The notes below the pieces were generated by a model. It made no database searches. It saw only the letters and a program-made list of their open reading frames with translations, and was not told the origin of the DNA. From positions 916,924-980,923 of the forward strand of contig OZ245010.1 of assembly GCA_965223735.1 (NCBI GenBank): a stretch of 64,000 bases of DNA, in the 5' to 3' direction. A program made the position numbers and the translations under genes. Below are positions 1 through 64,000 of this stretch, one piece after another. Within the stretch, counting starts at the first letter, position 1, and each line of letters starts with the position of its first letter. This DNA is from Candidatus Oxydemutatoraceae bacterium. GTDB taxonomy: Bacteria; Pseudomonadota; Gammaproteobacteria; Poriferisulfidales; Oxydemutatoraceae.

Positions 1-1
1 G

Positions 2-865
2 ACCGGCATTGAAAGCAGGCGCCAGAACCCCGGCGCCATCGCCAATGAAGCCTTTCGCAAGGCAGTCTATGGAGACCACCCCTACGGGCATCCGGGATCG
101 GGCACCAGGGAAACCGTCACCGCGTTGACGCTCGGCGACCTCCGCCGCTTTCACCAAAAGCACTACGTCACCTCCAATCTGATCATCACCATGGTCGGCG
201 CAATATCGCGCGGGCAGGCGGCCCGGATTGCCGACCGGTTATCGGCGGCGCTGGCAACCGGCGAACCGGCCGAAGCGTTACCGCCGGCCCCGGCGCTGAA
301 AGAGGCGGTCACCGTACGCATCCCGTTCCCTTCCGAACAGGCTCACGTCAAAATAGGCCAGACACTGGTCAAAAATGATCATCCCGAAAAGCACGCGCTT
401 CTCCTCGGCAACAGAATACTCGGCAGCACCGGTTTCGGTTCGCGTCTGCTCGAAGAGATCCGCGTCAAGCGCGGACTCGCGTACAGCGCCGGCAGCCGCA
501 TCAGGCTGCCCGCCTCCACCGGCGTTTTCCTCGTATCCTTTCAGACCCGGCTGGACCAGGTGGACGAGGCGATCGCCACCGCGCACGAAGTATTGAATGA
601 ATTTGTCGCTTCCGGCCCCACCGAAGAAGAGATTGAACTGGCGCTCGACGGCATCCGCGGCGACAGCGTATTCAAAACGGACAGCAACGGGCGCATCATG
701 GCGGAAGTCAGCAGCATGGCCTTTCACAAGAAAAACCTGGACCACTTCCGGGACTATGTACGAAGGTTTGAAAAAGAAAGCCGCGGATCAGTCGCCGCCG
801 CCTACCGGAAGCACCTGAAACCGGGCAACATGGTCACCGTCATCGTCGGGGGCCCCGCCGAATAG
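2..865 (+). CDS. M16 (insulinase/pitrilysin-like) zinc peptidase, C-terminal part; ORF continues upstream of the window
   Basis: Open frame from position 2 (TGIESRRQNPGAIANEAFRKAVYGDHPYGHPG...) through the listed 125..865 ORF. Inactive C-terminal M16 domain pattern. Confidence 0.55.
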   Translation, partial: TGIESRRQNPGAIANEAFRKAVYGDHPYGHPGSGTRETVTALTLGDLRRFHQKHYVTSNLIITMVGAISRGQAARIADRLSAALATGEPAEALPPAPALKEAVTVRIPFPSEQAHVKIGQTLVKNDHPEKHALLLGNRILGSTGFGSRLLEEIRVKRGLAYSAGSRIRLPASTGVFLVSFQTRLDQVDEAIATAHEVLNEFVASGPTEEEIELALDGIRGDSVFKTDSNGRIMAEVSSMAFHKKNLDHFRDYVRRFEKESRGSVAAAYRKHLKPGNMVTVIVGGPAE

Positions 866-871
866 CCGGCC

Positions 872-1444
872 GTGAACGCCCGCACCAAAGCGCAACTGCG
901 TATCATCGGCGGCCGGTGGGCACGGCACAATCTCAAATTCCTCGACCTGCCGGAAGTCCGCCCGACGCCGAACCGCGTGCGCGAAACGCTGTTCAACTGG
1001 CTCGCGCCGTACATTGAAGGCGCGGCCTGCCTCGACCTGTTCGCCGGCAGCGGCGCCCTGGGCTTTGAAGCGGTCTCGCGCGGCGCAGCCTCGGCAACGT
1101 TGGTCGAGAGCAACCGGCGGATCTGCACGCAGATCAAAAGTGAAATCGCCCGCTTTGATACCGGCGCAATAAAAGTTATCGCCGCCGACGCACACGCTTT
1201 TGTACGGCAAACACGCAACCGGTATGACATCGTCTTTCTCGACCCGCCGTTCGGCGGCGGCGTTGCGCAAAAAACACTGACCGCACTGGCGGAGAACGGG
1301 CATATCCTGTCGCCAGCGTCTTTGGTCTATGTCGAGTGGAGATCAGAAACCGGGATTGCGCCACCCGCCGGTCTGAACATATTGCGTCAAAAGCAGGCGT
1401 CGGAGGTTCAATACGCCCTGCTCGGCGGGCAACGTGTTGCCTGA
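872..1444 (+). CDS. rsmD: 16S rRNA (guanine966-N2)-methyltransferase RsmD
   Basis: RIIGGRWARHNL...RPTPNRVRETLFNWL...LDLFAGSGALGFEAVSRGA...DIVFLDPPF are RsmD signature motifs. GTG start. Confidence 0.8.
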   Translation: MNARTKAQLRIIGGRWARHNLKFLDLPEVRPTPNRVRETLFNWLAPYIEGAACLDLFAGSGALGFEAVSRGAASATLVESNRRICTQIKSEIARFDTGAIKVIAADAHAFVRQTRNRYDIVFLDPPFGGGVAQKTLTALAENGHILSPASLVYVEWRSETGIAPPAGLNILRQKQASEVQYALLGGQRVA

Positions 1445-1498
1445 CATCCGGGGCGCGGCGCGCGAACGCTCGGCTATAATCCGCCGCGAGGACACCCG

Positions 1499-2005
1499 AT
1501 GAAGATCACCGCTGTTTACCCCGGCACTTTCGACCCGATCACGAACGGCCATATAGACCTTGCGCGCAGGGCGGCGACACTGTTCAGCCGGGTGGTGATC
1601 GGCGTCGCTGCCGCCGAGGACGAAAACTCCCTGCTCGACCCACAGACGCGCGTGAGCATTGCGCGGGAGACTTTGTCCGACAACAACAGCATCGAGGTCT
1701 TCAGTTTTGACGGCCTGCTGGTCGATTTCGCAAAGCAACACGACGCGCGCGTGATCCTGCGCGGACTGCGTGCGGTATCGGACTTTGAGTATGAATTCCG
1801 TCTGGCCGGCATGAACCGCCAACTCGACAAGAACCTGGAGTCGGTGTTTCTGACGCCGGCCGATGAATACACTTTCATTTCTTCGAGCCTGATCCGGGAA
1901 ATTGCATTGCTGGACGGGGACATCTCGCGCTTCGTGCCCGCGGCCGTCGCACGGGCTGTTGCTCAAGCCGTCGAACGGCGCCGCAAAAAACCGCCCCGAT
2001 CCTGA
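1499..2005 (+). CDS. coaD: phosphopantetheine adenylyltransferase
   Basis: MKITAVYPGTFDPITNGHIDL N-terminus and overall CoaD length (168 aa). Confidence 0.9.
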   Translation: MKITAVYPGTFDPITNGHIDLARRAATLFSRVVIGVAAAEDENSLLDPQTRVSIARETLSDNNSIEVFSFDGLLVDFAKQHDARVILRGLRAVSDFEYEFRLAGMNRQLDKNLESVFLTPADEYTFISSSLIREIALLDGDISRFVPAAVARAVAQAVERRRKKPPRS

Positions 2006-2076
2006 CACCCGCTTTATCCCTGATCAGCGCAGCGACCGGCCGCGCCGACGACGACGAACTGAAACAAACCTGACCC

Positions 2077-3774
2077 ATGCTCCCGTTCTTCAGCAGATTG
2101 TTCTCCGCAGCTTTGCTGTTGCTTGTCGCCTGTACCGTGCAGGCCGCGCCGGCCGCACCGGCAAAATACGCGCTCGCAACCGCCCACCCTCAAGCCACCC
2201 AGGCGGGCGCAAAGATCCTCGACGCCGGCGGCAACGCGTTTGACGCGGCGGTGGCGGTTGCCGCAATGCTGGCGGTGGTTGAACCGTATTCGTCGGGTAT
2301 CGGCGGCGGTGGATTCTGGCTTCTGTACCGCGCCGAAAACAACCAAGAAGTCATGCTCGACGGTCGTGAACGCGCGCCGTACGCCGCCCACCGCGATATG
2401 TTCCTCGACAAAAACGGAGACGTTATCCCGAAACGCTCGGTTGACGGCGTACTCGCCGCGGGCATCCCGGGGCTGCCGGCCGCACTGGTCTATCTCGCAA
2501 AGCACTACGGCCGCCTGCCGCTTTCAACGACGCTGGCGCCTGCAATTCAATCTGCGATACGGGGTTTCGCCGCCGACAAAAAATTCATCCGCCTGCTGCG
2601 TCTGCGCCTCGACGCGGTCCGCGCCTCACCCGCATCGGCGGGTGTTTTTCTGGCTGACGGCAACCCGCCTGAACCGGGACAACTGATCCGCCAGCCGGAA
2701 CTCGCCGAAGTCCTGAACCGGATCGCGGTACAGGGCAGGGACGGCTTCTACCGCGGCGAAACCGCTGAAAAACTTGTCCGCGGCGTCGCCGCGGCGGGCG
2801 GCATCTGGCGGCGCGAGGACTTGACCGAATACGAGGTCGTCGTCAGAACTCCCGTACGCTTCTCCTACCGGAACGCACGTATCACCAGCGCCGCGCTGCC
2901 ATCGTCCGGTGGCATCGTCATGGCGGAGATATTCAACATCCTCTCGCACTTTGACATCGCGTCGATGAACGAAACTGAAAAGACGCACCATCTGGTCGAA
3001 GCGATGCGTCTCGCCTACCGCGACCGCGCGCGTCATCTCGGCGATCCTGATTTCGTCCCGGTGCCGACAGCGGAACTGACGAGCCCGTCCTACGCCGCCG
3101 GGCTGGCGAAAACGATCGACAAGACACGCGCCGGCGGCAACCCGTCCGGCGACAAAACCGGCGACGCAGATGGCGATGCCGGCGGCGAAGGCAGAAACAC
3201 CACGCATTACTCGATTATTGACGCCGAAGGCAACCGCGTCGCCGCCACACTGTCGATCAACTATCCGTTCGGCTCCGGTTTCACCGCGCCCGGCACCGGC
3301 GTTTTACTGAACAACGAGATGGACGATTTCGTCGCAAAACCCGGCACCCCGAACCTGTACGGCCTGGTCGGCGGCAAGGCCAATTCCGTCGCGCCCGGCA
3401 AGCGCATGCTGTCGAGCATGTCGCCGACCTTCATCGACGACGGACAGCGCGTCGCAATTCTCGGCACGCCCGGCGGCAGCCGCATCATCACAATGGTCAC
3501 GCTCGCGATACTCAGATTCCTCGGCGGAGACAACGCGGAGGCCATCGTGTCGGGAAAGCGCTTCCATCACCAATACCTTCCCGACTCAATCCAGTTTGAA
3601 CCACAAGCGCTCGGCGCGAATGCACAGAAACAGTTAAAAGCAATGGGGCACCGACTGACCCCGCTCAAAAGGAATTACGGCAATATGCAGATCGTGATCT
3701 GGAACTACAAGAACAATACGCTGAGCGCCGCCGCCGACCCCCGCGGCATCGGATCGGCACACATACAACAATGA
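2077..3774 (+). CDS. ggt: gamma-glutamyltranspeptidase (secreted)
   Basis: Signal peptide, then a GGT fold with the TTHYSIIDAEGN autoprocessing threonine region and GGSRIITMV. 565 aa. Confidence 0.85.
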   Translation: MLPFFSRLFSAALLLLVACTVQAAPAAPAKYALATAHPQATQAGAKILDAGGNAFDAAVAVAAMLAVVEPYSSGIGGGGFWLLYRAENNQEVMLDGRERAPYAAHRDMFLDKNGDVIPKRSVDGVLAAGIPGLPAALVYLAKHYGRLPLSTTLAPAIQSAIRGFAADKKFIRLLRLRLDAVRASPASAGVFLADGNPPEPGQLIRQPELAEVLNRIAVQGRDGFYRGETAEKLVRGVAAAGGIWRREDLTEYEVVVRTPVRFSYRNARITSAALPSSGGIVMAEIFNILSHFDIASMNETEKTHHLVEAMRLAYRDRARHLGDPDFVPVPTAELTSPSYAAGLAKTIDKTRAGGNPSGDKTGDADGDAGGEGRNTTHYSIIDAEGNRVAATLSINYPFGSGFTAPGTGVLLNNEMDDFVAKPGTPNLYGLVGGKANSVAPGKRMLSSMSPTFIDDGQRVAILGTPGGSRIITMVTLAILRFLGGDNAEAIVSGKRFHHQYLPDSIQFEPQALGANAQKQLKAMGHRLTPLKRNYGNMQIVIWNYKNNTLSAAADPRGIGSAHIQQ

Positions 3775-3865
3775 CGCTGTTGACACCCGGCGTCCTGACG
3801 CCTCCCCCGGTCCCCTTCCCTCTTCACCGTGGCGGTAAACCAGCGATGACGGCGCGGATAAGCGC

Positions 3866-4744
3866 TCATGGCGCGGGAAGCAGCGCGTCGGTTTTGTCGG
3901 CCAGATAATAAGCAAACAAACCAATCCACCTTTTGACCGCCTCATTAAATTCCCATACACGACTGAAGGAAAACCATTGCGGCGAGAATTGATAACTGCC
4001 GTCGGTCCTGAAATCCACCGGTACAGCGACCACATCCCAACCGGCACGACGGAACACACCGACGCTTCTCGGTATATGTGCCGCCGAAGTCACAAGCAGC
4101 CACACTTCTCCGGGCACGGGACGCGCCAGGCGCTTTGTGTACACTGCATTCTCATAGGTGTTGCGCGCACGGGTTTCATAACGGATCCGGCCACCGTCCG
4201 CCCTCTGCGATTCAAAAAAAGCCTGCGCGACCGTATGGGCACCGGCATCCCCGGGAATAAGGCGGCCCGAGTACCCGCTGAAAAAAACCCGCGCGCGCGG
4301 AAACCGGCGCATCAAAGCCATGGTTTCCGTCAGGCGTTCGGCGTCGCTGCCCAGCGCGGGTTGCCCGCGCCGCCGGCTGATATCAGCGTCCAGATGACCC
4401 GAAAGCACGACGATGCCGGTCACGTTGGCAGGCAGATCGCGCACAACGGGAAACCGATTCTCAAGTACCGTCGTGAGCCAAGCATTCACGGGGAAAATGC
4501 CGAGCAGCAGCACGACAAGTAACACACTCGTGACCAGCAATCGCCCACCCCTTGAAAACTGCGTCCATAAAAGCAGCCCGCCCGCGGCCAACAGCCACAG
4601 CAGAACATTAAGCGGCTGCAACAAATTCCAGAAAACCTTTGAGACGATAAAAAACAGGGTATCCACGGCAATTATTTCTGACACCTCGTGCAATAAAAAG
4701 ACGAGCGCTGCCCGATCACACGGCGCACGATATTGCCCGCACAT
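3866..4744 (-). CDS. DUF218 (YdcF/ElyC/SanA-like) membrane-anchored protein
   Basis: N-terminal TM helices, then a DUF218-like core (VLSGH...GYSG...GDAGAHTVAQ pattern). Confidence 0.5.
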   Translation of the reverse strand: MCGQYRAPCDRAALVFLLHEVSEIIAVDTLFFIVSKVFWNLLQPLNVLLWLLAAGGLLLWTQFSRGGRLLVTSVLLVVLLLGIFPVNAWLTTVLENRFPVVRDLPANVTGIVVLSGHLDADISRRRGQPALGSDAERLTETMALMRRFPRARVFFSGYSGRLIPGDAGAHTVAQAFFESQRADGGRIRYETRARNTYENAVYTKRLARPVPGEVWLLVTSAAHIPRSVGVFRRAGWDVVAVPVDFRTDGSYQFSPQWFSFSRVWEFNEAVKRWIGLFAYYLADKTDALLPAP

Positions 4745-5499
4745 TGCGGGCAGGACAAGCCGCCGCGGCCGTACACCTTCAGGGCATGGCGAAAATAGCC
4801 GGGGCGCCCGTCCTCACGAACAAAGTCCCTCAACGTCGTGCCACCTTGCCTGATCGCGCCTTTCAATACTTCGCGGATTGCCGCGGCGAGCGCGTCATAA
4901 CGCGCCTCCGAGACGCACCCGGCACGGCGCGCGGGATGGATGCCCGCCACGAACAACGCCTCGTTGGCATAAATGTTGCCGACTCCGACCACCACTTTCG
5001 AGTCCATGATGAATGACTTGACCGGCACCGTACGCCCGCGCGACCTGCGGTAAAGATAAGCGCCGTCAAACACGTCGCCCAGCGGCTCCGGCCCAAGCGA
5101 CGCAAGCAGCGCGTGGCGCAGCGGGTCGCGCATGACCCACAGTACGACGCCGAACTTGCGCGGATCCCTGAAACGCAATACCCGATCGCAGCCTCTGTTG
5201 CAGGCCAGCACAAGATCAAAGTGATCGTGCGGCGAAGGCGCAACGTCGGTGGCGATGACGCGCAGGCTGCCCGACATGCCGAGGTGCATGATCAGGGTGC
5301 CGCCGTCGGTGTGGATCAGCAGATATTTGCCGCGGCGCGACACGCGCCCGACGGTGCAACCGACCGCTTTCTTTTCGATCCCCGGCGTCACCGGGCGACG
5401 CAGCCGCCGCTGGCGCACGACCGCCCTGCGGATACGAAACCCCACGAGGTGAGGCTCGACGCCGCGGCGCGTGGTCTCGACTTCCGGCAACTCAGGCAC
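4672..5499 (-). CDS. mutM: formamidopyrimidine-DNA glycosylase (Fpg/MutM)
   Basis: The GTG start gives (M)PELPEVETTRRG. H2TH domain and C-terminal zinc finger (CPQCAGNIVRRVIGQRSSFYCTRCQ). The listed 325-aa ORF over-extends upstream past the true GTG. Confidence 0.85.
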   Translation of the reverse strand: MPELPEVETTRRGVEPHLVGFRIRRAVVRQRRLRRPVTPGIEKKAVGCTVGRVSRRGKYLLIHTDGGTLIMHLGMSGSLRVIATDVAPSPHDHFDLVLACNRGCDRVLRFRDPRKFGVVLWVMRDPLRHALLASLGPEPLGDVFDGAYLYRRSRGRTVPVKSFIMDSKVVVGVGNIYANEALFVAGIHPARRAGCVSEARYDALAAAIREVLKGAIRQGGTTLRDFVREDGRPGYFRHALKVYGRGGLSCPQCAGNIVRRVIGQRSSFYCTRCQK

Positions 5500-5509
5500 G
5501 TCTAAGGGG

Positions 5510-6445
5510 TCAAACAACCAGTGCCTCGATCTCGACACACAGTTCCGGACGACATATCTCTCCCTCGAACAAGGCAACCGATTCGGCCGTGAACTCCGAC
5601 GCGGCAAGCAATTTACGCACCGTGTCGACATAGTCGGCTCGCGCGACATAAATTTTCAAAGAAGTCAGGTGCTGAGACGCGCTGAAATCCGGCATCTCGT
5701 CGATCAGCGCGCGCAGATTGAGAAGCGCCTCGCGCAGTTGCGCCGCCGGATCGCCGGGATGCCGCGACTCATGGCCGACAATGCCCGCGGTGCCCGACAC
5801 GTAAAAATGCGTGCGCCCCTCCCACGCCTTGCAGACTGCGCGCGCGAACAACGGACGTTCCCGCGCCGCCGACAGCGGATAGCGCCAGGCGCTGACCTGG
5901 CGCGGATTCTCAACCATCGTGCCCGACGTGCGCGACGCGAGAAAATACATCACGCCGGAAGCAGCGTGCGTGCCGATCACGGTGGCGGCACAGTAACTCC
6001 GTTTGGGCGACGCCTCGAACGCCGCAAACCGGCCACGGCAAAAGTGCCGGTAGCGCGATACACCCGCCTCCCGCGCGTGAATGTCCGGCAGGTAATGCCA
6101 AGCCCTCAATAAATGAGCAAACCCCAACCCTCCAAACACCCGGAACATGTCCTCATACGCCGCGCGCGTTGCCGCCTCGAGCGACCCGGCGAGGTCAAGG
6201 TACAACCAGCCGAAACAGATCTCTCCGTTATGAGCATAATGGAAAGCGCCGTCGTGGCCGCGCGCAACCGGTGTGGAACTGACCCAGTCCTCGGCGGCGG
6301 CAGTGCCAACGAGCGGACGCAGGCCGGTATGCACCACCGGCTCCCCGCCGCCGCCGTGCGACGGGTCGGGATCAAACGCGACACGGACCAGCAGACCCGT
6401 GTCAGGCTTGTCGTCCCGGTCTGCAGATCGGACATGAATTCGCAT
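5510..6445 (-). CDS. chorismatase-like (FkbO/Hyg5/XanB2-type) protein with C-terminal RidA/YjgF-fold domain
   Basis: The C-terminal ~110 aa (AAQLREALLNLRALIDEM...LKIYVARADYVDTV...EGEICRPELCVEIEALV) look like a YjgF/RidA fold. The N-terminal ~200 aa resemble the chorismatase N-domain. The start is likely the internal Met (MRIHV...). Confidence 0.35.
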   Translation of the reverse strand: MRIHVRSADRDDKPDTGLLVRVAFDPDPSHGGGGEPVVHTGLRPLVGTAAAEDWVSSTPVARGHDGAFHYAHNGEICFGWLYLDLAGSLEAATRAAYEDMFRVFGGLGFAHLLRAWHYLPDIHAREAGVSRYRHFCRGRFAAFEASPKRSYCAATVIGTHAASGVMYFLASRTSGTMVENPRQVSAWRYPLSAARERPLFARAVCKAWEGRTHFYVSGTAGIVGHESRHPGDPAAQLREALLNLRALIDEMPDFSASQHLTSLKIYVARADYVDTVRKLLAASEFTAESVALFEGEICRPELCVEIEALVV

Positions 6446-6556
6446 GGGACGCCGATTATATAGCCGCCGCCAGTGTTCGAGGCCATGTTCGAGGCCACCA
6501 CCTTTGGGACACAAGAGGCAGACGTTTTGCGCGCTTATGGCAGGGCGTCAAGTTTG

Positions 6557-6702
6557 TATCAGGCTGCCTGGGGTCATCCCGAAGTTGACGTGCAGGTTGT
6601 CGGTCGGCGTTGTTGGTTGGCGTGGTGCCCCGCGCGCAGATGTCGCGGCAACCCGGGCAGGCCTGAAACATCGGAGACCAAGTTGCGGGGGCGGTTCAGC
6701 GC
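6557..6702 (-). repeat. ~145-bp IS-derived repeat, copy A (inverted copy of 17413..17555)
   Basis: About 85-90% identical to 17413..17555 in reverse complement (gcgytgaaccgcccccgcaac...cttcgggatgaccc). Copy B lies within the open frame at the 3' end of an rve-type transposase pseudogene. Confidence 0.6.
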
Positions 6703-6832
6703 ATTGCGGCAGAGGCGGCGCAAGTGGAGTACGGGGAGGGGGCCGCGACGGGCGCGGCGTCTTTGGTCTGGCGGAGAAAGAGGGTCTGGCGGAGAACGTG
6801 GAGGAGTGTAGCCGGGAACTGGATTGGTGAGT

Positions 6833-7088
6833 TGGAAGATCGTCTATACAAGGCAGGCGCAAAAAGACGCAAAGAAACCTGCTGGATCGGGATTGAAGCA
6901 CCAAAGCACAGGAATTGCTGGAAACGCTGCGAAACCCGTACCGGGCATTACCACCCTCCGAGAAGCTGGTTGGAGATCTGACCGGCGCTTATGCCCGGCG
7001 GATCGACATCCGGCATCGGCTGGTCTATCAGGCGCCCGATCCCGTGCGCATCGTGAAAGTCATCCGGATGTGGACGCATTACGAGTGA
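6833..7088 (+). pseudogene. YoeB/Txe (RelE/ParE superfamily) toxin gene remnant with frameshift
   Basis: One frame gives (V)SWKIVYTRQAQKDAKK (toxin N-terminus). A second frame gives ...AQELLETLRNPYRALPPSEKLVGDLTGAYARRIDIRHRLVYQAPDPVRIVKVIRMWTHYE*, which is the YoeB-like C-terminus (RRI..HRLVY..HY). A frameshift falls near 6890-6900. Confidence 0.45.
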
Positions 7089-7281
7089 GTCGATGCGACA
7101 ACGGCTTCAAGGAAGGCCAAAAAAGCGCCGGGGTTCGCAGCCGCTACTGCCCGGCGCCCCGTCTTCCTGACAGCACTATTGGGCTGCACTCAAATTCCCT
7201 GTGCAGCCAGGACTGTCGCTCATGGACACCACCCGGCACGCCAGCATCGACCTTGATCGACGCTGTTCCGGCAGCAGGCGG

Positions 7282-7397
7282 CCTGAGCCAACCGGAACCC
7301 GTTATTGTTGTTGCGGTTGTTGCGGTTGTTCCTGTTGCGGTTCGCCGCACGCAGGTTCCCGGCGTTGTTGTTGTTCCAGGAGCCCCCGCGAAGCACG
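7282..7397 (-). repeat. DGR template repeat (TR)
   Basis: 116 bp, co-linear with VR1 (8882..8996) and VR2 (15019..15133). The coding sense is AAC-rich (..SWNNNNAGNLRAANRNRNNRNNRNNNNGFRLAQ). Nearly all TR/VR mismatches sit at TR adenines. Confidence 0.8.
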
Positions 7398-8405
7398 GGC
7401 TCGTATGGCAACAGCCCTCGTAAACTTCACGCCGCCGAAGATATTGCGGCGCAATCCCCACGTCTCGCCATGCCGGGCGTGCCCTATCCAGCTCATCACG
7501 CCGGGCTGAAAATCCGACAATTCACGCCGCCCCGCACGGTACTCTTCCGCCATGCCGCGTAGTCGGCGGCGAAAGCGGTAGCCGTTATCGTTGCGCAGCC
7601 AGCGCCTGCCGGCCGTCAACTGAAACCCCAGCACGTCCTGCTTTTCGCTGGTCCGGCACAGCTGCTGCTTCAGCGGGTGCAGTTGCAGGCCCAAGACGCT
7701 CAACGCTTGACCTGCCCTGTCGCGCAAAGCCCACAGATCAGCCTTGTTGTCGCCGAACAGGAAGAAGTCATCGACATAGCGCATGTAACCCCCCGCCCGC
7801 CGTTGCAGCTCGTGGTCAAGGGCATTCAGGTACAGATTGGCCAGCACCTGGCTGGTCAGATTGCCGATCGGCAGCCCCCGCCTGTCCCCGGCGGAATCAA
7901 CGATGGCGTCGAGCGCCCGCAACGCATATTCATCTTTCAGATAACGCCGGATGCAGGCTTTCATCCCGTCGTGCGGGATCGAGGGGAAATAGGCCGCGAT
8001 GTCGAGATGCAGCACGTAGGCATAACGTCGGGCCTGCGCCTGGTAATAGTCCAGTGCGCGATGCACCCCCATGCCTTTGCGGCAGGCCCAGGATTGATCG
8101 ATCATCGATCGATCCAGCCACGGCTCGATGACGTTCATCAGCGCGTGATGAACCACCCGGTCGGCAAAAGGCGCGCAGGAGATCACTCTCGGCTTGCGTT
8201 CGTAGAGGGTGAATTGCCGGTAGCCGCCCGGCTGCCACGTGTTGCCCGCCAATCGCCGTTGCAACTCGATCAAGTTGGTTTCCAGATCCAGCGCGAAGCG
8301 GGCGACGTCATCGCGCCGGGCCTTGCCCCGCCGGGCTTTGCGCCAGGCGAGATGCAGATTGTCGAAACTGCACACCTGCGGCCAGATCCTGCCCAGGCGC
8401 TTCAT
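7302..8405 (-). CDS. DGR reverse transcriptase
   Basis: RT motifs including RYVDDFFLFG (YxDD). Immediately downstream of avd with a 4-bp overlap. The 3' end of the ORF reads through the TR in another frame (..QQPQQPQQQ). Confidence 0.85.
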   Translation of the reverse strand: MKRLGRIWPQVCSFDNLHLAWRKARRGKARRDDVARFALDLETNLIELQRRLAGNTWQPGGYRQFTLYERKPRVISCAPFADRVVHHALMNVIEPWLDRSMIDQSWACRKGMGVHRALDYYQAQARRYAYVLHLDIAAYFPSIPHDGMKACIRRYLKDEYALRALDAIVDSAGDRRGLPIGNLTSQVLANLYLNALDHELQRRAGGYMRYVDDFFLFGDNKADLWALRDRAGQALSVLGLQLHPLKQQLCRTSEKQDVLGFQLTAGRRWLRNDNGYRFRRRLRGMAEEYRAGRRELSDFQPGVMSWIGHARHGETWGLRRNIFGGVKFTRAVAIRARASRGLLEQQQRREPACGEPQQEQPQQPQQQ

Positions 8406-8764
8406 GCCGGCTTCGCCCGCGAAACACTTTTCAGCCAGCCGCCGATCTGCCTGCCCAGGTCCACCATCAACCGGGCGCCGTGCTGGTAAGCCTTATGCGA
8501 AATGGCCTTCAATTCATAAGCCAGACGCCACAGGTGCTTCAGCACGTTGAGTTTCTGACTGGCGTATTCAAGCGCGCCCGCTTTTCTGGCGCTGAAAGCG
8601 GCCTTGACCAGATGCTCCAGCACCAGCAGCGCGTGGTTCTCCAGCCTCTCCCCGAGGATGAAACGCCGCTTGCGGGGAAAGCGGTCGATCTGAGGGATCA
8701 GCCACCGGATCATCTGGTGGCAGGACTCCACCGCCTGCGGCAATTGGGGCGTTTTTTCGGTCAT
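8402..8764 (-). CDS. avd: DGR accessory variability determinant (Avd; four-helix-bundle protein)
   Basis: 120 aa. Resembles Bordetella phage bAvd (..FPRKRRFILGERLENHALLVLEHL..KLNVLKHLWRLAYELKAIS..DLGRQIGGWLKS). Positioned between target and RT. Confidence 0.7.
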   Translation of the reverse strand: MTEKTPQLPQAVESCHQMIRWLIPQIDRFPRKRRFILGERLENHALLVLEHLVKAAFSARKAGALEYASQKLNVLKHLWRLAYELKAISHKAYQHGARLMVDLGRQIGGWLKSVSRAKPA

Positions 8765-8805
8765 GGCCGCATCATCAGAATTTCCCCCGCTGACGCACGG
8801 GCCGA

Positions 8806-8823
8806 CGCCGCCTCACGGCGGCG
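8806..8823 (-). other. GC hairpin (7-bp stem CGCCGCC/GGCGGCG, GTGA-type 4-nt loop) downstream of VR1/IMH
   Basis: Perfect palindrome cgccgcc-tcac-ggcggcg about 55 nt 3' of VR1 on the coding strand. An identical copy lies at 14943..14960 after VR2. Position and geometry match the DGR homing hairpin. Confidence 0.6.
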
Positions 8824-8873
8824 CGGCTCGCTCACGCTCGCCGTCAAGGGTCCAAGCATCAAGCGCCAAGGGA

Positions 8874-10184
8874 TCATAAGTCCTGAGCCAACCGGAACCC
8901 GAGCTCGCTGAAGCGGTAGCCGCGGAAGAACCCGTAGCGGTCCGCCGCACGCAGGGCCCCGGCGAGGTTGCTGAGCCAGGAGCCCCCGCGAAGCACGACG
9001 CGAATCCTGACGCCCTCAATATCCTTGACATCATCGCACCCGCGCGTCCAGGCACTGCCATCGACAGGCGCCCCCCTGTAATCCTCATGCCAGCAATCCT
9101 CCACCCACTCCCACACGTTCCCATGCATATCATGCAAACCGAACCCGTTCGCCCTGAAACGCCCCACCGGGGACGTGTACTGATACCCGTCATTGCAATG
9201 AAAACTTCCGCACTTGTAACCGACAGGGCAAAGACTATCGTCAAAGCAGTTGGCGTTGCCGCGAAGCGACGCCTCACTGTTGCCGGAATAATACCGGGTT
9301 TCGGTCCCCGCCCGCGCCGCATACTCCCATTCCGCCTCCGTCAGCAGACGGTACCGCTTCCCCATCTCCCGCCTCAGCCACTCGACATACGCTTTGACGT
9401 GATCCCAACTCACGCACACCACCGGGTGTTGACCCGTCTGGCTGAAACCGGGATTGCGCCAGTCGGCATTGGCATCGAAGACCACCTTTCCCTCACCTTG
9501 ATCCCACCTCAAACAACCACTGCCCGCATCGTAGCCCGTCGCCTTGACAAACGCCGCAAACTGCGCCCGCGTCACTTCATGTTTGCTCACCGCGAAGGAC
9601 TTGATCCGAACCGTATGCACCGGACGCTCACCATCGTCGCCCCCGCCCTGAAGGTCCCCCATCCGGAAACTCCCGCCCGGCAACACCACCATCTCCGGCT
9701 CGAAATATCGCGCTGCTCGATGGCCCGGCATGGCCGACGTCAGCCAAGTGCCGATTACATACCCCACTTTGCCGTCCGCCAGTTCAACCTTATGCCAGCC
9801 TGAACCCCCCGACCCAACCACCGACACCGCTTCCGACGCCGAGAGTCTGCCGATGATCTCATGCTTCATCCCCGGCCCCGAACGCACGTTCACGTCCACA
9901 CGCGCATACATCCGCCGGACTTCAGGCCGCTCTGCAACCACCTCGCCAGACCCTTGCCGGGCGGGCGGCTTCTGTGCAACGCGGGCGGCAGCTTCAGGCG
10001 CATAACCTTTCCCGACAGAGGCCGACGAGGCTTTGGCAAGGCAGACAACTTCAGAGGCGAGAACCTGTGACGTTCGGTCTGGCGCGGCGGCGCCGACATC
10101 CATGCTCCAGCAGACGCTCTCAGCCTGCGCGGCCTGATAAAGACCGTGGACAAAAGAGAAAAAAAGCAAGCCGGGCATTATCAT
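8874..10184 (-). CDS. DGR target protein 1: signal peptide + bacterial SH3 domain + FGE-sulfatase/C-type-lectin-fold domain with C-terminal VR
   Basis: MIMPGLLFFSFVHGLYQAAQA signal peptide. SH3b-like segment VNVRSGPGMKHEIIGRL...GWHKVELADGKVGYVIGTWL. FGE-domain motifs (HTVRIKSFAVSKHEVTRAQFAAFV..., WEWVEDCWHEDY, RGGSW). The listed ORF extends further upstream to 10334. Confidence 0.7.
   Translation of the reverse strand: MIMPGLLFFSFVHGLYQAAQAESVCWSMDVGAAAPDRTSQVLASEVVCLAKASSASVGKGYAPEAAARVAQKPPARQGSGEVVAERPEVRRMYARVDVNVRSGPGMKHEIIGRLSASEAVSVVGSGGSGWHKVELADGKVGYVIGTWLTSAMPGHRAARYFEPEMVVLPGGSFRMGDLQGGGDDGERPVHTVRIKSFAVSKHEVTRAQFAAFVKATGYDAGSGCLRWDQGEGKVVFDANADWRNPGFSQTGQHPVVCVSWDHVKAYVEWLRREMGKRYRLLTEAEWEYAARAGTETRYYSGNSEASLRGNANCFDDSLCPVGYKCGSFHCNDGYQYTSPVGRFRANGFGLHDMHGNVWEWVEDCWHEDYRGAPVDGSAWTRGCDDVKDIEGVRIRVVLRGGSWLSNLAGALRAADRYGFFRGYRFSELGFRLAQDL
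8882..8996 (-). repeat. DGR variable repeat VR1 (3' end of target gene 1)
   Basis: Aligns with the TR end to end. The encoded VLRGGSWLSNLAGALRAADRYGFFRGYRFSELGFRLAQDL differs from TR-encoded ..NNNN..N..N.N.NN.NN.NNNN.. only at TR AAC codons. Confidence 0.8.
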
Positions 10185-10249
10185 GGCGCCTGCCTTCCGG
10201 GCGCGGCCCGCCCCCCGCAGCCTCCGTGCAAACGCAGGCTTCCCCGTTC

Positions 10250-13200
10250 TCAGGGCATTTGTACTTTGGTTTGACATTTTGGGCCACCTCCTGTGGGGCA
10301 TCTTGCCGGAAAACTCCGGTTTTGAACTGTCCAATTTATGGGGAAGCCTACGCTTTCTACACCAGTAATCTTCAGACTGACCCTTCTATTCAAGGCGTGT
10401 ATGAAACTGTTTTCACCTTTCAGCATTGTCTCTTCAAACCGTTTCTCCTCTCCCTCATTATTCTCAGGATCCCATTTCACCAGCTTAATTTCGGGTATTT
10501 TCCCGCAAATTTTAAGGGCTTCTGGTTCATTGACCAAGGTTTTCAATTTACGGCACACCGCTTCTGCTCTTCTATTTGCCAGTTCCATATTTGTCTTCAT
10601 TTCGTCTCGGCCTGTATGCGGCCTTTTATCCGCCAGCCCCATCACTTTAATCACCGGATTACCACCTCGACAATTCCCAAAGTGTTCAGTCAGCTCGCTT
10701 GACATTTTCTTCCAATCGTCTTCTTCCACCTTCAGTTCATCTTTGCCGGTTTCAAATAGAGGTAACCAAATCATTGTACTTTTCGACGTTGAGCCCTCGA
10801 CTACAGGAGAATGGTAGTTCACCACGACTTTCGTCGTTGAGCTGCAATGTGTATGAGAACAGCTCTCTACGGCCTTTGGCGTTGAATCCAGGCTTCTCAT
10901 GTATCTGTCAAATTCCTGAACTTCAAATCCTTGCTTTCCATCTTCGATCAATACGGCGTTGCCAAACCGAATGACGCTACTCGGTGCATCTTTGAGATGA
11001 AGATGAAACCTGTCACTATGTTTAATACAGTATCCGCTAAGACAACCGGTCCCCAGTAGTGACAATAAAAGAATACCGATGAACCCATATGTATAACTTC
11101 TCTTTGAGGTGATAAAGAAATCAATCAGAGAGCGCTTTTTGAAAATTGCCTCGTGCGCCAATACCAATGTTTTCTGTTTCGGAATCCTGATTTCCATGCG
11201 CTTTTTTGCACAACGTGCCGTCGCCTGGTAAAATGCCAACAATGCAGTGATAACCAAAAAAACAGAACCAGCTGAATGAACAGGGTATTGCACCAACGCC
11301 TGAAGCCCACTTTCCCAAGTTTGCAAAGGAGCGGTACCGGGTAACACGAATGTGAGTGCCGCAAAGTATATAAACACGGAAAAAATCAATATTATGGATG
11401 GCTTAAAACCATCAATCACCAGGTAACGCCTATAGAACCTCTTCAGATACGGATAGATATCATCTGGCTTCTCGCGATTCACCCAAGTAAGAAGTTTTTT
11501 AAATACTTCTTCCCTTAATTCGGTTATAACTTTAAGTTTTTTCGTCACTCCTCCTAAATTTTCGACCAGTTCCCCACTACTTTCAATTCCCATCTTCAGC
11601 CCACCCACTTCCGCCAATACTCCTTTCAGATTTTTTAATTCTGGTGTTTGGGGGGTACCCCAGTGGCCCTTGCCCGCATTTTTTGATAGTTTCAAATAAT
11701 CATAGATTTCACGCTTCCTATTCTTTTTCATGCCCTCGTAACATTCAGAACATTTTCTAAGTCTGGATTTCAAGTCTTTAAGCCCACTTGACATACCCCC
11801 CTTCAAACTACTTACTGTTTTTTCAAATTCAGATTTAAAGTCTCTAAATCCACTTAACACACTCTCCACTAAACCCTTTGCTGTTTTCTCTGCTTCCTCA
11901 AGTTCAGATTTCAAACCTTCAAGCTTGTCTTGCGCGTTTTTCGTCAGACTTTTCACTTTTTTTTCCACGTTCTCAAATTCCTCTCTCAAGTCCCTAAGCC
12001 TGTTTTGCACGTCCTCCACCCTCCTTAACCATCCCTTTTTTACTCCTGTTGCTTTCTTAAGTTCGGCTTCCACACCTCCAAGTTCGTTTCGCGCGCTCCT
12101 CACCTTGTCCGACCCTTCCCTTTCCACTTTCTCAAATTCATTTTCCAAATCTTCAAGTCTGCTTTGCATATCCCCCGCCAGAGCTTTCTCTTTTGTTTCC
12201 TCAGAGATCTTTCGCACTTCCCTTATTTTCTCAAGTTCAACTTCCACACTTTTAAGCTTGCTTTGCGCGTTTCTCGCCAAGTTCTTCACTTCTTCTTTTG
12301 CTTCCTCAAGTTCAGCCCCCAGATCTTTAAGCTTGCTTCGAGCACCCTTCACCAGTCCCCCCTCTTCCTCTTCTTTAAGTTTCTTTCGTGCCTCTCTTAC
12401 TTTCTCAAGCCCAGCTTCCAGACCTTCAAGCTCGCTTTGTACATACTCCGCCAAACTCTCATTTTCCACTCCCTTAAGTTCAGCTCCCAGACCTTTAAGC
12501 TCGTTTTGTGCATACTTCGCTAAACTCTCATTTTCCACTCCCTTAAGTTCAGCTTCCAGGCCTTCCAGATCTTCTTCCACTCCCTCAACCGCAGATCTCA
12601 AGCCTTTAAGCTTGCTTCGCACATCCTCCACCAAACCTTCCTCTCTTACTTTTTCAAGTCCTTCTCTTGCGCCCCTTACTTCCCCAATTTCAGATCTCAA
12701 GCCTTTAAGCTTGCTTCGTGCGTCCCTCACCAAGTCTTTCACTCCTTTTTTTACTTTCTCAAGTTCAGCTTCCAGACCTTTAAGCTCGCTTTGTGCATCC
12801 CCCACCTTCTTTAACCTCTCCTCTTTTACCTCCTTAAGTCCATCCTTGAATTCAGTTTCCAACCCCTCAAGCGTACTTTGCGCATTCCCCACCAACCCAT
12901 CTTTCTCTACCCCCTCAAGTGCAGCCTTCAAATCTTCAAGCTTGCTTTTCGCATCCTCCATCAACCCCTTCTTTTCAACCTCCTCAAGCGCAGTCTCCAG
13001 GTCTTTAAGCTTGTTTTGCGCACCCTCTACCAAGACACCGCCCTGTTTTACTTTCTCAAGTTCAGCTCCCAGATCTTCAAGCTTGTTTCGCGCGTCCCCG
13101 ACCTTCGTTAACCTCTTTGCTTCTCTCACAAGCCTGTCCTTAAATTCACCCTCCAGCTTTTCAAGCCTGCTTTTCCTCGCATCCCCCACCAGACCCTTCT

Positions 13201-14812
13201 TCTTTATTTCCCCAAGTGCAGTTTCCAAGCTTTCAAGCTTGCTTCGTGCATGCTTTACTTTCTTCAACTCCTCTTCTTCCACCTTTACTTTCTCAAGTCC
13301 GTCCTTAAGTTCAGCTCCCAAACCTTCAAGCTTGTTTCGCGCATCCTCTACCAGCCCCTTCTTCCCCACCTCCTCGAGTGCGGTTTTCAAGCCCTCAAGC
13401 TCGCTTTGCACGTCCCATGCCAGATCCTTCTCTTCTACCTCCCCAAGCGCAATCTCCAGGTCTTTAAGCTTGTTTTGCGCATCCCTCATCAGCCTTTTCA
13501 TTTCTTGTTTTACTTTCTCAAATTCAGCTTCCAAACCTTCAAGCTTGTCTTGCGCATCTCTTACCAGCTCCTTCTCTTCTACCTCCCAAAGTTTGGGTTT
13601 CAGGCTCTCAAGCTTGCTTTGCGCATCTCTTACCAGCCCCTTCTTTTCCACCTTCCCAAGTTTGGTTTCCAGTTCTTCAATCTCGCTCTGCGCGTCCCTT
13701 ACCAGATCCTCCTTTTTCACTTTCTCAAGCTTGGATTTCAAGTCCCCAAGCTTTTCTCCTGTTTCCCGCGTAATACTGTAATCTGCATCTATAGTCTCAA
13801 AAACATTCTTTAAATTTTCGTCTTTAGCAATCTTGACTTTGTGCTTTTTACTTCCTTCAGACCAGTTTGGGTGATCATCAAGAAATTCTAGCGCGCCTTT
13901 TGCACGCTTATTGAAATCTTCCAACTTAAAAAGTAAATCCTTCTGGAAAAGTAAATCCTTCTGGCCCGGGTGATCATCACCGGCACTTGGAGAGGGATCA
14001 GCTCTTATATGTTCCAACAAAATTCGGGAAAGAGGCTTGATTACATTCTTATCAGACCAATATTTGGTGTGACAGCGTAGATTCCATGAAGTAAAAATGC
14101 CTCCTACATTAATAGGGTGATCTTTAATATCCTCGAATGGTTTCCCCAGTTGCTTTAACGGCCAACCCAATACATCATCGGGGTCATAGTAATTATCCCA
14201 CCTGAATTCTTTCTTCGCTGCTATGTCGAAACACTTACGATCATTCTCAGCTATCCCTGAAACGAATACTGGAATATTGCATCCTGTCGTAACCAAGTTC
14301 CTCAACGAATGCAATTTAACAAAAGCCAGTTCATCAGAAGGAAGTCCTGGATTGTTTTTAAAAATATGGTTGCCATTTTCAGCATCCCACAAATAATTTG
14401 AAATCACCTGACAGCCAAGAGATTGAGCAATGATCACAACAGGTTTCGAGTTTTCACCCCCGCTGAGATCCTTATAGGCCTCTTTCAAGGCGTTCATTAT
14501 TTCTGTTTGCGCCTTAATATATGCTTTTGCCTCTTCGGTGCGGGCGCTGCGCTCAAGAGAGCCCGCGTCGCCGAAACCAAACAAGACGAATTTTCTTAGC
14601 GACTTAAAATCAACCTTGTTCTCTGACTTGATCTTTCGCCATAATCGATCCTGATGGCCCTGCAGTGTTGAGTCATACCTCACATTTTGGAAAGAGACCT
14701 TCTCCCACTTATCTTTAAGACGCCTTCTCAGGCCCTTTTCCAAACCTGCATAGTAATTATCCTTGCGTTCTCCCATGCCATGGAGTGTGATCAATGCCAC
14801 CTTTTTACTCAT
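10250..14812 (-). CDS. giant (1520 aa) modular protein: N-terminal alpha/beta-hydrolase-like domain (GxSxG = AQSLG), ~30 tandem ~23-aa coiled-coil repeats, multi-TM segment, C-terminal OmpA/MotB-like peptidoglycan-binding domain
   Basis: One uninterrupted ORF. The N-terminal has ITLHGMGERK...IAQSLGCQV. Its repeats read like LVRDAQSKLESLKPKLEEVEKKG. Hydrophobic helices fall around residues 1125-1260. The C-terminal domain reads VIKVMGLADKRPHTGRDEMKTNMELANRRAEAV. Markedly lower GC than flanking DGR genes. Confidence 0.7.
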   Translation of the reverse strand: MSKKVALITLHGMGERKDNYYAGLEKGLRRRLKDKWEKVSFQNVRYDSTLQGHQDRLWRKIKSENKVDFKSLRKFVLFGFGDAGSLERSARTEEAKAYIKAQTEIMNALKEAYKDLSGGENSKPVVIIAQSLGCQVISNYLWDAENGNHIFKNNPGLPSDELAFVKLHSLRNLVTTGCNIPVFVSGIAENDRKCFDIAAKKEFRWDNYYDPDDVLGWPLKQLGKPFEDIKDHPINVGGIFTSWNLRCHTKYWSDKNVIKPLSRILLEHIRADPSPSAGDDHPGQKDLLFQKDLLFKLEDFNKRAKGALEFLDDHPNWSEGSKKHKVKIAKDENLKNVFETIDADYSITRETGEKLGDLKSKLEKVKKEDLVRDAQSEIEELETKLGKVEKKGLVRDAQSKLESLKPKLWEVEEKELVRDAQDKLEGLEAEFEKVKQEMKRLMRDAQNKLKDLEIALGEVEEKDLAWDVQSELEGLKTALEEVGKKGLVEDARNKLEGLGAELKDGLEKVKVEEEELKKVKHARSKLESLETALGEIKKKGLVGDARKSRLEKLEGEFKDRLVREAKRLTKVGDARNKLEDLGAELEKVKQGGVLVEGAQNKLKDLETALEEVEKKGLMEDAKSKLEDLKAALEGVEKDGLVGNAQSTLEGLETEFKDGLKEVKEERLKKVGDAQSELKGLEAELEKVKKGVKDLVRDARSKLKGLRSEIGEVRGAREGLEKVREEGLVEDVRSKLKGLRSAVEGVEEDLEGLEAELKGVENESLAKYAQNELKGLGAELKGVENESLAEYVQSELEGLEAGLEKVREARKKLKEEEEGGLVKGARSKLKDLGAELEEAKEEVKNLARNAQSKLKSVEVELEKIREVRKISEETKEKALAGDMQSRLEDLENEFEKVEREGSDKVRSARNELGGVEAELKKATGVKKGWLRRVEDVQNRLRDLREEFENVEKKVKSLTKNAQDKLEGLKSELEEAEKTAKGLVESVLSGFRDFKSEFEKTVSSLKGGMSSGLKDLKSRLRKCSECYEGMKKNRKREIYDYLKLSKNAGKGHWGTPQTPELKNLKGVLAEVGGLKMGIESSGELVENLGGVTKKLKVITELREEVFKKLLTWVNREKPDDIYPYLKRFYRRYLVIDGFKPSIILIFSVFIYFAALTFVLPGTAPLQTWESGLQALVQYPVHSAGSVFLVITALLAFYQATARCAKKRMEIRIPKQKTLVLAHEAIFKKRSLIDFFITSKRSYTYGFIGILLLSLLGTGCLSGYCIKHSDRFHLHLKDAPSSVIRFGNAVLIEDGKQGFEVQEFDRYMRSLDSTPKAVESCSHTHCSSTTKVVVNYHSPVVEGSTSKSTMIWLPLFETGKDELKVEEDDWKKMSSELTEHFGNCRGGNPVIKVMGLADKRPHTGRDEMKTNMELANRRAEAVCRKLKTLVNEPEALKICGKIPEIKLVKWDPENNEGEEKRFEETMLKGENSFIHALNRRVSLKITGVESVGFPINWTVQNRSFPARCPTGGGPKCQTKVQMP
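11820..13800 (-). repeat. in-frame tandem coding repeats (~69-72 bp period) inside the giant gene (coiled-coil array)
   Basis: Recurrent nucleotide and amino-acid motif (..GLEAELEKVKK.., ..LVRDAQSKL..). The antisense 618-aa Ser-rich ORF (11925..13781 +) is an artifact of this repeat. Confidence 0.7.
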
Positions 14813-14942
14813 TTTTACTCATTTTTCTCTCCTGCCTGTTGCTTGCCTTCCGGTACAACCACCATCTCCATCTTCAGGCAATGTCTGCCCTTGCACCCCG
14901 CGCCACCCTGTCCCGTCGGCCCACGGCCACGTCACGGGCCGA

Positions 14943-14960
14943 CGCCGCCTCACGGCGGCG
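14943..14960 (-). other. GC hairpin downstream of VR2 (second copy)
   Basis: Same cgccgcc-tcac-ggcggcg palindrome as 8806..8823, within a duplicated 3' flank. Confidence 0.6.
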
Positions 14961-15010
14961 CGGCTCGCTCACGCTCGCCGTCAAGGGTCCAAGCATCAAG
15001 CGCCAAGGGA

Positions 15011-15895
15011 TCATAAGTCCTGAGCCAACCGGAACCCGCCATTGTGGACCCGGTCGACGCGGTTGCTCCAGTTGCGGGCCGCCGCACGCAGGTCCCCGGC
15101 GTCGCCGTCGCCCCAGGAGCCCCCGCGAAGCACGCGAATCCTGACGCCCTCAATATCCTTGACATCATCGCACCCGCGCGTCCAGGCACTGCCATCGACA
15201 GGCGCCCCCCTGTAATCCTCATGCCAGCAATCCTCCACCCACTCCCACACGTTCCCATGCATATCATGCAAACCGAACCCGTTCGCCCTGAAACGCCCCA
15301 CCGGGGACGTGTACTGATACCCGTCATTGCAATGAAAACCTCCGCACTTGTAACCGACAGGGCAAAGACTATCGTCAAAGCAGTTGGCGTTGCCGCGAAG
15401 CGACGCCTCACTGTTGCCGGAATAATACTGGGTTTCGGTCCCCGCCCGCGCCGCATACTCCCATTCCGCCTCCGTCAGCAGACGGTACCGCTTCCCCATC
15501 TCCCGCCTCAGCCACTCGACATACGCTTTGACGTGATCCCAACTCACGCACACCACCGGGTGTTGACCCGTCTGGCTGAAACCGGGATTGCGCCAGTCGG
15601 CATTGGCATCGAAGACCACCTTTTCCTCACCTTGATCCCACCTCCAACAACCACTGCCCGCATCGTAGCCCGTCGCCTTGACAAACGCCGCAAACTGCGC
15701 CCGCGTCACTTCATGTTTGCTCACCGCGAAGGACTTGATCCGAACCGTATGCACCGGACGCTCATCATCGTAGCCCCCGCCCTGAAGGTCCCCCATCCAG
15801 AAACTCCCGCCCGGCAACACCACCATCTCCGGCTCCCAGGCAATCCCATCACCGGAAAGAAGCAGCAGACAACAAGACAGCAACGCGGAACGCAC
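15011..15895 (-). CDS. DGR target protein 2: signal peptide + FGE/C-type-lectin-fold domain with C-terminal VR
   Basis: Paralog of the target 1 C-terminal ~290 aa (about 1 kb of near-identical DNA, 8795..9810 vs 14930..15845) with a different VR. GTG start; N-terminal hydrophobic leader LLSCCLLLLSG. Confidence 0.7.
   Translation of the reverse strand: MRSALLSCCLLLLSGDGIAWEPEMVVLPGGSFWMGDLQGGGYDDERPVHTVRIKSFAVSKHEVTRAQFAAFVKATGYDAGSGCWRWDQGEEKVVFDANADWRNPGFSQTGQHPVVCVSWDHVKAYVEWLRREMGKRYRLLTEAEWEYAARAGTETQYYSGNSEASLRGNANCFDDSLCPVGYKCGGFHCNDGYQYTSPVGRFRANGFGLHDMHGNVWEWVEDCWHEDYRGAPVDGSAWTRGCDDVKDIEGVRIRVLRGGSWGDGDAGDLRAAARNWSNRVDRVHNGGFRLAQDL
15019..15133 (-). repeat. DGR variable repeat VR2 (3' end of target gene 2)
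   Basis: Encodes VLRGGSWGDGDAGDLRAAARNWSNRVDRVHNGGFRLAQDL. Differences from the TR are again at TR adenines, with one cgc>cgg exception. Confidence 0.8.
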
Positions 15896-15948
15896 CGTGG
15901 AGACCAGGCGCGCTTCGAAATCGAAATCGGTTTTTACAGTTTGCTCAA

Positions 15949-15964
15949 GGGGGGGGGGGGGGGG
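15949..15964. repeat. homopolymeric G16 tract (poly-C on the coding strand) ~55 nt upstream of target 2 start
   Basis: 16 consecutive G at 15949-15964, in the presumptive promoter region of the target2-giant-target1-avd-RT gene string. Confidence 0.9.
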
Positions 15965-16023
15965 CAGTCTTTCGGGCCAAGGTCACAAACTGACCTTCGG
16001 GCGCGCCTGCCCGAAAGAAGGTT

Positions 16024-17400
16024 TTGTATGAAGCGACAATGCTCATAAGGGGAACAGCTATACCACCGAAATCAAGTAATATCAACTCAATGTATAAGGC
16101 CGTGTTAGCCCAAAGGTGTGATCGGCTGGAACTGATCCGGCGAGTGCAAGCCGGAGAGCTGAAACAAGCTCGGGCGGCAACCAGGATGGGGGTATCCGAA
16201 CGCCACTTCCGGCGCCTGCTCAAGCGGTTTCGCCGCCACGGGCGGTCAGGGCTGGTCTCCCGGCGGCGCGGCGCACCTTCCAACCACCGTTTGCCCGACG
16301 CGACCCGCCGTCGCGCCCTTGAACTCATCAGGGAACGCTACGCCGACTTCGGGCCGACCTTCGCGCACGAGAAGCTTATGGCGCTGCACCGCGACAAGTT
16401 TGACCGCAGCTTCAGTGTTGAAACGCTGCGACGATGAATGATCCAAGAGCAGTTGTGGAGCAAGCGTTCACGGCGTACGCCCCGCATTCACCAGCCGCGT
16501 TTCGGGGAGATGCTCCAGATAGGCGGCAGCCTGCACGACTGGTTTGAAGGCCGGGGTCGTCCGTGCACCCTGATCGCCTTTATCGACGATGCCACTTCCG
16601 CGGTCACCGAGTGGCGTTTTTGCGAAGCCGAAACCACGTTCAACCACTTCGCCTGCCTGAAGCGGCACCTGCACCGCTACGGGCGCCCGGCCAGCGTGTA
16701 TTCAGACCGCCACGGCATCTTCCGGGTCAATGCCAGGGAACAGTGGCAGCCGCACAAAAAGACACAATTCGCCCGCGCCCCGGGGCAATTGGAGATCAGG
16801 TTGATCTGCGCCAGAACGCCACAGGCCAAGGGGCGCATTGAACGCTTGTTCCAGACCGTCCAGGATCGGTTGGTCAGGGAATTGCGGTTGCAGGGCGTCA
16901 GCACCATTGAGCAGGCCAACGCCTTTATCGATTAATACCGCGAAACCTTCAATGAGAAATTCGCAAAATCCCCGGCAGATCTGAATGACGCGCATCGTGG
17001 GCTGCATTGGAGTGACAGGGAACTGCAACTCATCCTGTCCAAACAACGTTGCAGAATCCTGTCACGGAACCTCATCTGCCAATACCACACCGTCCAATAC
17101 CTGGTGCAGACAAGCAAACCTTGCTATGCCATGCGCGGTGCTGCGGTAACCGTGTGTGAACACGTCGGCGGCGAGGTGGTCATATTATACAAGGGACGCG
17201 AACTGTCCTGCCGGGTTCACGCGCAACACGAGCCGGGGCCCGCACTGGTGGATGAGAAAGAGGTGTCGCAGCGGGTGGACGAGGTGCTGCACCGGCAGGG
17301 GGAAGATGGCCGCAAACCGGCGCCAGCGCATCCGTGGAGGCGCTGGAACCCCGGTTATTTGAGTTCCGGGCGCAGGCTGCTGACCGGACATTTCTACTTT
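16024..17400 (+). pseudogene. rve-type (DDE) transposase, IS481/ISNCY-like, disrupted by two in-frame stop codons
   Basis: An HTH segment (..RMGVSERHFRRLLKRFRRHGRSGLVSRRRGAP..) plus an integrase core (..YSDRHGIFRVN..TPQAKGRIERLFQTVQDRL..) all lie in one frame. The frame is broken by TGA at 16435-16437 and TAA at 16933-16935. The same frame continues past 16935 (..CYAMRGAAVTV..) into the ~145-bp repeat (copy B). Confidence 0.55.
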
Positions 17401-17412
17401 GGTTTGACACAA

Positions 17413-17555
17413 TGCGTTGAACCGCCCCCGCAACCTGGTCGCCGAACCCTGTTTCAGGCCTGCCTGAGTTGCCACGGCACCTGCCCGCGGGGCGTCACCC
17501 CCATCAACAACGCCGACCGGCAACCCGCACGTCAACTTCGGGATGACCCTGATAG
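17413..17555 (+). repeat. ~145-bp IS-derived repeat, copy B
   Basis: Inverted partner of 6557..6702. Lies within the open frame of the transposase pseudogene above, just before the tnpB left flank. Confidence 0.6.
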
Positions 17556-17622
17556 CCGCCGCACAATTCATATTATGGTGGGCAATGATATATTTAACTC
17601 ACGTGTCGATCAAATGAAAACA

Positions 17623-18527
17623 CACAGGACTATCAGATACCGTTTGCCTCCGCGCACACGGGCGAAAGCCGCCGTGTTGCACGGCACGGCGGGTGCCTGC
17701 CGCTTTGCATGGAACTGTTTTACCGGGAAATTGCGCAAGGACTGGACGCCTATCAGGTGGGGCAGGTGTTGTTGTTCGAGGACAATCCCTACGCAAATGC
17801 CAAACCGGTCAGCGGCACGGTCAAGTTTGAAGGTGATAACCGGTATGCCTGCATTATGTACGAAGTGAAGCTTGCGGAGGCGGACGCCGATCCTGCCTGC
17901 GCCGTCGGCATTGACCGGAACGTCGGGCAGATCGCATTGTCGGACGGGACGATTTATCGCCTGCCGGATACGGCAAGGCTGGAAGCCCGCAAGCGGCGCT
18001 GCCAATGAATAATGGTGCGCCGCGACTGCGGCAGCAGAAAGTTGGAGCGCAAGGCGTCAGGCCGTTATCTGCGGGCGCGCCGTTTATCGCAAAAGACTGC
18101 CGCCTGTATTGTTCAGGCACGGACCAACTGATGCCATCAGATCTCAAGAAAGATAGCGAGCAAGTATGGCGTGGTGTATCTGGAGGATTTGAACACGAAA
18201 GGGATGATCGCCTCGGCAAAGGGGACGGCGGAACAGGCGGGCAGGAATGTAAAAGTGAAAGCCGGTTTGAACCGGGCGATACTGGGGAATGGATGGGGTA
18301 AGCTTGAGTGGTATTTGTCGTACAAGGCAGCGGTGGTGGTAAAAGCGCCCGCTGCATATACCGACCGGACCTGCCGCGCCTGCGGATCTGTTGAGGCAGG
18401 CAACCGGACTTCACAGGCTGTATTTCACTGCGTGAAGCGCGGCCATCGGGACAATGCGGATGTAATTGAATGTTCCGGCCCTCGGGAATGGGGCTGCTGC
18501 ACATGGAGGTGGCGGGGTGGCCTGTGA
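17623..18527 (+). pseudogene. tnpB: IS200/IS605-family TnpB (OrfB) with multiple frameshifts
   Basis: N-terminus MKTHRTIRYRLPPRTRAKAAVLHGTAGACRFAWN. A RuvC-I region (VGIDRNVGQIALSDGTIYRLPD) sits in a second frame. The C-terminal part VYLEDLNTKGM...YTDRTCRACGSV...CVKRGHRDNADV sits in a third. Confidence 0.65.
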
Positions 18528-18537
18528 AGCATGAAAT

Positions 18538-18590
18538 GGGTATTTCGGCTTGCGCCCTTGTGACGTGAGCCAAGTATATTATTCCCTGAT
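18538..18590 (+). mobile_element. IS605-family right-end (RE)/omega-RNA-like sequence following tnpB
   Basis: tatttcggcttgcgcccttgtgacgtgagccaagtatatt immediately 3' of the tnpB remnant. A homologous ~130-bp copy sits at 61350..61480. Confidence 0.45.
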
Positions 18591-18596
18591 GACCGC

Positions 18597-20534
18597 ATGA
18601 AACTACTCGGCGTTGACACGGGCGGCACTTTCACCGACCTGATCCTGTTTGACGGCAAGCGGTTCCGGGTACACAAGCAATTGTCAACACCCGATGCCCC
18701 TGAAAATGCGATCGTCAAAGGTCTGCACGCACTCGGCCTTGAACCCGAACAGGCGCCTGATATGGTGCACGGGTCAACCGTCGGCACCAACGCGGTACTC
18801 GAAGGCAGGGGCGTCAAAACCGCCTACGTCACCAACCGGGGCTTCGGCGACGTGTTGACGATCGGGCGCCAGGCGCGACCGGAGATCTACCGACTGACAC
18901 CCGCGCCGGTGCCGCCACCGGTGGCGCCGGCGCTGTGCCTCGAAACCGGCGGACGGCTCGGCGCGTGCGGCGCACTGATCGAAGACCTGAACCCCGACGA
19001 TATCGAAACATTGAAACGGCGCCTCGCCGAACTCGCGCCCGAGGCGGTCGCGATCAATTTACTGTTCTCATTTGTAGAAGATCGTTTCGAGCGGATGATC
19101 GAAGACGCCCTGAAATCAACTTACTTCGTGTCGCGCTCCTCGCGTGTACTCGCCGAGCATCGCGAATACGAACGCGGCATTGCAACCTGGCTGAACAGTT
19201 ATATCGGCCCGATCATGCAGCGCTATCTGAAACGTCTCGACACCCTGCTGCCGACGGCGAAGATCAGCGTCATGCAGAGCCACGGAAAAACCGTCGGCGT
19301 CGAACAGGCCGGCGATTACGCGGTCAACCTATTGTTGTCAGGGCCGGCGGGCGGCGTGATCGCGGCGCGTCATCTCGCGGCAGCGGCCGACATCCACAAA
19401 GTGCTGAGTTTCGACATGGGCGGCACCTCGACCGACGTGTCGATCATCGACGGCGACCCGTACCTAACAACCGAAGGGCGCATCGGGCCTTACCCGGTCG
19501 CGACACCGATGATCGATATCCACACGATCGGAGCGGGCGGCGGTTCGATCGCCTACATAGACGAAGGCGGCCTGCTGCGCGTCGGCCCGCAGTCGGCCGG
19601 CGCCTCCCCCGGCCCCGCCTGCTACGGGCGCGGCGGCGACAAACCGACGGTCACAGACGCCAACCTGCTGCTCGGACGCCTGCCTGAAAAACTCGGCGAC
19701 GCATTAACACTGGACCGCGCCGCCGCTGCGCGGGTGTTTGAACCGCCGGCCAGAGCGCTCGACAAAAGCATCACCGACACCGCGCAGGGTGTCATCGATA
19801 TCGTCAATGAACAGATGAGGCAGGCACTCAGGGTCATGTCGGTGCAGAAAGGGTACGACCCGGCGGAATTCATGCTCGTCGGTTTCGGTGCAGCCGGCGG
19901 CCTGCATATATGTAAACTGGCTGAGGGTCTGAAGATACGCAAGGCGATGATACCGGTTCACGCCGGCGTACTATCCGCGCTCGGAATGCTGGTCGCGCCG
20001 CGCGGCCTGCAACAGTCGCGCACGATCAGCACCAACATCGCCGACGCCGACCAGCAAACGGTTGACACCGTTTACGAGCAACTGCGCAAGGAGGCCCGCG
20101 ACAAAATGCAGATACAGGGAATTCAGGCCATCGACATCGTCGAGACAGCGGAGTTGTACTATCAGGGTCAATCGCACTGCCTGACCCTCGCGCGCTGCCC
20201 CTTGCCGGAACTCGAGCGGGCATTTCACGCCGCGCACGAAAGGCGCCACAACTACACGCTCGATATACCAGTGGAACTGGTCACATTGCGGGTCCGCGCC
20301 TCCTCGGCGTCACCGCTCGAGACCGCCCGCATCAACGCCGACCACGAAGACCGACCAGCGCCCGCACCAAGCCCCAAACCCGGCGCACCGCCGCTGTATC
20401 AACGCGCCGACCTCACGCGCAGGACCGTCACGGGGCCCGCCGTGATCACCGAGGCGACCGCCACCGTTTACGTCGGGCAGGGTTGGCGCGCATCACTCGA
20501 CGATTGCGGCAACCTGTATCTCGAAAACTCATGA
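18597..20534 (+). CDS. hydantoinase/oxoprolinase (HyuA-like) family protein
   Basis: MKLLGVDTGGTFTDLILFDG N-terminus plus Hydantoinase_A-type core. 645 aa. No adjacent HyuB partner. Confidence 0.75.
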   Translation: MKLLGVDTGGTFTDLILFDGKRFRVHKQLSTPDAPENAIVKGLHALGLEPEQAPDMVHGSTVGTNAVLEGRGVKTAYVTNRGFGDVLTIGRQARPEIYRLTPAPVPPPVAPALCLETGGRLGACGALIEDLNPDDIETLKRRLAELAPEAVAINLLFSFVEDRFERMIEDALKSTYFVSRSSRVLAEHREYERGIATWLNSYIGPIMQRYLKRLDTLLPTAKISVMQSHGKTVGVEQAGDYAVNLLLSGPAGGVIAARHLAAAADIHKVLSFDMGGTSTDVSIIDGDPYLTTEGRIGPYPVATPMIDIHTIGAGGGSIAYIDEGGLLRVGPQSAGASPGPACYGRGGDKPTVTDANLLLGRLPEKLGDALTLDRAAAARVFEPPARALDKSITDTAQGVIDIVNEQMRQALRVMSVQKGYDPAEFMLVGFGAAGGLHICKLAEGLKIRKAMIPVHAGVLSALGMLVAPRGLQQSRTISTNIADADQQTVDTVYEQLRKEARDKMQIQGIQAIDIVETAELYYQGQSHCLTLARCPLPELERAFHAAHERRHNYTLDIPVELVTLRVRASSASPLETARINADHEDRPAPAPSPKPGAPPLYQRADLTRRTVTGPAVITEATATVYVGQGWRASLDDCGNLYLENS

Positions 20535-21031
20535 GCAAAGTCACGGGGTTTCCACCGATTCTTCCGCGCAGACCGAAAATACTGATACTCGGCTCGATGC
20601 CGAGCACGGAATCTTTGCGGTGCCGCGAGTACTACGCGCACCCGAAAAACGCTTTCTGGAAGATCATGAGCGCGTTGCTCGGATTTGCGCCGGATCTTGC
20701 CTACGGCAAGCGCGTCGCTGCATTGCGCCGCGCGAACATCGCCCTGTGGGACGTACTCAAGGCCTGCGAGCGCGACGGCAGCCTCGACGCGGCAATCGTG
20801 CCCGCGAGCGAGAAACCGAACGCGATCGCCGCCATCCTGAACGAGAAGACGTCCATCGCTGCGGTGTTCCTGAACGGGAAAAAAGCGGGCGCCTCATTGC
20901 GGCGGCACTTGCGGCTGCCGATCGACGCGGCACCCGACACGATCGAACTGCCGTCCACAAGCCCCGCCCATGCACGGCTGACTTTTGAACAGAAACTCGC
21001 GGCCTGGCGCGTAATCTGCGACTATCTTTGA
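20531..21031 (+). CDS. UDG-superfamily DNA glycosylase (deoxyinosine/hypoxanthine DNA glycosylase-like)
   Basis: Motif A-like ILILGSMPSTESL...YYAHPKNAFW and motif B-like LPSTSPAHAR. Start chosen at MSKVTG; the listed ORF starts earlier and overlaps the hydantoinase. Confidence 0.45.
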   Translation: MSKVTGFPPILPRRPKILILGSMPSTESLRCREYYAHPKNAFWKIMSALLGFAPDLAYGKRVAALRRANIALWDVLKACERDGSLDAAIVPASEKPNAIAAILNEKTSIAAVFLNGKKAGASLRRHLRLPIDAAPDTIELPSTSPAHARLTFEQKLAAWRVICDYL

Positions 21032-22210
21032 CCGGAAAGCCGTCTCTCGGACACGGCGCAATATGCTTTCGAGATATCGATTCCAAGATAACGGCGCCCT
21101 ATTTTCTTGGCAACCACACAAATGGTTCCCGCCCCGTTGAACGGCTCCAGAACAATATCGTTTTTGAAACTGAAAAGAGCCAACGCCCGGTGCACTAATT
21201 CCTCTGGAAACATCGCGGGGTGACCGTATTCGTCCATGTTTCTTTCCGGCGCTACAGACCATTTTGCATAAACCCAGTTTTTGAAATCATCGCCGGATAT
21301 GTCGGCATCCTCTTTTTTGCCTGTTTTCTTAAGTGAACCCTTGCAAAAAACTTCAAGAAATTCCCGGCTGTACTTCATGTACGGATTGGAGGAGCTCTTC
21401 CAGCTTCCCCAAGCCGTGTACTTGCAGTTGTAGTTATTTTTCTCCCACAGGATCTCGCTTTTCCATATCAGTTTTTTCATTGGCCGGGTAATTTCTGATA
21501 ATGTGATGCGAAGGAATATAATTGGAATACAACGGCTGCACATTGATTATCAGCCGACCGCCATAAACTAGAACCCGTACACACTCATCCAGCACTGAAA
21601 ACAGCTTGCCAAAGTAAGCATTCCAATCAACGGCATCATCATCGTCTGTCGCATAGTTCAGCCCGAAGTTATAAGGAGGAGATGTAAATACCAGATCGAT
21701 GCAGTTGTCGGGGAGATTTTTAAGAAACCTTTCACTGTCTTCACAGATGATCTTATTTTCATATTCGAAGGGTAATTGATTCCTTGCTTCCCGATAATTA
21801 TTGTCCTCGGCATAAAAATACTTTCCTCTGGCTTTTTCTTTATCTTTTCTGCCCGTCACTTTTCTTTCTGCGTTATATCCCTGATAGACGCGGCGTTTCC
21901 CGCGTATCCCGTAACTCTTGATGCTCTCTATAGCTCTTAAAATGCTCTCCGCCAACAACTCATCCGAGTCTTCCTTGACAATGGTCTGCAAATATTCCCG
22001 CAAAGCGGTCATATCCACAGAATGCAGATAAAGCACAAGACAACGCCCGCCGGTCTCCCAAGTCAACTTCAGATCCCAATGCTTCTTGCCCGCAACATGG
22101 ATTCCGGCGGCAATTCGCTCGACCGCTTCCTCATCTTCAAATCCGGGCAACGGAATTTCCTTATAGGAGATCCCGCCATTGGAAGAAAAGTTTCCGGCTA
22201 TTTTATGCAT
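21022..22210 (-). pseudogene. beta-class amino (N4-C or N6-A) DNA methyltransferase split by a frameshift
   Basis: The N-terminal ORF (21434..22210) carries motif IV VFTSPPY. The overlapping C-terminal ORF (21022..21543) carries motif I LEPFNGAGT and HPAMFPEEL. The two halves are in different frames. Confidence 0.6.
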
Positions 22211-22289
22211 CAGAAATCCCCGACAGTTACTCTATGACATGATGCTGGTGTATGAGGGCAGAAACATACAGGACCTCCAGCCTGATTAA

Positions 22290-22565
22290 AAAGGAAACCG
22301 ACATGCCGGTCCAGCACGTCAGCTTCCGCCTCAAAGGTTTCTATAAAATCGCCTCTTTATCTACCAAATGGGAGGCGATTATGGGGACTGTAGCCCAACA
22401 GAAACTTGAAGCCCTGACATTCTGGAACAAACACGGCCTGAATGTCACCTTTGATGCATTATAATAACCGGCGCCCATACCGGGGACTCGACAACCTGAC
22501 ACCCAGCCAAATGCTTGCCAAAAATCTGCCCCTGATGTCCCATATGTGGCGGCCGCATACAAGAG
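22290..22565 (+). mobile_element. internally deleted IS481-family element (copy 1)
   Basis: Transposase N-terminus (..FRLKGFYKIASLSTKWEAIMGTVAQQKLEALTFW..) is fused to the extreme 3' end (..nrrphrgldnltps..). Homologous to 24215..24600. Confidence 0.55.
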
Positions 22566-22589
22566 TAAGTATTATCAAGGTATAAAGTT

Positions 22590-23651
22590 ATGTACATCAA
22601 CCAAACGGAACACAAAATACTTTTTGGAGATTCAAGGAATCTAAGTGAAATTCAGGATAAATCTATTGATCTGGTTGTTACTTCACCTCCATATCCTATG
22701 ATAATTATGTGGGATGAGGTATTTTTTGAACAAAATCAAAGGATCAAAGAAAATATTAATAATGAAGATGGATATACTGCCCATACACTAATGCATGAAG
22801 AACTCAATAAAACATGGAAAGAGGTTGACAGGGTTCTGAAAGAAGGCGGCATTGTTTGTATAAATATAGGAGATGCAACAAGAACAATGAATGGCACATT
22901 CAAATTATACCCAAACCACTCACCAGTACTTGAAACATTTTTATCCCTTAGTTTTGATTCACTTCCAACAATTCTGTGGAGAAAGACAACAAATTCTCCC
23001 AACAAATTTATGGGATCCGGCATGCTGCCAGTCGGAGCATATGTAACATTAGAGCACGAAAGGATTTTAATTTTTAGAAAAAAAAGAAAAAGGAAGTTTA
23101 TTGGAGATAAAGAAAAGGAGAATAGGATGAAAAGTGCGTTCTTTTATTCAGAGAGAAATAAATGGTTTTCTGATATATGGGATGATATAAAAGGAACTCA
23201 ACAAGCATTAAAAGAAAAAGGGGTAAGAGAAAGAAGCGGGGCGTATCCATTAGAACTGCCATATAGGTTAATTAATATGTTTTCCGTGAAAGGCGATACA
23301 GTGCTTGACCCATTTCTTGGGACGGGTACCACCTCTGCCGCAGCAATTATCACAGGAAGAAACAGTGTAGGAACAGAAAAAGAGAGAAAATTTGAAAAAA
23401 TTATCGATAAAACAATTACTCACTTTATCAACAATGCGGAACATTTAGTACAGAAGCGTATGGATACTTATATAGACTTTATAGAACAAAGAGAAAGGAA
23501 TGGAAAAATGTGTAAGTATAAAAATATATTTTACTCATTTCCTGTAGTTACTAAACAGGAACAAAAAATATGCTTTGAAGTTCCCACTGAGAAGGTAAAA
23601 AATGGATCGGAAAATTTTTTGATCTCTCATGAGTTTTTTAGTTACAAATAA
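22590..23651 (+). CDS. beta-class amino DNA methyltransferase (N4-C or N6-A)
   Basis: LVVTSPPYPM (motif IV) and LDPFLGTGTTSAAA (motif I). 353 aa, AT-rich. Confidence 0.75.
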   Translation: MYINQTEHKILFGDSRNLSEIQDKSIDLVVTSPPYPMIIMWDEVFFEQNQRIKENINNEDGYTAHTLMHEELNKTWKEVDRVLKEGGIVCINIGDATRTMNGTFKLYPNHSPVLETFLSLSFDSLPTILWRKTTNSPNKFMGSGMLPVGAYVTLEHERILIFRKKRKRKFIGDKEKENRMKSAFFYSERNKWFSDIWDDIKGTQQALKEKGVRERSGAYPLELPYRLINMFSVKGDTVLDPFLGTGTTSAAAIITGRNSVGTEKERKFEKIIDKTITHFINNAEHLVQKRMDTYIDFIEQRERNGKMCKYKNIFYSFPVVTKQEQKICFEVPTEKVKNGSENFLISHEFFSYK

Positions 23652-23965
23652 ACCACTATTCCATCTCTTTTCTTTTCATAAGAAATAATCCTACACGGTA
23701 TTGTTTCTCTAACTCTACTCATCTGTTTATAAGTTTCTGGTTTTATACTAACAGGCATATCATCTATATATCCGTCAATACCACGCGATTCATCATATGG
23801 AGTTGCCAAACGATACTGAGTACTCTCTATCTCAGCAACCTTTTTTAATATTGCTTCTTGAAAGCGCAGTCCGGCAAATGTTTTCGCAATGATTAAATCT
23901 TTTACCCAACGCCTCACTATCTTTTTATCTACCTTGCTTACAGCTTCTTTTAGATTTTCTACCAT
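23642..23965 (-). CDS. small hypothetical protein convergent with the MTase (candidate nuclease/controller; unassigned)
   Basis: 107-aa ORF overlapping the MTase stop tail-to-tail. AT-rich. Weak D..DD...SIK pattern only. Confidence 0.25.
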   Translation of the reverse strand: MVENLKEAVSKVDKKIVRRWVKDLIIAKTFAGLRFQEAILKKVAEIESTQYRLATPYDESRGIDGYIDDMPVSIKPETYKQMSRVRETIPCRIISYEKKRDGIVVYL

Positions 23966-24214
23966 TGGAAAATTTTCTCAACCGCATCATCCAAGGCAGT
24001 AGGGTACCTATTTCTATACTATTTCTCCCATTCACTAATCTTCTTCCCAGAAAATTGTTGTATTAAATCACTCATCTGACCAATCACCTTTGGGCGGGTA
24101 CCTTGTGCATTTTGGTTCGCGAGATTAAGCAGTTGTGTAACGTACTTTGGAAACTTAATATTTTCAATATCAAGCAATGCATTAACCTCTTCGTTTTTTA
24201 TTTTTACTTTTTTC

Positions 24215-24600
24215 TGAAGCCGACATGCTGATTCAACACATCGGCTTCCGCCTCAAGAGTTTCTATAAAATCGCCTCTTTATCTGCTAAATGGGAGGCGA
24301 TTATGGGAACTGTAACCCAACAGAAACTTGAAACCCTGACATTCTGGGACAAACGCGGCCCCGATTGTACTTCAGGGCCACCCTTGACGCATTCAAGGTC
24401 AGCCGTTCCACCCTGTATCGCTGGCGCCAGGCCTACCGCATCGCGGGCTTGAGCGCGCTGCATGACCGCAACCGTTACCCAGGTCGCTATAATAACCGGC
24501 GCCCGCACCGGGGACTCGACAACCTGACACCCAGCCGAATGCCTGCCAAACGTCTGCCCCTGATGTCCCATAAGCGGCGGCCTCATACGCCGAATTGACT
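24215..24600 (+). mobile_element. internally deleted IS481-family element (copy 2)
   Basis: N-terminal fragment, then HTH (RSTLYRWRQAYRIAGLSALHDR), then the extreme C-terminus of the rve core (YNNRRPHRGLDNLTPS) in ~380 bp. Confidence 0.6.
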
Positions 24601-24674
24601 ATGAAGCGACATTCGCTTATCGTACGCCGCACGCTGGTTCTCCGACCGGCTTCTTTTGACCACCGAACAAGCTT

Positions 24675-25877
24675 ATGTTAATGGACGTATTGACCGGCAT
24701 CGGCCTGCTGAATTTGCCGTGGTGGGGCTACATCGCCATCACCCTGATAACGACGCATATCACGATCGCCTGCGTGACACTTTTCCTGCATCGCTCCCAG
24801 GCGCATCTCTCGGTGGAATTTCACCCCGCGGTGACGCACCCGATGCGCTTCTGGCTGTGGATGACAACCGGCATGATCACGCGCGAGTGGGTCGCGATCC
24901 ACCGCAAGCACCATGCCACGGTGGAAACCGAGCACGACCCGCACAGCCCGAAAATACACGGCATCCTGAAAGTGCTGTTCGGCGGTACCGAACTCTATCG
25001 CAGGGAAGCCGCCAACAAAGACACGCTCGAAACTTACGGACGCGGCACACCGCAGGACTGGATTGAAAAAAATCTCTACACCAAACGATCGACCGGAGGC
25101 ATTTGTATACTTTTCGGCGTGTATTACACACTGCTCGGCTTTTGGGGCATCGCGATGTGGGCGGTGCAGATGATGTGGATTCCGTTTTTTGCCGCCGGCG
25201 TGGTCAACGGCGCCGGGCATTTCTTCGGATACCGCAACTACGAGACCGACGACAACTCGACCAATCTGGGTAACATCGGCCTGCTCATCGGGGGCGAGGA
25301 ACTGCATAACAACCACCACGCTTTCCCGGGGTCAGCGAAATTGTCGGCGCAGGCCTGGGAATTTGATATTGGCTGGCTGTACATCAACCTGCTGAAACAC
25401 TTGCGGCTGGCGTGCGTCAAAAGAGTGATGCCGCCGCGCAAAGTCGCGCGGCGCGTGTCGCGCCTTGACTTGGAAACCGTACAGACGCTTCTGCACGGAC
25501 GCCTGCACGTGATGGCGGACTACGTGAACACCGTCATGCACCCCGTGTTCAGGCAGGAACTGAAACTCGCAAAAGGCTCCTACCTGCGCCTTCTGAAAGG
25601 CGTGAAGAAGCCGTTTCTCTATCACGAAAAAAACATCGGGCGCCACGACCTCAACCGCCTGAAAGAAGCGCTAGTGGACAACGAAACACTGAAAACGGTT
25701 TATGAGTTCAGGCATCGCCTGCAATCGCTGTGGCACGATCTGCGCGGCGACCACGAAAAGCTAAGAGTTGCGTTGCTCGAATGGTGCTGGCAAGCCGAAC
25801 AAAGCGGTCTGCACGCGCTTGAGGAATTTGCCCGCAAGATCAAAGGCTGCACCGAGATCAGGCAGACCCCCGCCTGA
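24675..25877 (+). CDS. membrane fatty-acid (acyl-CoA/acyl-lipid) desaturase
   Basis: His boxes HRKHH and HNNHH with N-terminal TM helices. 400 aa. Confidence 0.8.
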   Translation: MLMDVLTGIGLLNLPWWGYIAITLITTHITIACVTLFLHRSQAHLSVEFHPAVTHPMRFWLWMTTGMITREWVAIHRKHHATVETEHDPHSPKIHGILKVLFGGTELYRREAANKDTLETYGRGTPQDWIEKNLYTKRSTGGICILFGVYYTLLGFWGIAMWAVQMMWIPFFAAGVVNGAGHFFGYRNYETDDNSTNLGNIGLLIGGEELHNNHHAFPGSAKLSAQAWEFDIGWLYINLLKHLRLACVKRVMPPRKVARRVSRLDLETVQTLLHGRLHVMADYVNTVMHPVFRQELKLAKGSYLRLLKGVKKPFLYHEKNIGRHDLNRLKEALVDNETLKTVYEFRHRLQSLWHDLRGDHEKLRVALLEWCWQAEQSGLHALEEFARKIKGCTEIRQTPA

Positions 25878-25981
25878 GTGCCGCCCGAAAACCGCGTTAT
25901 TTCAATTGAAATGCAGCCGCCCGCCAAGCGCGGACTGTCCGGTAAATTGCCGGGATGAATAAGCAACGGGACCGGGATTCG

Positions 25982-26143
25982 TTACTTGATCTTGCCTTCC
26001 TTGTAAAGCGTGTGCTTGCGGATAACCGGGTCAAATTTCTTCATCTCAATCTTTTCCGTCGCCGTCCGCTTATTCTTCGTCGTCGTGTAGTAATGCCCGG
26101 TCCCTGCGGTCGAGACCAGTTTTATCTTTTCGCGTACAGCCAT
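25982..26143 (-). CDS. rpmG: 50S ribosomal protein L33
   Basis: [53 protein letters not shown]. Below the 60-aa ORF-track cutoff. Confidence 0.8.
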
Positions 26144-26168
26144 GGTTCGGTGCCCCCCCGGAGTATCC

Positions 26169-26405
26169 TCAGACCTTGATCCCGCGCTTGCGCGCGTCGT
26201 CGAGCGCCGCCTCTATTCCTTTTTTATTGATGATGCGCAAGCCTTTTCTCGACACGCGCAATCTCAACCAGCGGTTCTCGCTCTCGACCCAGAACCTCAT
26301 CTTGTGCAGGTTCGGCAGAAAACGCCGGCGGGTTTTATTGTGCGCGTGAGAGACATTATTGCCGCTCATCGGCTTTTTACCGGTTATTTGGCAGATTCTC
26401 GACAT
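26169..26405 (-). CDS. rpmB: 50S ribosomal protein L28
   Basis: [33 protein letters not shown]. Confidence 0.9.
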
Positions 26406-26470
26406 TAATTCAGTCCCTAGTCTCTCGACTGGCGGCGCAAAATAGCAGAAAATAACCCGACCATCAAGCC

Positions 26471-26821
26471 ATGGACACTGTTTTTCTGAAAGAACTGCGC
26501 GTCGAAACCGTCATCGGCGTCTTTGAATGGGAGCGGCGCGTGCCGCAGACCATCCTGATAGACCTCGAGATGGCGACGGACGCGGCGGCAGCGGCAAAAA
26601 GCGACGAGTTGCAGGACACACTCGACTACAAGGCAATCGCCAAGCGCGTTGAGGACTTCTCCAAGAACAACCCCTGCCGCCTGATCGAAACACTGGCACA
26701 GAAAATCGCCGACATTCTGCTCGACGAATTCAACGTAGCGCAGGCAAAAGTCTCGGTGAGCAAGCCGGGCGCGATCCGGGGCTCGAAAACCGTCGGCGTC
26801 TCAATCGAGAGGCGAAAGTAA
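26471..26821 (+). CDS. folB: dihydroneopterin aldolase
   Basis: 116 aa. ..[21 protein letters not shown]... FolB pattern. Confidence 0.8.
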
Positions 26822-26902
26822 GTCGGAACCACTTTGAACTTTCGCGGAACAGGCGCACGCGGAAAAATCGAAAGACGAAAGCGGGTCGGAGCAACTCCCG
26901 AT

Positions 26903-27409
26903 ATGTCGAAAACAGGCAAGCAGACAGTCTATGTCAGTATCGGCAGCAACATAGACAAAAAACATAACGTCATCTCGTGTATCGCGATGCTACGGGAAAC
27001 TTTCGGCGAATTGAAATTATCCCCGGTGTATGAATCCCGGGCGGTCGGCTTCGACGGCGACAATTTTTACAATCTGGTCGCGTCCTTTGAAACCGCACAA
27101 TCGCCCCGCCACGTGGAAAACGCGCTGAAACTGATTGAGGAACGCCACGGCCGCAGGCGCGGCAAGAACCGCTTTGAGTCAAGAACGCTTGACCTCGACC
27201 AACTGTTGCACGGCGACTTGGTGATTAATGAAAACGGCGTCCGGATACCGCGCGATGACATCGTACAGCACGCTTTCGTTTTGCGTCCGCTCGCCGATCT
27301 CGCGAGCCGGGCGATGCACCCGGTACTCGGCAAAACCTACGCCGGTCTGTGGTCGGATTTCAACCGCGACGCAACAGTGCTCAAGCGAGTTTCACTCGGG
27401 GACATTTAA
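26903..27409 (+). CDS. folK: 6-hydroxymethyl-7,8-dihydropterin pyrophosphokinase
   Basis: TVYVSIGSNI...PVYESRAVGF...RTLDLDQLL... HPPK motifs. Start at the internal Met. Confidence 0.85.
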   Translation: MSKTGKQTVYVSIGSNIDKKHNVISCIAMLRETFGELKLSPVYESRAVGFDGDNFYNLVASFETAQSPRHVENALKLIEERHGRRRGKNRFESRTLDLDQLLHGDLVINENGVRIPRDDIVQHAFVLRPLADLASRAMHPVLGKTYAGLWSDFNRDATVLKRVSLGDI

Positions 27410-27489
27410 GCGTGGGCCGCCCGGTGCCCGCGAATAGGCAATCCGGCCAGGCGCATCGCCGCTCGATCACCCGGGCTGATCACCCGAAC

Positions 27490-28245
27490 TCAATTACTCA
27501 GGGTCCTGCCGCCATCGACCGCAATGATCTGCCCAGTAATGTACCCGGCGTCGCGCACCAGGAAAAGCACCGCTGCCGCCGCGTCCTGCGGCGAGCCTTC
27601 GCGCTTGAGCGCGGTGCGGGTGATGATCTCGCGGTGTTTCTGTTCGTAATGCTCATCTTCCGGCCACAGTAAAGCACCCGGCGCCACCGCGTTGCAACGC
27701 ACTTCGGGCGCGAATTCCCGCGCGAGCGATTTCGTCAGTATATGAACGCCGGCTTTAGCGATTGAATACAGCGCATAGCCCTTCAGCGGACGTTCGGCGT
27801 GAATGTCGCCGATATTGACGATGCACCCCTGGCGGTTGCGCAGTTCGGGCAATAAGCGTTGCGAAAGGAACAGGGCGCTCTTGAGATTGCTGCCGATGAT
27901 CTCGTCCCACTGCGACTCGTCCAATGCGTCGAGAGGCGTGGGATAGAAAGTCGACGCGTTGTTCACCAGCGCGTCGAGGCGGCCCCAGCGCACCACCGCC
28001 TGCTCCGCGAGAGAGTCGATCTGCGGGAGTTGCAGGAGGTCGGCCTGAACGACGCAGGCGGACTCGGGACGCGAGCCGTTAAGCGTCCCGGCAAGCTGCT
28101 CCGCGTCGCCGAGAGACCGGCGGCAATGCAACACGACATTCATGCCGGCGCCGTGGAGCGTCGCCGCGATTACCGCACCGATGCGACGGGAAGCCCCGGT
28201 CACCAGCGCGACTTTGCCTGCAAGGCTGATTGAGATGTGCGTCAT
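27490..28245 (-). CDS. short-chain dehydrogenase, pteridine reductase (FolM/PTR1-like)
   Basis: GKVALVTGASRRIG NAD(P)-binding motif and a YxxxK-type SDR core. Adjacent to folB-folK. Confidence 0.55.
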   Translation of the reverse strand: MTHISISLAGKVALVTGASRRIGAVIAATLHGAGMNVVLHCRRSLGDAEQLAGTLNGSRPESACVVQADLLQLPQIDSLAEQAVVRWGRLDALVNNASTFYPTPLDALDESQWDEIIGSNLKSALFLSQRLLPELRNRQGCIVNIGDIHAERPLKGYALYSIAKAGVHILTKSLAREFAPEVRCNAVAPGALLWPEDEHYEQKHREIITRTALKREGSPQDAAAAVLFLVRDAGYITGQIIAVDGGRTLSN

Positions 28246-28318
28246 TTGAATGCGGTCTCGCTTATACTCTCGTGCAATTACCATCAATTAAATCACATCA
28301 GACACACCGACTCTCCCG

Positions 28319-29104
28319 ATGGATACCTTTCAGGCGATATCGCTGGCGCTGGTACAGGGAATTACCGAGTTCCTGCCGATATCGAGTTCCGCGCACCTGA
28401 TCCTGCTGCCGACGCTGACAGACTGGGCCGATCAGGGACTCGCATTTGACGTCGCCGTGCACCTCGGCACCCTGTGCGCAGTGATCTTCCATTACCGCGC
28501 CCCGCTGACAGACATGCTGTCCGGCCTGCGCCGGGCGCCGGGGCGGCACAATATATTGACCCTGATCGCGGTCGCGAGCATCCCGGTTCTGGCCGCCGGT
28601 TATGCATTCGAACACGCCATAGAGCAGCACTTGCGCGCGCCGCTGGTGATTGCTTCGGCCACTGTCGGTTTCGGGTTGCTACTGTGGGCTGCCGTCCGGC
28701 GCGAAGCGCGAATGTCTCCGTCGCAAGCAAAACCCCTGACGCTGAAATCGGCTTTGATCATCGGCCTGATGCAGACACTCGCGCTGATACCCGGCACGTC
28801 GCGCGCCGGCATCACGATCACGGCGGGGCTTTTTCTCGGTCTGTCGCGCGAGCAGTCGATCAATTTTTCATTTCTTCTGGCAATCCCGGTCATTCTGCTG
28901 GCGTCGCTGTATGAAGCCGCAAAGATCGGAGCACAACCCGACACCGGCGCGTGGCCACTGCTGATAACAGGTTTCGTCGTATCCGCGGTCGTCGCGCTTG
29001 CGACGATCCGCCTGTTCCTGACGCTGACGGGCAAAGTGGGCCTGATGCCCTTTGTCGTCTATCGCCTGGCGCTGGGCGCGCTCTTATTCGCCCTGTTCCT
29101 GTGA
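28319..29104 (+). CDS. uppP: undecaprenyl-diphosphatase
   Basis: [29 protein letters not shown] plus multiple TM helices. Confidence 0.9.
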
Positions 29105-30226
29105 CAAGGCCTCGAGCCGGGCGCGGCGCACGTCGGCGCCGACGTCGCCGCCGCAGGCCTCGACCACGCGCCTGATATCAAGCCGGCTCACCACGTCAAA
29201 AGCCGAACGAATCTGCAGCAGGCACTGTTGCTTGTCGCCGGCGATCGGAAGATCGCAAAAGCGCCAGGCGTCGAGCAGAACATTCAGCCGCGCGTCGCTC
29301 CTGAACGCATCGGCACGCTCGAAGATATTGAGCAGCGTCTGTGCGTCGAGGCGCTGCACCTTGTCCAGAAATTCCCGGCAAGTCGCCGCGGCAACGGCGA
29401 GCTTCAAATAAAACGACGGCGCGCGCAAATGCCGACACGCGGGAACGAGATCGGCGCCGTAAGCCGCCGCCTGGGTTACGAGCGCGACGAATACGGCCTG
29501 CCCCCGCGACGCACACGACTGCGCGCAGTCGTCGAGCGCGCGGAACACCGCGACGACGGCATCCGGAGATTGCAGCAACAGCTTCAGGCCGGGAGCCGAC
29601 GCAGACGGAACAGACGCCAACGCGCCGATGTCATTCAGCGTTGCAAAAAAGCGCGAAGGCGCAGGCTCGGCGAGCGCTGTCTCACATTCTTTCCAGACGC
29701 GCTCGGCCACCAGCGCCCTGATCTCACCGTTGCTCACCATCTCACTCATCAACGCCATCGTCTCAGGAGCAATCCGAAACCCGAGCGGGTGAAACCTCGC
29801 TGCAAAACGCGCAACCCGAAGAACGCGCACCGGATCTTCGGTAAACGCGGAAGAAACATGGCGCAGCATCCGATCTTTGAGATCGCACCGACCGCCGTAC
29901 GGATCGATCAAATTGCCGGCGGCGTCGCGCGCGATGGCATTGACCGTCAGGTCGCGGCGCTGCAGGTCCTCCTCGATCGACACCTCGGGGCCTGCATGAA
30001 ATTCAAACCCGTGATACCCCGGGCCGGTCTTGCGTTCGGTGCGTGCGAGCGCATACTCCTCTTTCGTATCGGGATGCAGAAATACCGGAAAATGGCGCCC
30101 GACCGGCTTGAACCTCTGTGCACTCATCGCCTCAGGCGTTGTGCCGACCACGACCCAATCGCGTTCGCCGACCGGCAAGCCGAGCAGCTCGTCACGAACC
30201 GCACCGCCTACGAGAAAAGTTTGCAT
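29084..30226 (-). CDS. cca: CCA-adding tRNA nucleotidyltransferase
   Basis: [29 protein letters not shown]-terminus. Confidence 0.8.
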
Positions 30227-30393
30227 GAGGAAGAATTCATTTCGAACAATCCGGCAAGTATAGTATCCGGCAATGGTTTATGCTTGGATTGATGATCGAG
30301 ACCATAAACGAGGCTTGTGCCCGAACCGATGAACGGCGCCTGCCGGAAAACGTTTAATATATGCCCCGCCGATCACACAGACTCTGACAGCCC

Positions 30394-31278
30394 GTGAAAT
30401 CATCCACTTTTTCCCGGATCAAGCCCGGCGGCATTGCCGGCGCCCTGGCCGCACTGCTGACCGTCGCGGCGTTTTCCGCCGCCGCCGCAGACAAGATCCT
30501 CGACGACCCCGAATTCAAAAAAGCGGTCGCAGCCTACGCCGAAAACCGTCTCGACGAATCAAAGCGCGGATTCGAGCAGCTCGCGCGGCGTTTTCCGAAT
30601 AATCCGAGTATCCTGAACAACCTCGCGGTGATCGCGGTGAAACAAAATGACATCGAACGCGCGATGAAGCTGCTCAGACGCGCGATTGCGACGGACGCGG
30701 CGATCGACGCCGGTTACCGGAACCTGTCCGCCATTTATGCACGTCTCGCGTCGCAGTCCTACCGCGATGCATTGTCGCTCGAATCCGTGGATCCGCAGCC
30801 GCTGGAGCTCAGCCTGGTCGGCGAAGACGAACGCCCTCCGGATGCACCGGACGCGGAACCCGACGTCGCGGCGCAGGTGGCACAGGCAAAGGAAGTCAAC
30901 GAGCCGATGGTGCGCGACCCCGCCGCACCCGCCCTGTCAGCCCAGAACCGCGACGTCGTATCCGCAATCAAGCGCTGGGCAGGGGCCTGGTCGAGCCGCA
31001 ACATCGACGCTTATTTTGCCAGTTACGCCGACGGATACAGCCCTCCCGATCTCGCGCATCGCGATTGGAAAAGACAACGCACGGAACGCGTGACGGCACC
31101 GCAACACATCGAGGTCAATCTTTCCGAGATCCGTGTGCGCATGAACGGCGAAAACGACACACAGGCAACATTCAGGCAACGCTACCGCTCAAACCTGATG
31201 AAGAGTTCCGTCATCAAGCAACTGCGCATGAAGAGAATAAACAATGAATGGAAGATCGTTGCGGAACGGGTCATTTAA
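30394..31278 (+). CDS. secreted TPR-containing protein with C-terminal NTF2/SnoaL-like domain
   Basis: Signal peptide, TPR-like helices, and a C-terminal ..WAGAWSSRNIDAYFASY.. domain also present at the end of the next gene. Confidence 0.35.
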   Translation: MKSSTFSRIKPGGIAGALAALLTVAAFSAAAADKILDDPEFKKAVAAYAENRLDESKRGFEQLARRFPNNPSILNNLAVIAVKQNDIERAMKLLRRAIATDAAIDAGYRNLSAIYARLASQSYRDALSLESVDPQPLELSLVGEDERPPDAPDAEPDVAAQVAQAKEVNEPMVRDPAAPALSAQNRDVVSAIKRWAGAWSSRNIDAYFASYADGYSPPDLAHRDWKRQRTERVTAPQHIEVNLSEIRVRMNGENDTQATFRQRYRSNLMKSSVIKQLRMKRINNEWKIVAERVI

Positions 31279-32488
31279 GCGCGCCGCCGCAACCTCGGCG
31301 CTGACAGCTGTGCTGCTTGCGGGTATGCCGCTTGCGGATGACGCCGCCGGAGAAACGCAGGTGAGCCCGACGAGCGCCGACGGAACAAGGCCCGAAGCCG
31401 TCGAAAAAACAATGCGCCAGGGACTCAGCGCATTGATCGACGACCACGCCGCACTGTCCTTGAAACATACCAGGTCATTGCTGAAGCGACAGCCCAATTT
31501 TCAACTGGGGCAACTGATCCACGCCGACCTGCTCGCCGCGCGCGCGCACCAGAACACGCTGATGGCGACGTCCGGCGCCTTGAAAAAAACGCGCATCAGA
31601 GGGCTGATTGAAGAAGCGCAGGCAAGAGCGCATTACCGTGAGCCGCCGGACGAGCACCTGCCCGGCGCCATCATGCAATTGTCGCAGTTACATCGACACG
31701 CGCTGATCGTGGATGCGGAGAACTCGCGCCTTTATCTGCTTGAAAATAAAAACGGCGTACCCGAACCGGCGGCCGACTATTACATTTCAACCGGCAACGG
31801 CGGCGTCGGCAAAACCAGCGAGGGCGACGAAAAAACGCCGCTCGGCGTTTATCACCCGACTTTGCGCCTGAACGACAGCGAACTGCCCGAACTGTACGGC
31901 GTGGGCGCGTACCCCCTCAACTACCCGAACAAGTGGGACCAACTGAACCAACGCGACGGTTCCGGCATCTGGCTGCACGGCACGCCGCGCAAGGTGTACA
32001 GTCGGCCGCCAAAAGACAGCCGCGGCTGCATCGTGCTCAGCAACCGACTGCTCACCAGCCTCTCCTCCTATATAGAAGTCGGACGCACGCCAGTCATCCT
32101 CACGCGCAAGATCGAGTGGCTGAAACCCGACGCATGGCAGGCAAAGCGCGGGCAACTGCTGGATGCGATACAGCAATGGCAACGGGACTGGCAGAGTCTT
32201 GACGTCGAGCAATACCTTGCTCACTACTCACGCAACTACCGAACTTCCAAGCAGAACTACGAGCAGATGACGGCCGTCACACGGCGCAACGCCGCAAAAA
32301 AAACCTTCGTCAAGGTCGGCATCAAAGACCTCGACCTGTTTGATTACCCGGAAGAAACCGGCATTGTCGTCGCTGCATTTGATCAGGACTACCGCAGCAA
32401 CAACTACAACATCCACTACCGCAAACAGCAATTCTGGAAATACGAAAACGACCGCTGGATGATTATTTTTGAGGGCCGCGCAGGCTGA
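31244..32488 (+). CDS. L,D-transpeptidase (YkuD) family protein
   Basis: GIWLHGTP and SRGCIVLSN (the catalytic His/Cys pair of the YkuD fold), with a signal peptide. Confidence 0.6.
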   Translation: MNGRSLRNGSFKRAAATSALTAVLLAGMPLADDAAGETQVSPTSADGTRPEAVEKTMRQGLSALIDDHAALSLKHTRSLLKRQPNFQLGQLIHADLLAARAHQNTLMATSGALKKTRIRGLIEEAQARAHYREPPDEHLPGAIMQLSQLHRHALIVDAENSRLYLLENKNGVPEPAADYYISTGNGGVGKTSEGDEKTPLGVYHPTLRLNDSELPELYGVGAYPLNYPNKWDQLNQRDGSGIWLHGTPRKVYSRPPKDSRGCIVLSNRLLTSLSSYIEVGRTPVILTRKIEWLKPDAWQAKRGQLLDAIQQWQRDWQSLDVEQYLAHYSRNYRTSKQNYEQMTAVTRRNAAKKTFVKVGIKDLDLFDYPEETGIVVAAFDQDYRSNNYNIHYRKQQFWKYENDRWMIIFEGRAG

Positions 32489-32546
32489 AACAGGCGAGCG
32501 GCACACCGCGCGAACGGGGTTCAGCACAACCGACAGGCACGGCAGA

Positions 32547-33437
32547 TCAGGGCGACGGCACGCGCGAACGGATGTTCAGGCGCAACCACCTGACCAGGTC
32601 AACCCAGATCCGGCGCAATTCGGCGTCGGACGGCATATAGCGCGAAGACGCCAACTCGATCGTCAGCACCGGAATGTTGAGTTCCTCGCCAGCGTAGCGC
32701 CCGAGCGAACCCGGGAAACTGCCGATGTCGCCAAGTTTGAGTGAGCCGAGGTGAGCGGGCGGCGTGATCTCTTTGGGGCCGTCATAGTCGATGATGTTGT
32801 ACGGCGCGTGCACGGACACAATCACGTCGGGCTTGAACTCGTCTATCTCAGCGGCCAGCCATTGCGTCTCCTTCTCGCTCAGCGGCGATTTCCCCGGGTA
32901 GCGCCGCGGATTACCGCCGGTCTCCTTCTCCCAGTAGAGCATCGCAGCCTTCCGCCAGTCGCCCGCGGTCTTCATGTTGCGGTTCAGATCAACCCCGTTA
33001 TGGTTGACCCGCACCGCCGGGGCTTCAAGCAGGCCGTCGAGGTTCAGCGCCGGCGCGATGCGCCAGTGGAACAGTCCCGAGTGATGGATGTTCAGTATCT
33101 TCATCCACTTCAGCGTGACACTGAACGAAGCATATTCATCGCCGTGCGTGCCACCGATCAGAAGCACCCGCGCATTCGACTTCCTGTCGCCCAACGGCGG
33201 GTATTCCTTGTACAGGATAGAACGCCCCAGTACGGTATAAACGCCGGTCTCGACAAGCCCCAGCGACTGGCATTCCTCAATGCTGACCGAAGTCAACTTG
33301 GCGCCGATCAGTGCACAGGTTTGCCCGACACCGGGCGAACGGGCATCTCGTTCGGGGCCGGGCGCAGCAGTGGAAATGGACGCCGCCAACGCCAGCGTCG
33401 CCAAAACCGACCCGGAAAAATGTGCGTTCGCCGCCAT
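32547..33437 (-). CDS. M14-like zinc carboxypeptidase / succinylglutamate desuccinylase-aspartoacylase family protein (secreted)
   Basis: LIGGTHGDEYAS zinc-binding motif and a signal peptide. Confidence 0.5.
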   Translation of the reverse strand: MAANAHFSGSVLATLALAASISTAAPGPERDARSPGVGQTCALIGAKLTSVSIEECQSLGLVETGVYTVLGRSILYKEYPPLGDRKSNARVLLIGGTHGDEYASFSVTLKWMKILNIHHSGLFHWRIAPALNLDGLLEAPAVRVNHNGVDLNRNMKTAGDWRKAAMLYWEKETGGNPRRYPGKSPLSEKETQWLAAEIDEFKPDVIVSVHAPYNIIDYDGPKEITPPAHLGSLKLGDIGSFPGSLGRYAGEELNIPVLTIELASSRYMPSDAELRRIWVDLVRWLRLNIRSRVPSP

Positions 33438-33571
33438 ATGCCCTTCGCCAATCGCCCCGTCGTGATATACCGCCGATTGATATGGATTATACTAGGCGGA
33501 CGCCAAACGGCGCTCATTCCAATAGTGACCGGATTTTCACATCAACCTCTTTAACACAGGAGCAAACGCAA

Positions 33572-33898
33572 TTGAGCGACCATATAATCAACGTAACCGA
33601 CGAAGACTTTGATCAGCAGGTTTTGCAATCGGAGCTGCCGGTGCTGGTGGACTTCTGGGCCGAATGGTGCGGACCTTGCAAAATGATCACGCCGATCATC
33701 GAGGAAATCGCGCCCGACTACAAAGACCGGATCAAGATGACAAAACTGAACGTCGATGACAACAGAAAAAGTGCCGAACAACACGGCATCCGCGGCATAC
33801 CGACCCTGATCATATACAAAAACGGCAACGTCGAAGCCACCCACGTCGGGGCGCTGAACCGGTCGCAACTTGTTGCTTTCATAGACCAAAATATCTGA
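33572..33898 (+). CDS. trxA: thioredoxin
   Basis: FWAEWCGPCKMI active site. TTG start preceded by aggag. Confidence 0.9.
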   Translation: MSDHIINVTDEDFDQQVLQSELPVLVDFWAEWCGPCKMITPIIEEIAPDYKDRIKMTKLNVDDNRKSAEQHGIRGIPTLIIYKNGNVEATHVGALNRSQLVAFIDQNI

Positions 33899-34112
33899 AC
33901 CCGGAGAAGTCCCGGCGGGGTGATCTTCAGGCGATCGCCATTTTGCCGGGAACCGTGTTATACTGGAGAAATTACGCGCCCGACTGATACTTATAGTCGC
34001 TTTGAACGTCTGAGGCGCATTCCCCCGAACAAAACCGAATACCGGATCGGACCTGATTTCCGATCCTTGGCTTAAAAACCCGATCCATTCCCTTACACCA
34101 ACAACGGCAGTC

Positions 34113-35378
34113 ATGCAAGTGAACCTGACAGAACTCAAAAGAAAACCGGCGCCCGAATTGCTCACAATGGCCGAATCAATGGGCATAGAAAATGTCGCGC
34201 GCGCGCGACGCCAGGACATTATCTTTTCGATCCTCAAAGTCAAAGCGAAAAGCCGCGAAGACATCATCGGCGAAGGCATTCTCGAAATCCTGCAAGACGG
34301 CTTCGGCTTTCTGCGCTCCTCGGACTGCTCGTACCTCGCGGGTCCCGACGACATTTACATGTCGCCAAGCCAGATACGCCGGTTCGGCCTGCGCACCGGC
34401 GACACGATCTCAGGCAAAGTGCGTCCCCCCAAGGAAGGCGAACGCTACTTCGCGATGCTCAAAGTCGAACAGATCAACTACGAGTCGCCGGAGCAGGCGA
34501 GAAACAAAATCCTGTTTGAAAACCTGACGCCGCTGCACGCGGAAGAGCGGCTGAAACTGGAACGCGGCAACGGCAGTTCCGAGGACATCACCGCACGCAT
34601 CATGGACATCATCGCCCCGATCGGCAAAGGGCAACGCGGCCTGATCGTATCGCCGCCGAAGGCCGGCAAGACCATCATGCTGCAGAACATCGCACAGAGC
34701 ATCACGGCGAACCACCCCGAATGTTACCTGATGGTGCTGCTGATAGACGAAAGGCCCGAAGAAGTGACCGAAATGGAACGCATGGTGCAGGGTGAAGTGA
34801 TATCAAGCACCTTTGACGAACCGGCGACACGCCACGTGCAGGTCGCCGACATGGCGATCGAAAAAGCCAAGCGCCTGGTCGAACACAAGCGCGACGTCGT
34901 CATTCTGCTCGATTCAATCACGCGGCTTGCGCGCGCCTACAACACCGTCGCACCGTCGTCGGGCAAAGTTCTGACCGGCGGTGTCGATGCCAACGCACTG
35001 CATCGTCCCAAAAGATTTTTCGGCGCAGCACGCAACGTCGAGGAAGGCGGCAGCCTGACGATCCTCGCGACCGCGCTGATAGACACCGGCTCCAAGATGG
35101 ACGAAGTCATCTACGAAGAATTCAAGGGCACCGGCAATATGGAAGTCCACCTCGACCGGCGCATCTCCGAACGACGCATCTACCCGGCGATCAACATCAA
35201 CCGCTCCGGCACGCGACGTGAAGAACTGCTGATAGAACCGGCTGAACTTCAGAAACTGTGGGTGCTCAGGAAAGTCCTACACCAGATGGACGACCTCGAA
35301 GCGGTAGAACTCCTGCTCGGGAGAATGCAAGCCTCAAAGACCAACGATGAGTTTTTTGAGGCGATGAAGCGTGCTTAG
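34113..35378 (+). CDS. rho: transcription termination factor Rho
   Basis: MQVNLTELK...[10 protein letters not shown]-terminus, RNA-binding and ATPase domains. 421 aa. Confidence 0.95.
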
Positions 35379-35495
35379 TCGAGCGTGCGGCCGTTATTGC
35401 GGCGAAAGCAACAGCAGACAGAACCACAACGATGGGGCAGATGAATCACCCTCTTTCATAGACGGGTGATGCCGCCGGAGCGGGAGAAGAAATGA

Positions 35496-38024
35496 TCACG
35501 CTGCATCAGCCTGATCCTGTCGTATCAGTCTTTCGAATTCCTTCCGGAAGTTGTCCTGAAACAGCATGCTTAAAGACATGCGGTGTTTTTTCCGCTTACT
35601 GCCGGAAAACTTCAAGGTGCCGTATTCCACCGCGTGCGGTTCCGCCGTTTCCAACACTTCGAACAGCTTCTTCTTGTATTCGGTATCGGCATTGCCGGCC
35701 AATTGCAGTCCCTTTGTCTCGATTGCCAGAACGCGCCGGGTATTGCCGTTCCCTCGCTCCACGCAAACGACGAAGTCGGGATATATACGGTTGCGCTTCC
35801 AACCCTGAAGACCGTAATCCTGCCTCGCGGCGAAGCGATGCCACCATGCAACGGCATTGTAACCATCCAGATAAATGGCAAAGTCTTTTTCCAGACCATT
35901 GAATTCCCTGGCATATACCTTTTCGTACAGGGATTTCTCCAAAGGATTCCCATGTTGGCCGAAGAGCGGTAACTGATCTTTTTCCACCAACTTCCTCAAT
36001 TTCTGCTCAAACTCAAACTCGCTCTCGTCGGCGACCAATTCAAACCGGATATCGTGGTTCCGCAACTTGCGGTGAAATATGGTTTGTGCTTCACACTCAA
36101 CAAGTTCAGCCAAGCGCCGTTTCAGGATCTCGGAAAGGTGGTAGCGGCGGTCGAAAATATCGTCTTCCGTACGCCCCTGACCGCGAAGTGAATCCAGCGT
36201 CTTCCCCACGGCCTGTCCCGCCAAAAACGGATTCGGCAAAGTCTCGTAAATACGGCGGCTGAAAAACTCCACAGTGAGCACCTTCTCCACCTCCAGTTTC
36301 TCTTCATCGGTATCGTAGTCAAACCCTGGCAGATCGACGAGAGCGGTGATCTCTCGAATTTCATCTATTGCGGAATAATTCACATCCAACGGCGCCTCCG
36401 CAATCGCGTTCCAGTCAACTCCGCCCAAGATATCGTTTTCATAGTCCAGCGGCCGATAACGCCTGCCGGCGCGATGCAGTACTTGCGGCAGAAAAATCCG
36501 CATGTCGCGGAACCGCTCTCGCCTACGGCTGACGATCAATTGGCTGCCGTCGCCGTTTTGGTTTCTGCCCGACCCGCCACGGATAAATTCAGCCAAGTCG
36601 CTCATGCCTTCCTGTTCCAGCCCCCGCTTGACGTCAACTATTGCCTCCCCGACGTCGCGGTCAAAGCAATAGATATACGACTCATCGAGCTTCGCCCGTC
36701 CGGTCAGCTCCGCATCGGGTTGCCGAAGAACACGCCCGGTCATTTGCGTCAGGGCACGGGTCGTGCTGGTGGAATCGAGCAACGTAAGCACGTAGGCAAA
36801 AGGGCAATCCCACCCTTCGCGCAGCGCGTCCTTCGTCAGGATATAACGGACGGAGGAATAAGGCGAAAGCAGATCCTCATCGGCGATCTCGTCTTTTTCC
36901 GCCGTTTTTCGCCGGATGTGGTTTTCGGGCACCCGCAATTGTCTCATCAGGTAGTCGCGCACGTCCTCGGCATGAATATGTTGGCCATCTCGCTGATCGC
37001 GCCCGACGCGCTCCACGCAGACCAGCATGATCGGACGGATGTAGCGCCCGCTCTCCCCCATCAATTTGCGCGCTTCCTGCTCCAGGCGGCCCAGCCGCTC
37101 CTTGGCCTTGGAGAGCGTGTACTTCCAGTCGGCTTTCTCGAAGTTGTGTATGTTCAGCGGCAACTTGATCATCTCCTCACGCTTCAACGCCGCGCCGCCA
37201 ACGTCCACCAGAATGTTGCTGACACTCGCTTCTGGGGTTGCGGAAAGTTCCAATATGAAACGCGGGTTGAGCTCGTTGAGGCGCGCGCGGCGGTTCTCGG
37301 TATAGGTGTTGTGCGCTTCATCCAGAACGATGATAGGACGGGCTATTTTAAGCACGTTGAACAAGCTGTGCTTGACTGACCCCGGCTTGCCGTCAACGAT
37401 GTCGGTGACTTTCAAATCGGGGTGTTGCTTGATCAATTCATCATTTGCCGACTTGTCGTCTGGCTCTGGAAAAAACGAAGGATAGTGTCCGGTATCCCGA
37501 AAGATCTTAAGAAAGTTCTGGTCTTTCCTATCAGCCGCCTGCAACATGACCGGCATCACGCACAGATGATTTTCCACGTCGGCGAGCGAGAACGGATCAG
37601 TCTTTCTCAACAACTTGACCCTTCCACCACAGGCGCGTTCAAGCGATTGGCGGTAGGGATGCAGGCGATGTGCAAGCGCGCGCCAGGTCTGCCGGAAAAT
37701 AGCGCGCGACGGCGTGATCCAGAGCACCAGCCCGGCAGCCGGCTTCATCCGTTCAATGGCGGCCGCCCCCAATAAGGTCTTGCCGCCGCCGGTCGGTAAC
37801 TTCATGCAAACGTGGGGAATTATCCGGCCATGTTCGTCTTGCCGCCTGACATAAGGGGACGGCGACAAAGCGCCGCTCTTATCTTTGACATGAGGCAAAA
37901 GACCGCGCCGCCCCAGCTCTTCCCAAGTCTTTGCAAAATAATCCCGATCGCTCTCGCCGATAGGCAGGTCGGCGTCCTCCAATGCTTTGATGCGTTTTTT
38001 TGCCTCGTCCTTCTGTTTTTTCAA
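35496..38024 (-). CDS. SF2 helicase (Type III restriction Res-like) with C-terminal PD-(D/E)xK nuclease domain
   Basis: Motif I LPTGGGKT, motif II VLDEAHN, motif III SATP. C-terminal YPDFVV...LAIETKG (PD...ExK). 842 aa, co-directional and immediately downstream of the RT gene. Confidence 0.65.
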   Translation of the reverse strand: MKKQKDEAKKRIKALEDADLPIGESDRDYFAKTWEELGRRGLLPHVKDKSGALSPSPYVRRQDEHGRIIPHVCMKLPTGGGKTLLGAAAIERMKPAAGLVLWITPSRAIFRQTWRALAHRLHPYRQSLERACGGRVKLLRKTDPFSLADVENHLCVMPVMLQAADRKDQNFLKIFRDTGHYPSFFPEPDDKSANDELIKQHPDLKVTDIVDGKPGSVKHSLFNVLKIARPIIVLDEAHNTYTENRRARLNELNPRFILELSATPEASVSNILVDVGGAALKREEMIKLPLNIHNFEKADWKYTLSKAKERLGRLEQEARKLMGESGRYIRPIMLVCVERVGRDQRDGQHIHAEDVRDYLMRQLRVPENHIRRKTAEKDEIADEDLLSPYSSVRYILTKDALREGWDCPFAYVLTLLDSTSTTRALTQMTGRVLRQPDAELTGRAKLDESYIYCFDRDVGEAIVDVKRGLEQEGMSDLAEFIRGGSGRNQNGDGSQLIVSRRRERFRDMRIFLPQVLHRAGRRYRPLDYENDILGGVDWNAIAEAPLDVNYSAIDEIREITALVDLPGFDYDTDEEKLEVEKVLTVEFFSRRIYETLPNPFLAGQAVGKTLDSLRGQGRTEDDIFDRRYHLSEILKRRLAELVECEAQTIFHRKLRNHDIRFELVADESEFEFEQKLRKLVEKDQLPLFGQHGNPLEKSLYEKVYAREFNGLEKDFAIYLDGYNAVAWWHRFAARQDYGLQGWKRNRIYPDFVVCVERGNGNTRRVLAIETKGLQLAGNADTEYKKKLFEVLETAEPHAVEYGTLKFSGSKRKKHRMSLSMLFQDNFRKEFERLIRQDQADAA

Positions 38025-38192
38025 CTCGGAAAGACAACTTTCAAATGTTTCGAGGGCCTGTTCCTGAAACTCCTTGGGCGCACCGCTCAGTCTCCAAAAA
38101 GACGGTGGATGGCATAGGGCAACTGGCAGAAGGTCACTGATATGCGAGATGGATACGGACTTTTGTTCGGCAGCTTTTGGGTAGGTGGCTAC

Positions 38193-40343
38193 TCAATTAC
38201 TAGCAAAAATGTTCGCAATACCATCAAGTGCGTTTTTCAGTTTCGGCACCAATTTGTCTCGCTCTTTCTTATTAAGCCACTTATTTTTTTCGCCTCCTTT
38301 ATGATCGTATGGATGAGAACTTGGCAATGTGTTTCTTCTCTCATGCAGGATTCGGAACACTTCTGCCTCAGACGGGTAAGTGATATCGAATGGAGTGCGT
38401 ACCGCAATAAGAGAACCATAGTTGACACGGTTTCCGCGCCTGTCTTCTGTTTTTGAATGTCCATTGAGTCCTTTTTGCTTGAGAAAATCAAAGAACTGGC
38501 AAACAACTAGATTATTGAAACTATCCTGGGACATTAGCCATTCAGAACGGGCACTTTCAAAGTGTGCTTTCGCTTCTATCAGAATTTGCAGTGCGTGTTC
38601 GTATTCTTCACCAAGCAGCTTATGCCAAATTGATGAGTGTTGGCAACCATAGCGCTCTACCAGAATATCCTTGATATAATCTTTCTCAGCTTTGTGGTGA
38701 CGTCGAATCACCCCAAGAGAACGCAGGGCGATTTTACAATGTCCAGGCAGGTTTCTCTGACGCAACTGAAGTGCATTAAGCGTAACTTCTCGACTTTGCA
38801 ATACACGCGCACCAGCCAACTGTTCCATCAGGTTGCCTTTTAACAGGGTAACAGCGTGCTTCTTAAATTCCTGATCGCTTAATCTGAATTCCTGATTACT
38901 TAATATTATCGGTGCAAGAAGGCTGCGACTGATCGAATAATGTTCCTTTGCAAACCGTTTACTAGTACGGGCAGGCCCTTCACATTTCATGAGGAAATGC
39001 CTCACGCCCCAGGATAAAGCCATACAATGTGATTTGTTTCCAGCATCCTTCCGTGCAATTGGGAGACCACGTCGTAATTCTTCTGGTCCAGCAAGTCGCG
39101 CAATAACATGCCAAAGTTCACCGCGAACGTAGGAATAAGGCACTCCTGTCTCCAAGTAATCAAGTGCTACTCTGGCAATAGTTCGCCGTCTTTCAAAATT
39201 GTTGAAGTAAGCGATAAATGCATCGATGTGTTCCGGATGCCGAGGCAATAACCTAAGAACAGTTTTAAGTAATTCCGTATCTTTCGGTGCCCGATACATC
39301 ACATACCGGAATCGCGTCTTGTCTTTGACCTTCTGTGGCCTGCCACCTATCGCGGGCGTGAGAATGCTACGAGCTTTCTTTGCCGTTATAAACGATTCTG
39401 CAGAATTTCGGTTAGCCCTTGGTGGAATACTTGGTAATGCTCCCATCGCATCTGCGACTGACTTCATCTCACGTATTTCGAACTTTTTCCCTTGCGGTAT
39501 TAGGCCACGTTCATGGCATTTTTGTTCCAAGAGGATTGTTGCTTCCCTGACTTCATTTTCTGTGCGCCCAAACAGTCGAATATCGTCAACATAGCGCAGA
39601 TATTGAAATGGTTGTTTTTGTAAACTAATGTCAATTGGCAGGAAGAAAGCTTCTGCAAGGAAGTTTGACGCGACGGGGCCTTGCGGTATTCCATGATCTT
39701 TCATGGTGCCTTTATTTTCAGCTGACCATTTTCGCAACCATTTTTTCGCAATATCTCTCGCAATATCTCTGGTCTCTGCGCCGACTTGTGACTCAACCTT
39801 CAGCAAAAGATCATGCGATATTGTGTCGTAGAATGCAGACAAATCGAAATGTGCGGACCACTTGTACTCGTTATTAAATACTTCAATGCATTTTTCCTGA
39901 AAGGCGTGATACGTTGTTTGCCAGTGTTCCACGAAGAAAATGGAGCCCTTCTGAGCCAATAATTTATTGCTGAATACCGTCTTTAATTCCACACCTTGTC
40001 TTTTTTTATGCAATTTTTTTGCGAACAGATTAGCGATTGCTTGGAGAAGTATCTGATCTTCAATCCCAAGAAGTGATAGAGGTCTTTGCAACCCAGATGG
40101 CTTGGGAATATATAATCGTGTCGCGTAAGTAGGTTCCCATGCCTTTGCTTTTAGGTCTTTATGAAGTTGCTTGATGTGCTCATCAAGAGCACTTTCGTAA
40201 ACCAAGTAGGATGGACGAAAAAACCGTTTATACTGGAGGTTCGTGCCTGTATTGATCCGTCGCCACGCCAGCTTCAGGTTTTGAGTCGATATCAGAGATT
40301 TCCATTCCATAAGTGTACTTCCGATTCTGTATGAGGCCATCAC
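38193..40343 (-). CDS. Abi/UG-type (defense-associated) reverse transcriptase with ~400-aa C-terminal helical extension
   Basis: RT motifs 1-2 (YIPKPSGLQRPLSL), A (FDLSAFYDTI), B' (GIPQGPVASNFL) and C (YLRYVDDIRLFG). 716 aa, AT-rich. The first ~10 codons overlap an IS481-like end, so the true start may be the internal Met at ~40310. Confidence 0.75.
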   Translation of the reverse strand: MMASYRIGSTLMEWKSLISTQNLKLAWRRINTGTNLQYKRFFRPSYLVYESALDEHIKQLHKDLKAKAWEPTYATRLYIPKPSGLQRPLSLLGIEDQILLQAIANLFAKKLHKKRQGVELKTVFSNKLLAQKGSIFFVEHWQTTYHAFQEKCIEVFNNEYKWSAHFDLSAFYDTISHDLLLKVESQVGAETRDIARDIAKKWLRKWSAENKGTMKDHGIPQGPVASNFLAEAFFLPIDISLQKQPFQYLRYVDDIRLFGRTENEVREATILLEQKCHERGLIPQGKKFEIREMKSVADAMGALPSIPPRANRNSAESFITAKKARSILTPAIGGRPQKVKDKTRFRYVMYRAPKDTELLKTVLRLLPRHPEHIDAFIAYFNNFERRRTIARVALDYLETGVPYSYVRGELWHVIARLAGPEELRRGLPIARKDAGNKSHCMALSWGVRHFLMKCEGPARTSKRFAKEHYSISRSLLAPIILSNQEFRLSDQEFKKHAVTLLKGNLMEQLAGARVLQSREVTLNALQLRQRNLPGHCKIALRSLGVIRRHHKAEKDYIKDILVERYGCQHSSIWHKLLGEEYEHALQILIEAKAHFESARSEWLMSQDSFNNLVVCQFFDFLKQKGLNGHSKTEDRRGNRVNYGSLIAVRTPFDITYPSEAEVFRILHERRNTLPSSHPYDHKGGEKNKWLNKKERDKLVPKLKNALDGIANIFASN

Positions 40344-40450
40344 ATATGGGACAAATGAGGCAGATGTTTGGCAAGCATTTGGCTGGATGTCAAATTGTCG
40401 AGTCCCCGGTGCGGGCGCCGGTCATTATAGCGAGCCAGATACGCCAGCAG
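40344..40450 (-). mobile_element. IS481-family 3'-end remnant (copy 3) abutting the RT start
   Basis: Reverse complement is ~90% identical to 24490..24590. Confidence 0.5.
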
Positions 40451-40504
40451 ACGGGTGTTGAACTCCCGCACATCGCCAGGTAACAGCTCTTCCTCGTAGT
40501 TCAC

Positions 40505-40753
40505 TCATTCTTCCTGTACCGTGCGATTGAACCGTCCGTTGAGGGCATTCATGTTCGGGCTGTGCGGGCAGGTGTGGCAATGACACCACCCCCGCGCTTT
40601 CGTGTAGTCGGGAAAAGCCCCTTGAAATTCGGCGCCGTTGTCACTGAGCACTGGTTCAATGTGTCCTGGAAATACCGTTCCAACCAGCGCCGCGAAGCGC
40701 GACGCGTGGTGGCTGTTGTGGCGCGACACTGCCATCGCAAAAACGGCCGACAT
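40505..40753 (-). pseudogene. rve integrase-core fragment (IS3/IS481-like transposase remnant)
   Basis: ..SDNGAEFQG...CHTCPHSPNMNALNGRFNRTVQEE rve C-terminal pattern with no N-terminus. Confidence 0.45.
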
Positions 40754-41196
40754 GATCGGTCGCCGTGAAAATGTAGCGATGGGTACGATCGATCAGTGTT
40801 CCACTTCAGGCGCACCACCGTATCAAACGCGATGCAGTGACCCGGATAGTCAGCACGGACCTCTTGCCCAGACGTTGCTTCTAGTAGCGACGCCGCGGCT
40901 TGATCTTCTCTTTTAGCATTAAGCAAACCGAGGCGGAACGCATCTTGTCTGGCGCCTCGCCAACGCAGTCATTGCGGTGCAGGTTGCAGCAACCAGTCAC
41001 ACGGCAACTGCTACACAACCGGGTCACCGATCATCGGCAATGGCCGGGGAAGCGGCGCACGACGACCGGCGCCGCAACCGTGTAGCTCCGATCCCGGCCG
41101 GGCATGGTTGGTGAGAGTTGGGATATCCCAATCCACTCCGTGCAGCCTCGATCCTGGCCGGGCATCCTTTGCACTAGCAGACCACAGCTACCGGCC

Positions 41197-41400
41197 GATC
41201 GCGCGATGATCAATGTCGCGACGACCTGGCGGATCTGGCAGTGACGGCGTCACCGGCCGATCGCGCGATGACCGATGTCGCGACGACTTGGCGGATCTGG
41301 CGGTGATGGCGTCACCGGCCGACCACGCGATGATCAATGTCGCGACGACCTGGCGGATCTGGCAGTGACGGCGTCACCGGCCGATCGCGCGATGGCCGAT
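41197..41400. repeat. ~63-bp tandem repeat (about 3.3 copies) derived from the purD 3' terminus
   Basis: Unit caccggccgatcgcgcgatgatcaatgtcgcgacgacctggcggatctggcagtgacggcgt repeats head to tail. The first partial copy is the real purD C-terminus (..[11 protein letters not shown]). Confidence 0.75.
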
Positions 41401-42651
41401 GTCGCGGCGGCAGAACGCCCCCGGCCAACTGATTTCCCCACAAGCGCGATAGGCGCCGGATTGAGCACCAGCAACGGTATCCGCAAGCACCGTCACGCAC
41501 AGCACGCGCCCGCCCGCAGTCACCACTTCGTCGCCGCGCATCCGCGTCCCGGCATGAAACACCTTGACCGCATCGTCGCCGACAGCATCCAGCCCGGTGA
41601 TCACCTCGCCTTTTTCATAAGCCGCCGGATAGCCCCCGGCCGCCATCACGACGCCAAGCGCCGTCCGCTCGTCCCATTCGGCGCATGCGCCGTCGAGCCT
41701 GCCGGCCAGCGCCAAGCGACAAAGTTCGACCAAGTCTGAACGTAACCGCATCAAAATAGGCTGCGCTTCAGGATCCCCCAACCGGCAATTGAACTCGAGT
41801 ACCGACGGACGCCCGGCGCCGTCGATCATCAAGCCCGCGTAAAGAAACCCGACAAACGGCGCACCTTCCTGTCTCAGGCCGTCCACCGCGGGCTGCATCA
41901 CCTCGTCCAGCACGCGCCTCTGCAAAGCATCATCCAACACCGGCGCCGGTGAATACGCGCCCATGCCGCCGGTGTTCGGCCCGCGGTCGCCTTCATCCCT
42001 CGTCTTATAATCTTGCGAAGTCGCAAGCGGCAACACGTGTTCACCGTCAACCATGCAGATGAAACTTGCTTCTTCTCCCCGCAAAAACTCCTCGACCACA
42101 ATGCGCCTGCCGGCGTCTCCGAAATCGGCACCCGAAAGCATGCCACGCGCCGCGTCGATCGCCTGCGCACGAGTATCGGCAACCACCACGCCCTTGCCAG
42201 CCGCCAAACCGTCAGCTTTAACGACCACCGGTAGTTTGCAGGTTTCAAGATAAGGTAGCGCCGCGCTTTCGGCATCGAACACCCCGAAGTCCGCGGTCGG
42301 AATGCCGTGACGACGCATGAACGCTTTGCTGAACTCCTTGGACCATTCGAGTTTTGCCGCCGCGCGCGTCGGGCCGAACACAGCGAGATCGCGTTGCTGA
42401 AAATATTCGACGATGCCCTGCGCAAGCGGCGCTTCGGGGCCGACGAGCGTCAGGTCAACGCCCTGCCGCGACGCAAAATCCCGCAATGCATCAAAGTCGA
42501 GCACGTCGAGCTCAAGATTCTCGACCCCGTCTTCACCGGCGGTTCCGGCGTTCCCCGGCGCCACATACACCTGTTCGACCGACGGGCTTTGCGCGATCTT
42601 CCATGCGAGCGCGTGCTCCCTGCCGCCGGAACCGATGACAAGCACTTCCAT
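41374..42651 (-). CDS. purD: phosphoribosylamine--glycine ligase
   Basis: [19 protein letters not shown]-terminus. Confidence 0.9.
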
Positions 42652-42662
42652 CGACGATCGCG

Positions 42663-44258
42663 TCAATGGCGAAAATGACGCACGCCGGTGAACACCATGG
42701 TGATACCGTGCTCGTCGGCGGCGGCGATCACCTTGTCGTCGTGCACCGAGCCACCGGGCTGGATCACCGCGGTCACACCCGCTTCAACAGCGGCATCAAT
42801 GCCGTCTCGGAAAGGAAAGAACGCATCGGAAGCCATCACCAACGGCTTGCCGGTAAAACCATGTTCACGCGATTTCTCAGCGGCGATTCGCACCGAATCA
42901 ACCCGGCTGGTTTGCCCGGCGCCGATGCCCGTGGTAACGGCGTCATGCGCGAAGACAATCGCGTTGGACTTGACCCATCTCACTACGCGCCAGGCAAACA
43001 GCAGATCCTCGAGTTCACTCTCCCGCGGCGGTTTTTTGGTGGCGACCGTCAGGTCTTTCGCGGTCACTTCATCGCAATCGCACGCCTGCACCAGTACGCC
43101 GCCGAGTACGCTGCGATACTCACAGCCGCCGCCCGATGATGCGGTGTAGGTGAGCACCCGCAACGCGGTTTTCTCGCCCAGAATTTTGAGTACGTCCTTC
43201 GCAACTTCGGGCACAATGACAACTTCCGCAAATTGCCTTGCAACGATCTCGCGCGCGGTTTGCGCGTCGAGCGCGCGATTGAACGCGACGATGCCGCCGA
43301 AAGCCGACGCCGGGTCAGCTTCAACGGCGCGGCGATAAGCCTGATCAGGCGAAGCCGCGCACGCCACGCCACAGGGGGTTGCGTGCTTGACGATCACACA
43401 GACCGGCGCGTCAAAACAGGCAGCACACTCACAGGCGGCGCTCGCATCGGCAATATTGTTATAAGACAGCGCCTTGCCCTGCAACTGCTCGGCGCCCGCG
43501 AGCCCGTCCCCACTGTCGGTGTAGAAAGCCGCGCGCTGGTGAGGATTCTCCCCGTAACGCAACACGGACACCCGCGCGAAAGACGGCTTGAGCGTCGCCG
43601 GCCAATCGCCGCCGGCAACAGCGGCCGGGGGATGCGCCGGCGGCCGGGCCGGTAATTGAACCGGCTGCTGCCCCAACCATTGACCGATGGCGACATCGTA
43701 CGCCGCCGTCCTTTGAAAAGCCCCGGCCGCAAGTTTCAACCGCAGTGTCCGCGATATGCCGCCGCCGTCGCGTATCTCGTGCATGATCATCTCGTAGTCC
43801 GCGGGGTCCACCACCACCGCGACGTGCTCGTGATTCTTGGACGCAGCACGGATCATCGCCGGGCCGCCGACGTCGATGTTCTCGACGCCTTCTTCAAAAG
43901 AGACACCGACCCTGCCCACCGTCCGTTCGAACGGATACAGGTTCACCACCAGCAGGTCAATCGGCTCGATGCCGTGTTCCAGCATCGCGGCACAATCCCG
44001 CTCGCCCCTGCCGAGCAATCCGCCGTGCACCTTCGGATGCAGGGTCTTGAGCCGCCCGTCCATGATCTCGGGAAATCTGGTGTAGTCCGAAACTTCGGCG
44101 ACGGCGATTTGGTGCTTGCGCAACAAGTGCGCGGTGCCGCCGGTGGACAGGATCTGCGTGCCGCGCGAGGTCAGGAATTGAGCCAGTTCGACTATCCCCG
44201 TCTTGTCCGACACGCTGAGCAACGCACGCCGGACTGGAAGTAAATCGCTTTCGCTCAT
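42663..44258 (-). CDS. purH: bifunctional AICAR transformylase/IMP cyclohydrolase
   Basis: ..ALLSVSDKTGIVELAQ.. MGS-like N-domain and a transformylase C-domain. 531 aa. Confidence 0.9.
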   Translation of the reverse strand: MSESDLLPVRRALLSVSDKTGIVELAQFLTSRGTQILSTGGTAHLLRKHQIAVAEVSDYTRFPEIMDGRLKTLHPKVHGGLLGRGERDCAAMLEHGIEPIDLLVVNLYPFERTVGRVGVSFEEGVENIDVGGPAMIRAASKNHEHVAVVVDPADYEMIMHEIRDGGGISRTLRLKLAAGAFQRTAAYDVAIGQWLGQQPVQLPARPPAHPPAAVAGGDWPATLKPSFARVSVLRYGENPHQRAAFYTDSGDGLAGAEQLQGKALSYNNIADASAACECAACFDAPVCVIVKHATPCGVACAASPDQAYRRAVEADPASAFGGIVAFNRALDAQTAREIVARQFAEVVIVPEVAKDVLKILGEKTALRVLTYTASSGGGCEYRSVLGGVLVQACDCDEVTAKDLTVATKKPPRESELEDLLFAWRVVRWVKSNAIVFAHDAVTTGIGAGQTSRVDSVRIAAEKSREHGFTGKPLVMASDAFFPFRDGIDAAVEAGVTAVIQPGGSVHDDKVIAAADEHGITMVFTGVRHFRH

Positions 44259-44301
44259 CGGGCAAACTTAAAACGCGATTATAGCCCGAACGCCGGGGTC
44301 A

Positions 44302-45210
44302 TCAAGGGCGTGCGGCGGGTTCAAGCTCCCTGAAAGGCTTGGCAAACAGACGAAATTCCTCTTCGCGCACCGATCCCTTGCGCCAGACAAACCCGATTTT
44401 ACGATAAGCATTGCCCGGCATATCACTCACTTCAACGCCGGTCTTCGCGAGCAGGCCGCCGGAGACGGCGATCCGGGGAACAAAAGTGATCCCGAGATCG
44501 CTGTTCACCATTTGCACCAACGTATGCAAACTGTTCGTCGTGTAGGGGCTGATCTTGCTGCCGTGCTTGAGCTTGCACGCCGACAGAGCGTGATCGCGCA
44601 GACAGTGACCGTCCTGAAGCAGCAAAATGCTGGCGTCTGGCAATTTTTTCTCGCTGTAACGGCCGGGATCGAACAGCTGAGTGCCGCGCTTGTACGCGAG
44701 CATGAAGTGATCGCGGAACAGCGGCAAAGTCACGGCATCCCTGAAATCAAACGGCAAGGCGACCAGGATCAGGTCGAGCGTCCCGTAGATCAGATCATCG
44801 TATATCTTCTGGGTCAGGTCTTCTTTGACCGACAATTTCAAGTCGGGGTAATTGCGCAGGATTTTTTTCAGCGCCTCGGCCAGCATAAAAGGTGCGATCG
44901 TCGGAATGACTCCGAGGCGCAAGCTGCCCGCAAGCGGCTTGCTCTTGCCGGCGATGACGTCCGTCATGTTTTCGGCCTCGGCCAAGAGCCTGCGCGCATA
45001 TTCCGCCACCTCCCGGCCGAGCGGCGTGAATACCACGCTTCTGCTCGAACGTTCGGCCAGTTTGACGCCGAGCGTTTCTTCGAGTTTCCTGAACGCGACG
45101 CTGAACGCCGACTGGGTGACGCAACATTCTTCAGCCGCCCTGCTGAAGTGCAGGTGCTTCTCAAGGCTGATCAAAAAACGCAACTGGCGCAGGGTCGGCA
45201 GTCTTTTCAT
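44302..45210 (-). CDS. LysR-family transcriptional regulator
   Basis: N-terminal HTH LRQLRFLISLEKHLHFSRAAEECCVTQSAFSVAFRKLE plus an LTTR effector domain. Confidence 0.8.
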   Translation of the reverse strand: MKRLPTLRQLRFLISLEKHLHFSRAAEECCVTQSAFSVAFRKLEETLGVKLAERSSRSVVFTPLGREVAEYARRLLAEAENMTDVIAGKSKPLAGSLRLGVIPTIAPFMLAEALKKILRNYPDLKLSVKEDLTQKIYDDLIYGTLDLILVALPFDFRDAVTLPLFRDHFMLAYKRGTQLFDPGRYSEKKLPDASILLLQDGHCLRDHALSACKLKHGSKISPYTTNSLHTLVQMVNSDLGITFVPRIAVSGGLLAKTGVEVSDMPGNAYRKIGFVWRKGSVREEEFRLFAKPFRELEPAARP

Positions 45211-45225
45211 AATTTATAAAAACTA

Positions 45226-45240
45226 TCAATTCTTTATTGA
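45226..45240. promoter_or_regulatory. candidate LysR-type T-N11-A box (TCAAT-N5-ATTGA) in the divergent lysR promoter region
   Basis: Perfect inverted repeat tcaat tcttt attga, 16 bp upstream of the lysR start and 100 bp upstream of the divergent gene. Confidence 0.35.
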
Positions 45241-45340
45241 CAATAGATTTTACAGAAAATAGTATCCGTTTTGCAAGGTCGGCGGCGACGATCCGAACGG
45301 CGGCACGGCAGCAGCACAGCGTCAAGGCAGGGGGGATCTT

Positions 45341-45850
45341 ATGAAAATCATCAGCGGCGGACAAAGCGGCGTGGATCGCGGCGCGCTCGACGCCGCACGC
45401 ACGCTTGGTCTTGATTACGGCGGCTGGTGCCCGCGCGGCGGCCTCGCCGAAGATCATCCCGCGCCACCCGGCCTGCTCGCGGACTATCCGGCGCTTGAGG
45501 AAACCCCCTCGTCCGACTACCTGCAACGCACCGAGTGGAACGTGCGCGACGCAACGGCCACCTTGATCATCGCGCCGAACGCGGAACGCGCCGGGAGCGA
45601 CGGCACCGGCTACACGCTGGACTGCATCCGGAAGCACCGCAAAGACCACTGCATCGTGTTGCTCGACGACCCCGACCACCGCCGCAAGGCGCTCGAATGG
45701 CTCGCGCGCCTGGATGACGACGCGATCCTGAACGTCGCGGGGCCGCGCGAAAGCAAAGCACCGGACATCGGCCGACAGACACGTGAACTGCTGTGCGACC
45801 TGCTGCGCAATTTGTCGGTGAGCGTGCCCGGCGGAACACCCGGCGGGTAG
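45341..45850 (+). CDS. putative molybdenum-cofactor carrier / SLOG-family protein
   Basis: IISGGQSGVDRGALDAA...GGWCPRG...QRTEWNVRDA pattern. Confidence 0.5.
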   Translation: MKIISGGQSGVDRGALDAARTLGLDYGGWCPRGGLAEDHPAPPGLLADYPALEETPSSDYLQRTEWNVRDATATLIIAPNAERAGSDGTGYTLDCIRKHRKDHCIVLLDDPDHRRKALEWLARLDDDAILNVAGPRESKAPDIGRQTRELLCDLLRNLSVSVPGGTPGG

Positions 45851-45924
<74 letters not shown>

Positions 45925-46165
45925 CCGAATAGGAACGCATAGTTTACCAGCCTCAAAGAGTTAAGTATCACCCTTCATTATCTTCGCCATCGCGCCCGTA
46001 AAGGCTTTGTCATGCTCAACTCGCCGAATTGTTCCCAGCCTTCCGCAATAAATTGTTGGGGGCCAAAATCCATTCGGATTGCAGACGGATCACACGGCGA
46101 GCCAGTCAGTACCTCACAAATCAGGCGTTCCAAGTTACGTTCAGAAATGTCAGCAGGCGATGGCG

Positions 46166-46694
46166 TTATGGGGGTTGCCAACCAAAACTTGCCTTCAGTT
46201 CTCGAAGCATTTCAAATGTACTGACACACGGAACGTGAAATTGTCTGCATACATTGGGCAACGAGATACATCTTTGGGCATCAGGCGTGTATGCTTCCTG
46301 TGTTACCACGGTATGCCCATACACCTTGGCATAAGCGGCAAGCCAACCATCCGCTTTATCAGCAAACTCTGCTTTTGCATCGTCTTTGAATTGTCCGTGC
46401 CCAATAACCCATCGCATTATTTGTTTAAAAACATCATTAACTTCCGGGGGATCGGTTGGTTGAAAAAATGAATCAGATAATGCCGCCCATGTTCTCAGAT
46501 TTTCAGCCACGTTCTCCGGTATGTTTCCCGCAAGGACCTCTCCACGAACCCTGTTGATACTTACCACTCGTTCAGTTTAGTGATAAAAAATCAAACATTC
46601 CCAAAAACCGGGGGCAGAGGTCAAACGCATAGTAACGACGGCACGCTTCTATAAAAACATTGGCATCAAGTACATAAATTGGCGCCTGGTTCAT
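46166..46694 (-). pseudogene. DUF4411-family (PIN-like) toxin-type gene, frameshifted
   Basis: N-terminus MNQAPIYVLDANVFIEACRRYYAFDLCP (DUF4411 start) from the ATG at 46694. Frame is lost at homopolymer runs (ccccc, ttttt) near 46575-46600. C-terminal part ..ADGWLAAYAKVYGHTVVTQE..LPNVCRQFHVPCVSTFEMLRELKASF lies in another frame (listed ORF 46166..46567). Confidence 0.55.
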
Positions 46695-46699
46695 TGTAT

Positions 46700-47848
46700 T
46701 TAAAGATTGATGCGCCGCGCAAACTCGTCAAAAGTTGCACCTTTCATTCCAGTCAAAGAATAAGCGTCCTGATAAAGCAATCTCCCCTCTTTTGTAGCGC
46801 GCACGATCGCGCTACCGAACCGACGCCCAACGCGCACATTCTGATTGTTCCAAAAATCCCCGCCGCTGCGCGTTTTCCGTCCTTTTTGCTGAATGTTGTC
46901 CCGGTATCCACGGTAGAACTCAATAAACTCCGTGCGGCTGATCAAACCAATATCCAGTAGTCTGCGAGCGATGACCAAAGAACTGACTTTGAATTGGCGG
47001 GCAAGAAATTGATATGCATTCCCACTCCGTTCAGCTTCTTGCCACAATTGATGCAACTTATCGGTCGGCACCAGAAATTCAGCTGCAACTTGGTCGCAAA
47101 ATCTTTCTTCAGCAGCTTCAGTCGGCAGCAAGTTGTCAAAATTGGACACTCCCTCTTGCCCAAGCCAGAGATGCGCCATCTCATGCGCAAACGTGAACAT
47201 CTGCGCGCCTTTGAAATCGGCATTGTTGATGAAGATCAGCGGCGCATAACTATCGCCCAAGGCAAAGCCTTGAAACTCTTCTACGTCCAGTTTTCGGCGT
47301 GTGTTGTTGCCCACCACACCATTGATCATGACCAGAATGCCTGCGTCTTCGGCGTCTTGACGCAGGCTTCGCAAGGCATCAGACCAAGACTCTTGTTGTC
47401 GCGCCCAACTATCGTCAACCCTCAAAACGGCACGCATGTCAACTGCCACTTGTTCCGGTTGGCTGTTCAAAGTGGCATTACCTACAAAACCCAGAGGATC
47501 TGCACCTTCCTCAACCAGATATTCCTTCATCCACGCTTGCCTGCGTTGCATTGTGTGCACTGTGTCCAGCAGATCAGGGCTTGGGCGTTGCAATGGAGCA
47601 TTGCCCACGGTGCGAAAATCAGGAATCGACAACCTGTCCTCAAGCGGTTCACGCAAGTACAAATAGCCCAACGGCGTGTGAGTATGATGAGCCAGATTTT
47701 CAACCTGCTTCACGCTCAACTCACCGCGTTGCTCCCACTCAAAAACACGCTTCGGCTTTACCCCCACTTTTTTGGCCAGATCCGCTTCACTCAGGTACGC
47801 GCGCGCTCGCGCCCATTTCAGTACAGACGGTTGCAGGGAAATATTCAT
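46700..47848 (-). CDS. XRE-family HTH fused to ImmA/IrrE-family metallopeptidase
   Basis: N-terminal HTH (..LAKKVGVKPKRVFEWE..) and HEXXH site FTFAHEMAHLWLG. Confidence 0.8.
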   Translation of the reverse strand: MNISLQPSVLKWARARAYLSEADLAKKVGVKPKRVFEWEQRGELSVKQVENLAHHTHTPLGYLYLREPLEDRLSIPDFRTVGNAPLQRPSPDLLDTVHTMQRRQAWMKEYLVEEGADPLGFVGNATLNSQPEQVAVDMRAVLRVDDSWARQQESWSDALRSLRQDAEDAGILVMINGVVGNNTRRKLDVEEFQGFALGDSYAPLIFINNADFKGAQMFTFAHEMAHLWLGQEGVSNFDNLLPTEAAEERFCDQVAAEFLVPTDKLHQLWQEAERSGNAYQFLARQFKVSSLVIARRLLDIGLISRTEFIEFYRGYRDNIQQKGRKTRSGGDFWNNQNVRVGRRFGSAIVRATKEGRLLYQDAYSLTGMKGATFDEFARRINL

Positions 47849-47875
47849 GGCACGGTCACTTTATTCCAGCAGAAC

Positions 47876-48376
47876 TCACGTTAGTGCGTCGCAAGAACCA
47901 GCCATATTTTCTGCGGCTGGCGCACCGCCCAGTTCATAAATAAACACCTGCACATCCGTCAGTTGCTCCATCGCAGATTCAATGCATAGCCTGACTTCAT
48001 CCCAGTCCAGGCCGCCCAATCCGCAACCCAAAGGCGGAATTGCGACTGAACGAATATCATTCACCCGAATGGTTCTGACCAAGTCCTTGAAGCCCGATTC
48101 AATATCGCTTATACGGGTCTTGCCACGCCAATGCCTTTTGGTGGGAAAGTTGATGATGTAATAAGGACAGGTCAACCAACCGGTTTCATACACGAACATT
48201 TGTCCGGGTTGAACTTTCTCCCGCCTGCAAGCCGTTGCATACGCTTTGAAGTTGTCCGGGTAAGATTTTTTGAACTGCAATGCAATGCCGCGCCCCATGA
48301 CGCCAACGCAATTGACTGTGTTCACAAGCGCCTCGGTATCGGCTTTGAGGATGTCACCAGTGGTTAATTCAAGCAT
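47876..48376 (-). CDS. macro-domain (ADP-ribose-binding/processing) protein
   Basis: DTEALVNTVNCVGVMGRGIALQF...SVAIPPLGCGLGGLD macro fold motifs. 166 aa. Confidence 0.75.
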   Translation of the reverse strand: MLELTTGDILKADTEALVNTVNCVGVMGRGIALQFKKSYPDNFKAYATACRREKVQPGQMFVYETGWLTCPYYIINFPTKRHWRGKTRISDIESGFKDLVRTIRVNDIRSVAIPPLGCGLGGLDWDEVRLCIESAMEQLTDVQVFIYELGGAPAAENMAGSCDALT

Positions 48377-48389
48377 GGATGCCTCTTGC

Positions 48390-48734
48390 TTAGTAATACC
48401 AATCTGGTTTTATTGCAAAGCGCGGGGCACGTTCGCTCGTCGCCAATGCATCTGATACCTGATTATAGACTGCCCGTACACAAACCCTGATAGGCATGAC
48501 CGACCAAGGGCAAAAATAAAACGGCACGCAATCACCTACACGCAAGTTCGGATGACTGGTCAATCCCTTTTGTAACCATCGGCGTTTAATGTGGTTCAAG
48601 CCGATGGTTGTACCAGGTAAACCGCACCGGACCACCTCGGCGTCACACCACAAAAATCCACTTGCAATAATCGACGGCAGTCAGTTTATATGAACGATGT
48701 GATAGATTTTCGGTTGCCCTAGGATAGCATTCAT
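48390..48734 (-). pseudogene. DarT-like (DUF4433) ssDNA ADP-ribosyltransferase toxin remnant with in-frame TGA and apparent internal deletion
   Basis: MNAILGQPKIYHIVHIN-TGA-LPSIIASGFLWCDAEVV...GDCVPFYFCPWSVMP...DWYY*. KIYHIVHIN.LPSI and VPFYF match, as far as I recall, the conserved DarT N-terminal motifs. Only ~114 codons. Confidence 0.4.
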
Positions 48735-48803
48735 GTACTGCCAAAGGAATGAAAAGCAGAATCATGCATTATATTCTTTTCATTACCGACCAATAAGCAA
48801 CGT

Positions 48804-49433
48804 ATGACTGATCTCGAAAAAACAGCCCAAACTCCGACTCCAGTTGATAGTTCAAAGTTCAACACTCATTGCGAGTTGCCTTACGGCTTGGAAACAGATC
48901 ATATAGCTCAGGCGATGAAAGAGTTCATCGATTTTCTTGGGTTCCTTAATCAACAGCTAAGTACGAAAGGATTGCCACGGCTCGAAAGCTTTCTGATGCC
49001 CGCTAATTTTAGCGGCATTGTCGGTGAATTCATGAATCTCAGAATTCCTGAACATTGTCTCGGGTTAGTGAAAAATCAGTACCATAATGGCCACCCGGAT
49101 TTAATTCCGTCCGGTCATTTTCCCGATGATGCAGTTCAATATTCAGACGAGGGGGTAGAAATTAAAGGCTCGCGCCGTTCGAGTGGATGGCAGGGCCACA
49201 ACCCGGAGGCTGTATGGTTAATGGTGTTTCATTTTGATAGCAATACATCTAATGACGAGCATAAGAAAATTCCACCAAAACCGTTTCAATTCAAGGGCGT
49301 ATATGCTGCAAAACTTGAAAGTGACGATTGGTCATTTTCAGGACGGTCTGCAACCAGCCGACGGACAATAACCGCGAGCGTGAAACACAGCGGCGTTACA
49401 AAAATGAAGAATAACTGGGTGTATAAGTTCTAA
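48804..49433 (+). CDS. candidate Type II restriction endonuclease (PD-(D/E)xK)
   Basis: GHPDLIP...DEGVEIKGS (PD...ExK). AT-rich and convergent with the MTase below, overlapping it by 4 bp. Confidence 0.4.
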   Translation: MTDLEKTAQTPTPVDSSKFNTHCELPYGLETDHIAQAMKEFIDFLGFLNQQLSTKGLPRLESFLMPANFSGIVGEFMNLRIPEHCLGLVKNQYHNGHPDLIPSGHFPDDAVQYSDEGVEIKGSRRSSGWQGHNPEAVWLMVFHFDSNTSNDEHKKIPPKPFQFKGVYAAKLESDDWSFSGRSATSRRTITASVKHSGVTKMKNNWVYKF

Positions 49434-50368
49434 GCCAATGATAGATACTGCTGAGATTCAAATTCACTCGGTTGCGCCAGCCTTGGTATAGCGCTCTCTG
49501 CGAGCTCATAATAATCACGATACCTCTCAATACCGATACACGAGTAACCAATAGATTCAGCGGCGGCCACGGTTGAACCTGAGCCCATGAACGGATCTAT
49601 AACCACGCCCTCACCCAGCGGGAGCGACGCATAAACGATCTGCCTGAGAAATGACTGGGGTTTAAGGCTCGGGTGGTCTGCTATCCCACGTTCTTCCTGA
49701 GGTGTACGCTCGCTGTATATAACGTCCTCAAACGGATTGCCGTCAGGTTTTCGGCGAAGACCGCCTGTCTGAAAAGTTGCAAGGCAGTCGCTGACCTTCA
49801 TGTTTTTGGGCAACGGCTTTCTGAAGATGCCCCATGGTTCATAGCATCCGCGTGGCATTGAACAAACACCAGAATATTGTTCTTCGGCGTTCTTTGGGCG
49901 GTCGCCACCCCTCAATGTTCGCACGACTCGTATTACGTTCCCGCGATATTCAAGCCCTGAATCCGAAATTGCTGAAAAAATCAATTGAGACAAGAATGAA
50001 TTTGAGGCGACGAATACATGCCCCCCTGGACGAACTGCACGAAATGCGGCCCGTGCCCATTCAAAGAAGAATCTCTTCAGCGAAGCACGTTCTTTTTCAT
50101 TCAGCGCCGTAAACCGTGGCAAAGGAGACCGGGCGCTTCCATCAAATGACGGGGGGAGACGCCAAATTCCGCCATGTCCATTGGCGCGTTTCTCCAGTTG
50201 GTCAAAATCATATTCTTTAACCCCGTATGGGGGATCTGTCACAATGCCATGGACGCTATTTTCGGCGATCCTGCCAAACCACTCCAGACAGTCGGCATGC
50301 ACAATCAAAGAGTTACCAACCATTCTGGATGGATAATCCAAAGAGAAGGAATTTAACTGGCTGCCCAT
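49430..50368 (-). CDS. beta-class amino DNA methyltransferase (N4-C/N6-A)
   Basis: IVTDPPYG (motif IV) and DPFMGSGSTVAAA (motif I). Start set at the internal Met because the listed ORF (to 50503) reads into the IS481-like remnant. Confidence 0.7.
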   Translation of the reverse strand: MGSQLNSFSLDYPSRMVGNSLIVHADCLEWFGRIAENSVHGIVTDPPYGVKEYDFDQLEKRANGHGGIWRLPPSFDGSARSPLPRFTALNEKERASLKRFFFEWARAAFRAVRPGGHVFVASNSFLSQLIFSAISDSGLEYRGNVIRVVRTLRGGDRPKNAEEQYSGVCSMPRGCYEPWGIFRKPLPKNMKVSDCLATFQTGGLRRKPDGNPFEDVIYSERTPQEERGIADHPSLKPQSFLRQIVYASLPLGEGVVIDPFMGSGSTVAAAESIGYSCIGIERYRDYYELAESAIPRLAQPSEFESQQYLSLA

Positions 50369-50454
50369 TCTGGATTCTTGGTTTCGGTTGAAATACCAAT
50401 GGTGATTAAAAGTAGCGCATTCTAGGAGATAAAGCAACCTGTCATTTCCGACCC

Positions 50455-50520
50455 ACCACATTACTGAAACGAACGAGGCAGATGTCTTGCAAGCATCCGG
50501 CAAGGTCTCAGCTTGTCGAA
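50455..50520 (-). mobile_element. IS481-family 3'-end remnant (copy 4, more diverged) upstream of the MTase
   Basis: gaggcagatgtcttgcaagcatccggc resembles gaggcagatgtttggcaagcatttggc at 40365. Confidence 0.35.
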
Positions 50521-50702
50521 TCCCCGACGCAGTCGCCGACTGTTAAAGCGGTACATCCAATCCATGCGAGTGACCGGCAGATGCTCGTTGAACCCCCACA
50601 GGTCATCAATCCACACCATCAAATAGTGTATAATCGCGCCGCCGGACGCGGATAACTCAACCAGCTCTCAATCAATTCCTGCATCCAGACCACGCAGACG
50701 CC

Positions 50703-51173
50703 ATGGAAGACAAACAGTTTGTTAATCAATTTTTGACCGTGCTCGGAATTCTGGTCGGCATCACCATCCTGATCCTGATCATTGCGAGGGTGCTTTCCGG
50801 CACGCACAACGAGCCCGACCAGGCGATGCAGGAAGCCATCGCCGCGCGCATCGAGCCCATCGGTAAAGTCAACGTCGGCACGGTGCCCGTCCCCCCGGCG
50901 GTGCAACAGGCCGAAGTGCAGACTACTGACGCATCAATGAGCCCGGCTGATGTTTATCAGACCGCGTGTGTGGTCTGTCACGCGACGGGTGTCGCCAACG
51001 CACCCGTGTACGGCGACAAACCCGCGTGGGCGACGCGCCTCGGCGACCTCCAAACCCTCTATGCGAATGCACTGAACGGCAAGGGTGCGATGCCCGCAAA
51101 AGGCGGGCGCCCGGACTTGTCAGACGAGACGATCAAGGCGGTCGTTGACTATATGCTCGAAGCGGTGCGTTAA
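50703..51173 (+). CDS. membrane-anchored cytochrome c5-type protein
   Basis: N-terminal TM helix and CVVCHATG heme-binding site. Confidence 0.7.
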   Translation: MEDKQFVNQFLTVLGILVGITILILIIARVLSGTHNEPDQAMQEAIAARIEPIGKVNVGTVPVPPAVQQAEVQTTDASMSPADVYQTACVVCHATGVANAPVYGDKPAWATRLGDLQTLYANALNGKGAMPAKGGRPDLSDETIKAVVDYMLEAVR

Positions 51174-51199
51174 CCTCCTGTTTTTGACCCGCATAAAAC

Positions 51200-52708
51200 T
51201 TAAATCCGAAAAAGTTTATCCATCGAACGATAAGCGATCGCCTCAAGGAGATGCGCGCGGGCAATACGTTCCTCGCCCGCAAGATCAGCAATGGTGCGCG
51301 CTATTTTCAACACCCGGTTCATCGCGCGCGCCGACAAGCCCAACCTTTCAACCGCCTGATGCAGCAGCCGCGTGTCCTGCCGGGGCAACACGCACAGACG
51401 CTTGACGTCGGGGTTGCGCATCCGCGCATTGCAAACTCCCTGACGCGCCAACTGACGCTGGCGCGCCGCGACCACGCGCGCGCGCACGGCCGCACTCGCC
51501 TCACCCGCGCGGGCGGCGCCGGCGTTGCCCCATTTCACGCGCGGCACGCACACCTGAATGTCGATACGATCCAGCAACGGCGCCGACAGGCGGGCGTAAT
51601 AACGCCTGAGTTGCGACTCCGGCCCCGGACAGCGTCCGCGTTCATCCACGTCGCCGCCGTTCGGACAGGGATTCATCGCCGCGATCAACTGAAAACAGGC
51701 GGGATACTCGACGCTGGCCGCCGCGCGCGACAGGTGAACGCGGCCGGTCTCCATCGGCTCGCGCAAGATCTCGAGCGCATGACGGCCAAACTCAGGAAGC
51801 TCATCGAGAAACAGAACGCCGTTATGCGCCTTGGTGATCTCACCGGGGCGGGGGTCGGAACCGCCGCCGGCCAGCGCAGCTGCCGAAGCCGAATGATGCG
51901 GGGCACGAAACGGACGACGGTAAAGTCTCCTGGTCTCGATGTGCTCGGCACACAGAGAACGGATTGCCATCGTCTGCAAAGCCTCCTCTTCATTCATCGC
52001 GGGCAGAATACCCGGCAGGCGGCTTGCGAGCATCGTCTTGCCGCTGCCCGGAGACCCCAGAAGCAGGCAGTGATGCCCGCCCGCCGCCGCGACTTCAATT
52101 GCACGGACCGCATGGTGCTGACCATAAACGTCGGAAAGATCCTCATCTATCGAGTCATCAAGGGGAACCTCGGCAGCCTTCACCGCCTGCAAGCCTTCCC
52201 CGCGTGACAGATGACCGCACACGTCGAGCAGACCGTGCCCGCAATAGACCTTGCCGCGGCGCACCAACGAGGCTTCGGGCGCGTTGTCCTGTGCGATGAT
52301 CAGGGCACGCCCACACCTTGCCGCCGCCAGCATCGCGGGCAGGATGCCGCGCACCCGGCGCAACTTGCCGTCGAGCCCCAGTTCAGCCAGAAACTCATAC
52401 TCGTCAAGCGCGTCGGTCGGCACCTGACTGTTTGCCGCCAGAATACCGAGGGCGATCGGCAGATCAAAACGTCCGCCCTCCTTCGGCAGATCGGCGGGCG
52501 CAAGGTTGACGGTGATCCGCTGCATCGGAAACTCAAACCGGCTTTGCAGGATTGCGGCGCGCACCCGGTACTTGCTCTCCTTCACTTCCTTTTCAGGCAG
52601 GCCGACGATGTGCAGATTGGGCAGGCCGGAGGAGATATGCACCTCGACGCTGACCGCGATGGCCTCGAGTCCGCGCATGGCGCGGCTATGAACGACGGCT
52701 AAAGACAT
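51200..52708 (-). CDS. YifB/ComM-family Mg-chelatase-like AAA+ ATPase
   Basis: MSLAVVHSRAMRGLEAIAVSVEVHIS N-terminus, Walker motifs and a C-terminal ChlI-like domain. Confidence 0.85.
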   Translation of the reverse strand: MSLAVVHSRAMRGLEAIAVSVEVHISSGLPNLHIVGLPEKEVKESKYRVRAAILQSRFEFPMQRITVNLAPADLPKEGGRFDLPIALGILAANSQVPTDALDEYEFLAELGLDGKLRRVRGILPAMLAAARCGRALIIAQDNAPEASLVRRGKVYCGHGLLDVCGHLSRGEGLQAVKAAEVPLDDSIDEDLSDVYGQHHAVRAIEVAAAGGHHCLLLGSPGSGKTMLASRLPGILPAMNEEEALQTMAIRSLCAEHIETRRLYRRPFRAPHHSASAAALAGGGSDPRPGEITKAHNGVLFLDELPEFGRHALEILREPMETGRVHLSRAAASVEYPACFQLIAAMNPCPNGGDVDERGRCPGPESQLRRYYARLSAPLLDRIDIQVCVPRVKWGNAGAARAGEASAAVRARVVAARQRQLARQGVCNARMRNPDVKRLCVLPRQDTRLLHQAVERLGLSARAMNRVLKIARTIADLAGEERIARAHLLEAIAYRSMDKLFRI

Positions 52709-52995
52709 CGCGACACTCCACAGCGCAGATGATGGCGCGGGGAAGATCACCGCCGGGCGCCACCGCGACGAACGGCGGTTGCCATCCGATGAACGGCGGA
52801 GAGTTCAGCCGGATGCACGACACCGGCCCGACGCTGACCGGGGCGCAAGATGAAAGCACAAGTGGTGAACGGCCTCGCTTTGCTCAGTTCAACGCCGACC
52901 CGGGCCGCAAGATGAAAGAACGATTCAACCCGTCGTGTTCCGCGACAACCACCGGCTTGCCGCGGTTCAGCCTGTGCGCAAGATGAAAAAACGTT

Positions 52996-53247
52996 TCAGT
53001 CCGGTGTGTTCCGGTCCTGATCGAGCAGCCGCTCCAACTCGGCGACGCGCTTGCGCAGCCGCTCGAGCAGCGCCACCTGAATGTCATATTCTTCGCGGCT
53101 CACGAGATTCATCTTGTGTAGCAGAGGCTCGATCCCCGCACGCAAATGGTCGGCGAGTTCCTCGCGCAGACTGGAGAACGCGGGCGGCAGTTGTCGCACC
53201 AACTGCCGGATGAATTCCTCGATCTTTTCCCGCTCGCCTCTTTTCAT
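52996..53247 (-). CDS. ubiK: ubiquinone biosynthesis accessory factor UbiK (BMFP/YqiC family)
   Basis: 83-aa coiled-coil protein, ..NLVSREEYDIQVALLERLRKRVAELE.. Confidence 0.65.
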   Translation of the reverse strand: MKRGEREKIEEFIRQLVRQLPPAFSSLREELADHLRAGIEPLLHKMNLVSREEYDIQVALLERLRKRVAELERLLDQDRNTPD

Positions 53248-53265
53248 CGGAACCCGCTCCGCTTT

Positions 53266-54348
53266 TCAGGCGTCCGCCGCACTGCTCAGAGCACCGGTGT
53301 TCTCGCGGCGATCGGCAAAGGCGATCATCCTCTCGGTCGCACGCAGGGCGCACAAACGCACCTCCTCCGGCACTTGTACCTCATTGTCCAGACGATCGAG
53401 CACCGCCTCGAGATTGTGCAGGCCGTTCATCGCCATCCACGGGCAATGCGCGCAACTGCGGCAGGTCGCCCCTTCGCCCTGGGTCGGTGCCTCAATGAAC
53501 TCCTTGTCCGGCGCGATCTGTTTCATCTTGTAGAAGATCCGGTTGTCGGTCGCCACAATAAACCGCCGGTTCGGCAACCGTCTGACTGCCTGTATCAAGG
53601 TGCTGGTCGAACCGACCGCGTCGGCGATGTCGATCACGGCGGCGGGCGATTCGGGATGCACCAGCACCGCCGCATCGGGATAACGCGCCTTGAGGTCAAG
53701 CACACCGCGATATTTGAATTCCTCATGCACCACACAACTGCCCGGCCAGATCGTCATGTCGGCGCCGGTGACTTTTTGCAGATAATTGCCGAGGTAGCGG
53801 TCAGGCGCCCACAAGATCCTGCGCCCCTGATCCATCAGGTGACAGATCACTTCAACCGCAATGCTCGATGTCACCACCCAGTCCGAGCGCGCTTTGACCT
53901 CGGCGCTGGTATTGGCATACACGACGACGACGTGATCGGGGTGGGCGTCGCAAAATTTTGCAAACTCGTCGGCGGGGCAGCTGAGATCCAAAGAGCAAGT
54001 CGCCGCGAGCGTCGGCATCAGAACCCGCTTTTCCGGACTCAGTATCTTCGCGGTCTCTCCCATGAAACGCACGCCCGCAACGACCAGCGTGGAAGCATCA
54101 ACCCGATGACCGAAACGCGCCATCTCCAAGGAATCGGACACCATGCCGCCGGTCTCCTCGGCCAGACGCTGAATGTTCTCGTCGGTGTAGTAATGAGCGA
54201 CCAGCGCCGCATCGAGCGCCTTCAACTTGCGCCCGATACGCTCCATCCTCTCCCGTCGCTCGTCGTCGCCATACACGGGCGTCAACGCGCAAATGTCGGC
54301 GGTGACGGGCGCCCGTATTTCGGGAATATGAACCGTTTGTGCAGTCAT
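53266..54348 (-). CDS. nadA: quinolinate synthase A
   Basis: 360 aa with an iron-sulfur cysteine motif (..[16 protein letters not shown]..). Confidence 0.9.
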
Positions 54349-54407
54349 CCCGTCATTATAAACCGGGTATGGATAAGCGGCGGACGCCCAATAGATGGCC
54401 GACCGGT

Positions 54408-54490
54408 CTGCCGCGCGTCATCGGTCAAAAACGCGAATGCCGGCCGACGAGTCAACTTCTCCGATCACGCAGGCCTGACCGCAACCGTCG
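54408..54490 (-). repeat. 83-bp duplicate of the selD 3' terminus (copy of 56815..56897)
   Basis: catcggtcaaaaacgcga[a/t]gccggccgacgagtcaacttctccgatcacgcaggcctg[g/a]ccgcaaccgtcgtgcctgaa. 81 of 83 positions match the real selD end. Confidence 0.8.
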
Positions 54491-54835
54491 TGCCTGAAAA
54501 TAGACGCCTTCAACGAATACTTGACCAAATGCCCGCAAAACACCCGCCCCGTTTGTCTCATAAATATGGTGATCGCAAACAAAAACTTGCCTGGATCAGA
54601 AGGGGCGTTTATTCTCTAAAATACAATTAAAGAAAATCGCCATCTCTAAAAATCCAAGCAATCTATGACGGAAATGAAAAAAATGAAAAAGTCCAACCAA
54701 CCACTCGCAGAGGTTTTTGGACATTGGCCGACAGATTTCAGCTCGAAAGCGGTACGTTTCCGGAAAAATTAACTCTGCCCATTTAACAACAAAGTCCCAA
54801 GTTGCACAAAAGACAAAGTTAACAACCCACTTGGT

Positions 54836-55567
54836 GTGTGCAGCGTACTGCATGGAAAGAGCCCTGTAATCACCTGCCCTGTAAGATTCCGTGAAAACTG
54901 GATTATTGCAGATGATGCAGCAAATTTCTTCTTTGGTTCTGACACAACATGGACATCGCTCACAGAGGCAAGGTTAACTGATTACTACGGAAACTCTGCT
55001 GGGAATGTTGATGTAGTCCTGGTGGCTTATGACGATGCAGGAAAAATTTATGATCTCGGGGCACTTGAAATTCAAGCGGTTCATATCTCAGGAAATGTAA
55101 GAAAACCATTTGCTTTCTATATGAGTGATTGCCGCAAGAACGCGACAATGAATTGGTTTGATCAGCCAAACTATCCAAGACCGGACTTTCTATCCTCACC
55201 GAGAAAGAGGCTTGCTCCGCAACTCATGTTCAAGGGCGGTATTTTGCACGCCTGGAATAAGAAAATAGCTGTGGCTTTGGACTCGTCTTTTTTCAAAACT
55301 CTCCCAAACTTAGATGAGACCGATCAGACTGAAGCAGATATCGCATGGCTGATTTATGATCTTATCTCTTCGAGTAACAACTTAAGTTATGAGCTTCAGA
55401 GAACCAGAGTGATATACACTAAGTTTACTAAAGCCCTGAACACCATAACAAAACCGAAGATTGGAAAGATAGAGAGCTTCATGAAGTTACTTCAATCAAA
55501 GGCAGATAAAAAGTTAGAGAGTCTTCCTGCCGACAATACCATTGAGACCTCCTTTGGAGGAGGGTAA
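54836..55567 (+). CDS. hypothetical protein, candidate Type II restriction endonuclease partner of the Dam-like MTase
   Basis: AT-rich 243-aa ORF immediately upstream of, and overlapping, the MTase. Weak D..D..E.Q pattern only. Confidence 0.3.
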   Translation: MCSVLHGKSPVITCPVRFRENWIIADDAANFFFGSDTTWTSLTEARLTDYYGNSAGNVDVVLVAYDDAGKIYDLGALEIQAVHISGNVRKPFAFYMSDCRKNATMNWFDQPNYPRPDFLSSPRKRLAPQLMFKGGILHAWNKKIAVALDSSFFKTLPNLDETDQTEADIAWLIYDLISSSNNLSYELQRTRVIYTKFTKALNTITKPKIGKIESFMKLLQSKADKKLESLPADNTIETSFGGG

Positions 55568-56534
55568 TATGCAGAGACCACTTTTCAGTGATGAACCTGA
55601 ACCTTTGAGAGTGGTGAATGTAGCCTCTGTTCCACAGCGTAGCCCATTTCGCTATCCGGGAGGCAAAACATGGTTTATCCCAAGGCTGCGTGAATGGCTC
55701 CTCAGCCAACCTTCAAAACCAAAAGTATTGATTGAACCATTTGTCGGCGGTGGGATTGTGTCGCTGACAGCGGTGTTTGAAAATCTGTCAGATAAAGTTC
55801 TTATGGTTGATCTGGACGAAGAAATTGCGGCAGTCTGGCAAACCATAGTTGATGGTGAGGCAGAATGGCTTGCAAGAAAAATTCTTTCTTTTGAAATGAC
55901 GAAAGACAACGTCATCGCCGAGCTCCAAAAAAAAAGGAGAACTCAGAGAGAAAAGGCATTTCAAACGATAATAAAAAACAGAACATTCCATGGCGGCATC
56001 CTGGCATCAGGCTCAGGCTTTGTAAAAAACGGGGAAAATGGGAAAGGTATTCTTTCGAGATGGTATCCGGGCACACTTGCAAAGAGACTGAGAAATATCA
56101 ATCAAGTGGTCGGGAAGATTCAATTCAAGCAGGGTGATGCTTTCGAGACCATTGATCAATACAAGAATATTCCTGAAACGGTGTTTTTCATCGACCCGCC
56201 ATATACAGCCGGTGGCAAAAAAGCGGGTAGCCGTTTATACACACACTTTGAATTGGATCATAAAGCCTTATTTGGATTATGCACTTCAATCAAGGGGGAT
56301 TTGATAATGACCTGCGATAATACAACCGAGGTTAAGGAGCTGTCCATACAACATGGATTTCAAGCTAAACCCATCTCAATGAAAAACACCCACCATGCTG
56401 CAATGACCGAGCTGGTCGTTGGAAAGAACCTGGATTGGATGCGAGGAATTGATAGGGTGCTTGAAGAACAAGCTCTGTACCAAACCGGAAAAGGAAAGAA
56501 CCCACCACAGCAAAATGATCAAGCTCCCGGGTGA
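55542..56534 (+). CDS. alpha-class (Dam-like) N6-adenine DNA methyltransferase
   Basis: N-terminal motif I EPFVGGG and C-terminal motif IV FIDPPYT. AT-rich. Confidence 0.75.
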   Translation: MRPPLEEGNMQRPLFSDEPEPLRVVNVASVPQRSPFRYPGGKTWFIPRLREWLLSQPSKPKVLIEPFVGGGIVSLTAVFENLSDKVLMVDLDEEIAAVWQTIVDGEAEWLARKILSFEMTKDNVIAELQKKRRTQREKAFQTIIKNRTFHGGILASGSGFVKNGENGKGILSRWYPGTLAKRLRNINQVVGKIQFKQGDAFETIDQYKNIPETVFFIDPPYTAGGKKAGSRLYTHFELDHKALFGLCTSIKGDLIMTCDNTTEVKELSIQHGFQAKPISMKNTHHAAMTELVVGKNLDWMRGIDRVLEEQALYQTGKGKNPPQQNDQAPG

Positions 56535-56817
56535 GACTATTCCAGGCCTTTGACCAAGCGCTCGTCAGAGTGATCGCCTGTATCAAAGACCCGGAGGTTG
56601 TAGATCGGGTGTCGGAGCATCTCGAACAGCGAGCCGGATCACTGTTAACGCGACCTGTTCCGACCCGGCCCTGCCACGGGTCACCAGACCGGATGGATTC
56701 TTAACGTCAGCATTAACACAATACCCCATCCGCGTGATCAGGCGCGCAGGCGACGAGCAGACCGTCATTGATCTACGGATCACAAAGCAGATTGATCGTC
56801 TCTTCTCCGTCGGCTCG

Positions 56818-57858
56818 TCATCGGTCAAAAACGCGAACGCCGGCCGACGAGTCAACTTCTCCGATCACGCAGGCCTGGCCGCAACCGTCGTGCCTGAACA
56901 AGTCCAATACCCGGTCCGCATGATCAGGCGCACAGGCGACGAGCAGACCGCCGTTGGTCTGCGGATCGCAAAGCAGATTGATCGTTCCTTCCCCGACCGG
57001 GCCCTGAAAATCCACGCGCCGTATATAACTGTCGCGGTTGCGTCGCGCGGCGCCGACGATGCCCCCTCCGAGCAACACCCGCGCCGCCCCGATGACCGGC
57101 ACCTGCCGCCGGTACAGCACTGCGCCGACACCTTCGCACATCCCGAGCAAATGCCCGAGCAGACCGTAACCCGTCACGTCGGTCATCGCGTGAACACCGT
57201 CGCAGGCACCGAGTTTTTCGCCGGTCGAGTTCAACAGAGTCGCCCAATGCAACATCTCGCGGTAGGCCTCTTGCGGGACGGCGCCGCGTCTGACCGCGGC
57301 GGCAACGACACCGATACCGAGCGGCTTGCTGAGAACAAGCACATCACCTTTCCGCGCGCCGACGTTCCTCTTGATCCGCCGGGGATGTATGTCGCCGATG
57401 ACGGCGAGACCGTAAATCGGCTCGACCGAATCAATTGAATGTCCACCGGCAATGACGATGCACGCCTGCCCGCACGCACGCCGTCCGCCCTTCAGAACGC
57501 CGGCGATGGCGGCGGGCGGCACCTTGTCCACCGGCATTCCGATGATATTCAGCGCAAACAAAGGCCTCGCCCCCATCGCATAAACGTCGGAGACGGCATT
57601 CGCGGCGGCGATGCGACCAAAGTCTTCCGGAGAGTCAACGATGGGCGTAAAGAAATCCGTCGTCGCGACCAGCGCACGTTCGTCACTCAGCGCAAATACC
57701 GCGGCGTCGTCTCTGGTGTCGTTGCCGACCAGCAGGTGCTCAACCGCGGCGTCGGCAGTCACGCTTTCGAGTAGATCGGCAAGCAGTGAGGGCGCCATTT
57801 TGCAACCGCAGCCGCCGCCGTGAGACAATGCCGTCAATTTGACGGATCCGTTTGACAT
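56818..57858 (-). CDS. selD: selenide, water dikinase (selenophosphate synthetase), Cys type
   Basis: SHGGGCGCK active-site motif and AIR-synthase-like fold. Start at MSNGSVK. Confidence 0.85.
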   Translation of the reverse strand: MSNGSVKLTALSHGGGCGCKMAPSLLADLLESVTADAAVEHLLVGNDTRDDAAVFALSDERALVATTDFFTPIVDSPEDFGRIAAANAVSDVYAMGARPLFALNIIGMPVDKVPPAAIAGVLKGGRRACGQACIVIAGGHSIDSVEPIYGLAVIGDIHPRRIKRNVGARKGDVLVLSKPLGIGVVAAAVRRGAVPQEAYREMLHWATLLNSTGEKLGACDGVHAMTDVTGYGLLGHLLGMCEGVGAVLYRRQVPVIGAARVLLGGGIVGAARRNRDSYIRRVDFQGPVGEGTINLLCDPQTNGGLLVACAPDHADRVLDLFRHDGCGQACVIGEVDSSAGVRVFDR

Positions 57859-57881
57859 ACTGAACAAAAGCGCCCGAAAGG

Positions 57882-58916
57882 ATGTGGACACTAACACAAA
57901 TTGATCAATTTGAAGAGATCATCGACGTGCGCTCGCCCGCCGAATATGACAGAGACCATATCCCCGGCGCGCACAATTTTCCGGTTCTGAACGACGAGCA
58001 GCGCTCGAAAATCGGCGCCGTTTATAAGCGAATTTCTTCTTTCGAGGCGAAAAAACGCGGCGCGGCGCTGGTTGCAGATAACATCTCAAAACACCTGCAA
58101 ACGCATTTTCACGACCGCGGCGGCGACTGGCGTCCGCTTGTTTACTGCTGGCGCGGCGGCATGCGCAGCGCCGCCTTTGTTCACGTGCTGCGCGAAATCG
58201 GATGGCGCGCCGAACAGCTACCCGGCGGCTACAAAGCGTACCGCAAAACGGTGATGCAGATGCTGACGGAACTCGCACCGCAATTTCAGTTCAAGGTGCT
58301 GTGCGGATGCACCGGCACCGGCAAAAGCCTGCTGCTGGCGAGCCTCGCCGAACACGGCGCCCAGACCGTCGATCTTGAAGCGCTCGCCAACCATCGTGGT
58401 TCGGTGCTCGGCGCACCGGTATCGAGTGAACAACCTTCGCAAAAGCGTTTTGAAAGCCTGCTGTGCCGAACCTTGCGCGGCCTCGACCCGCAGTTGCCGG
58501 TATATATTGAGGCGGAAAGCCGACGTATCGGCAAGATCCAGGTCCCGACCGCCCTGCTCAAAAAGATGCGCACAGCGGAATGCGTGCGTATCGAGGCCGA
58601 CGTCGGCGCACGCGCCGAGTTTCTGATGTCGGAATACCGGCATTTTCTGGAAGACGACGAGTTGCTCAGCAATGCGCTGCAAACGCTGACGCGCTATGCG
58701 GGAAAAAGCAAAGTCGAAGACTGGATCAACTGGCGCAAAACGGGCGGCGCGGAAAACCTGGTGCACGATCTGTTACAGACGTATTACGACCCGTTGTATC
58801 TGCGCTCGATGCAAAGGCATTTCAGCGGTTACGCCGACGCCGTACCTGTGCATCTGGATGCAATCAACGCCGATACGCTGAACCGCGCGGCGAAAACGTT
58901 GGCGGGGCGATCGTAG
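57882..58916 (+). CDS. selU: tRNA 2-selenouridine synthase
   Basis: Rhodanese N-domain (..YCWRGGMRSAAF..) and P-loop (GCTGTGKS). Divergent from selD. Confidence 0.8.
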   Translation: MWTLTQIDQFEEIIDVRSPAEYDRDHIPGAHNFPVLNDEQRSKIGAVYKRISSFEAKKRGAALVADNISKHLQTHFHDRGGDWRPLVYCWRGGMRSAAFVHVLREIGWRAEQLPGGYKAYRKTVMQMLTELAPQFQFKVLCGCTGTGKSLLLASLAEHGAQTVDLEALANHRGSVLGAPVSSEQPSQKRFESLLCRTLRGLDPQLPVYIEAESRRIGKIQVPTALLKKMRTAECVRIEADVGARAEFLMSEYRHFLEDDELLSNALQTLTRYAGKSKVEDWINWRKTGGAENLVHDLLQTYYDPLYLRSMQRHFSGYADAVPVHLDAINADTLNRAAKTLAGRS

Positions 58917-58955
58917 AGTTCGCGAAGACGCGCCCGGACGAACGTCGGCGAACGA

Positions 58956-59564
58956 TCAGCGCTTCTTCAGCATGGACTCGATGCCCTGCTTGCGCAGGTT
59001 GAGCCTGATATTATTGACGCGGGACAAATTGTCGTAGGGCCCAAGGCGAACACGGTACCAGACGCTGCCGTCGTCCACCTCGACCGCTTGCACTTCAGAT
59101 TCCAGATTGAGCGCTTTGAGTTTTTCCTGCAGGAACTCGGCCGTGCGTTGCGCCCGAAATGAACCGGCCTGCAGGATATAGGAGGGGCGCGACGCCGCAT
59201 CGACCTCCTCGTACTCGGGTACAACCACCTCCATTTGGGTCAATATCCTGAAAAAGTCGTAGTCGTGCGGCCCCTGATTATGTTCGTCGGTTGTCGCCGG
59301 CTCATTCGCGGCCGTCGCGGGCGGCGCGGCGGATCCACGCTGCCCCACGTGATAAAAGTGTACGGAGACGACCGATACAAGGCCGAGCAACAAACCAAGC
59401 GAAAGACCTGACAAAAAACTGAGTCCTCTTTTATAAGGAGGCACACGCGGCACAGCGGCATCTTTATCGCCGACCCGCTTATAGTCCCTGGTTATCATCA
59501 TCCGCCCGAAACGCTTACATCTTTTGCGGCACCGAAACGCCGAACAAACCGAGGCCGTTGGCAA
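58956..59564 (-). CDS. SPOR-domain cell-division protein (DedD/FtsN-like)
   Basis: N-terminal TM, linker, and a C-terminal SPOR domain (..SVWYRVRLGPY..). Confidence 0.55.
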   Translation of the reverse strand: MPTASVCSAFRCRKRCKRFGRMMITRDYKRVGDKDAAVPRVPPYKRGLSFLSGLSLGLLLGLVSVVSVHFYHVGQRGSAAPPATAANEPATTDEHNQGPHDYDFFRILTQMEVVVPEYEEVDAASRPSYILQAGSFRAQRTAEFLQEKLKALNLESEVQAVEVDDGSVWYRVRLGPYDNLSRVNNIRLNLRKQGIESMLKKR

Positions 59565-61260
59565 ACAACTGCCGCACGACGCTGATCAGGACAAGACGCG
59601 CACTGCGAACGTCGGCGTCGTCAACGAGAAACACGCAATGGTTGTAATAGGAGTGAAACTCCGCCGCGAGTTCGCGCAGAAAATTCAGCAGCAGGTGCGG
59701 CGTCATCTCCGCCGCCGCGGACTCGAGCACGCCGCGATACTGGCACAGGCGCCTTATCAACGCCTCCTCCTGCGGCTGCGTCAGGTATTCCACCGCGTTC
59801 ACTTTCGGTGAAAACCCGAGTCTTCTGTTTTCAAGTTCCCGAAACACGTTGCATATCCGCGCGTGCGCATATTGAATATAGTACACGGGGTTATCGTTGC
59901 TCTGCGACTTGGCGAGCGTGATATCGAAATCCAGATGCTGGCTGGATTTTCGCATGACGTAGAAGAAACGTGCCGCGTCGCACCCGACTTCCTCGCGCAA
60001 TTCACGCAAAGTCACAAACTGCCCGCTGCGGGTAGACATCGGAAGCTTGACGCCGTTACGGTAAAGACCGACGAACTGCACCAAAACAACCTTCATCTTC
60101 TTTTCGTCAACACCCAGCGCTTTGACGACGGCACGAAGACGCGGCAGATAACCGTGATGGTCGGCGCCCCAGACGTTAACGACCAGATCGTAGCCGCGCT
60201 GAAACTTGTTGAGGTGATAAGCGATGTCCGAGGCGAAATAAGTCATCTGTCCGTCTTCGCGCACGACGACCCGATCCTTTTCGTCGCCGAACGCCGAGGA
60301 GCGAAACCACACGGCGCCATCACGCTCGTAAAGATGCCCCCCATCCTTCAGGACCTGCACGGCTTTCTCGACCTCGCCGGAGGCAAACAACTCTTTTTCC
60401 GAAAACCAGCGGTCGTAACTTACACCGAACTTCTCGAGGTCGGCGCGGATATCGCCCAACATCGTTTTGACGCCGACATCCGCGACCGCGGCATACTCTT
60501 CGCCGAGCAGGCGCCTGCAATTCGCGATCAGGCCGTCGATGCGCTTTTCGGCGTCGTCAGAAAGCACACCGGCGAAGGTTTCCGCGACAGGGTGGTGCAA
60601 CGCATCGCCGCGAGTGCGCCTGATCTCTGCGGCGATATCCCAGATGTAATCGCCGCGATAACCGGCTTGCGGAAACTCAAACTCTTCGCCGCCGAGTTCG
60701 AGATAACGCAGCCACACCGACACCGTGAGAATATCCATCTGCCGACCGGCGTCGTTGACGTAATATTCGCGCTCGACTTGATAACCGGCGGCTTCAAGCA
60801 ACGCGGCGATCGTTTCACCGTAAGCGGCGCCGCGGCCGTGGCCGACGTGCAGCGGCCCGGTCGGGTTGGCCGAGACGAATTCAACCAGGGCGCGCGGCGC
60901 GCCCTCGACCCAGCCGCAGCCGTAACGCTCTCCGAGATCGGCGATTTCGGCGAGCACGCCCGAAAACACACTGTTCCCGGCGTCGCTCTTCAAATGGAAA
61001 TTGATGAAGCCGGGGCCCGCGACCACCGCTTTTTCCAGCGCCTCCTGCGGCGGCAGATGCTCGATGATGCGCGCCGCCATTTCGCGCGGTGGCAGGCCGC
61101 TCTGCTCGGCAAGCACCAGCGCAACATTGCTCGCGTAATCGCCGTGAGCCTTGTGTTTTGAGGCCGTCACCTGAGGCTCGACGGTTTCGGTCACGGTGCC
61201 CGCCGTCCGCAATTCTGCAAGACTCTGATCAAGCCACTGTTTAATTGTTTCCTGCATCAA
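59515..61260 (-). CDS. argS: arginine--tRNA ligase
   Basis: HVGHGRGAAYGE (HIGH) and class-I core. 581 aa. Confidence 0.9.
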   Translation of the reverse strand: MMQETIKQWLDQSLAELRTAGTVTETVEPQVTASKHKAHGDYASNVALVLAEQSGLPPREMAARIIEHLPPQEALEKAVVAGPGFINFHLKSDAGNSVFSGVLAEIADLGERYGCGWVEGAPRALVEFVSANPTGPLHVGHGRGAAYGETIAALLEAAGYQVEREYYVNDAGRQMDILTVSVWLRYLELGGEEFEFPQAGYRGDYIWDIAAEIRRTRGDALHHPVAETFAGVLSDDAEKRIDGLIANCRRLLGEEYAAVADVGVKTMLGDIRADLEKFGVSYDRWFSEKELFASGEVEKAVQVLKDGGHLYERDGAVWFRSSAFGDEKDRVVVREDGQMTYFASDIAYHLNKFQRGYDLVVNVWGADHHGYLPRLRAVVKALGVDEKKMKVVLVQFVGLYRNGVKLPMSTRSGQFVTLRELREEVGCDAARFFYVMRKSSQHLDFDITLAKSQSNDNPVYYIQYAHARICNVFRELENRRLGFSPKVNAVEYLTQPQEEALIRRLCQYRGVLESAAAEMTPHLLLNFLRELAAEFHSYYNHCVFLVDDADVRSARLVLISVVRQLFANGLGLFGVSVPQKM

Positions 61261-61349
61261 AATGAATACACGCCGACAGCGAATGATACCGTAAGCAGTA
61301 ATATACTTGATTCACGCGTCGTCTCATGTATAACATTCGGAACAGGTAT

Positions 61350-61480
61350 TGAACCTGATATAACGGCCTTTGGGAACGGGGCTGCCGGACGTGGAGGCGG
61401 CGAGGTTACCCGGCCCGTGAAGCGTCAAATGGATACTTCGGCTTGCGCCCCTGTGGCACGAGCGAAGTATATTGTTTCCA
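61350..61480 (+). mobile_element. solo copy of IS605-family tnpB 3' end + right end (omega-RNA-like module)
   Basis: About 80% identical to 18440..18590 (..ggaggyggcg..gtgaagc.t.aaatgg.ta.ttcggcttgcgccc.tgtg.c..gagc.aagtatatt). No tnpB body. Confidence 0.45.
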
Positions 61481-61654
61481 TGCCGTATATATGCGCCGGC
61501 GAATCAGTCGGCTTCGCCGGACCCGCAAAGGAGGCGACCGGGGAATTCGACCCGGATGCTTCCACATTCGCGGACTTGCCCGGGCCTGTGCCGGAAATTC
61601 AGGCGGACGCGCCGAAAAACGTATCGCGGAACGTGGTTCATCCGGCGAACAACC

Positions 61655-63859
61655 TCATTCAATCTCCATCGGGTCAACGTCAACATGCCACGCGACGCGA
61701 CCGTATCCCTTGAGCTTGCGCACCGCGGGCAACGTTTCTCCGAGGCAGCGGTTCAACGCCGCGCGGCTGGCGGCGCTCAGCAGCAGTTGCGCACGATAAC
61801 GACCGCCGCGCTTTTCGAGGATCATCGGCGAAGGACCGAGCAGACTGACGCCGTGCCGGTCAGCCCCGGGTTTGAGTTTTGCACGCACGACGCTGAGAAA
61901 ATCCGTCGCCGTCTCGGCGTCCTCGGCGCCCGCGCGCACCAGCGAGAGAAAATGATAGGGCGGAAGGCGCGCCTGCTCCCTCGACACGAGCAGGCAGCGG
62001 GCGAATTCCGCGTAGCCGTCGCGCACCAGGCGCAGCAGGTGCGGGTTGTCCGGATGGTAGGTCTGTAGATAGACCTTGCCCGGCAGGCTGCCGCGCCCGG
62101 CGCGCCCCGACACCTGCACCACCAACTGACCGAGGCGTTCGAGCGCCCTGAAGTCCGGAGCGAACAGGCGCTGGTCAACATTCAGAATACCGACCAGCGT
62201 CACCTGCGGGAAGTGATGCCCTTTGGACAGCATTTGCGTGCCGACGAGAATACGCGCCCCGCTTTCACGGATCTTTGCAAGGCGCCTGTCGAGTTCACCC
62301 CTGCGGCGGACCGTATCCGCGTCAATTCGCATGACCTCAACGCACGGAAACACCGACTTCAATTCCTGCTCGATACGCTCGGTTCCGACGCCGGTGTCCT
62401 TAAAATTGCAGCCGTCGCATTGCAGACAGTGTTCGGGCCGGGGCGCCGAATGCCCGCAATGATGACAGCGCATCAGATCGGCGCCCAGATGATAAACAAG
62501 CGGCACGTCGCAGTTGGAACAGACCGCGACTTCCCCGCAATCGTGGCACAAAACCTGCGTTGCGTAGCCGCGCCGGTTCAGAAACAGCAGCACCTGTTCA
62601 TCGCGCGCAACGCACTCCCCGATCTCGGCGAGCAGGCGATCGGACAGGCCGCCCGCGAAACGGCGCCCGCGCAGGTCGAGAACTTCGAATGCCGGTATGG
62701 CCGCGCCACCCGCGCGCCGGCTCAGGCGGTGGTGGCGATACTGGTTGCTCTGCACATTGCACAGCGATTCCAGCGACGGCGTGGCGCTGCCGAGCACAAC
62801 CGGGATGCCGAGCAACTGGGCGCGCTTGATCGCGAGATCACGCGCGTGATACCGCAGGGTATCGTACTGCTTATATGAAGTATCATGCTCCTCATCGACC
62901 ACGATCATCCCCAGCGACTTGAAAGGCAGGAACATCGCCGAACGCGTGCCGATCACAACTCCGGCGGCACCCGTCCTGGCGCGCGACCAGGAATGGAGAC
63001 GCTCCCGATCGCCGATACCGGAATGAAACACCGAGACCACGAGGCCGTGGCGGCGGCGAAAACGGAACACAGTCTGCGAGGTCAGGCCGATCTCGGGCAC
63101 CAATATCAACACTTGTCCACCGCGGTTCAACACCGCCTCGGCTGCACGCAGATAGACTTCGGTCTTGCCGCTGCCGGTGACTCCCTCGATCAGGTGACAT
63201 TCAAACGCGGCACTGGCCGTGATCCGATCCAGCGCCATCGCCTGCTCCCGGTTCAGACGGTGAACCGCCGCTTCCGCGGGCGGCGACGGCAACCGTGTAC
63301 GCGCGGCAACAAGACCCTTCGCGGCCAGTTCCTTCATCGGACGCCGCCACCCGGGCAGGGCGCCATTTAACTCCTCCTCGCTCAACGGCCCGCCGTCGGC
63401 GAGCAAAGCAAACACCCGCTGCTGAAACGGCGCGCGTGCGAGGCGCTCGTGCGCAACCTGAACAACGCAACACGCCGCCCACACGCGCGCCTGCCCCTCA
63501 CACAACGCATCGCCGCGGCGGATCAGCCGTGGAACGGTCTGCTGCAGAACACGGCCGATCGGATACTGGTAATACCGGGCTGTCCATCGCAGCAGATCGA
63601 GAAGATCGGCGGGCAGAGCGGGCTGATCATCCAGCACTTTCTCAACCGTGCGCAACCTGCTCTGATCAACCTCCGCCGCAACGCCAGATTCGATAATGAC
63701 GCCGACTTTCCGCCGTCGGCCGAAGATGACCTGCACACGGCAACCGGGCGTGACCGGTCCACACTCAGGCGGAAGCAGATAATCAAAAAACCGCTCGGGC
63801 GGCGCCGGCGGAAAAATCGCCACGCGCACGACCGTTGTCTGCTGCTCCAGATGACTCAT
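61655..63859 (-). CDS. priA: primosomal protein N' (replication restart helicase)
   Basis: DEEH box (VVDEEHDTSY), Cys-rich zinc-binding region and C-terminal domain. 734 aa. Confidence 0.9.
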   Translation of the reverse strand: MSHLEQQTTVVRVAIFPPAPPERFFDYLLPPECGPVTPGCRVQVIFGRRRKVGVIIESGVAAEVDQSRLRTVEKVLDDQPALPADLLDLLRWTARYYQYPIGRVLQQTVPRLIRRGDALCEGQARVWAACCVVQVAHERLARAPFQQRVFALLADGGPLSEEELNGALPGWRRPMKELAAKGLVAARTRLPSPPAEAAVHRLNREQAMALDRITASAAFECHLIEGVTGSGKTEVYLRAAEAVLNRGGQVLILVPEIGLTSQTVFRFRRRHGLVVSVFHSGIGDRERLHSWSRARTGAAGVVIGTRSAMFLPFKSLGMIVVDEEHDTSYKQYDTLRYHARDLAIKRAQLLGIPVVLGSATPSLESLCNVQSNQYRHHRLSRRAGGAAIPAFEVLDLRGRRFAGGLSDRLLAEIGECVARDEQVLLFLNRRGYATQVLCHDCGEVAVCSNCDVPLVYHLGADLMRCHHCGHSAPRPEHCLQCDGCNFKDTGVGTERIEQELKSVFPCVEVMRIDADTVRRRGELDRRLAKIRESGARILVGTQMLSKGHHFPQVTLVGILNVDQRLFAPDFRALERLGQLVVQVSGRAGRGSLPGKVYLQTYHPDNPHLLRLVRDGYAEFARCLLVSREQARLPPYHFLSLVRAGAEDAETATDFLSVVRAKLKPGADRHGVSLLGPSPMILEKRGGRYRAQLLLSAASRAALNRCLGETLPAVRKLKGYGRVAWHVDVDPMEIE

Positions 63860-64000
63860 CTCATTTAGCCTCCCGCCCTGAGCACATTATCCCGGCTATG
63901 TCGAGTAGCAATCTGATGAACGACAGGGGCTAAGTGACCGACGGTTTCGCACTTTCCACATTTTCTGTGGGTAACTCTGTGTGTTATTTGTCATCAGTGC

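Follow-up and report, generated by a model that had tools for sequence, protein, structure and literature searches.

A complete diversity-generating retroelement with one TR and two lectin-fold targets in a Candidatus Oxydemutatoraceae bacterium

A 64,000-nucleotide stretch of DNA from a Candidatus Oxydemutatoraceae bacterium (GCA_965223735.1 OZ245010.1:916924-980923; here called the window, with positions counted from its first letter) encodes a reverse transcriptase (RT) close to a short repeat that recurs at the ends of two genes. This configuration raises the question of whether the window holds a complete diversity-generating retroelement (DGR) and, if so, whether the element is still at work and how far it departs from known systems. 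The locus is a complete DGR, with an RT, an Avd, one TR and two VR-bearing lectin-fold targets; the tests applied to the RT, Avd, TR/VR and targets all agree with the initial annotation, which had proposed an element of this composition. Its best explanation, in which we have high confidence, is a chromosomal DGR of the avd-RT-TR type (architecture B2). The minus strand reads target 2, an unrelated gene of 1520 aa, target 1, avd, RT and TR, after which come a structured RNA and a stem with T6 behind it.

The repeats carry the central evidence. A repeat finder returns a single three-copy family of 116 nt, consisting of the TR (7282..7397, minus strand, with the ends and the AAC-rich character first described for it), VR1 (8882..8997, minus strand) and VR2 (15019..15134, minus strand); the two VRs had been correctly located, but each had been ended one base short, at 8996 and 15133. 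The TR contains 32 adenines among its 116 bases and has 14 AAC codons and 1 AAT codon in the target reading frame, and each VR forms the last 38 codons of its target gene. VR1 is 79% identical to the TR, with 23 of 24 mismatches at TR adenines, and VR2 is 83% identical, with 19 of 20. Read on the coding strand, 42 of the 44 mismatches thus fall at adenines, where more than 90% had been expected; the binomial probability of at least 42 of 44 is 1.6e-21 under base-independent change, and the alignment excludes a spread of mismatches over all four TR bases. Our codon table agrees with the AAC replacements listed earlier for VR1 and VR2, and the two non-adenine differences noted then, at T7304 (AAT to GAG) and C7313 (CGC to CGG), are the only ones found. 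When the entire window was searched with N in place of each TR adenine, no TR/VR copies beyond these three came up. None of the variable codons (14 AAC, 1 AAT and 1 AGG) can turn into a stop codon, and the adenines in the AAC and AAT codons therefore allow about 1e18 protein variants per VR.

The 3' limit of the repeats has the form of an IMH/IMH*-like boundary. The TR ends in the GC-rich 19-nt stretch GGGTTCCGGTTGGCTCAGG (7282..7300, minus strand), which is identical in the VRs (8882-8900 and 15019-15037) and after which TR and VR diverge; its lone adenine is unaltered in both VRs. Downstream of each VR lies a GC hairpin, CGCCGCC GTGA GGCGGCG, on the minus strand (8806..8823, between target 1 and avd, and 14943..14960 for VR2), with a 7-bp stem; from the point where TR/VR homology ends to the start of the stem is 58 nt. 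The TR lacks such a hairpin on its 3' side. In sequence, the VRs thus have an IMH-type boundary and, unlike the TR, a GC inverted repeat beyond it, while the IMH* of the TR differs; the IMH-like tail and GTGA-loop hairpin of the initial annotation are confirmed at both VRs. The closest relative (L001) has the same hairpin stem with a GTAA loop, and the distance of 58 nt is typical of the clade (median 47 nt). In the Bordetella phage element the hairpin lies nearer to the end of homology than here.

The RT ORF (7302..8405, minus strand) encodes 367 aa and matches the Pfam RVT_1 model (E 1e-19). Its best match among solved structures is the 8ub7 chain (E 1.9e-40, residues 5-318), in our reading the DGR RT of the Bordetella phage; the match to the structure of a group II intron RT is 24 orders of magnitude weaker (E 1.3e-16). 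The motifs IGNLTSQ and YVDD are invariant in an alignment of 12 homologs, as anticipated from the YVDD seen at the outset, so structure match and alignment together place the protein in the DGR clade with intact catalytic and [ILV]GxxxSQ motifs. The avd gene (8402..8764, minus strand; 120 aa), whose stop overlaps the RT start (ATGA), exceeds the NCBIfam DivGenRetAVD cut-off (81.4 bits against 80) and matches Pfam bAvd (E 1.5e-16), so that the profile search suggested by the initial annotation bears out its assignment; a sequence search for Avd against solved structures gave no match.

The overlap of the RT ORF with the TR, first listed as an unusual feature, is explained by a lost stop codon. 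The part of the RT that aligns with homologs runs from residue 1 to about 334 (8405 to about 7404), and the RT of the closest relative ends 33 codons earlier; its stop, TGA, reads CGA here, and the ORF consequently runs 33 codons further into the TR. This read-through tail across the TR is covered neither by the protein P0001 nor by about one third of the homologs listed, and shows no sign, from the alignments, of conservation as protein; the glutamine-rich RT tails of other homologs are likewise TRs read in the same frame. The missing stop codon and the 33-residue tail are a point against our preferred reading of the locus.

Two further features that had been called unusual, the position of the TR downstream of the RT and the sharing of one TR by two targets, are ordinary. 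The core order, avd (8764-8402), RT (8405-7302) and TR (7397-7282), all on the minus strand, corresponds to avd-RT-TR, which has been described as architecture B2 (Wu et al. 2018, PMC5758913). Of the metagenomic relatives of the RT, 50 have a detectable TR/VR pair, and 47 of these share this order, with a TR that begins 6-80 nt beyond the point where the RT match ends. Multiple targets occur in about 15% of DGRs (PMC5758913), and the related loci L034-L037 also have two. The layout is therefore normal for its clade, and the locus is no new kind of system.

Both targets are paralogous proteins of the FGE-sulfatase/C-type-lectin fold capped by a VR, as first read. Target 2 (15011..15895, minus strand; 294 aa) matches Pfam FGE-sulfatase over residues 21-291 (E 7e-61), and its N-terminal hydrophobic segment MRSALLSCCLLLLSGDGIA is a predicted signal peptide; among solved structures the best matches are PvdO (3e-48) and the DGR variable protein TvpA (2y3c, 3.5e-8). 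Target 1 (8874..10277, minus strand) combines a putative signal peptide, a bacterial SH3 domain (SH3_3, E 4e-11), which upholds the SH3b assignment made earlier, and an FGE-sulfatase/lectin-fold domain (E 2e-61). Its start is likely the ATG at 10277, which has AGGAGG 9 nt upstream, while the longest ORF extends to 10334. In both proteins the FGE-sulfatase domain reaches the C-terminus; the VRs are C-terminal and written in stop-avoiding codons. The SH3b fusion, the one feature first called unusual that has no counterpart in the surveys searched, is a minor domain-shuffling variant; neither Wu et al. 2018 (PMC5758913) nor Roux 2021 uses the term "SH3" in its main text, and the supplementary files that accompany the Thiohalocapsa DGR study (Dore et al. 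2024, PMC10907252) do not contain it either. TIR-FGE targets are found in the relatives L034 and L036-L038; in the window, no NACHT, TIR or AAA conflict-system domains were detected, and the targets appear to be small secreted proteins.

The two targets share a duplicated segment (copy 1, 8793..9701, 909 bp; copy 2, 14929..15835; both minus strand) that includes the FGE domain, the VR and the 3' flank with its hairpin. The copies align at 95.9% over 910 nt. Outside the VR, a stretch of about 815 nt contains only 7 substitutions and a single 3-nt indel (about 99% identity), compared with 26 differing positions in 74 nt inside it; diversification therefore came after duplication.

How recent that diversification is bears on the first alternative, that the element is a relic, once active and hence marked by adenine-specific differences, whose targets are no longer diversified. 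We consider this unlikely, although decay is a live possibility given the transposase pseudogenes (IS481-like and IS605 remnants) that adjoin target 2 and the degenerate sister copies: truncated RTs (255, 167 and 86 aa) and Avd fragments occur on the same contig and in the related contig L033, and the RT stop codon has been lost. The VR heterogeneity that the initial annotation proposed to look for is present in the closest relative (76% RT identity), in which two sequencing runs differ at 26 sites in 3 kb, 25 of them in the VR and 22 at TR adenines, but the VRs of L036, L037 and L038, relatives from three samples, are identical. Within the window itself, the RT, Avd and TR are intact, as are the two VR reading frames, the two hairpins and the 3' RNA, and the divergence of the VRs at 26 sites within an otherwise almost identical duplication argues that activity is recent. 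Current activity at this locus is predicted from sequence. Exact-protein look-ups for the RT, Avd and the paralog P0002 found no second assembly of the locus, a MutM look-up gave only a 3.4-kb contig that ends before the DGR, and the exact 45-nt VR 3' flank was absent from the JGI metagenome contigs scanned.

Less probable still is a second alternative, in which the cassette described here is not the donor, VR1 and VR2 having been written from another, near-identical TR/RT copy located elsewhere in the genome. At least one more near-identical TR does exist, since the same-contig paralog P0002 has the same TR-encoded tail, LLEQQQRREPACGEPQQEQPQQPQQQ. However, the RT of P0002 has lost its N-terminus and is down to 255 aa, the remaining copies being shorter still, whereas the window's RT, alone among the members of its 90% cluster on the 1.85-Mb contig, is full-length; moreover, the local TR agrees with both VRs at all but two non-adenine positions. 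That the repeats are ordinary diverged paralogous fragments and the RT a group II intron, retron or defence enzyme is vanishingly improbable: sub-threshold matches to such models exist, but the NCBIfam scores are far under the cut-offs (group_II_RT_mat, 119 bits against 300; the St85 retron model, 58 against 235; Drt2-5, 36-45 against 200-550), and the mismatch pattern, the best structure match, the DivGenRetAVD equivalog and dozens of relatives with their own TR/VR pairs all argue for a DGR.

Between the two targets lies a gene of 1520 aa (10250..14812, minus strand). The initial annotation counted it among five minus-strand parts of the element; the order given for these parts holds, but the gene is not a DGR component, as shown by its foreign base composition (GC 0.445, against 0.62 in the flanks) and by the lack of any tblastn match in 119 related loci. 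It is a low-GC passenger. The predicted protein has an alpha/beta-hydrolase-like N-terminal domain, about 750 aa of coiled-coil repeats, transmembrane segments and a weakly OmpA-like C-terminus; the gene contains 20-23 tandem repeat units of about 69-75 nt each, and the N-terminal 266 aa or so are 50-61% identical to a widespread stand-alone hypothetical protein family. A reading in which a single envelope module is co-expressed from target 2, the giant gene and the SH3b-bearing target 1, with a long filamentous scaffold acting jointly with two hypervariable lectin-fold proteins, seems to us very improbable. All three genes are on one strand, and the giant gene's stop lies 28 nt inside target 1 if the ATG at 10277, with its good ribosome-binding site, is the start; the composition of the giant gene and its absence from the related DGR loci speak against such a module.

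Immediately 3' of the TR, where the Bordetella phage element has its spacer RNA, is a conserved structured RNA of about 165 nt (7119..7281, minus strand). Its parts are a 10-bp stem-loop (7242-7265, loop CAAG) starting 16 nt beyond the TR, the motif GGTGTCCATGAG (7219-7230) and a hairpin (7182-7208); a terminal stem (7125-7158) followed by T6 (7119-7124) can be seen in the sequence itself. In an alignment of 40 relatives, RNAalifold finds compensatory changes in 20 of 22 pairs; sliding the partners reduces the share of paired cells from 88% to 38-50%, and covariation scores 0.49, compared with about 0.1. The RNA is thus conserved and covarying across the clade. Support for the middle of the fold is weak, with pairing in 81-86% of cells for helices 3 and 4 and little covariation in helix 3, and a long-range pairing of GUCCAUGA with UCAGGGA together with a central hairpin, returned by RNAalifold for sub-alignments, had weak support and is not relied on. 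Rfam gave no match at the gathering threshold or at E up to 1, and a simple terminator scan did not flag the terminal stem and T6, the loop being over the limit of the scan. The RNA and its 10-bp stem-loop agree with the description of the spacer RNA in bioRxiv 10.1101/2023.10.23.563531. The priming site and nucleotide of the Bordetella phage model were not located in it, and inspection by eye found no conserved TR-to-RNA priming duplex like that of the phage.

A mechanism may be proposed on the Bordetella phage model (Handa et al. 2018, PMC6182149; bioRxiv 10.1101/2023.10.23.563531). An RNA covering the TR and the 3' structured region, probably the 3'-terminal part of the avd-RT message, would be produced and would end at the stem and T6. 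The RT-Avd complex would bind the stem-loop just 3' of the TR and prime cDNA synthesis from that RNA; the RT would copy the TR faithfully, except that any base may be inserted at adenines, and the cDNA would replace the homologous VR. The GC-rich GGGTTCCGGTTGGCTCAGG, with the VR-specific flank and GC hairpin that are absent at the TR, may set the 3' limit of replacement. The residues varied would form the C-terminal face of a secreted lectin-fold protein, and the bacterial SH3 domain on one target points to anchoring in the cell envelope; together these make ligand-binding diversification the likely role. Being the sole full-length RT of its cluster on the contig, the enzyme probably also serves the degenerate sister loci in trans.

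The prototype, the DGR of Bordetella phage BPP-1 (mtd-avd-TR-brt), has an RT of the same clade and an Avd partner, and shares adenine-specific TR-to-VR transfer, a VR at the C-terminus of a lectin-fold protein, a GC-rich boundary followed at the VR only by a GC hairpin with a 4-nt loop, and a structured non-coding RNA directly 3' of the TR. BPP-1 has the order avd-TR-RT, in contrast to avd-RT-TR here, so that the RNA in the present element is a terminal untranslated region ending in a stem and T-run rather than a spacer before the RT gene. The two also differ in setting (phage, chromosome), in target (Mtd, two FGE-sulfatase-type proteins) and in the distance of the hairpin from the end of homology.

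Closer in organization are the B2 systems with category 'b' FGE-sulfatase targets (Wu et al. 2018, PMC5758913), which have the same core order and target category; category 'b' is the largest, with 19% of DGRs, and a GC inverted repeat after the boundary, present here too, is found in 34%. That study's main text makes no mention of an SH3b domain on a target, and the extension of the RT ORF 33 codons into the TR is a further difference. The Treponema denticola TvpA element shares an FGE-type lectin-fold variable protein and has one TR with several targets, some not adjacent; its accessory gene is HRDC (Wu et al. 2018, PMC5758913; architecture C), whereas the present element uses Avd alone. The DGR loci of Thiohalocapsa sp. 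PB-PSB1 (Dore et al. 2024, PMC10907252) are likewise cellular, with several related copies per genome, one complete locus per class plus degenerate ones, lectin-fold targets, and a history of duplications and transposon remnants. They differ in their conflict-system domains (NACHT, TIR, AAA), of which the window has none, its targets being apparently small and secreted, and the TR of this locus is absent from the supplementary files of that study.

The locus is one more well-formed cellular DGR, and its biology is not in itself new. DGRs form a class with tens of thousands of members. Rfam 15 has no entry for the RNA of the avd-RT-TR clade, which could become a curated family and help in TR detection and in the design of in vitro RT-Avd substrates. 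Beside transposon remnants this genome has one complete cassette and several broken ones, a pattern like that reported in a multicellular purple sulfur bacterium, and the recent 909-bp duplication provides an internal clock, with different sequences having been written into the two copies after they split.

A family of 116-nt repeats with three copies in the window (7282-7397, 8882-8997, and 15019-15134) was located by a repeat finder and read on the minus strand, the coding strand of all genes involved; it comprises a template repeat (TR) and the variable repeats VR1 and VR2, which end two target genes (target 1, 8874-10277; target 2, 15011-15895; both minus strand). The initial annotation called this system a diversity-generating retroelement (DGR) with adenine-specific mutagenesis, and the analysis bears out both the finding and its name: when TR is aligned to both VRs, 23 of 24 mismatches with VR1 and 19 of 20 with VR2 (42 of 44 in all) fall at TR adenines, and the two exceptions are the same two listed there. 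Adenine makes up 32 of the 116 nt of TR, and at least 42 of 44 mismatches at A have a probability of 1.6e-21 under base-blind change. No fourth copy was found in the whole 64-kb window with a TR pattern in which all adenines were set to N. In the target reading frame, TR holds 14 AAC codons, one AAT, and one AGG, in which adenine substitution never creates a stop codon; about 1e18 protein variants are possible per VR.

The reverse transcriptase (RT) ORF (7302-8405, minus strand) has a Pfam RVT_1 match, and its best solved structure is 8ub7 chain A, which we take to be the Bordetella phage DGR RT (E 1.9e-40 across residues 5-318; the best group II intron RT reaches 1.3e-16). Aligned with its homologs, it retains the DGR-type IGNLTSQ motif and the catalytic YVDD originally noted, both intact and invariant; group II intron, retron, and Drt identities can be set aside, with all models far below cut-offs. 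The stop codon of avd (8402-8764, minus strand) overlaps the RT start (ATGA), and profile searches confirm the predicted identity of its product (Pfam bAvd; NCBI DGR Avd equivalog, 81.4 bits against a cut-off of 80). The two targets, described as FGE/C-type-lectin-fold genes, both encode full-length FGE-sulfatase domains (E ~1e-61), with an additional bacterial SH3 domain in target 1; target 2 is similar to PvdO and formylglycine-generating enzymes, with a more distant match to TvpA, the variable protein of the Treponema DGR.

The element is an ordinary DGR of the avd-RT-TR type, and its targets are FGE-type lectins. This order is architecture B2 of Wu et al. 2018 (PMC5758913); in their survey of DGRs, FGE-sulfatase is the largest target category, ~15% have more than one target, targets are non-adjacent in 45 of 372, and a GC inverted repeat is present in 34%. 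The initial annotation had considered three features of the layout unusual (TR downstream of RT, one TR serving two distant targets, and the overlap of RT and TR), a view that does not survive comparison with that study and with related loci. Among 80 metagenomic loci with RTs 47-54% identical to that of the window, 50 have a detectable TR/VR pair; in 47 of these TR starts 6-80 nt past the RT match, and 7 of the 47 have two VRs. TR also lies after or across the RT end in genome relatives from Thiocapsa, Saprospiraceae, Raymondbacteria, and Anaerolineae, and Competibacter-type and Plasticicumulans loci have the order target, avd, RT with TR, target 2.

As for the overlap, the RT of the closest relative (L001; 76% identical to the window RT) ends in GCC GAA TGA exactly where its own TR begins, 33 codons before the window RT. 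The window reads GCC ATA CGA at this position, so that with CGA in place of TGA the ORF extends 33 codons to a TAA within TR. About a third of the RT homologs listed reach this tail, and in those aligned the end is similarly rich in glutamine and corresponds to the homolog's own TR in the same frame; no sign of conservation of the tail as protein was seen in L001 or in the listed and aligned homologs.

A structured RNA directly 3′ of TR is a part absent from the initial list of components. It occupies the 165 nt after TR (7119-7281), a stretch conserved throughout the clade; from 40 aligned relatives, RNAalifold predicted 22 pairs, with compensatory changes in 20. A 38-pair model was tested against partners slid by 1-3 columns and against 500 shuffles: standard pairs occupy 88% of cells (38-50% with slid partners) and the covariation score is 0.49 (0.09-0.14 with slid partners), values reached by 0 of 500 shuffles in either case. 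Support is strongest for a 10-bp stem-loop (7242-7265; loop CAAG) starting 16 nt past TR and for a terminal stem (7125-7158), followed in the window by T6, with the motif GGTGTCCATGAG between them; it is weak in the middle of the fold. Rfam 15 contains no match to this RNA. In the prototype Bordetella phage element, a 140-nt spacer RNA, likewise directly 3′ of TR, provides the priming site, and putative Avd-binding stem-loops lie just 3′ of TR in 207 of 278 Avd-containing DGRs (bioRxiv 10.1101/2023.10.23.563531). The window RNA appears to fit the spacer RNA described by Handa and colleagues; a priming nucleotide was sought within it and was not located.

The final 19 nt of the repeat, GGGTTCCGGTTGGCTCAGG, are the same in TR, VR1, and VR2; 31 of the TR adenines lie upstream of this boundary. 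Beyond this stretch both VRs read ACTTATGATCCC, stop codon included, and TR, unlike the VRs, reads CCGCCTGCTGCC. The 7-bp GC hairpin with a GTGA loop reported 3′ of each VR is present as a perfect stem at 8806-8823 (VR1) and 14943-14960 (VR2), starting 58 nt past the end of TR/VR homology; TR has no GC hairpin of this type. In L001 an identical stem carries a GTAA loop, and among relatives 35 of 65 VR flanks contain, within 120 nt, a GC hairpin with a stem of 6 bp or more (median distance, 47 nt). On the 3′ side of the TR RNA, L001 also has a third VR-like copy (2038-2294 of that contig), which is decayed and has a hairpin of its own.

Between the targets lies a 1520-aa ORF (10250-14812, minus strand) with a GC content of 0.445, versus 0.62 in its flanks; none of 119 related loci contains a homolog, and the gene is treated as a passenger. 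Its N-terminal part (~266 aa) falls in a widespread family of hypothetical proteins that elsewhere stand alone (50-61% identity, more than 1000 relatives), and the remainder comprises coiled-coil repeats of 23-25 residues (~750 aa in all), transmembrane segments, and an end with weak similarity to OmpA; the exact sequence is absent from a 15-billion-protein collection. AGGAGG precedes the ATG at 10277 by 9 nt; if this ATG is the start of target 1, the stop codon of the 1520-aa gene falls 28 nt within target 1.

The neighbours of the DGR are chromosomal (MutM, an FkbO-like chorismatase, DUF218, and a hydantoinase), and no phage genes were seen among the ORFs examined. Beside target 2 are an IS481-like transposase split by a frameshift (16024-16935) and IS605 TnpB remnants (~17.6-18.0 kb). 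A 140-nt inverted repeat (6571-6706 and 17410-17549, 86% identity) brackets the whole ~10.7-kb DGR region, its right copy just before the TnpB remnants. Outside the window, the 1.85-Mb source contig encodes truncated RT paralogs (255, 167, and 86 aa) and further Avd copies (P0002, P0122, P0123, and P0126-P0128); one truncated RT ends in the same TR-encoded tail, indicating at least one more near-identical TR in the genome. A related 22-kb contig (L033, ENA ERZ25072670; Avd 88-91% identical) carries, within ~11 kb (1-11500), five paralogs of the FGE targets, avd in two full and two partial copies, and a broken RT; this suggests repeated duplication of target-plus-avd units. Dore et al. 2024 (PMC10907252) report the same pattern in Thiohalocapsa PB-PSB1, a complete locus accompanied by degenerate copies that transposons have shaped; the window TR is absent from the supplementary files of that study.

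Elsewhere in the window, a second, unrelated RT (38193-40343, minus strand, 716 aa) is a full-length match to the PADLOC defence class RT_UG19 (E 1e-144) and lies in a low-GC island; it adjoins a Type III restriction enzyme (35496-38024, minus strand, E 5e-227) in DNA of GC below the window average, with purD and purH further along. Repeats of ~100-145 nt (22294-22560, 24216-24588, and 40328-40433; 86-91% identity, one inverted) border low-GC islands, one just upstream of the UG19 RT gene, and may be miniature transposable elements. The longest purD ORF (41374-42666, minus strand) is overlapped in its first 33 nt by tandem ~62-nt units (41190-41406; 89-97% identity) that continue just past it. 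ARAGORN predicts a 90-nt tRNA-like gene of undetermined anticodon (25540-25629, minus strand), which Rfam does not confirm at gathering score.

A 909-bp duplication (8793-9701 and 14929-15835) is common to the two targets. Its copies differ outside the VR by seven substitutions and one 3-nt indel in ~815 nt, and they are identical over the 109 nt that lie 3′ of the variable core; against this near-identity, the 74-nt VR core has 26 differences, which indicates that diversification came after a recent duplication. Neither reads nor a second assembly were found for the window itself. We infer that its DGR is probably active at present; the main rival, that it is a recently silenced relic, seems to us improbable. 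In the closest relative, assembled from two sequencing runs (L001, Logan SRR26493823; L002, Logan SRR26493825), 26 sites differ in 3 kb, 25 of them in the VR and 22 at TR adenines. The SH3b-bearing target and the 3′ RNA, covariation-supported and missing from Rfam, are both worth keeping, and the duplication of the targets provides this DGR with an internal clock.

What the first reader, a model, noticed from the sequence alone, without database searches (positions are those of the whole stretch)
10250..14812. AT-rich 1520-aa hydrolase / coiled-coil / OmpA-like giant gene inserted between the two DGR targets
A single intact ORF with clearly lower GC than the GC-rich DGR genes on either side. 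Architecture from the translation: N-terminal alpha/beta-hydrolase-like domain with a serine-nucleophile pentapeptide (AQSLG), about 30 tandem ~23-aa heptad-like repeats (LVRDAQSKLEGLEAELEKVKKG variants) forming a ~650-aa predicted coiled-coil stalk, three to four TM helices, then an OmpA/MotB-type peptidoglycan-binding domain (..KVMGLADKRPHTGRDEMKTNMELANRRAEAV..). It sits in the same orientation between target 2 and target 1 and is probably co-transcribed from the promoter carrying the G16 tract. Such a cell-envelope-anchored fibre in the middle of a DGR cassette is not part of canonical DGRs. It may be a cargo/effector or a receptor-binding scaffold displayed alongside the diversified lectin-fold proteins.
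Basis: partly seen in the sequence, partly recalled or inferred. Interest (0 to 1): 0.7.

Follow-up and report, generated by a model that had tools for sequence, protein, structure and literature searches.

The report
Foreign giant membrane-anchored hydrolase gene inside DGR
A real, intact 1520-codon gene of foreign (low-GC) origin sits between two hypervariable DGR target genes; it encodes a one-of-a-kind fusion of a lipase-like enzyme, a long helical repeat arm, three membrane helices and a cell-wall-binding domain, and looks like a lineage-specific insertion, not a DGR part.

Summary
The ORF at 10250..14812 (-) is intact (1520 aa) and has 41-49% GC, against about 62% in the flanks.

- The N-terminus (aa 1-266) is an alpha/beta hydrolase with conserved Ser131, Asp210/213 and His248. 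It belongs to a widespread, unnamed family. All relatives inspected are stand-alone proteins of about 240-296 aa.
- The roughly 23 repeats are amphipathic and heptad-like, but the heptad register shifts about once per repeat. This is a segmented helical arm, not a continuous stalk.
- There are three TM helices.
- The C-terminal OmpA-like fold is supported by fold search only, not at Pfam threshold.

The predicted topology is N-in. The hydrolase and arm are therefore cytoplasmic and only the OmpA-like end is periplasmic, which argues against a displayed fibre or receptor-binding scaffold.

The gene is not a DGR component. GC boundaries hug the gene, and codon usage is unlike the host's. Thirty distant DGR loci and one close one (five tandem targets) lack it.

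Beyond the N-domain the protein is nearly an orphan: one truncated relative in 1.84 billion representatives.

Best reading: a horizontally acquired single-gene cassette, possibly a conflict or defence effector. Function is unproven.

The parts
10250..14812 (-). Intact 1520-aa ORF (the giant gene), stop codon included
   Evidence: GC 0.41-0.49 against 0.62 in the flanks
10250..14880 (.). Low-GC foreign segment, a single-gene cassette of about 4.6 kb with sharp GC boundaries
   Evidence: 100-nt GC profile. Codon usage correlates at r = -0.20 with host genes and +0.46 with the window's other low-GC island genes. All three protein parts have GC3 0.44-0.48
14015..14812 (-). N-terminal alpha/beta-hydrolase domain (aa 1-266): HGMG (aa 11-14), AQSLG with Ser131 (codon 14420-14422), DPDD (aa 210-213), His248
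13778..14014 (-). Non-repetitive linker (aa 267-345) with a perfect 18-nt tandem duplication (13929-13964, QKDLLF x2)
   Evidence: no homologue
11783..13777 (-). Helical repeat arm (aa 346-1010): about 23 diverged units of 23-52 aa (mostly 23-37), consensus LVRDAQSKLEGLEAELEKVKKKG
   Evidence: DNA repeat families D1-D4, TRF, protein units. Hydrophobic periodicity 3.34/3.58 is about 11 sd above shuffles. Heptad score 0.67 against 0.38 in shuffles, but 28 register runs. Family hits are only compositional coiled-coil matches
11399..11782 (-). Non-repetitive pre-membrane region (aa 1011-1138), unknown fold
   Evidence: Its last part (from the YLKRFYRRYL stretch just before TM1) aligns with P0121
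11024..11398 (-). Three TM helices (aa 1139-1157, 1181-1199, 1245-1263) and their loops; N-in, C-out
   Evidence: Hydropathy. K+R counts: 5 before TM1, 0 in loop 1, 12 in loop 2. No acidic residue in any TM
10253..11023 (-). Periplasmic C-terminal region (aa 1264-1520), Cys-rich (7 Cys in 257 aa)
10355..10780 (-). OmpA/MotB-like putative peptidoglycan-binding core (aa ~1345-1486): GLAD...N.ELANRRAEAV...NRRVSL
   Evidence: Pfam OmpA 16-17 bits, below the gathering score of 27.2. PomB and OprF are the best PDB sequence hits, E 0.2-0.3. The AF2 model has pLDDT 58-79 in this stretch. Foldseek's top hits are almost all OmpA/MotB/Pal/TssL domains, E from 7e-5
14802..14826 (-). Perfect 10-nt tandem duplication (x2.5) that duplicates the start codon. 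The RBS-proximal ATG (14822) opens a 5-codon uORF (MSKNE*); the real ATG (14812) lies 10 nt further on
14813..15010 (-). 198-nt spacer between the target A stop and the giant's ATG. Its first ~78 nt (14933-15010) repeat the sequence downstream of target B, including a GC-rich hairpin. No terminator-like or promoter-like site
10185..10249 (-). 65-nt GC-rich spacer between the giant's stop and the target B ATG
15011..15895 (-). Context: DGR target A (short hydrophobic N-terminus plus CLec/FGE-sulfatase; VR 15019-15134)
8874..10184 (-). Context: DGR target B (hydrophobic N-terminus, SH3_3, CLec/FGE-sulfatase; VR 8882-8997). Nucleotides 8796-9701 are 96% identical to 14933-15835, so 906-nt direct repeats bracket the giant
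7282..8764 (-). Context: bAvd (8402-8764), RT (7302-8405), TR (7282-7397)

Best explanation
The gene is a horizontally acquired single-gene cassette from a lower-GC donor. It landed in the spacer between two paralogous DGR target genes and is not part of the DGR machinery.

The protein is a polytopic inner-membrane protein with this layout:
- aa 1-266, cytoplasmic: a catalytically intact serine alpha/beta hydrolase of a lipase/esterase/phospholipase-like type (AxSxG elbow, Ser-Asp-His).
- aa 346-1010, cytoplasmic: a roughly 665-aa arm of short amphipathic heptad helices.
- Three TM helices.
- The C-terminal part, periplasmic: a Cys-rich region ending in an OmpA/MotB-like domain that most likely binds peptidoglycan.

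Inferred mechanism: the OmpA-like domain and TM helices fix the protein to the envelope at the cell wall, and the arm holds or presents the hydrolase in the cytoplasm below the membrane. The gene sits in a stretch of chromosome whose other low-GC islands carry defence genes, and its lipase-like domain is tethered to the membrane. The most likely role is therefore a conflict or defence-type effector that couples envelope state to an esterase or phospholipase activity.

Shown: the ORF, its composition, the domain folds, the predicted topology, the orphan status, and absence from related DGRs. Inferred: peptidoglycan binding, enzyme substrate, any signalling, and the defence role.

Transcription is probably by read-through from the target A promoter, because no terminator or promoter is detectable in the spacers. 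This is not shown.
For: Foreign origin:
- Sharp GC steps lie at the gene's ends, GC3 is 0.45 against 0.71-0.75, and codon usage correlates at r = -0.20 with host genes.
- Composition is uniform across all three protein parts, so the fusion predates the transfer.

Not part of the DGR:
- The gene contains no TR/VR copy.
- It has no Avd- or HRDC-like family match.
- It is absent from 30 DGR loci found with the RT (RT at most 56% identical).
- It is absent from L044, the closest locus (about 80% nt identity over CLec-avd-RT). L044 has five tandem targets, uniform GC of 0.53-0.65 and no giant homologue.

Hydrolase.

Topology: no N-terminal signal sequence; K+R counts of 5, 0 and 12 around TM1 and TM2; Cys enrichment in the C-terminal part.

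OmpA-like fold.

Orphan status:
- The C-terminal 436 aa has one hit (P0121, E 2e-6) in 1.84 billion representatives, and none in the 5.8-billion word-indexed search.
- The middle 865 aa has none.
- P0121 is collinear through all three TM helices and the OmpA-like motif. It is a 5'-truncated fragment on a 1523-nt contig of 34% GC.

Defence-rich neighbourhood in the same window: a DRT UG19 RT, a type III REase, an RmrA-like protein, NotI with a methyltransferase, and other methyltransferases, mostly in the window's other low-GC islands.
Against: - Neither the N-domain nor the C-module has any PADLOC or PHROG match, so a defence role rests only on neighbourhood and architecture.
- Stand-alone homologues of the hydrolase sit in variable, uninformative contexts with no conserved partner.
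- The gene is embedded in the DGR operon in the same orientation, with short spacers that lack terminators. A functional link to the periplasmic targets cannot be excluded.
- The OmpA call fails Pfam's threshold and rests on a model with mean pLDDT 50.6.
- The 10-nt duplication at the start codon may weaken or switch off translation.
- Related DGR loci other than L044 are distant.
Confidence: 0.6

Rival explanations
1. The giant is a recruited functional partner of the DGR. The two secreted hypervariable CLec proteins (one with an SH3 domain) would sense ligands in the periplasm and signal through the giant's periplasmic domain, TM helices and arm to its cytoplasmic hydrolase. That would make it a sensor-effector conflict system.
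For: - The gene has the same strand as the targets, with 198-nt and 65-nt spacers that lack terminator-like sites.
- Both targets have hydrophobic, signal-like N-termini, and the giant's C-terminal part is predicted to be periplasmic. The two could therefore meet.
- DGR-diversified CLec domains have been proposed as antigen sensors of conflict systems that carry effector domains, including alpha/beta hydrolases and TM plus OmpA modules (PMC7159879, PMC10907252).
Against: - The gene is foreign in composition.
- It is absent from all related DGR loci, including the closest.
- No STAND/MoxR/vWA/adaptor domains are present.
- The architecture is a database singleton, so there is no recurrent association.
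Confidence: 0.1
2. It is a structural or scaffolding protein: a coiled-coil-rich tether linking cell wall, inner membrane and a cytoplasmic structure. The hydrolase domain would act as a binding or housekeeping module, not as a conflict effector.
For: - The arm is long, acidic and heptad-like.
- There is an OmpA-like anchor.
- No defence-family match was found.
Against: - It is a single-copy foreign gene with essentially no orthologues. Structural proteins are usually conserved within lineages.
- The catalytic residues are fully conserved.
Confidence: 0.15
3. It is a silent or decaying passenger. The gene is intact in sequence but poorly expressed or not expressed, because its AT-rich foreign DNA may be silenced and its start codon is displaced from the RBS by the 10-nt duplication.
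For: - A perfect 10-nt tandem duplication places a 5-codon uORF at the RBS-proximal ATG.
- There is a second perfect in-frame 18-nt duplication.
- No promoter of its own was detected.
Against: - 1520 codons are open.
- All 42 family-invariant residues of the N-domain are retained at 50-63% identity.
- The repeats are diverged but all in frame.
- The real ATG overlaps the uORF, so coupling or re-initiation is possible.
Confidence: 0.12

Closest known systems
Unnamed family of stand-alone ~266-aa bacterial alpha/beta hydrolases (e.g. P0002 Amphritea, P0067 Pseudomonas, P0072 Vibrio coralliilyticus; annotated 'hypothetical protein')
   Same: aa 1-266 align end to end at 50-63% identity, with all invariant residues (HGMG, A-x-S-L-G, D-x-x-D, S-H..YW)
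   Different: All 120 listed relatives, and the plasmid and viral hits, are stand-alone proteins of about 240-296 aa. Here the domain continues without a stop into 1250 further residues. The family has no Pfam, NCBIfam, PADLOC or PHROG model and no known function
Minimal lipases/esterases and the DDHD (intracellular phospholipase A1 / Nir2) domain
   Different: Identity is only 8-16%, and there is no sequence-level family match. The substrate is unknown
OmpA_C-like peptidoglycan-binding domains (OmpA, Pal, MotB/PomB, long-form TssL)
   Same: The predicted fold and the motif (G-x-A-D ... N-x-x-L-A-x-R-R-A-x-x-V ... R-R-V) match. The domain is periplasmic and follows a TM segment, as in MotB and TssL
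   Different: It scores below the Pfam and NCBIfam cut-offs: 16-17 bits against 27.2, and 18.7 against 139.8. There are three TM helices instead of one, and no TM aspartate. No MotA/ZorA/T6SS partner genes are present
Zorya ZorAB (PMC11946911)
   Same: Conceptually similar: a peptidoglycan-binding periplasmic domain, an inner-membrane anchor and a very long helical structure projecting into the cytoplasm, which in Zorya relays envelope perturbation to cytoplasmic effectors
   Different: Zorya is a two-protein 5:2 proton-driven motor with a continuous pentameric coiled-coil tail and separate nuclease effectors. Here there is one polypeptide, no stator aspartate, a segmented arm, a fused hydrolase and no PADLOC ZorA/ZorB match. 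The resemblance is architectural only
DGR-associated conflict systems (Kaur et al. 2020, PMC7159879; Dore et al. 2024, PMC10907252)
   Same: CLec/FGE-type DGR targets lie next to putative effector domains. Alpha/beta hydrolases and TM plus OmpA modules are listed among the effector or anchoring domains in those systems
   Different: There is no STAND, MoxR, vWA, VMAP or adaptor domain here. The targets are small secreted proteins, and the giant is absent from related loci

Membership tests
Alpha/beta-hydrolase fold superfamily | Nucleophile elbow (small-x-Ser-x-small) between a beta strand and a helix | tested here: met
   AQSLG at aa 129-133 follows strand 125-130 and opens helix 132-146 in the AF2 model
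Alpha/beta-hydrolase fold superfamily | Catalytic triad in the order Ser-Asp-His, conserved across relatives | tested here: met
   S131, D210/D213 and H248 are invariant in 37 sequences. They sit after strands 125-130 and 204-209, with H248 just before the last helix. Their spatial proximity could not be checked because no coordinates were available
Alpha/beta-hydrolase fold superfamily | Overall fold similarity to solved members | tested here: met
Alpha/beta-hydrolase fold superfamily | Hydrolytic activity | not testable with these tools
   Needs an enzyme assay
Any curated hydrolase family (Pfam/NCBIfam) | Score at or above the curated cut-off | tested here: not met
   The N-domain has no Pfam match even at E up to 10 and no N-terminal NCBIfam match. 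Homologues reach only 11-12 bits on Hydrolase_4
OmpA family (PF00691) / OmpA_C-like PG-binding domain | Pfam gathering score (27.2 bits) | tested here: not met
   16.0-16.8 bits for the giant and 18.3 bits for P0121, both on the same part of the profile
OmpA family (PF00691) / OmpA_C-like PG-binding domain | Beta-alpha-beta-alpha-beta-beta fold | tested here: inconclusive
   The model has mean pLDDT 50.6, and 58-79 over the domain. Even so, Foldseek's top hits are almost all OmpA/MotB/Pal/TssL domains, with E from 7e-5 and TM-score about 0.5-0.58 normalised to the target
OmpA family (PF00691) / OmpA_C-like PG-binding domain | Conserved Asp and Arg that contact the diaminopimelate of peptidoglycan | tested here: met
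   GLAD and ELANRRAEAV align with the T-D and LSERRANAV segments of OprF and are conserved in P0121. Which residues contact peptidoglycan is from my own knowledge of OmpA-like domain structures. Binding itself was not tested
MotB/PomB/ZorB-type stator subunit | Single N-terminal TM helix with a conserved proton-binding Asp | tested here: not met
   There are three TM helices, and none contains D or E
MotB/PomB/ZorB-type stator subunit | Adjacent MotA/PomA/ZorA partner gene | tested here: not met
   The neighbours are the DGR targets, and there is no Zorya model hit in PADLOC
TssL long form (TIGR03350) | NCBIfam cut-off of 139.8 bits | tested here: not met
   18.7 bits, E 0.0013
DGR component (target or accessory gene) | Contains a VR matching the TR | tested here: not met
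   The TR matches only 8882-8997 and 15019-15134
DGR component (target or accessory gene) | Recurs in related DGR cassettes | tested here: not met
   tblastn finds no giant N- or C-module in 30 RT-anchored loci or in L044
DGR component (target or accessory gene) | Belongs to a known accessory family (Avd, HRDC, etc.) | tested here: not met
   Only coiled-coil noise and a weak OmpA hit. The locus's bAvd is a separate gene at 8402-8764
Canonical continuous coiled coil | Heptad a/d hydrophobic periodicity | tested here: met
   Periodicity of 3.34/3.58 is about 11 sd above shuffles. 55% of 21-residue windows score at least 0.7, against 3% in shuffles
Canonical continuous coiled coil | Register maintained over long stretches | tested here: not met
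   There are 28 register runs of 22-80 residues. Across consecutive 23-residue repeats the register steps by +2, and 60 Gly occur in 665 aa
Known anti-phage defence protein families (PADLOC 2.0) | Match of a non-coiled-coil part to a defence model | tested here: not met
   Only the coiled-coil segments of LmuB/JetC match the repeat region. The N-domain, the C-module and P0121 have no hits

The most novel reading that the evidence does not exclude
The giant could be a single-polypeptide, Zorya-like envelope-to-cytoplasm transducer: a cell-wall anchor, a membrane segment, a long helical arm and a fused lipase-like effector. Captured inside a DGR operon, it would let the two secreted hypervariable lectin-fold proteins serve as its programmable periplasmic antigen sensors. 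The 10-nt repeat at the start codon and the C16 tract upstream of target A would act as slipped-strand on/off switches.
Probability: 0.07. Interest if true: 0.85.

Novelty: new variant of a known kind. Interest (0 to 1): 0.42.

Why it matters
The component folds are familiar, but no full-length homologue of the combination was found. The 5.8-billion-protein and 1.84-billion-representative searches gave one truncated distant relative of the C-terminal module only.

If the protein is active, it would be a new way to tether a cytoplasmic lipase- or esterase-type enzyme to the cell wall and inner membrane through a very long helical arm. That layout recalls envelope-sensing defence machines such as Zorya.

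The case also shows that DGR operons can absorb foreign cargo between their targets. Annotating such cargo as a DGR accessory would be a mistake.

The widespread 266-aa hydrolase family it derives from is itself uncharacterised and has no curated model.

Tried and rejected
- **Exact look-ups.** The giant, the RT and a hydantoinase were not on record as gene products, and P0123 failed as well. The source organism stayed unidentified. The best RT relatives are gammaproteobacterial MAGs (Hahella, Cellvibrionaceae, Thiodictyon, Thiocapsa), all at 56% identity or less.
- **Thiohalocapsa PB-PSB1.** I considered it as the source after reading PMC10907252. None of its nine described DGR loci matches this one, so I dropped the idea.
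- **Metagenome scans.** Scans with the C-terminal alignment and with P0121 found nothing.
- **Phage and plasmid searches.** The phage collection gave no match. Plasmids matched the N-domain only.
- **Coiled-coil hits.** Matches to SMC, Rad50, LmuB, JetC, SbcC, tape-measure protein and Baculo_PEP_C cover only the repeat region and fall below their cut-offs. I rejected them as compositional.
- **GPR1/FUN34/YaaH.** The hit (18-20 bits, gathering score 25) covers the TM1-TM2 hairpin and is probably hydrophobic noise.
- **Integron cassette or transposon signature.** The only repeat at the gene's edge is a 16-nt imperfect inverted repeat around the stop codon. No target-site duplication or attC-like site was recognised.
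- **Membrane-surface amphipathic helices (apolipoprotein-like).** This is unlikely. The arm has net charge -20 and a narrow a/d hydrophobic seam.
- **AFDB fold search.** The library was not available.
Full report
**1. Observation**

It stands out in composition. GC is 0.41-0.49 across the gene and about 0.62 on both sides. In 100-nt windows GC steps from 0.64-0.65 to 0.49 at the stop codon (about 10250). It steps from 0.48 to 0.70 about 70 nt upstream of the ATG (about 14880). GC3 is 0.45, against 0.71-0.75 for the two targets and the RT.

Codon usage correlates negatively with host genes (r = -0.20) and positively with the window's other low-GC island genes (r = 0.46). The hydrolase, repeat and C-terminal parts have the same GC3 (0.44-0.48). 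The whole fusion therefore arrived as one piece.

**2. Context**

The surroundings are a genuine DGR, all on the minus strand, in this order:
- target A (15895-15011; short hydrophobic N-terminus plus FGE-sulfatase/CLec)
- a 198-nt spacer
- the giant gene
- a 65-nt spacer
- target B (10184-8874; hydrophobic N-terminus, SH3_3, CLec)
- bAvd (8764-8402)
- RT (8405-7302)
- TR (7397-7282), which overlaps the 3' end of the RT

VR_A differs from the TR at 20 positions, 19 of them TR adenines. VR_B differs at 24 positions, 23 of them TR adenines.

The two targets share a 906-nt block at 96% identity (8796-9701 and 14933-15835). A 300-nt stretch of it just upstream of the VRs is 99% identical. The giant is therefore bracketed by long direct repeats.

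**3. Anatomy of the protein**

(a) *Hydrolase, aa 1-266.* A search of 5.8 billion proteins gave 1065 hits. The best 120 are 50-62% identical, and all are about 240-296 aa.
- In an alignment of 37 sequences, the motifs HGMG, A-x-S-L-G (Ser131), D-x-x-D (210/213) and S-H-x-x-Y-W (His248) are invariant or nearly so. The giant keeps all of them.
- The AF2 model (pLDDT 82, pTM 0.86) places Ser131 at a strand-helix elbow. Asp210/213 come after the next-but-one strand, and His248 sits just before the last helix.
- Foldseek gives YDR428C, acetyl-xylan esterases, cutinases and B. subtilis LipA.
- No Pfam, NCBIfam, PADLOC or PHROG model matches this domain.
- Stand-alone relatives sit in variable neighbourhoods without a conserved partner. 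Distant relatives occur on plasmids and in a few viral contigs, again stand-alone.
- The homology ends exactly where the stand-alone proteins end. The giant is therefore a C-terminal extension or fusion of this family.

(b) *Linker, aa 267-345.* It is non-repetitive and contains a perfect 18-nt duplication, QKDLLF x2.

(c) *Repeat arm, aa 346-1010.* There are 20-23 DNA copies at 60-85% identity and 22 anchored protein units of 23-52 aa, mostly 23-37 aa. The consensus is LVRDAQSKLEGLEAELEKVKKKG.
- The region is 65% A/E/L/K/R/Q/M, has net charge -20, and contains one Pro but 60 Gly.
- Hydrophobic periodicity peaks at 3.34 and 3.58 residues, about 11 sd above shuffles.
- A heptad scan scores 0.67, against 0.38 +/- 0.02 in shuffles. 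The register changes 28 times, and across runs of 23-residue units it steps by +2 per unit.
- I read this as a chain of short heptad helices separated by regular breaks, not a continuous two-stranded stalk.
- All database hits to this region (SMC, Rad50, LmuB, JetC, SbcC, tape-measure protein, Baculo_PEP_C) are sub-threshold and compositional.

(d) *Pre-membrane region, aa 1011-1138.* Unknown fold.

(e) *Three TM helices:* aa 1139-1157, about 1181-1199 and 1245-1263.
- K+R counts are 5 just before TM1, 0 in loop 1 and 12 in loop 2.
- There is no N-terminal signal sequence.
- The C-terminal 257 aa hold 7 of the protein's 16 cysteines.
- This predicts N-in, C-out.

(f) *Periplasmic region, aa 1264-1520.*
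- Pfam OmpA scores 16-17 bits against a gathering score of 27.2.
- The TssL long-form model scores 18.7 bits against a cut-off of 139.8.
- PomB and OprF are the best PDB sequence hits, at E 0.2-0.3.
- A two-sequence AF2 model is poor overall (pLDDT 50.6) but reaches 58-79 over aa ~1362-1486, with alternating beta and alpha elements.
- Foldseek returns almost only OmpA, MotB, Pal and TssL peptidoglycan-binding domains, with E from 7e-5.
- The motif GLAD...ELANRRAEAV...NRRV is conserved in the one relative. It aligns with the corresponding OprF segments.

**4. Rarity**

The C-terminal 422 aa found nothing in the word-indexed search. An exhaustive HMMER search of the last 436 aa against 1.84 billion representatives found one protein, P0121 (E 2e-6). 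P0121 is collinear with the giant from just before TM1 to the OmpA-like end, at 25% identity. Its gene starts at base 1 of a 1523-nt JGI contig of 34% GC, so it is a 5'-truncated fragment. Its first residues look coiled-coil-like.

The middle 865 aa found nothing at E of 1e-5 or better. Two metagenome scans found nothing. Only the best 120 of the 1065 N-domain hits could be listed, so longer fusion forms further down the list cannot be ruled out.

**5. Is it part of the DGR?**

No evidence says so, and several tests say no:
- The gene contains no VR.
- Thirty loci fetched with the RT (56% identity or less) have CLec-type target genes flanking the RT, usually immediately upstream. None has a homologue of the giant's N- or C-module.
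- The closest locus, L044, is about 80% identical in nucleotides over CLec-avd-RT, and its RT remnants are 85-86% identical in protein. It carries five tandem CLec targets, four of them complete, with short spacers, GC of 0.53-0.65 throughout, and no giant homologue.

The gene is thus a lineage-specific insertion into a target-target spacer.

No sigma-70-like promoter or intrinsic-terminator-like site lies in either spacer. The counts for the region as a whole are not above shuffles. Read-through co-transcription is plausible but unproven.

**6. What it most likely does**

*Shown:* an intact, compositionally foreign gene; a catalytically complete lipase/esterase-like domain; an amphipathic helical repeat arm; three TM helices.

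*Predicted, not shown:* the N-in topology; the OmpA-like fold of the periplasmic end, which rests on a low-confidence model and sub-threshold sequence hits.

*Inferred:*
- The OmpA-like domain ties the protein to peptidoglycan.
- The arm holds the hydrolase in the cytoplasm near the membrane. Its length would be up to about 100 nm if every residue were in one straight helix (my estimate from 665 aa at 1.5 Å per residue), and far less if the helices fold back on each other.
- The protein acts as an envelope-anchored effector.

The defence or conflict reading rests on two things. First, the window's other low-GC islands carry a DRT UG19 RT, a type III restriction enzyme, an RmrA-like protein, NotI with a methyltransferase, and further methyltransferases. 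Second, the architecture is analogous to Zorya: a peptidoglycan-binding domain, a membrane complex and a 70-nm cytoplasmic tail (PMC11946911). It is not a Zorya or MotB member. There is no TM aspartate, no partner gene and no model hit.

A functional link between the secreted targets and the giant's periplasmic domain remains possible in principle but has no comparative support.

**7. Verdict**

The domain reading is largely right, with corrections: the hydrolase and arm are cytoplasmic, the arm is segmented, there are three TM helices, and the OmpA call is fold-level only. The link to the DGR is not supported.

Novelty: a new variant built from known folds, with no full-length homologue found. 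Function is unproven. Interest is moderate.

Noticed in passing
window 14802-14826: A perfect 10-nt tandem duplication (TGAGTAAAAA x2.5) duplicates the giant's start codon. The ATG next to the GGAGAG ribosome-binding site now opens a 5-codon uORF (MSKNE*), and the genuine ATG lies 10 nt further on and overlaps it. This could be a slipped-strand expression switch, or the first step of inactivation.
   Followed up: partly
window 6571-6706 and 17410-17549: Inverted repeats of about 140 nt (86% identical) bracket the whole ~11-kb DGR cassette plus IS debris. The same element occurs between targets in the related contig L044 (4010-4192). It looks MITE-like and suggests the cassette as a whole is or was mobile.
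   Followed up: partly
window 8796-9701 and 14933-15835: The two DGR targets share a 906-nt block at 96% identity; a 300-nt stretch of it just upstream of the VRs is 99% identical. The block includes 78 nt downstream of the stop codon with a GC-rich hairpin. This points to recent duplication or gene conversion, while the N-terminal parts differ (short leader against leader plus SH3).
   Followed up: yes
window 7282-7397: The template repeat overlaps the 3' end of the RT ORF, so the RT's C-terminal tail (QQ/PQ-rich) is encoded by the TR. The TR is not upstream of the RT.
   Followed up: no
window ~15948-15963 (minus strand): A homopolymeric C16 tract lies about 50 nt upstream of target A's GTG start. 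This is a classical slipped-strand phase-variation motif.
   Followed up: no
window 13929-13964: A perfect in-frame 18-nt tandem duplication (QKDLLF x2) lies in the linker just after the hydrolase domain.
   Followed up: no
window 11925-13781 (+): A 618-aa antisense ORF lies opposite the repeat region. It is almost certainly an artefact of the purine-rich GAG/AAG coding strand.
   Followed up: no
window 35496-40343: This low-GC region carries a type III restriction enzyme (842 aa; PADLOC REase_III, E 5e-227; the gene itself is 55% GC) and a 716-aa defence-associated reverse transcriptase (DRT class UG19, E 1e-144; 44% GC).
   Followed up: partly
window 45850-50503: tRNA-Arg(CCG) at 45850-45924 is followed by a low-GC island with an HTH plus IrrE/M78 peptidase (RmrA-like, 46700-47848) and a DNA methyltransferase (49430-50503). 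This is a typical tRNA-adjacent island.
   Followed up: no
window 21434-23651 and 54836-56534: Two further low-GC islands (down to 34% GC) carry N6/N4 DNA methyltransferases and a NotI-family endonuclease with a D12-class methyltransferase.
   Followed up: no
RT paralogues P0123-P0126; locus L044: The source genome's 1.85-Mb contig holds several truncated paralogues of this RT. The related contig L044 has five tandem CLec targets with two RT remnants. This resembles the 'one complete plus several degenerate loci' pattern described for multicellular purple sulfur bacteria.
   Followed up: partly
plasmid hits H5-H11 (Bacillus/Paenibacillus): Distant relatives of the hydrolase family (about 25% identity), about 287 aa where inspected (H5), are annotated 'chemotaxis protein' in RefSeq. 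I could not find what this annotation rests on.
   Followed up: no

What the first reader, a model, noticed from the sequence alone, without database searches (positions are those of the whole stretch)
15949..15964. G16 homopolymer in the promoter region of the DGR target operon
Sixteen consecutive G lie ~55 nt upstream of the target-2 GTG start, between it and a decayed IS. Tracts this long are prone to slipped-strand mispairing. The tract could switch expression of the whole target2-giant-target1 gene string on and off, a second (phase-variation) layer over DGR hypervariation.
Basis: partly seen in the sequence, partly recalled or inferred. Interest (0 to 1): 0.55.

Follow-up and report, generated by a model that had tools for sequence, protein, structure and literature searches.

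The report
Slippery poly-G tract before DGR target
A run of 16 G·C pairs sits just upstream of a gene that a mutagenic retroelement (DGR) diversifies, and a related locus has a 13-bp run at the same spot, so it may be a slippage on/off switch, but switching has not been shown.

Summary
G16 lies at 15949-15964 (C16 on the gene strand), 53 nt upstream of the GTG of DGR target 2. It is the only long homopolymer in the window; 0.00025 are expected by chance.

An independent k-mer assembly of a public sequencing run reproduces it. The tract lies about 5 nt outside the eroded left end of a 1.44-kb pseudogenised IS1202/ISNCY element.

A paralogous DGR locus from another metagenome (L023) has the same arrangement: IS-end remnant, GACTG, poly-C, leader, signal peptide. 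Its tract is C13. The tract is therefore inherited and differs in length between the loci.

No credible promoter brackets the tract. The best sigma-70-like sites in both loci lie upstream of it, inside the IS end, so the tract is probably transcribed. An ATG at 16046 opens a leader ORF that fuses to target 2 at C12/15/18 and stops right after the tract at C16. In L023, C13 is in frame.

Nothing tested supports or excludes control of the whole target2-giant-target1 string. No same-locus population data could be obtained.

Verdict: a plausible but unproven contingency tract. A neutral scar at the IS junction is nearly as likely.

The parts
15949..15964 (-). Homopolymer: G16 on the + strand, C16 on the strand of the DGR genes
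   Evidence: Chance expectation 0.00025. Reproduced at the start of Logan contig L025. Homologous C13 in L023 at 7050-7062.
15896..15948 (-). 53-nt leader between the tract and the GTG of target 2. It holds a 22-nt block (AGCAAACTGTAAAAACCGATTT) identical in L023, and a CTG at 15907 that is conserved in both loci.
   Evidence: Alignment A3. Leader plus signal-peptide DNA is 89% identical, 84 of 94. Frame analysis.
15011..15895 (-). DGR target 2: 294 aa from the GTG, with a signal peptide and an FGE-sulfatase/CLec domain. It is chimeric. The first ~20 codons are homologous to the signal peptide of an L023 lipoprotein gene. From EPEMVV (~15835) onward it is a duplicate of target 1.
   Evidence: Pfam PF03781, 7e-61.. 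The source record instead calls it from the ATG of MVVLPGG, 271 aa.
15019..15134 (-). VR2 of target 2
   Evidence: Repeat family D7. 19 of 20 TR/VR2 mismatches are at TR adenines.
15965..15969 (.). 5-nt spacer (CAGTC on +, GACTG on -) between the tract and the inferred IS terminus. It is conserved in L023.
15970..17409 (+). Pseudogenised IS1202/ISNCY-family insertion sequence of about 1,440 bp. Eroded IRL at 15970-15995 and intact IRR at 17386-17409 (...GGTTTGACA). The transposase frame runs 16090 to about 17352 with two in-frame stops. No target-site duplication.
   Evidence: NF033594, 382 bits. Ends defined by comparison with homologous IS in L021 and L022: the terminus lies 118-119 nt before the ATG, and the IR motif is CCAAAGCA..ATGTCC. 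An alternative left terminus at about 16004 is not excluded.
16057..16085 (-). Best sigma-70-like site on the gene strand (TTGATA-17-TATAGC, with TG before the -10 hexamer). It lies inside the IS left end and faces outward towards the tract and target 2.
   Evidence: PWM scan, score 9.0. L023 has TTGCAA-17-CATACT in the equivalent region, score 10.6. Scores of 9 or more occur about once per 2 kb per strand. This is a consensus match only.
15945..16046 (-). Leader ORF that starts at ATG 16046, reads the tract as poly-Pro and stops at TGA directly after it (33 aa) when the tract is C16. At C12, C15 or C18 it fuses in frame to target 2.
   Evidence: Length simulation. In L023 the equivalent ATG (6989) is in frame through C13 with the annotated 231-aa lipoprotein gene.
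10250..14812 (-). Giant gene: 1,520 aa with an N-terminal alpha/beta-hydrolase-like domain, about 20 coiled-coil repeats and an OmpA-like C-terminal region. Low GC (39-50%) in a locus of about 60% GC.
   Evidence: Homologues of its N-terminal domain in 15 genomes have no RT, Avd or FGE gene within 10 kb where the contig allows.
8874..10334 (-). DGR target 1 (SH3 plus FGE-sulfatase/CLec). VR1 at 8882-8997. The likely true start is MIMPGLL at about 10184.
7282..8764 (-). DGR core: bAvd 8402-8764, RT 7302-8405, TR at about 7282-7397
10253..10276 (+). Solo copy of the IS1202-type terminal repeat (22 of 24 identical to IRR 17386-17409), in the same orientation. It overlaps the last 8 codons of the giant gene.
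   Evidence: 0 expected by chance.

Best explanation
The tract is a genuine, slippage-prone poly(G·C) run in the 5' leader of DGR target 2. It belongs to an inherited module of about 270 nt: IS1202-type left-end remnant, GACTG, poly-C, a 53-nt leader, then the first ~20 codons of a signal peptide. In a paralogous DGR locus the same module precedes a different exported protein.

Most likely mechanism. Replication slippage changes the tract length. That makes expression of target 2 heritably but reversibly variable.

Favoured geometry (inferred). Transcription starts at an outward-facing promoter in the IS end, at about 16050. Ribosomes start at ATG 16046 with little or no leader and read the tract as poly-proline. 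At C12/15/18 they run on into target 2, which is the ON state. At C16, the length assembled here, they stop at TGA immediately after the tract, which is the OFF or low state. The released C-rich RNA could then load Rho and reduce transcription of downstream genes.

What is shown: the tract, its position, its homologue of different length, the frame arithmetic, and the promoter-like matches.

What is inferred: that slippage occurs at a useful rate, that the ATG and the promoter are used, and any effect on expression or polarity.

Probability that the tract acts as a switch of any kind: about 0.4. Probability of the leader-ORF version specifically: about 0.25.
For: - The tract is real and far beyond chance, and an independent assembly reproduces it.
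- L023, a paralogous DGR array, is homologous on both sides of the tract and has C13 instead of C16.
- The leader and signal-peptide side is 89% identical between the loci. The IS side is only 76% identical, yet at least 13 uninterrupted C survive in both.
- Frame simulation gives ON at C12/15/18 and a stop right after the tract at C16.
- In L023 the upstream ATG is in frame through C13 with the annotated lipoprotein gene. No ATG lies between that tract and the signal peptide, and the in-frame GTG and TTG there give a signal peptide with no charged N-region.
- The indel between the two leader ORFs is 21 nt, a multiple of three.
- The top sigma-70-like hits on the gene strand lie 7-10 nt upstream of that ATG in both loci.
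- Target 2 encodes an exported protein that the DGR has diversified. Surface and exported proteins are the class of genes typically under phase variation (PMC1891110).
- C-tracts of 10-19 nt are proven switches in Bordetella fim promoters (PMC1891110).
Against: - There are no same-locus population or strain data. The flank searches of genome and metagenome collections found no copy of this locus, and every exact-protein look-up for another contig spanning the tract failed.
- The leader ORF shows no coding constraint: about 6 non-synonymous codon changes against 1 synonymous across the first ~15 aligned codons (read from A3).
- The stretch between the tract and the signal peptide is read in different frames in the two loci.
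- A signal peptide about 50 residues from the N-terminus would be atypical.
- The window has its own start candidates downstream of the tract (GTG 15895, conserved CTG 15907) that give a canonical signal peptide. In that case tract length might only alter the length of the 5' UTR.
- The two promoter-like hits are offset by 3 nt between the loci, and such scores occur about once per 2 kb.
- The locus is full of decayed mobile elements, so neutral debris is plausible.
- Uninterrupted survival of 13 positions is only mildly unlikely (0.03-0.22) at 76-89% identity.
Confidence: 0.4

Rival explanations
1. Neutral scar. The tract is hypermutable DNA that happens to sit at an old, rearranged IS junction. 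It was copied along when the DGR locus duplicated and has no effect on expression. Target 2 would be translated from GTG 15895, CTG 15907 or the ATG of MVVLPGG regardless of tract length, or would be poorly expressed altogether.
For: - The tract abuts an eroded IS end with no target-site duplication, so the junction has been rearranged.
- The neighbourhood is a graveyard of mobile elements: a pseudogenised IS1202-type element, a TnpB remnant, a solo IR and a decayed toxin gene.
- No significant promoter brackets the tract.
- The leader ORF shows no coding constraint.
- The source annotation starts target 2 downstream, at an ATG preceded by a GGGAG Shine-Dalgarno-like motif (sequence).
- In L023 the end of the tract reads C13-T-C-T, which can also be read as a C16 interrupted by two substitutions.
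Against: - Long G/C runs are otherwise absent from the 64-kb window and from 24 of the other 25 loci examined by then.
- By general knowledge of homopolymer dynamics, a neutral run of 13 or more should shrink or become interrupted over the 11-24% divergence seen between the two loci.
- Its position, 21-80 nt upstream of the gene for an exported protein, is the class most enriched for functional tracts (PMC1891110).
Confidence: 0.35
2. The tract lies inside the promoter of the operon, as the C-stretch does in Bordetella fim promoters. A -10-like TAAAAA lies 12 nt downstream of the tract, the -35 position falls inside the C-run, and an upstream activator or UP site is moved in and out of register by slippage. 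This would switch transcription of the whole target2-giant-target1 (and avd-RT) string.
For: - CTGTAAAAACC, 12 nt after the tract, is identical in the window and in L023, and a 17-nt spacer puts the -35 position inside the C-run in both.
- The tract is 53 nt from the start codon, inside the 21-80 nt class used to call promoter tracts in Bordetella (PMC1891110).
- All genes down to the RT are co-directional, with no terminator-like site in the gaps between them.
Against: - TAAAAA lacks the conserved final T.
- No hit passes the strict scan or scores above background in the PWM scan.
- The sequence upstream of the tract is a decaying IS end that is only 76% conserved and carries a 21-nt deletion in L023. 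That is a poor candidate for a conserved activator site.
- The giant gene is a foreign, low-GC insert with its own AGGAG ribosome-binding site, and its homologues are never linked to a DGR.
Confidence: 0.15
3. Artefact. The run, or the join across it, was produced by sequencing or assembly, for example by poly-G no-signal calls or a chimeric join.
For: - The source is a 1.85-Mb metagenome-type contig.
- Homopolymer length is error-prone on every sequencing platform.
- The Logan contig breaks exactly at the outer edge of the tract.
Against: - The right-hand junction is reproduced base for base by an independent k-mer assembly.
- L023, from a different assembly, has the same left flank, tract, spacer and right flank. 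The join is therefore biological.
- Only the exact count of 16 remains uncertain.
Confidence: 0.05

Closest known systems
Bordetella pertussis/bronchiseptica fim2, fim3, fimX and fimN promoter 'C-stretch' (Willems et al. 1990, cited from my own knowledge; PMC1891110)
   Same: An uninterrupted C-run of 10-19 nt on the coding strand lies a few tens of nt upstream of the gene for a secreted or surface protein. Its length differs between related loci and strains. No canonical -35 is present; the -35 position would fall inside the C-run.
   Different: In Bordetella the tract is proven to lie between the -10 and the BvgA sites, next to a 'fim box'. Here no activator site or promoter is identified, the sequence upstream of the tract is an IS remnant, and the best promoter-like site lies upstream of the tract.
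Intragenic poly-G/C switches of Neisseria, Haemophilus and Campylobacter, e.g. hmbR and hpuAB (PMC3786947, PMC8355987, PMC5084427)
   Same: A G/C homopolymer lies near the 5' end of an open reading frame, and its length sets the frame. One length class in three is ON. In L023 the tract is inside the annotated ORF and in frame.
   Different: Those tracts are usually 8-14 nt and lie in coding sequence under clear constraint. Here the stretch upstream of the tract shows no coding constraint and overlaps an IS end, and alternative start codons lie downstream of the tract.
Mycoplasma hyorhinis vlp genes: a conserved 5' cassette with a promoter homopolymer and a lipoprotein signal peptide in front of divergent coding regions (from my own knowledge; not checked in the paper library)
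   Same: A conserved 5' module containing a homopolymer and a lipoprotein-type signal peptide precedes different downstream coding sequences.
   Different: Only two instances are known here, the tract is poly-C rather than poly-A, and no promoter position has been shown. The sharing may simply reflect one recombination event.
Multi-DGR loci remodelled by transposons in Thiohalocapsa PB-PSB1 and relatives (PMC10907252)
   Same: Several paralogous DGRs are present, with FGE/CLec targets, pseudogenised transposases and IS-end repeats inside the loci. RT and Avd fragments are duplicated in the same genome.
   Different: A term search of that paper found no mention of homopolymers, promoters, expression or phase variation. 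The targets here are small exported proteins.
IS1202 family insertion sequences (PMC10132070)
   Same: About 1.5 kb long, with ~24-nt terminal repeats ending TGT...ACA, a second internal transposase-binding repeat, and a transposase of about 420-440 aa with HTH and DDE domains. The homologue L022 has a 15-bp TSD.
   Different: The copy here is dead: it has two nonsense codons, an eroded left repeat and no TSD. It is context for the tract, not the tract itself.

Membership tests
Homopolymeric-tract contingency (phase-variation) locus | Uninterrupted mononucleotide run long enough to slip (about 8 nt or more for G/C) | tested here: met
   16 G at 15949-15964. Chance expectation 0.00025.
Homopolymeric-tract contingency (phase-variation) locus | The tract is placed so that a length change alters transcription or the reading frame of a gene | tested here: inconclusive
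   The frame link to an upstream ATG exists, but use of that ATG is unproven. No significant promoter brackets the tract.
Homopolymeric-tract contingency (phase-variation) locus | Length polymorphism at the same locus among cells or strains | tested here: inconclusive
   Only a paralogous locus could be compared: C13 in L023 against C16 here. The Logan contig breaks at the tract edge, which fits either heterogeneity or low coverage. No same-locus sequences were found.
Homopolymeric-tract contingency (phase-variation) locus | Reversible, high-frequency ON/OFF change of the gene product | not testable with these tools
   This needs cultures, reporters, or read-level data linked to expression.
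Bordetella fim-type C-stretch promoter | The C-stretch lies between a functional -10 element and an activator-binding site, so its length sets their spacing | tested here: inconclusive
   A conserved TAAAAA lies 12 nt downstream of the tract in both loci, but it is a weak -10. No activator site is known, and the upstream DNA is a poorly conserved IS end.
Diversity-generating retroelement (context of the tract) | RT plus accessory Avd, a TR/VR pair whose mismatches fall at TR adenines, and a VR at the 3' end of a CLec-fold target | tested here: met
   PF00078, PF22296 and PF03781. VR1 23 of 24 and VR2 19 of 20 mismatches at TR adenines.
IS1202 family (the element next to the tract) | About 1.5 kb, with 24-26-bp imperfect TIRs ending 5'-TGT / ACA-3', and a transposase with HTH and DDE domains | tested here: met
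   15970-17409 is 1,440 bp. The IRR ends ...TTTGACA, and the IRL is eroded (17 of 24 matches to the IRR). NF033594 scores 382 bits. Family definition from PMC10132070.
IS1202 family (the element next to the tract) | Target-site duplication (3-5 bp, more than 15 bp, or none, depending on subgroup) | tested here: not met
   The flanks GGGGGGGGGGCAGTC and CAATGCGTTGAACCG share nothing. The homologue L022 has a 15-bp TSD. This suggests a rearrangement after insertion.

The most novel reading that the evidence does not exclude
The ~270-nt unit (outward-reading IS-end promoter, poly-C tract, leader, lipoprotein-type signal peptide) is a portable phase-variable expression cassette. This lineage has placed it in front of different exported proteins linked to DGRs. 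Slippage in the tract sets the frame of a leader ORF. In the OFF frame, the freed poly-C RNA loads Rho and silences the downstream operon, possibly including avd-RT. Stochastic on/off switching would then be layered on DGR hypervariation, and might gate DGR activity itself.
Probability: 0.1. Interest if true: 0.7.

Novelty: new member of a known kind. Interest (0 to 1): 0.4.

Why it matters
DGRs change what a binding protein recognises. Phase variation changes whether a protein is made at all. I found no report that couples the two: a full-text search returned none, and term searches of two recent DGR papers were negative.

If the tract does switch target 2, or the operon, this would be a two-layer bet-hedging system in an environmental bacterium that carries many DGRs. 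It would also be an example of an IS remnant supplying the expression signals.

If it does not, the finding is still a useful caution. Long homopolymers at IS junctions can look regulatory, and this one is likely to trouble assembly and gene calling. The source record and the L023 record chose different starts for the two homologous 5' regions.

Tried and rejected
- **Right-flank search.** An exact 22-mer search of the right flank in 185,579 species genomes found nothing.
- **Left-flank search.** An exact 21-mer search of the left flank in JGI metagenomes gave three hits, and none shares flanking sequence with this locus. L016 and L018 are identical to each other, encode an hbd-like gene, and match the window over 27 nt. 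L017 matches over 22 nt.
- **Exact-protein look-ups.** Look-ups of RT, hydantoinase, P0002, P0123 and P0261, and of the 33-aa leader ORF, were not on record. The 1.85-Mb source contig could therefore not be fetched, and its paralogous locus could not be read.
- **Giant gene homologues.** Homologues of the giant's N-terminal domain in genomes (L001-L015) are at most 59% identical and carry no DGR parts. They are useless for the tract.
- **Closest transposases.** The closest are at most 62% identical. No DNA-level comparison of further copies of this IS was possible, but L021 and L022 were enough to define the ends.
- **Viral contigs.** Scans with conserved leader and signal-peptide words, and with the RT, found nothing relevant.
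- **Rfam.** Nothing was found near the tract.
- **Hairpin next to the tract.** CTTTCGGGC...GCCCGAAAG was considered as a regulatory structure. I rejected it because the 21-nt deletion in L023 removes one arm.
- **Sigma-54 site.** TGGTCTCCACGGTGC, which overlaps the GTG, was considered. I rejected it because the spacing is off by one in L023 and the site overlaps the start codon.
- **Tract inside the IS.** Rejected. The distance from terminus to ATG (118-119 nt in L021 and L022) puts the IS end at about 15970.

Full report
**1. Observation**

Sixteen consecutive G occupy 15949-15964 on the + strand. The window is 56% G+C. Its next-longest G or C run is C7 and its longest run of any base is A9. 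From base composition, 0.00025 G/C runs of 16 or more are expected.

**2. Context on the minus strand**

All the DGR genes read on the minus strand, so the tract is C16 in gene orientation. The order is:
- C16
- a 53-nt leader
- target 2 (GTG 15895 to 15011; signal peptide plus FGE-sulfatase/CLec; PF03781, 7e-61)
- a 1,520-aa coiled-coil 'giant' gene (14812-10250)
- target 1 (about 10184/10334 to 8874; SH3 plus FGE)
- bAvd (8764-8402)
- RT (8405-7302)
- TR (about 7397-7282)

Both VRs carry the DGR signature. 23 of 24 VR1 mismatches and 19 of 20 VR2 mismatches to TR fall on TR adenines.

Target 2 duplicates target 1 only from EPEMVV onward, at about 15835. Its first ~20 codons come from elsewhere (section 4).

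The giant gene has 39-50% GC in a locus of about 60%. Homologues of its N-terminal domain in 15 genomes are not near any RT, Avd or FGE gene. It is therefore a foreign insert, not a usual DGR partner.

**3. The neighbour on the other side is an IS1202/ISNCY element, and the tract lies just outside it**

The + strand from 16090 encodes an ISNCY_2 transposase (NF033594, 382 bits). It lies in one frame but has stops at 16435 (TGA) and 16933 (TAA).

Two homologous elements were fetched from metagenome contigs (L021 and L022; transposases 60-62% identical). They show the family's ends: terminal repeats containing CCAAAGCA..ATGTCC, outer ends TGT...ACA, a 15-bp TSD in L022, and 118-119 nt from the left terminus to the ATG that aligns with ours.

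In the window the right repeat is intact at 17386-17409 (...GGACATTTCTACTTTGGTTTGACA). Counting 118-120 nt back from ATG 16090 gives a left terminus at about 15970. The sequence there, TTTCGGGCCAAGGTCACAAACTGACC, matches the right repeat at 17 of 24 positions with two 1-nt insertions. MAFFT offers an alternative terminus near 16004.

Either way the tract is outside the IS. It is separated from the IS by CAGTC under the preferred reading. The element is about 1,440 bp, which fits the IS1202 family as defined in PMC10132070. No target-site duplication is present, so the junction has been rearranged since insertion.

**4. The key comparison: a paralogous locus has the same junction with C13**

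The source of the window is a 1,846,438-bp NCBI/ENA contig. It also encodes several related RT and Avd fragments, so the genome has multiple DGRs. Housekeeping proteins of the window have no relative at 90% identity or more in the database.

One RT fragment led to L023, a 22-kb ENA contig. It carries a DGR array whose parts are 77-87% identical to the window's. The source genome has its own orthologue of that locus (P0261 is 91% identical to P0260). L023 is therefore paralogous to the window locus.

L023 has C13 at 7050-7062 in gene orientation. Alignment shows homology on both sides of the tract:
- Upstream, the IS-end remnant is 76% identical and carries a 21-nt gap. It ends in GACTG in both loci.
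- Downstream, the leader and the first ~20 codons of a signal peptide (...LLxCCLLLLSG) are 89% identical, 84 of 94.

Beyond that point the two loci diverge. The window continues into the FGE domain. L023 continues into a 231-aa lipoprotein gene, followed by a 699-aa FGE target, avd and an RT fragment.

The junction and the tract therefore pre-date the divergence of the two loci. The run has stayed at 13 or more in both, and its length differs. It is not same-locus polymorphism.

**5. Independent support from reads**

Logan contig L025 is a k-mer assembly of run ERR13602196. It equals window 15949-17185 at 100% identity and begins with exactly 16 G. This shows that G16 plus the right flank exists in raw reads. 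A contig that stops at the outer edge of the tract fits either a branch (a mixture of tract lengths) or failing coverage. I draw no conclusion from the break.

**6. Where is the promoter?**

The strict sigma-70 scan finds nothing at 15700-16300.

A position-weight scan ranks TTGAGC-17-TTCGAT, immediately 3' of the tract, at 4.7. Scores that high occur about once per 140 nt, and the TTG is TCT in L023.

The top hits on the gene strand are upstream of the tract, inside the IS end. The window has TTGATA-17-TATAGC with an extended TG (16085 to 16057, score 9.0). L023 has TTGCAA-17-CATACT (score 10.6). Scores of 9 or more occur about once per 2 kb per strand. The two hits are offset by 3 nt in the alignment. 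This is modest evidence only, but it favours a transcribed tract over a promoter tract.

A fim-like geometry cannot be excluded. In it, the conserved TAAAAA 12 nt after the tract would serve as the -10 and the -35 position would fall inside the C-run.

**7. Frames**

An ATG at 16046 lies 10 nt after the window's candidate -10. It opens an ORF that reads the tract as poly-Pro. With C16 the ORF stops at TGA 15947-15945, giving 33 aa. With C12/15/18 it runs in frame into target 2, giving 343-345 aa.

In L023 the homologous ATG (6989) lies 7 nt after its candidate -10. It is in frame through C13 with the lipoprotein gene, and the depositor's gene call uses it.

Against a coding role:
- The first ~15 aligned codons differ by about 6 non-synonymous changes against 1 synonymous.
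- The segment between the tract and the signal peptide is read in different frames in the two loci, because of a 1-nt indel.
- A conserved CTG (15907) and the window's GTG (15895) would give a canonical N-terminal signal peptide without any extension.

The source record calls target 2 from a still later ATG, at MVVLPGG.

**8. Mechanism and probabilities**

The tract is physically certain to be slippage-prone. This rests on general knowledge and on tracts of 10-19 C that vary among Bordetella strains and drive fim switching (PMC1891110). Whether slippage matters here depends on where transcription and translation start, and that is unresolved.

| Explanation | Probability |
|---|---|
| Switch of any kind acting on target 2 | about 0.4 |
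| Leader-ORF frame switch specifically (part of the 0.4) | about 0.25 |
| Neutral scar at a rearranged IS junction | about 0.35 |
| Artefact | about 0.05 |

The leader-ORF version carries a purely inferred extension. After termination in the OFF frame, the C-rich, G-poor RNA (C/G ratio 2-2.5 over 60-nt windows) could load Rho and cause polarity on downstream genes.

No terminator-like site lies in the gaps between target 2, the giant gene and target 1. Read-through is therefore possible, but nothing shows that the string is one transcription unit.

**9. Comparison with known systems and novelty**

In form the tract most resembles the fim C-stretch of Bordetella, or an intragenic poly-G/C switch of Neisseria or Campylobacter. 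The shared 5' module recalls the mycoplasma vlp cassettes.

As a candidate homopolymer contingency locus it meets the length criterion. It is inconclusive on placement and on polymorphism. Reversibility cannot be tested with these tools.

A full-text search linked DGRs with homopolymer phase variation only in passing. Term searches of two recent DGR papers found no mention of phase variation. The transposon-shaped, multi-copy nature of the locus matches what is described for Thiohalocapsa PB-PSB1 (PMC10907252).

I class it as a possible new member of a known kind (a homopolymer switch) in a new context. The case is unproven, and interest is moderate.

Noticed in passing
window 10253-10276 and 17386-17409: A second copy of the IS1202-type terminal repeat (22 of 24 identical, same orientation) overlaps the last 8 codons of the giant gene. 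Together with the IS left end at about 15970, two IS ends face the segment that holds the giant gene, target 2 and the tract. This resembles the remains of a composite transposon that may have delivered the low-GC giant gene.
   Followed up: partly
window 6571-6711 and 17405-17549: A ~140-nt inverted repeat (87-88% complementary) brackets the whole DGR plus the IS. The right copy starts exactly at the IS terminus and lies just upstream of a TnpB (IS605-type) remnant at about 17614-18527. It may be an IS200/605-type left end, or a MITE derived from one.
   Followed up: partly
window 15835-15895 against L023 7100-7160: Target 2 is chimeric. Its first ~20 codons are homologous to the signal peptide of an L023 lipoprotein gene, but the lipobox Cys (LLSGC) is Asp here (LLSGD). 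It then joins a duplicate of target 1 at EPEMVV.
   Followed up: partly
window 10250-14812: The giant ORF has about 20 diverged coiled-coil repeats of about 69-75 nt, an N-terminal alpha/beta-hydrolase-like domain (AQSLG), predicted membrane segments and an OmpA/TssL-like C-terminus. Its GC is 39-50%. Homologues of the N-domain occur in Chromatiales, Vibrio, Anaerolineae and others, without DGRs.
   Followed up: partly
window 14800-14830 (minus strand): A tandem duplication, ATGAGTAAAAATGAGTAAAAAG, lies at the start of the giant gene. The first ATG opens a 5-codon ORF and the second starts the gene.
   Followed up: no
window 15925-15951; L016 and L018: A 27-nt stretch that includes the first 3 G of the tract (AATCGGTTTTTACAGTTTGCTCAAGGG) is identical to part of a 3-hydroxyacyl-CoA-dehydrogenase-like gene in two JGI metagenome contigs. 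No flanking similarity exists. This is probably chance, but it is longer than expected.
   Followed up: partly
window 6824-7090: A frameshifted remnant of a YoeB/Txe-type toxin gene (...LVYQAPDPVRIVKVIRMWTHYE) lies next to the TR end of the DGR.
   Followed up: no
window 7282-7397: The TR overlaps the 3' end of the RT ORF. The AAC-rich TR is read as the Gln/Pro-rich tail of the RT (...QQEQPQQPQQQ).
   Followed up: no
L023 1-11500: A dense array of decayed DGR parts: four complete FGE targets plus a cut one at the contig start, two Avd genes, two RT fragments with the same truncation point, and other IS fragments. The source genome holds orthologous fragments, so DGR cassettes have repeatedly duplicated and decayed in this lineage.
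   Followed up: partly
window 25540-25629: ARAGORN reports a 90-nt tRNA-like gene with a 2-base anticodon call (tRNA-???). Rfam does not confirm it.
   Followed up: no
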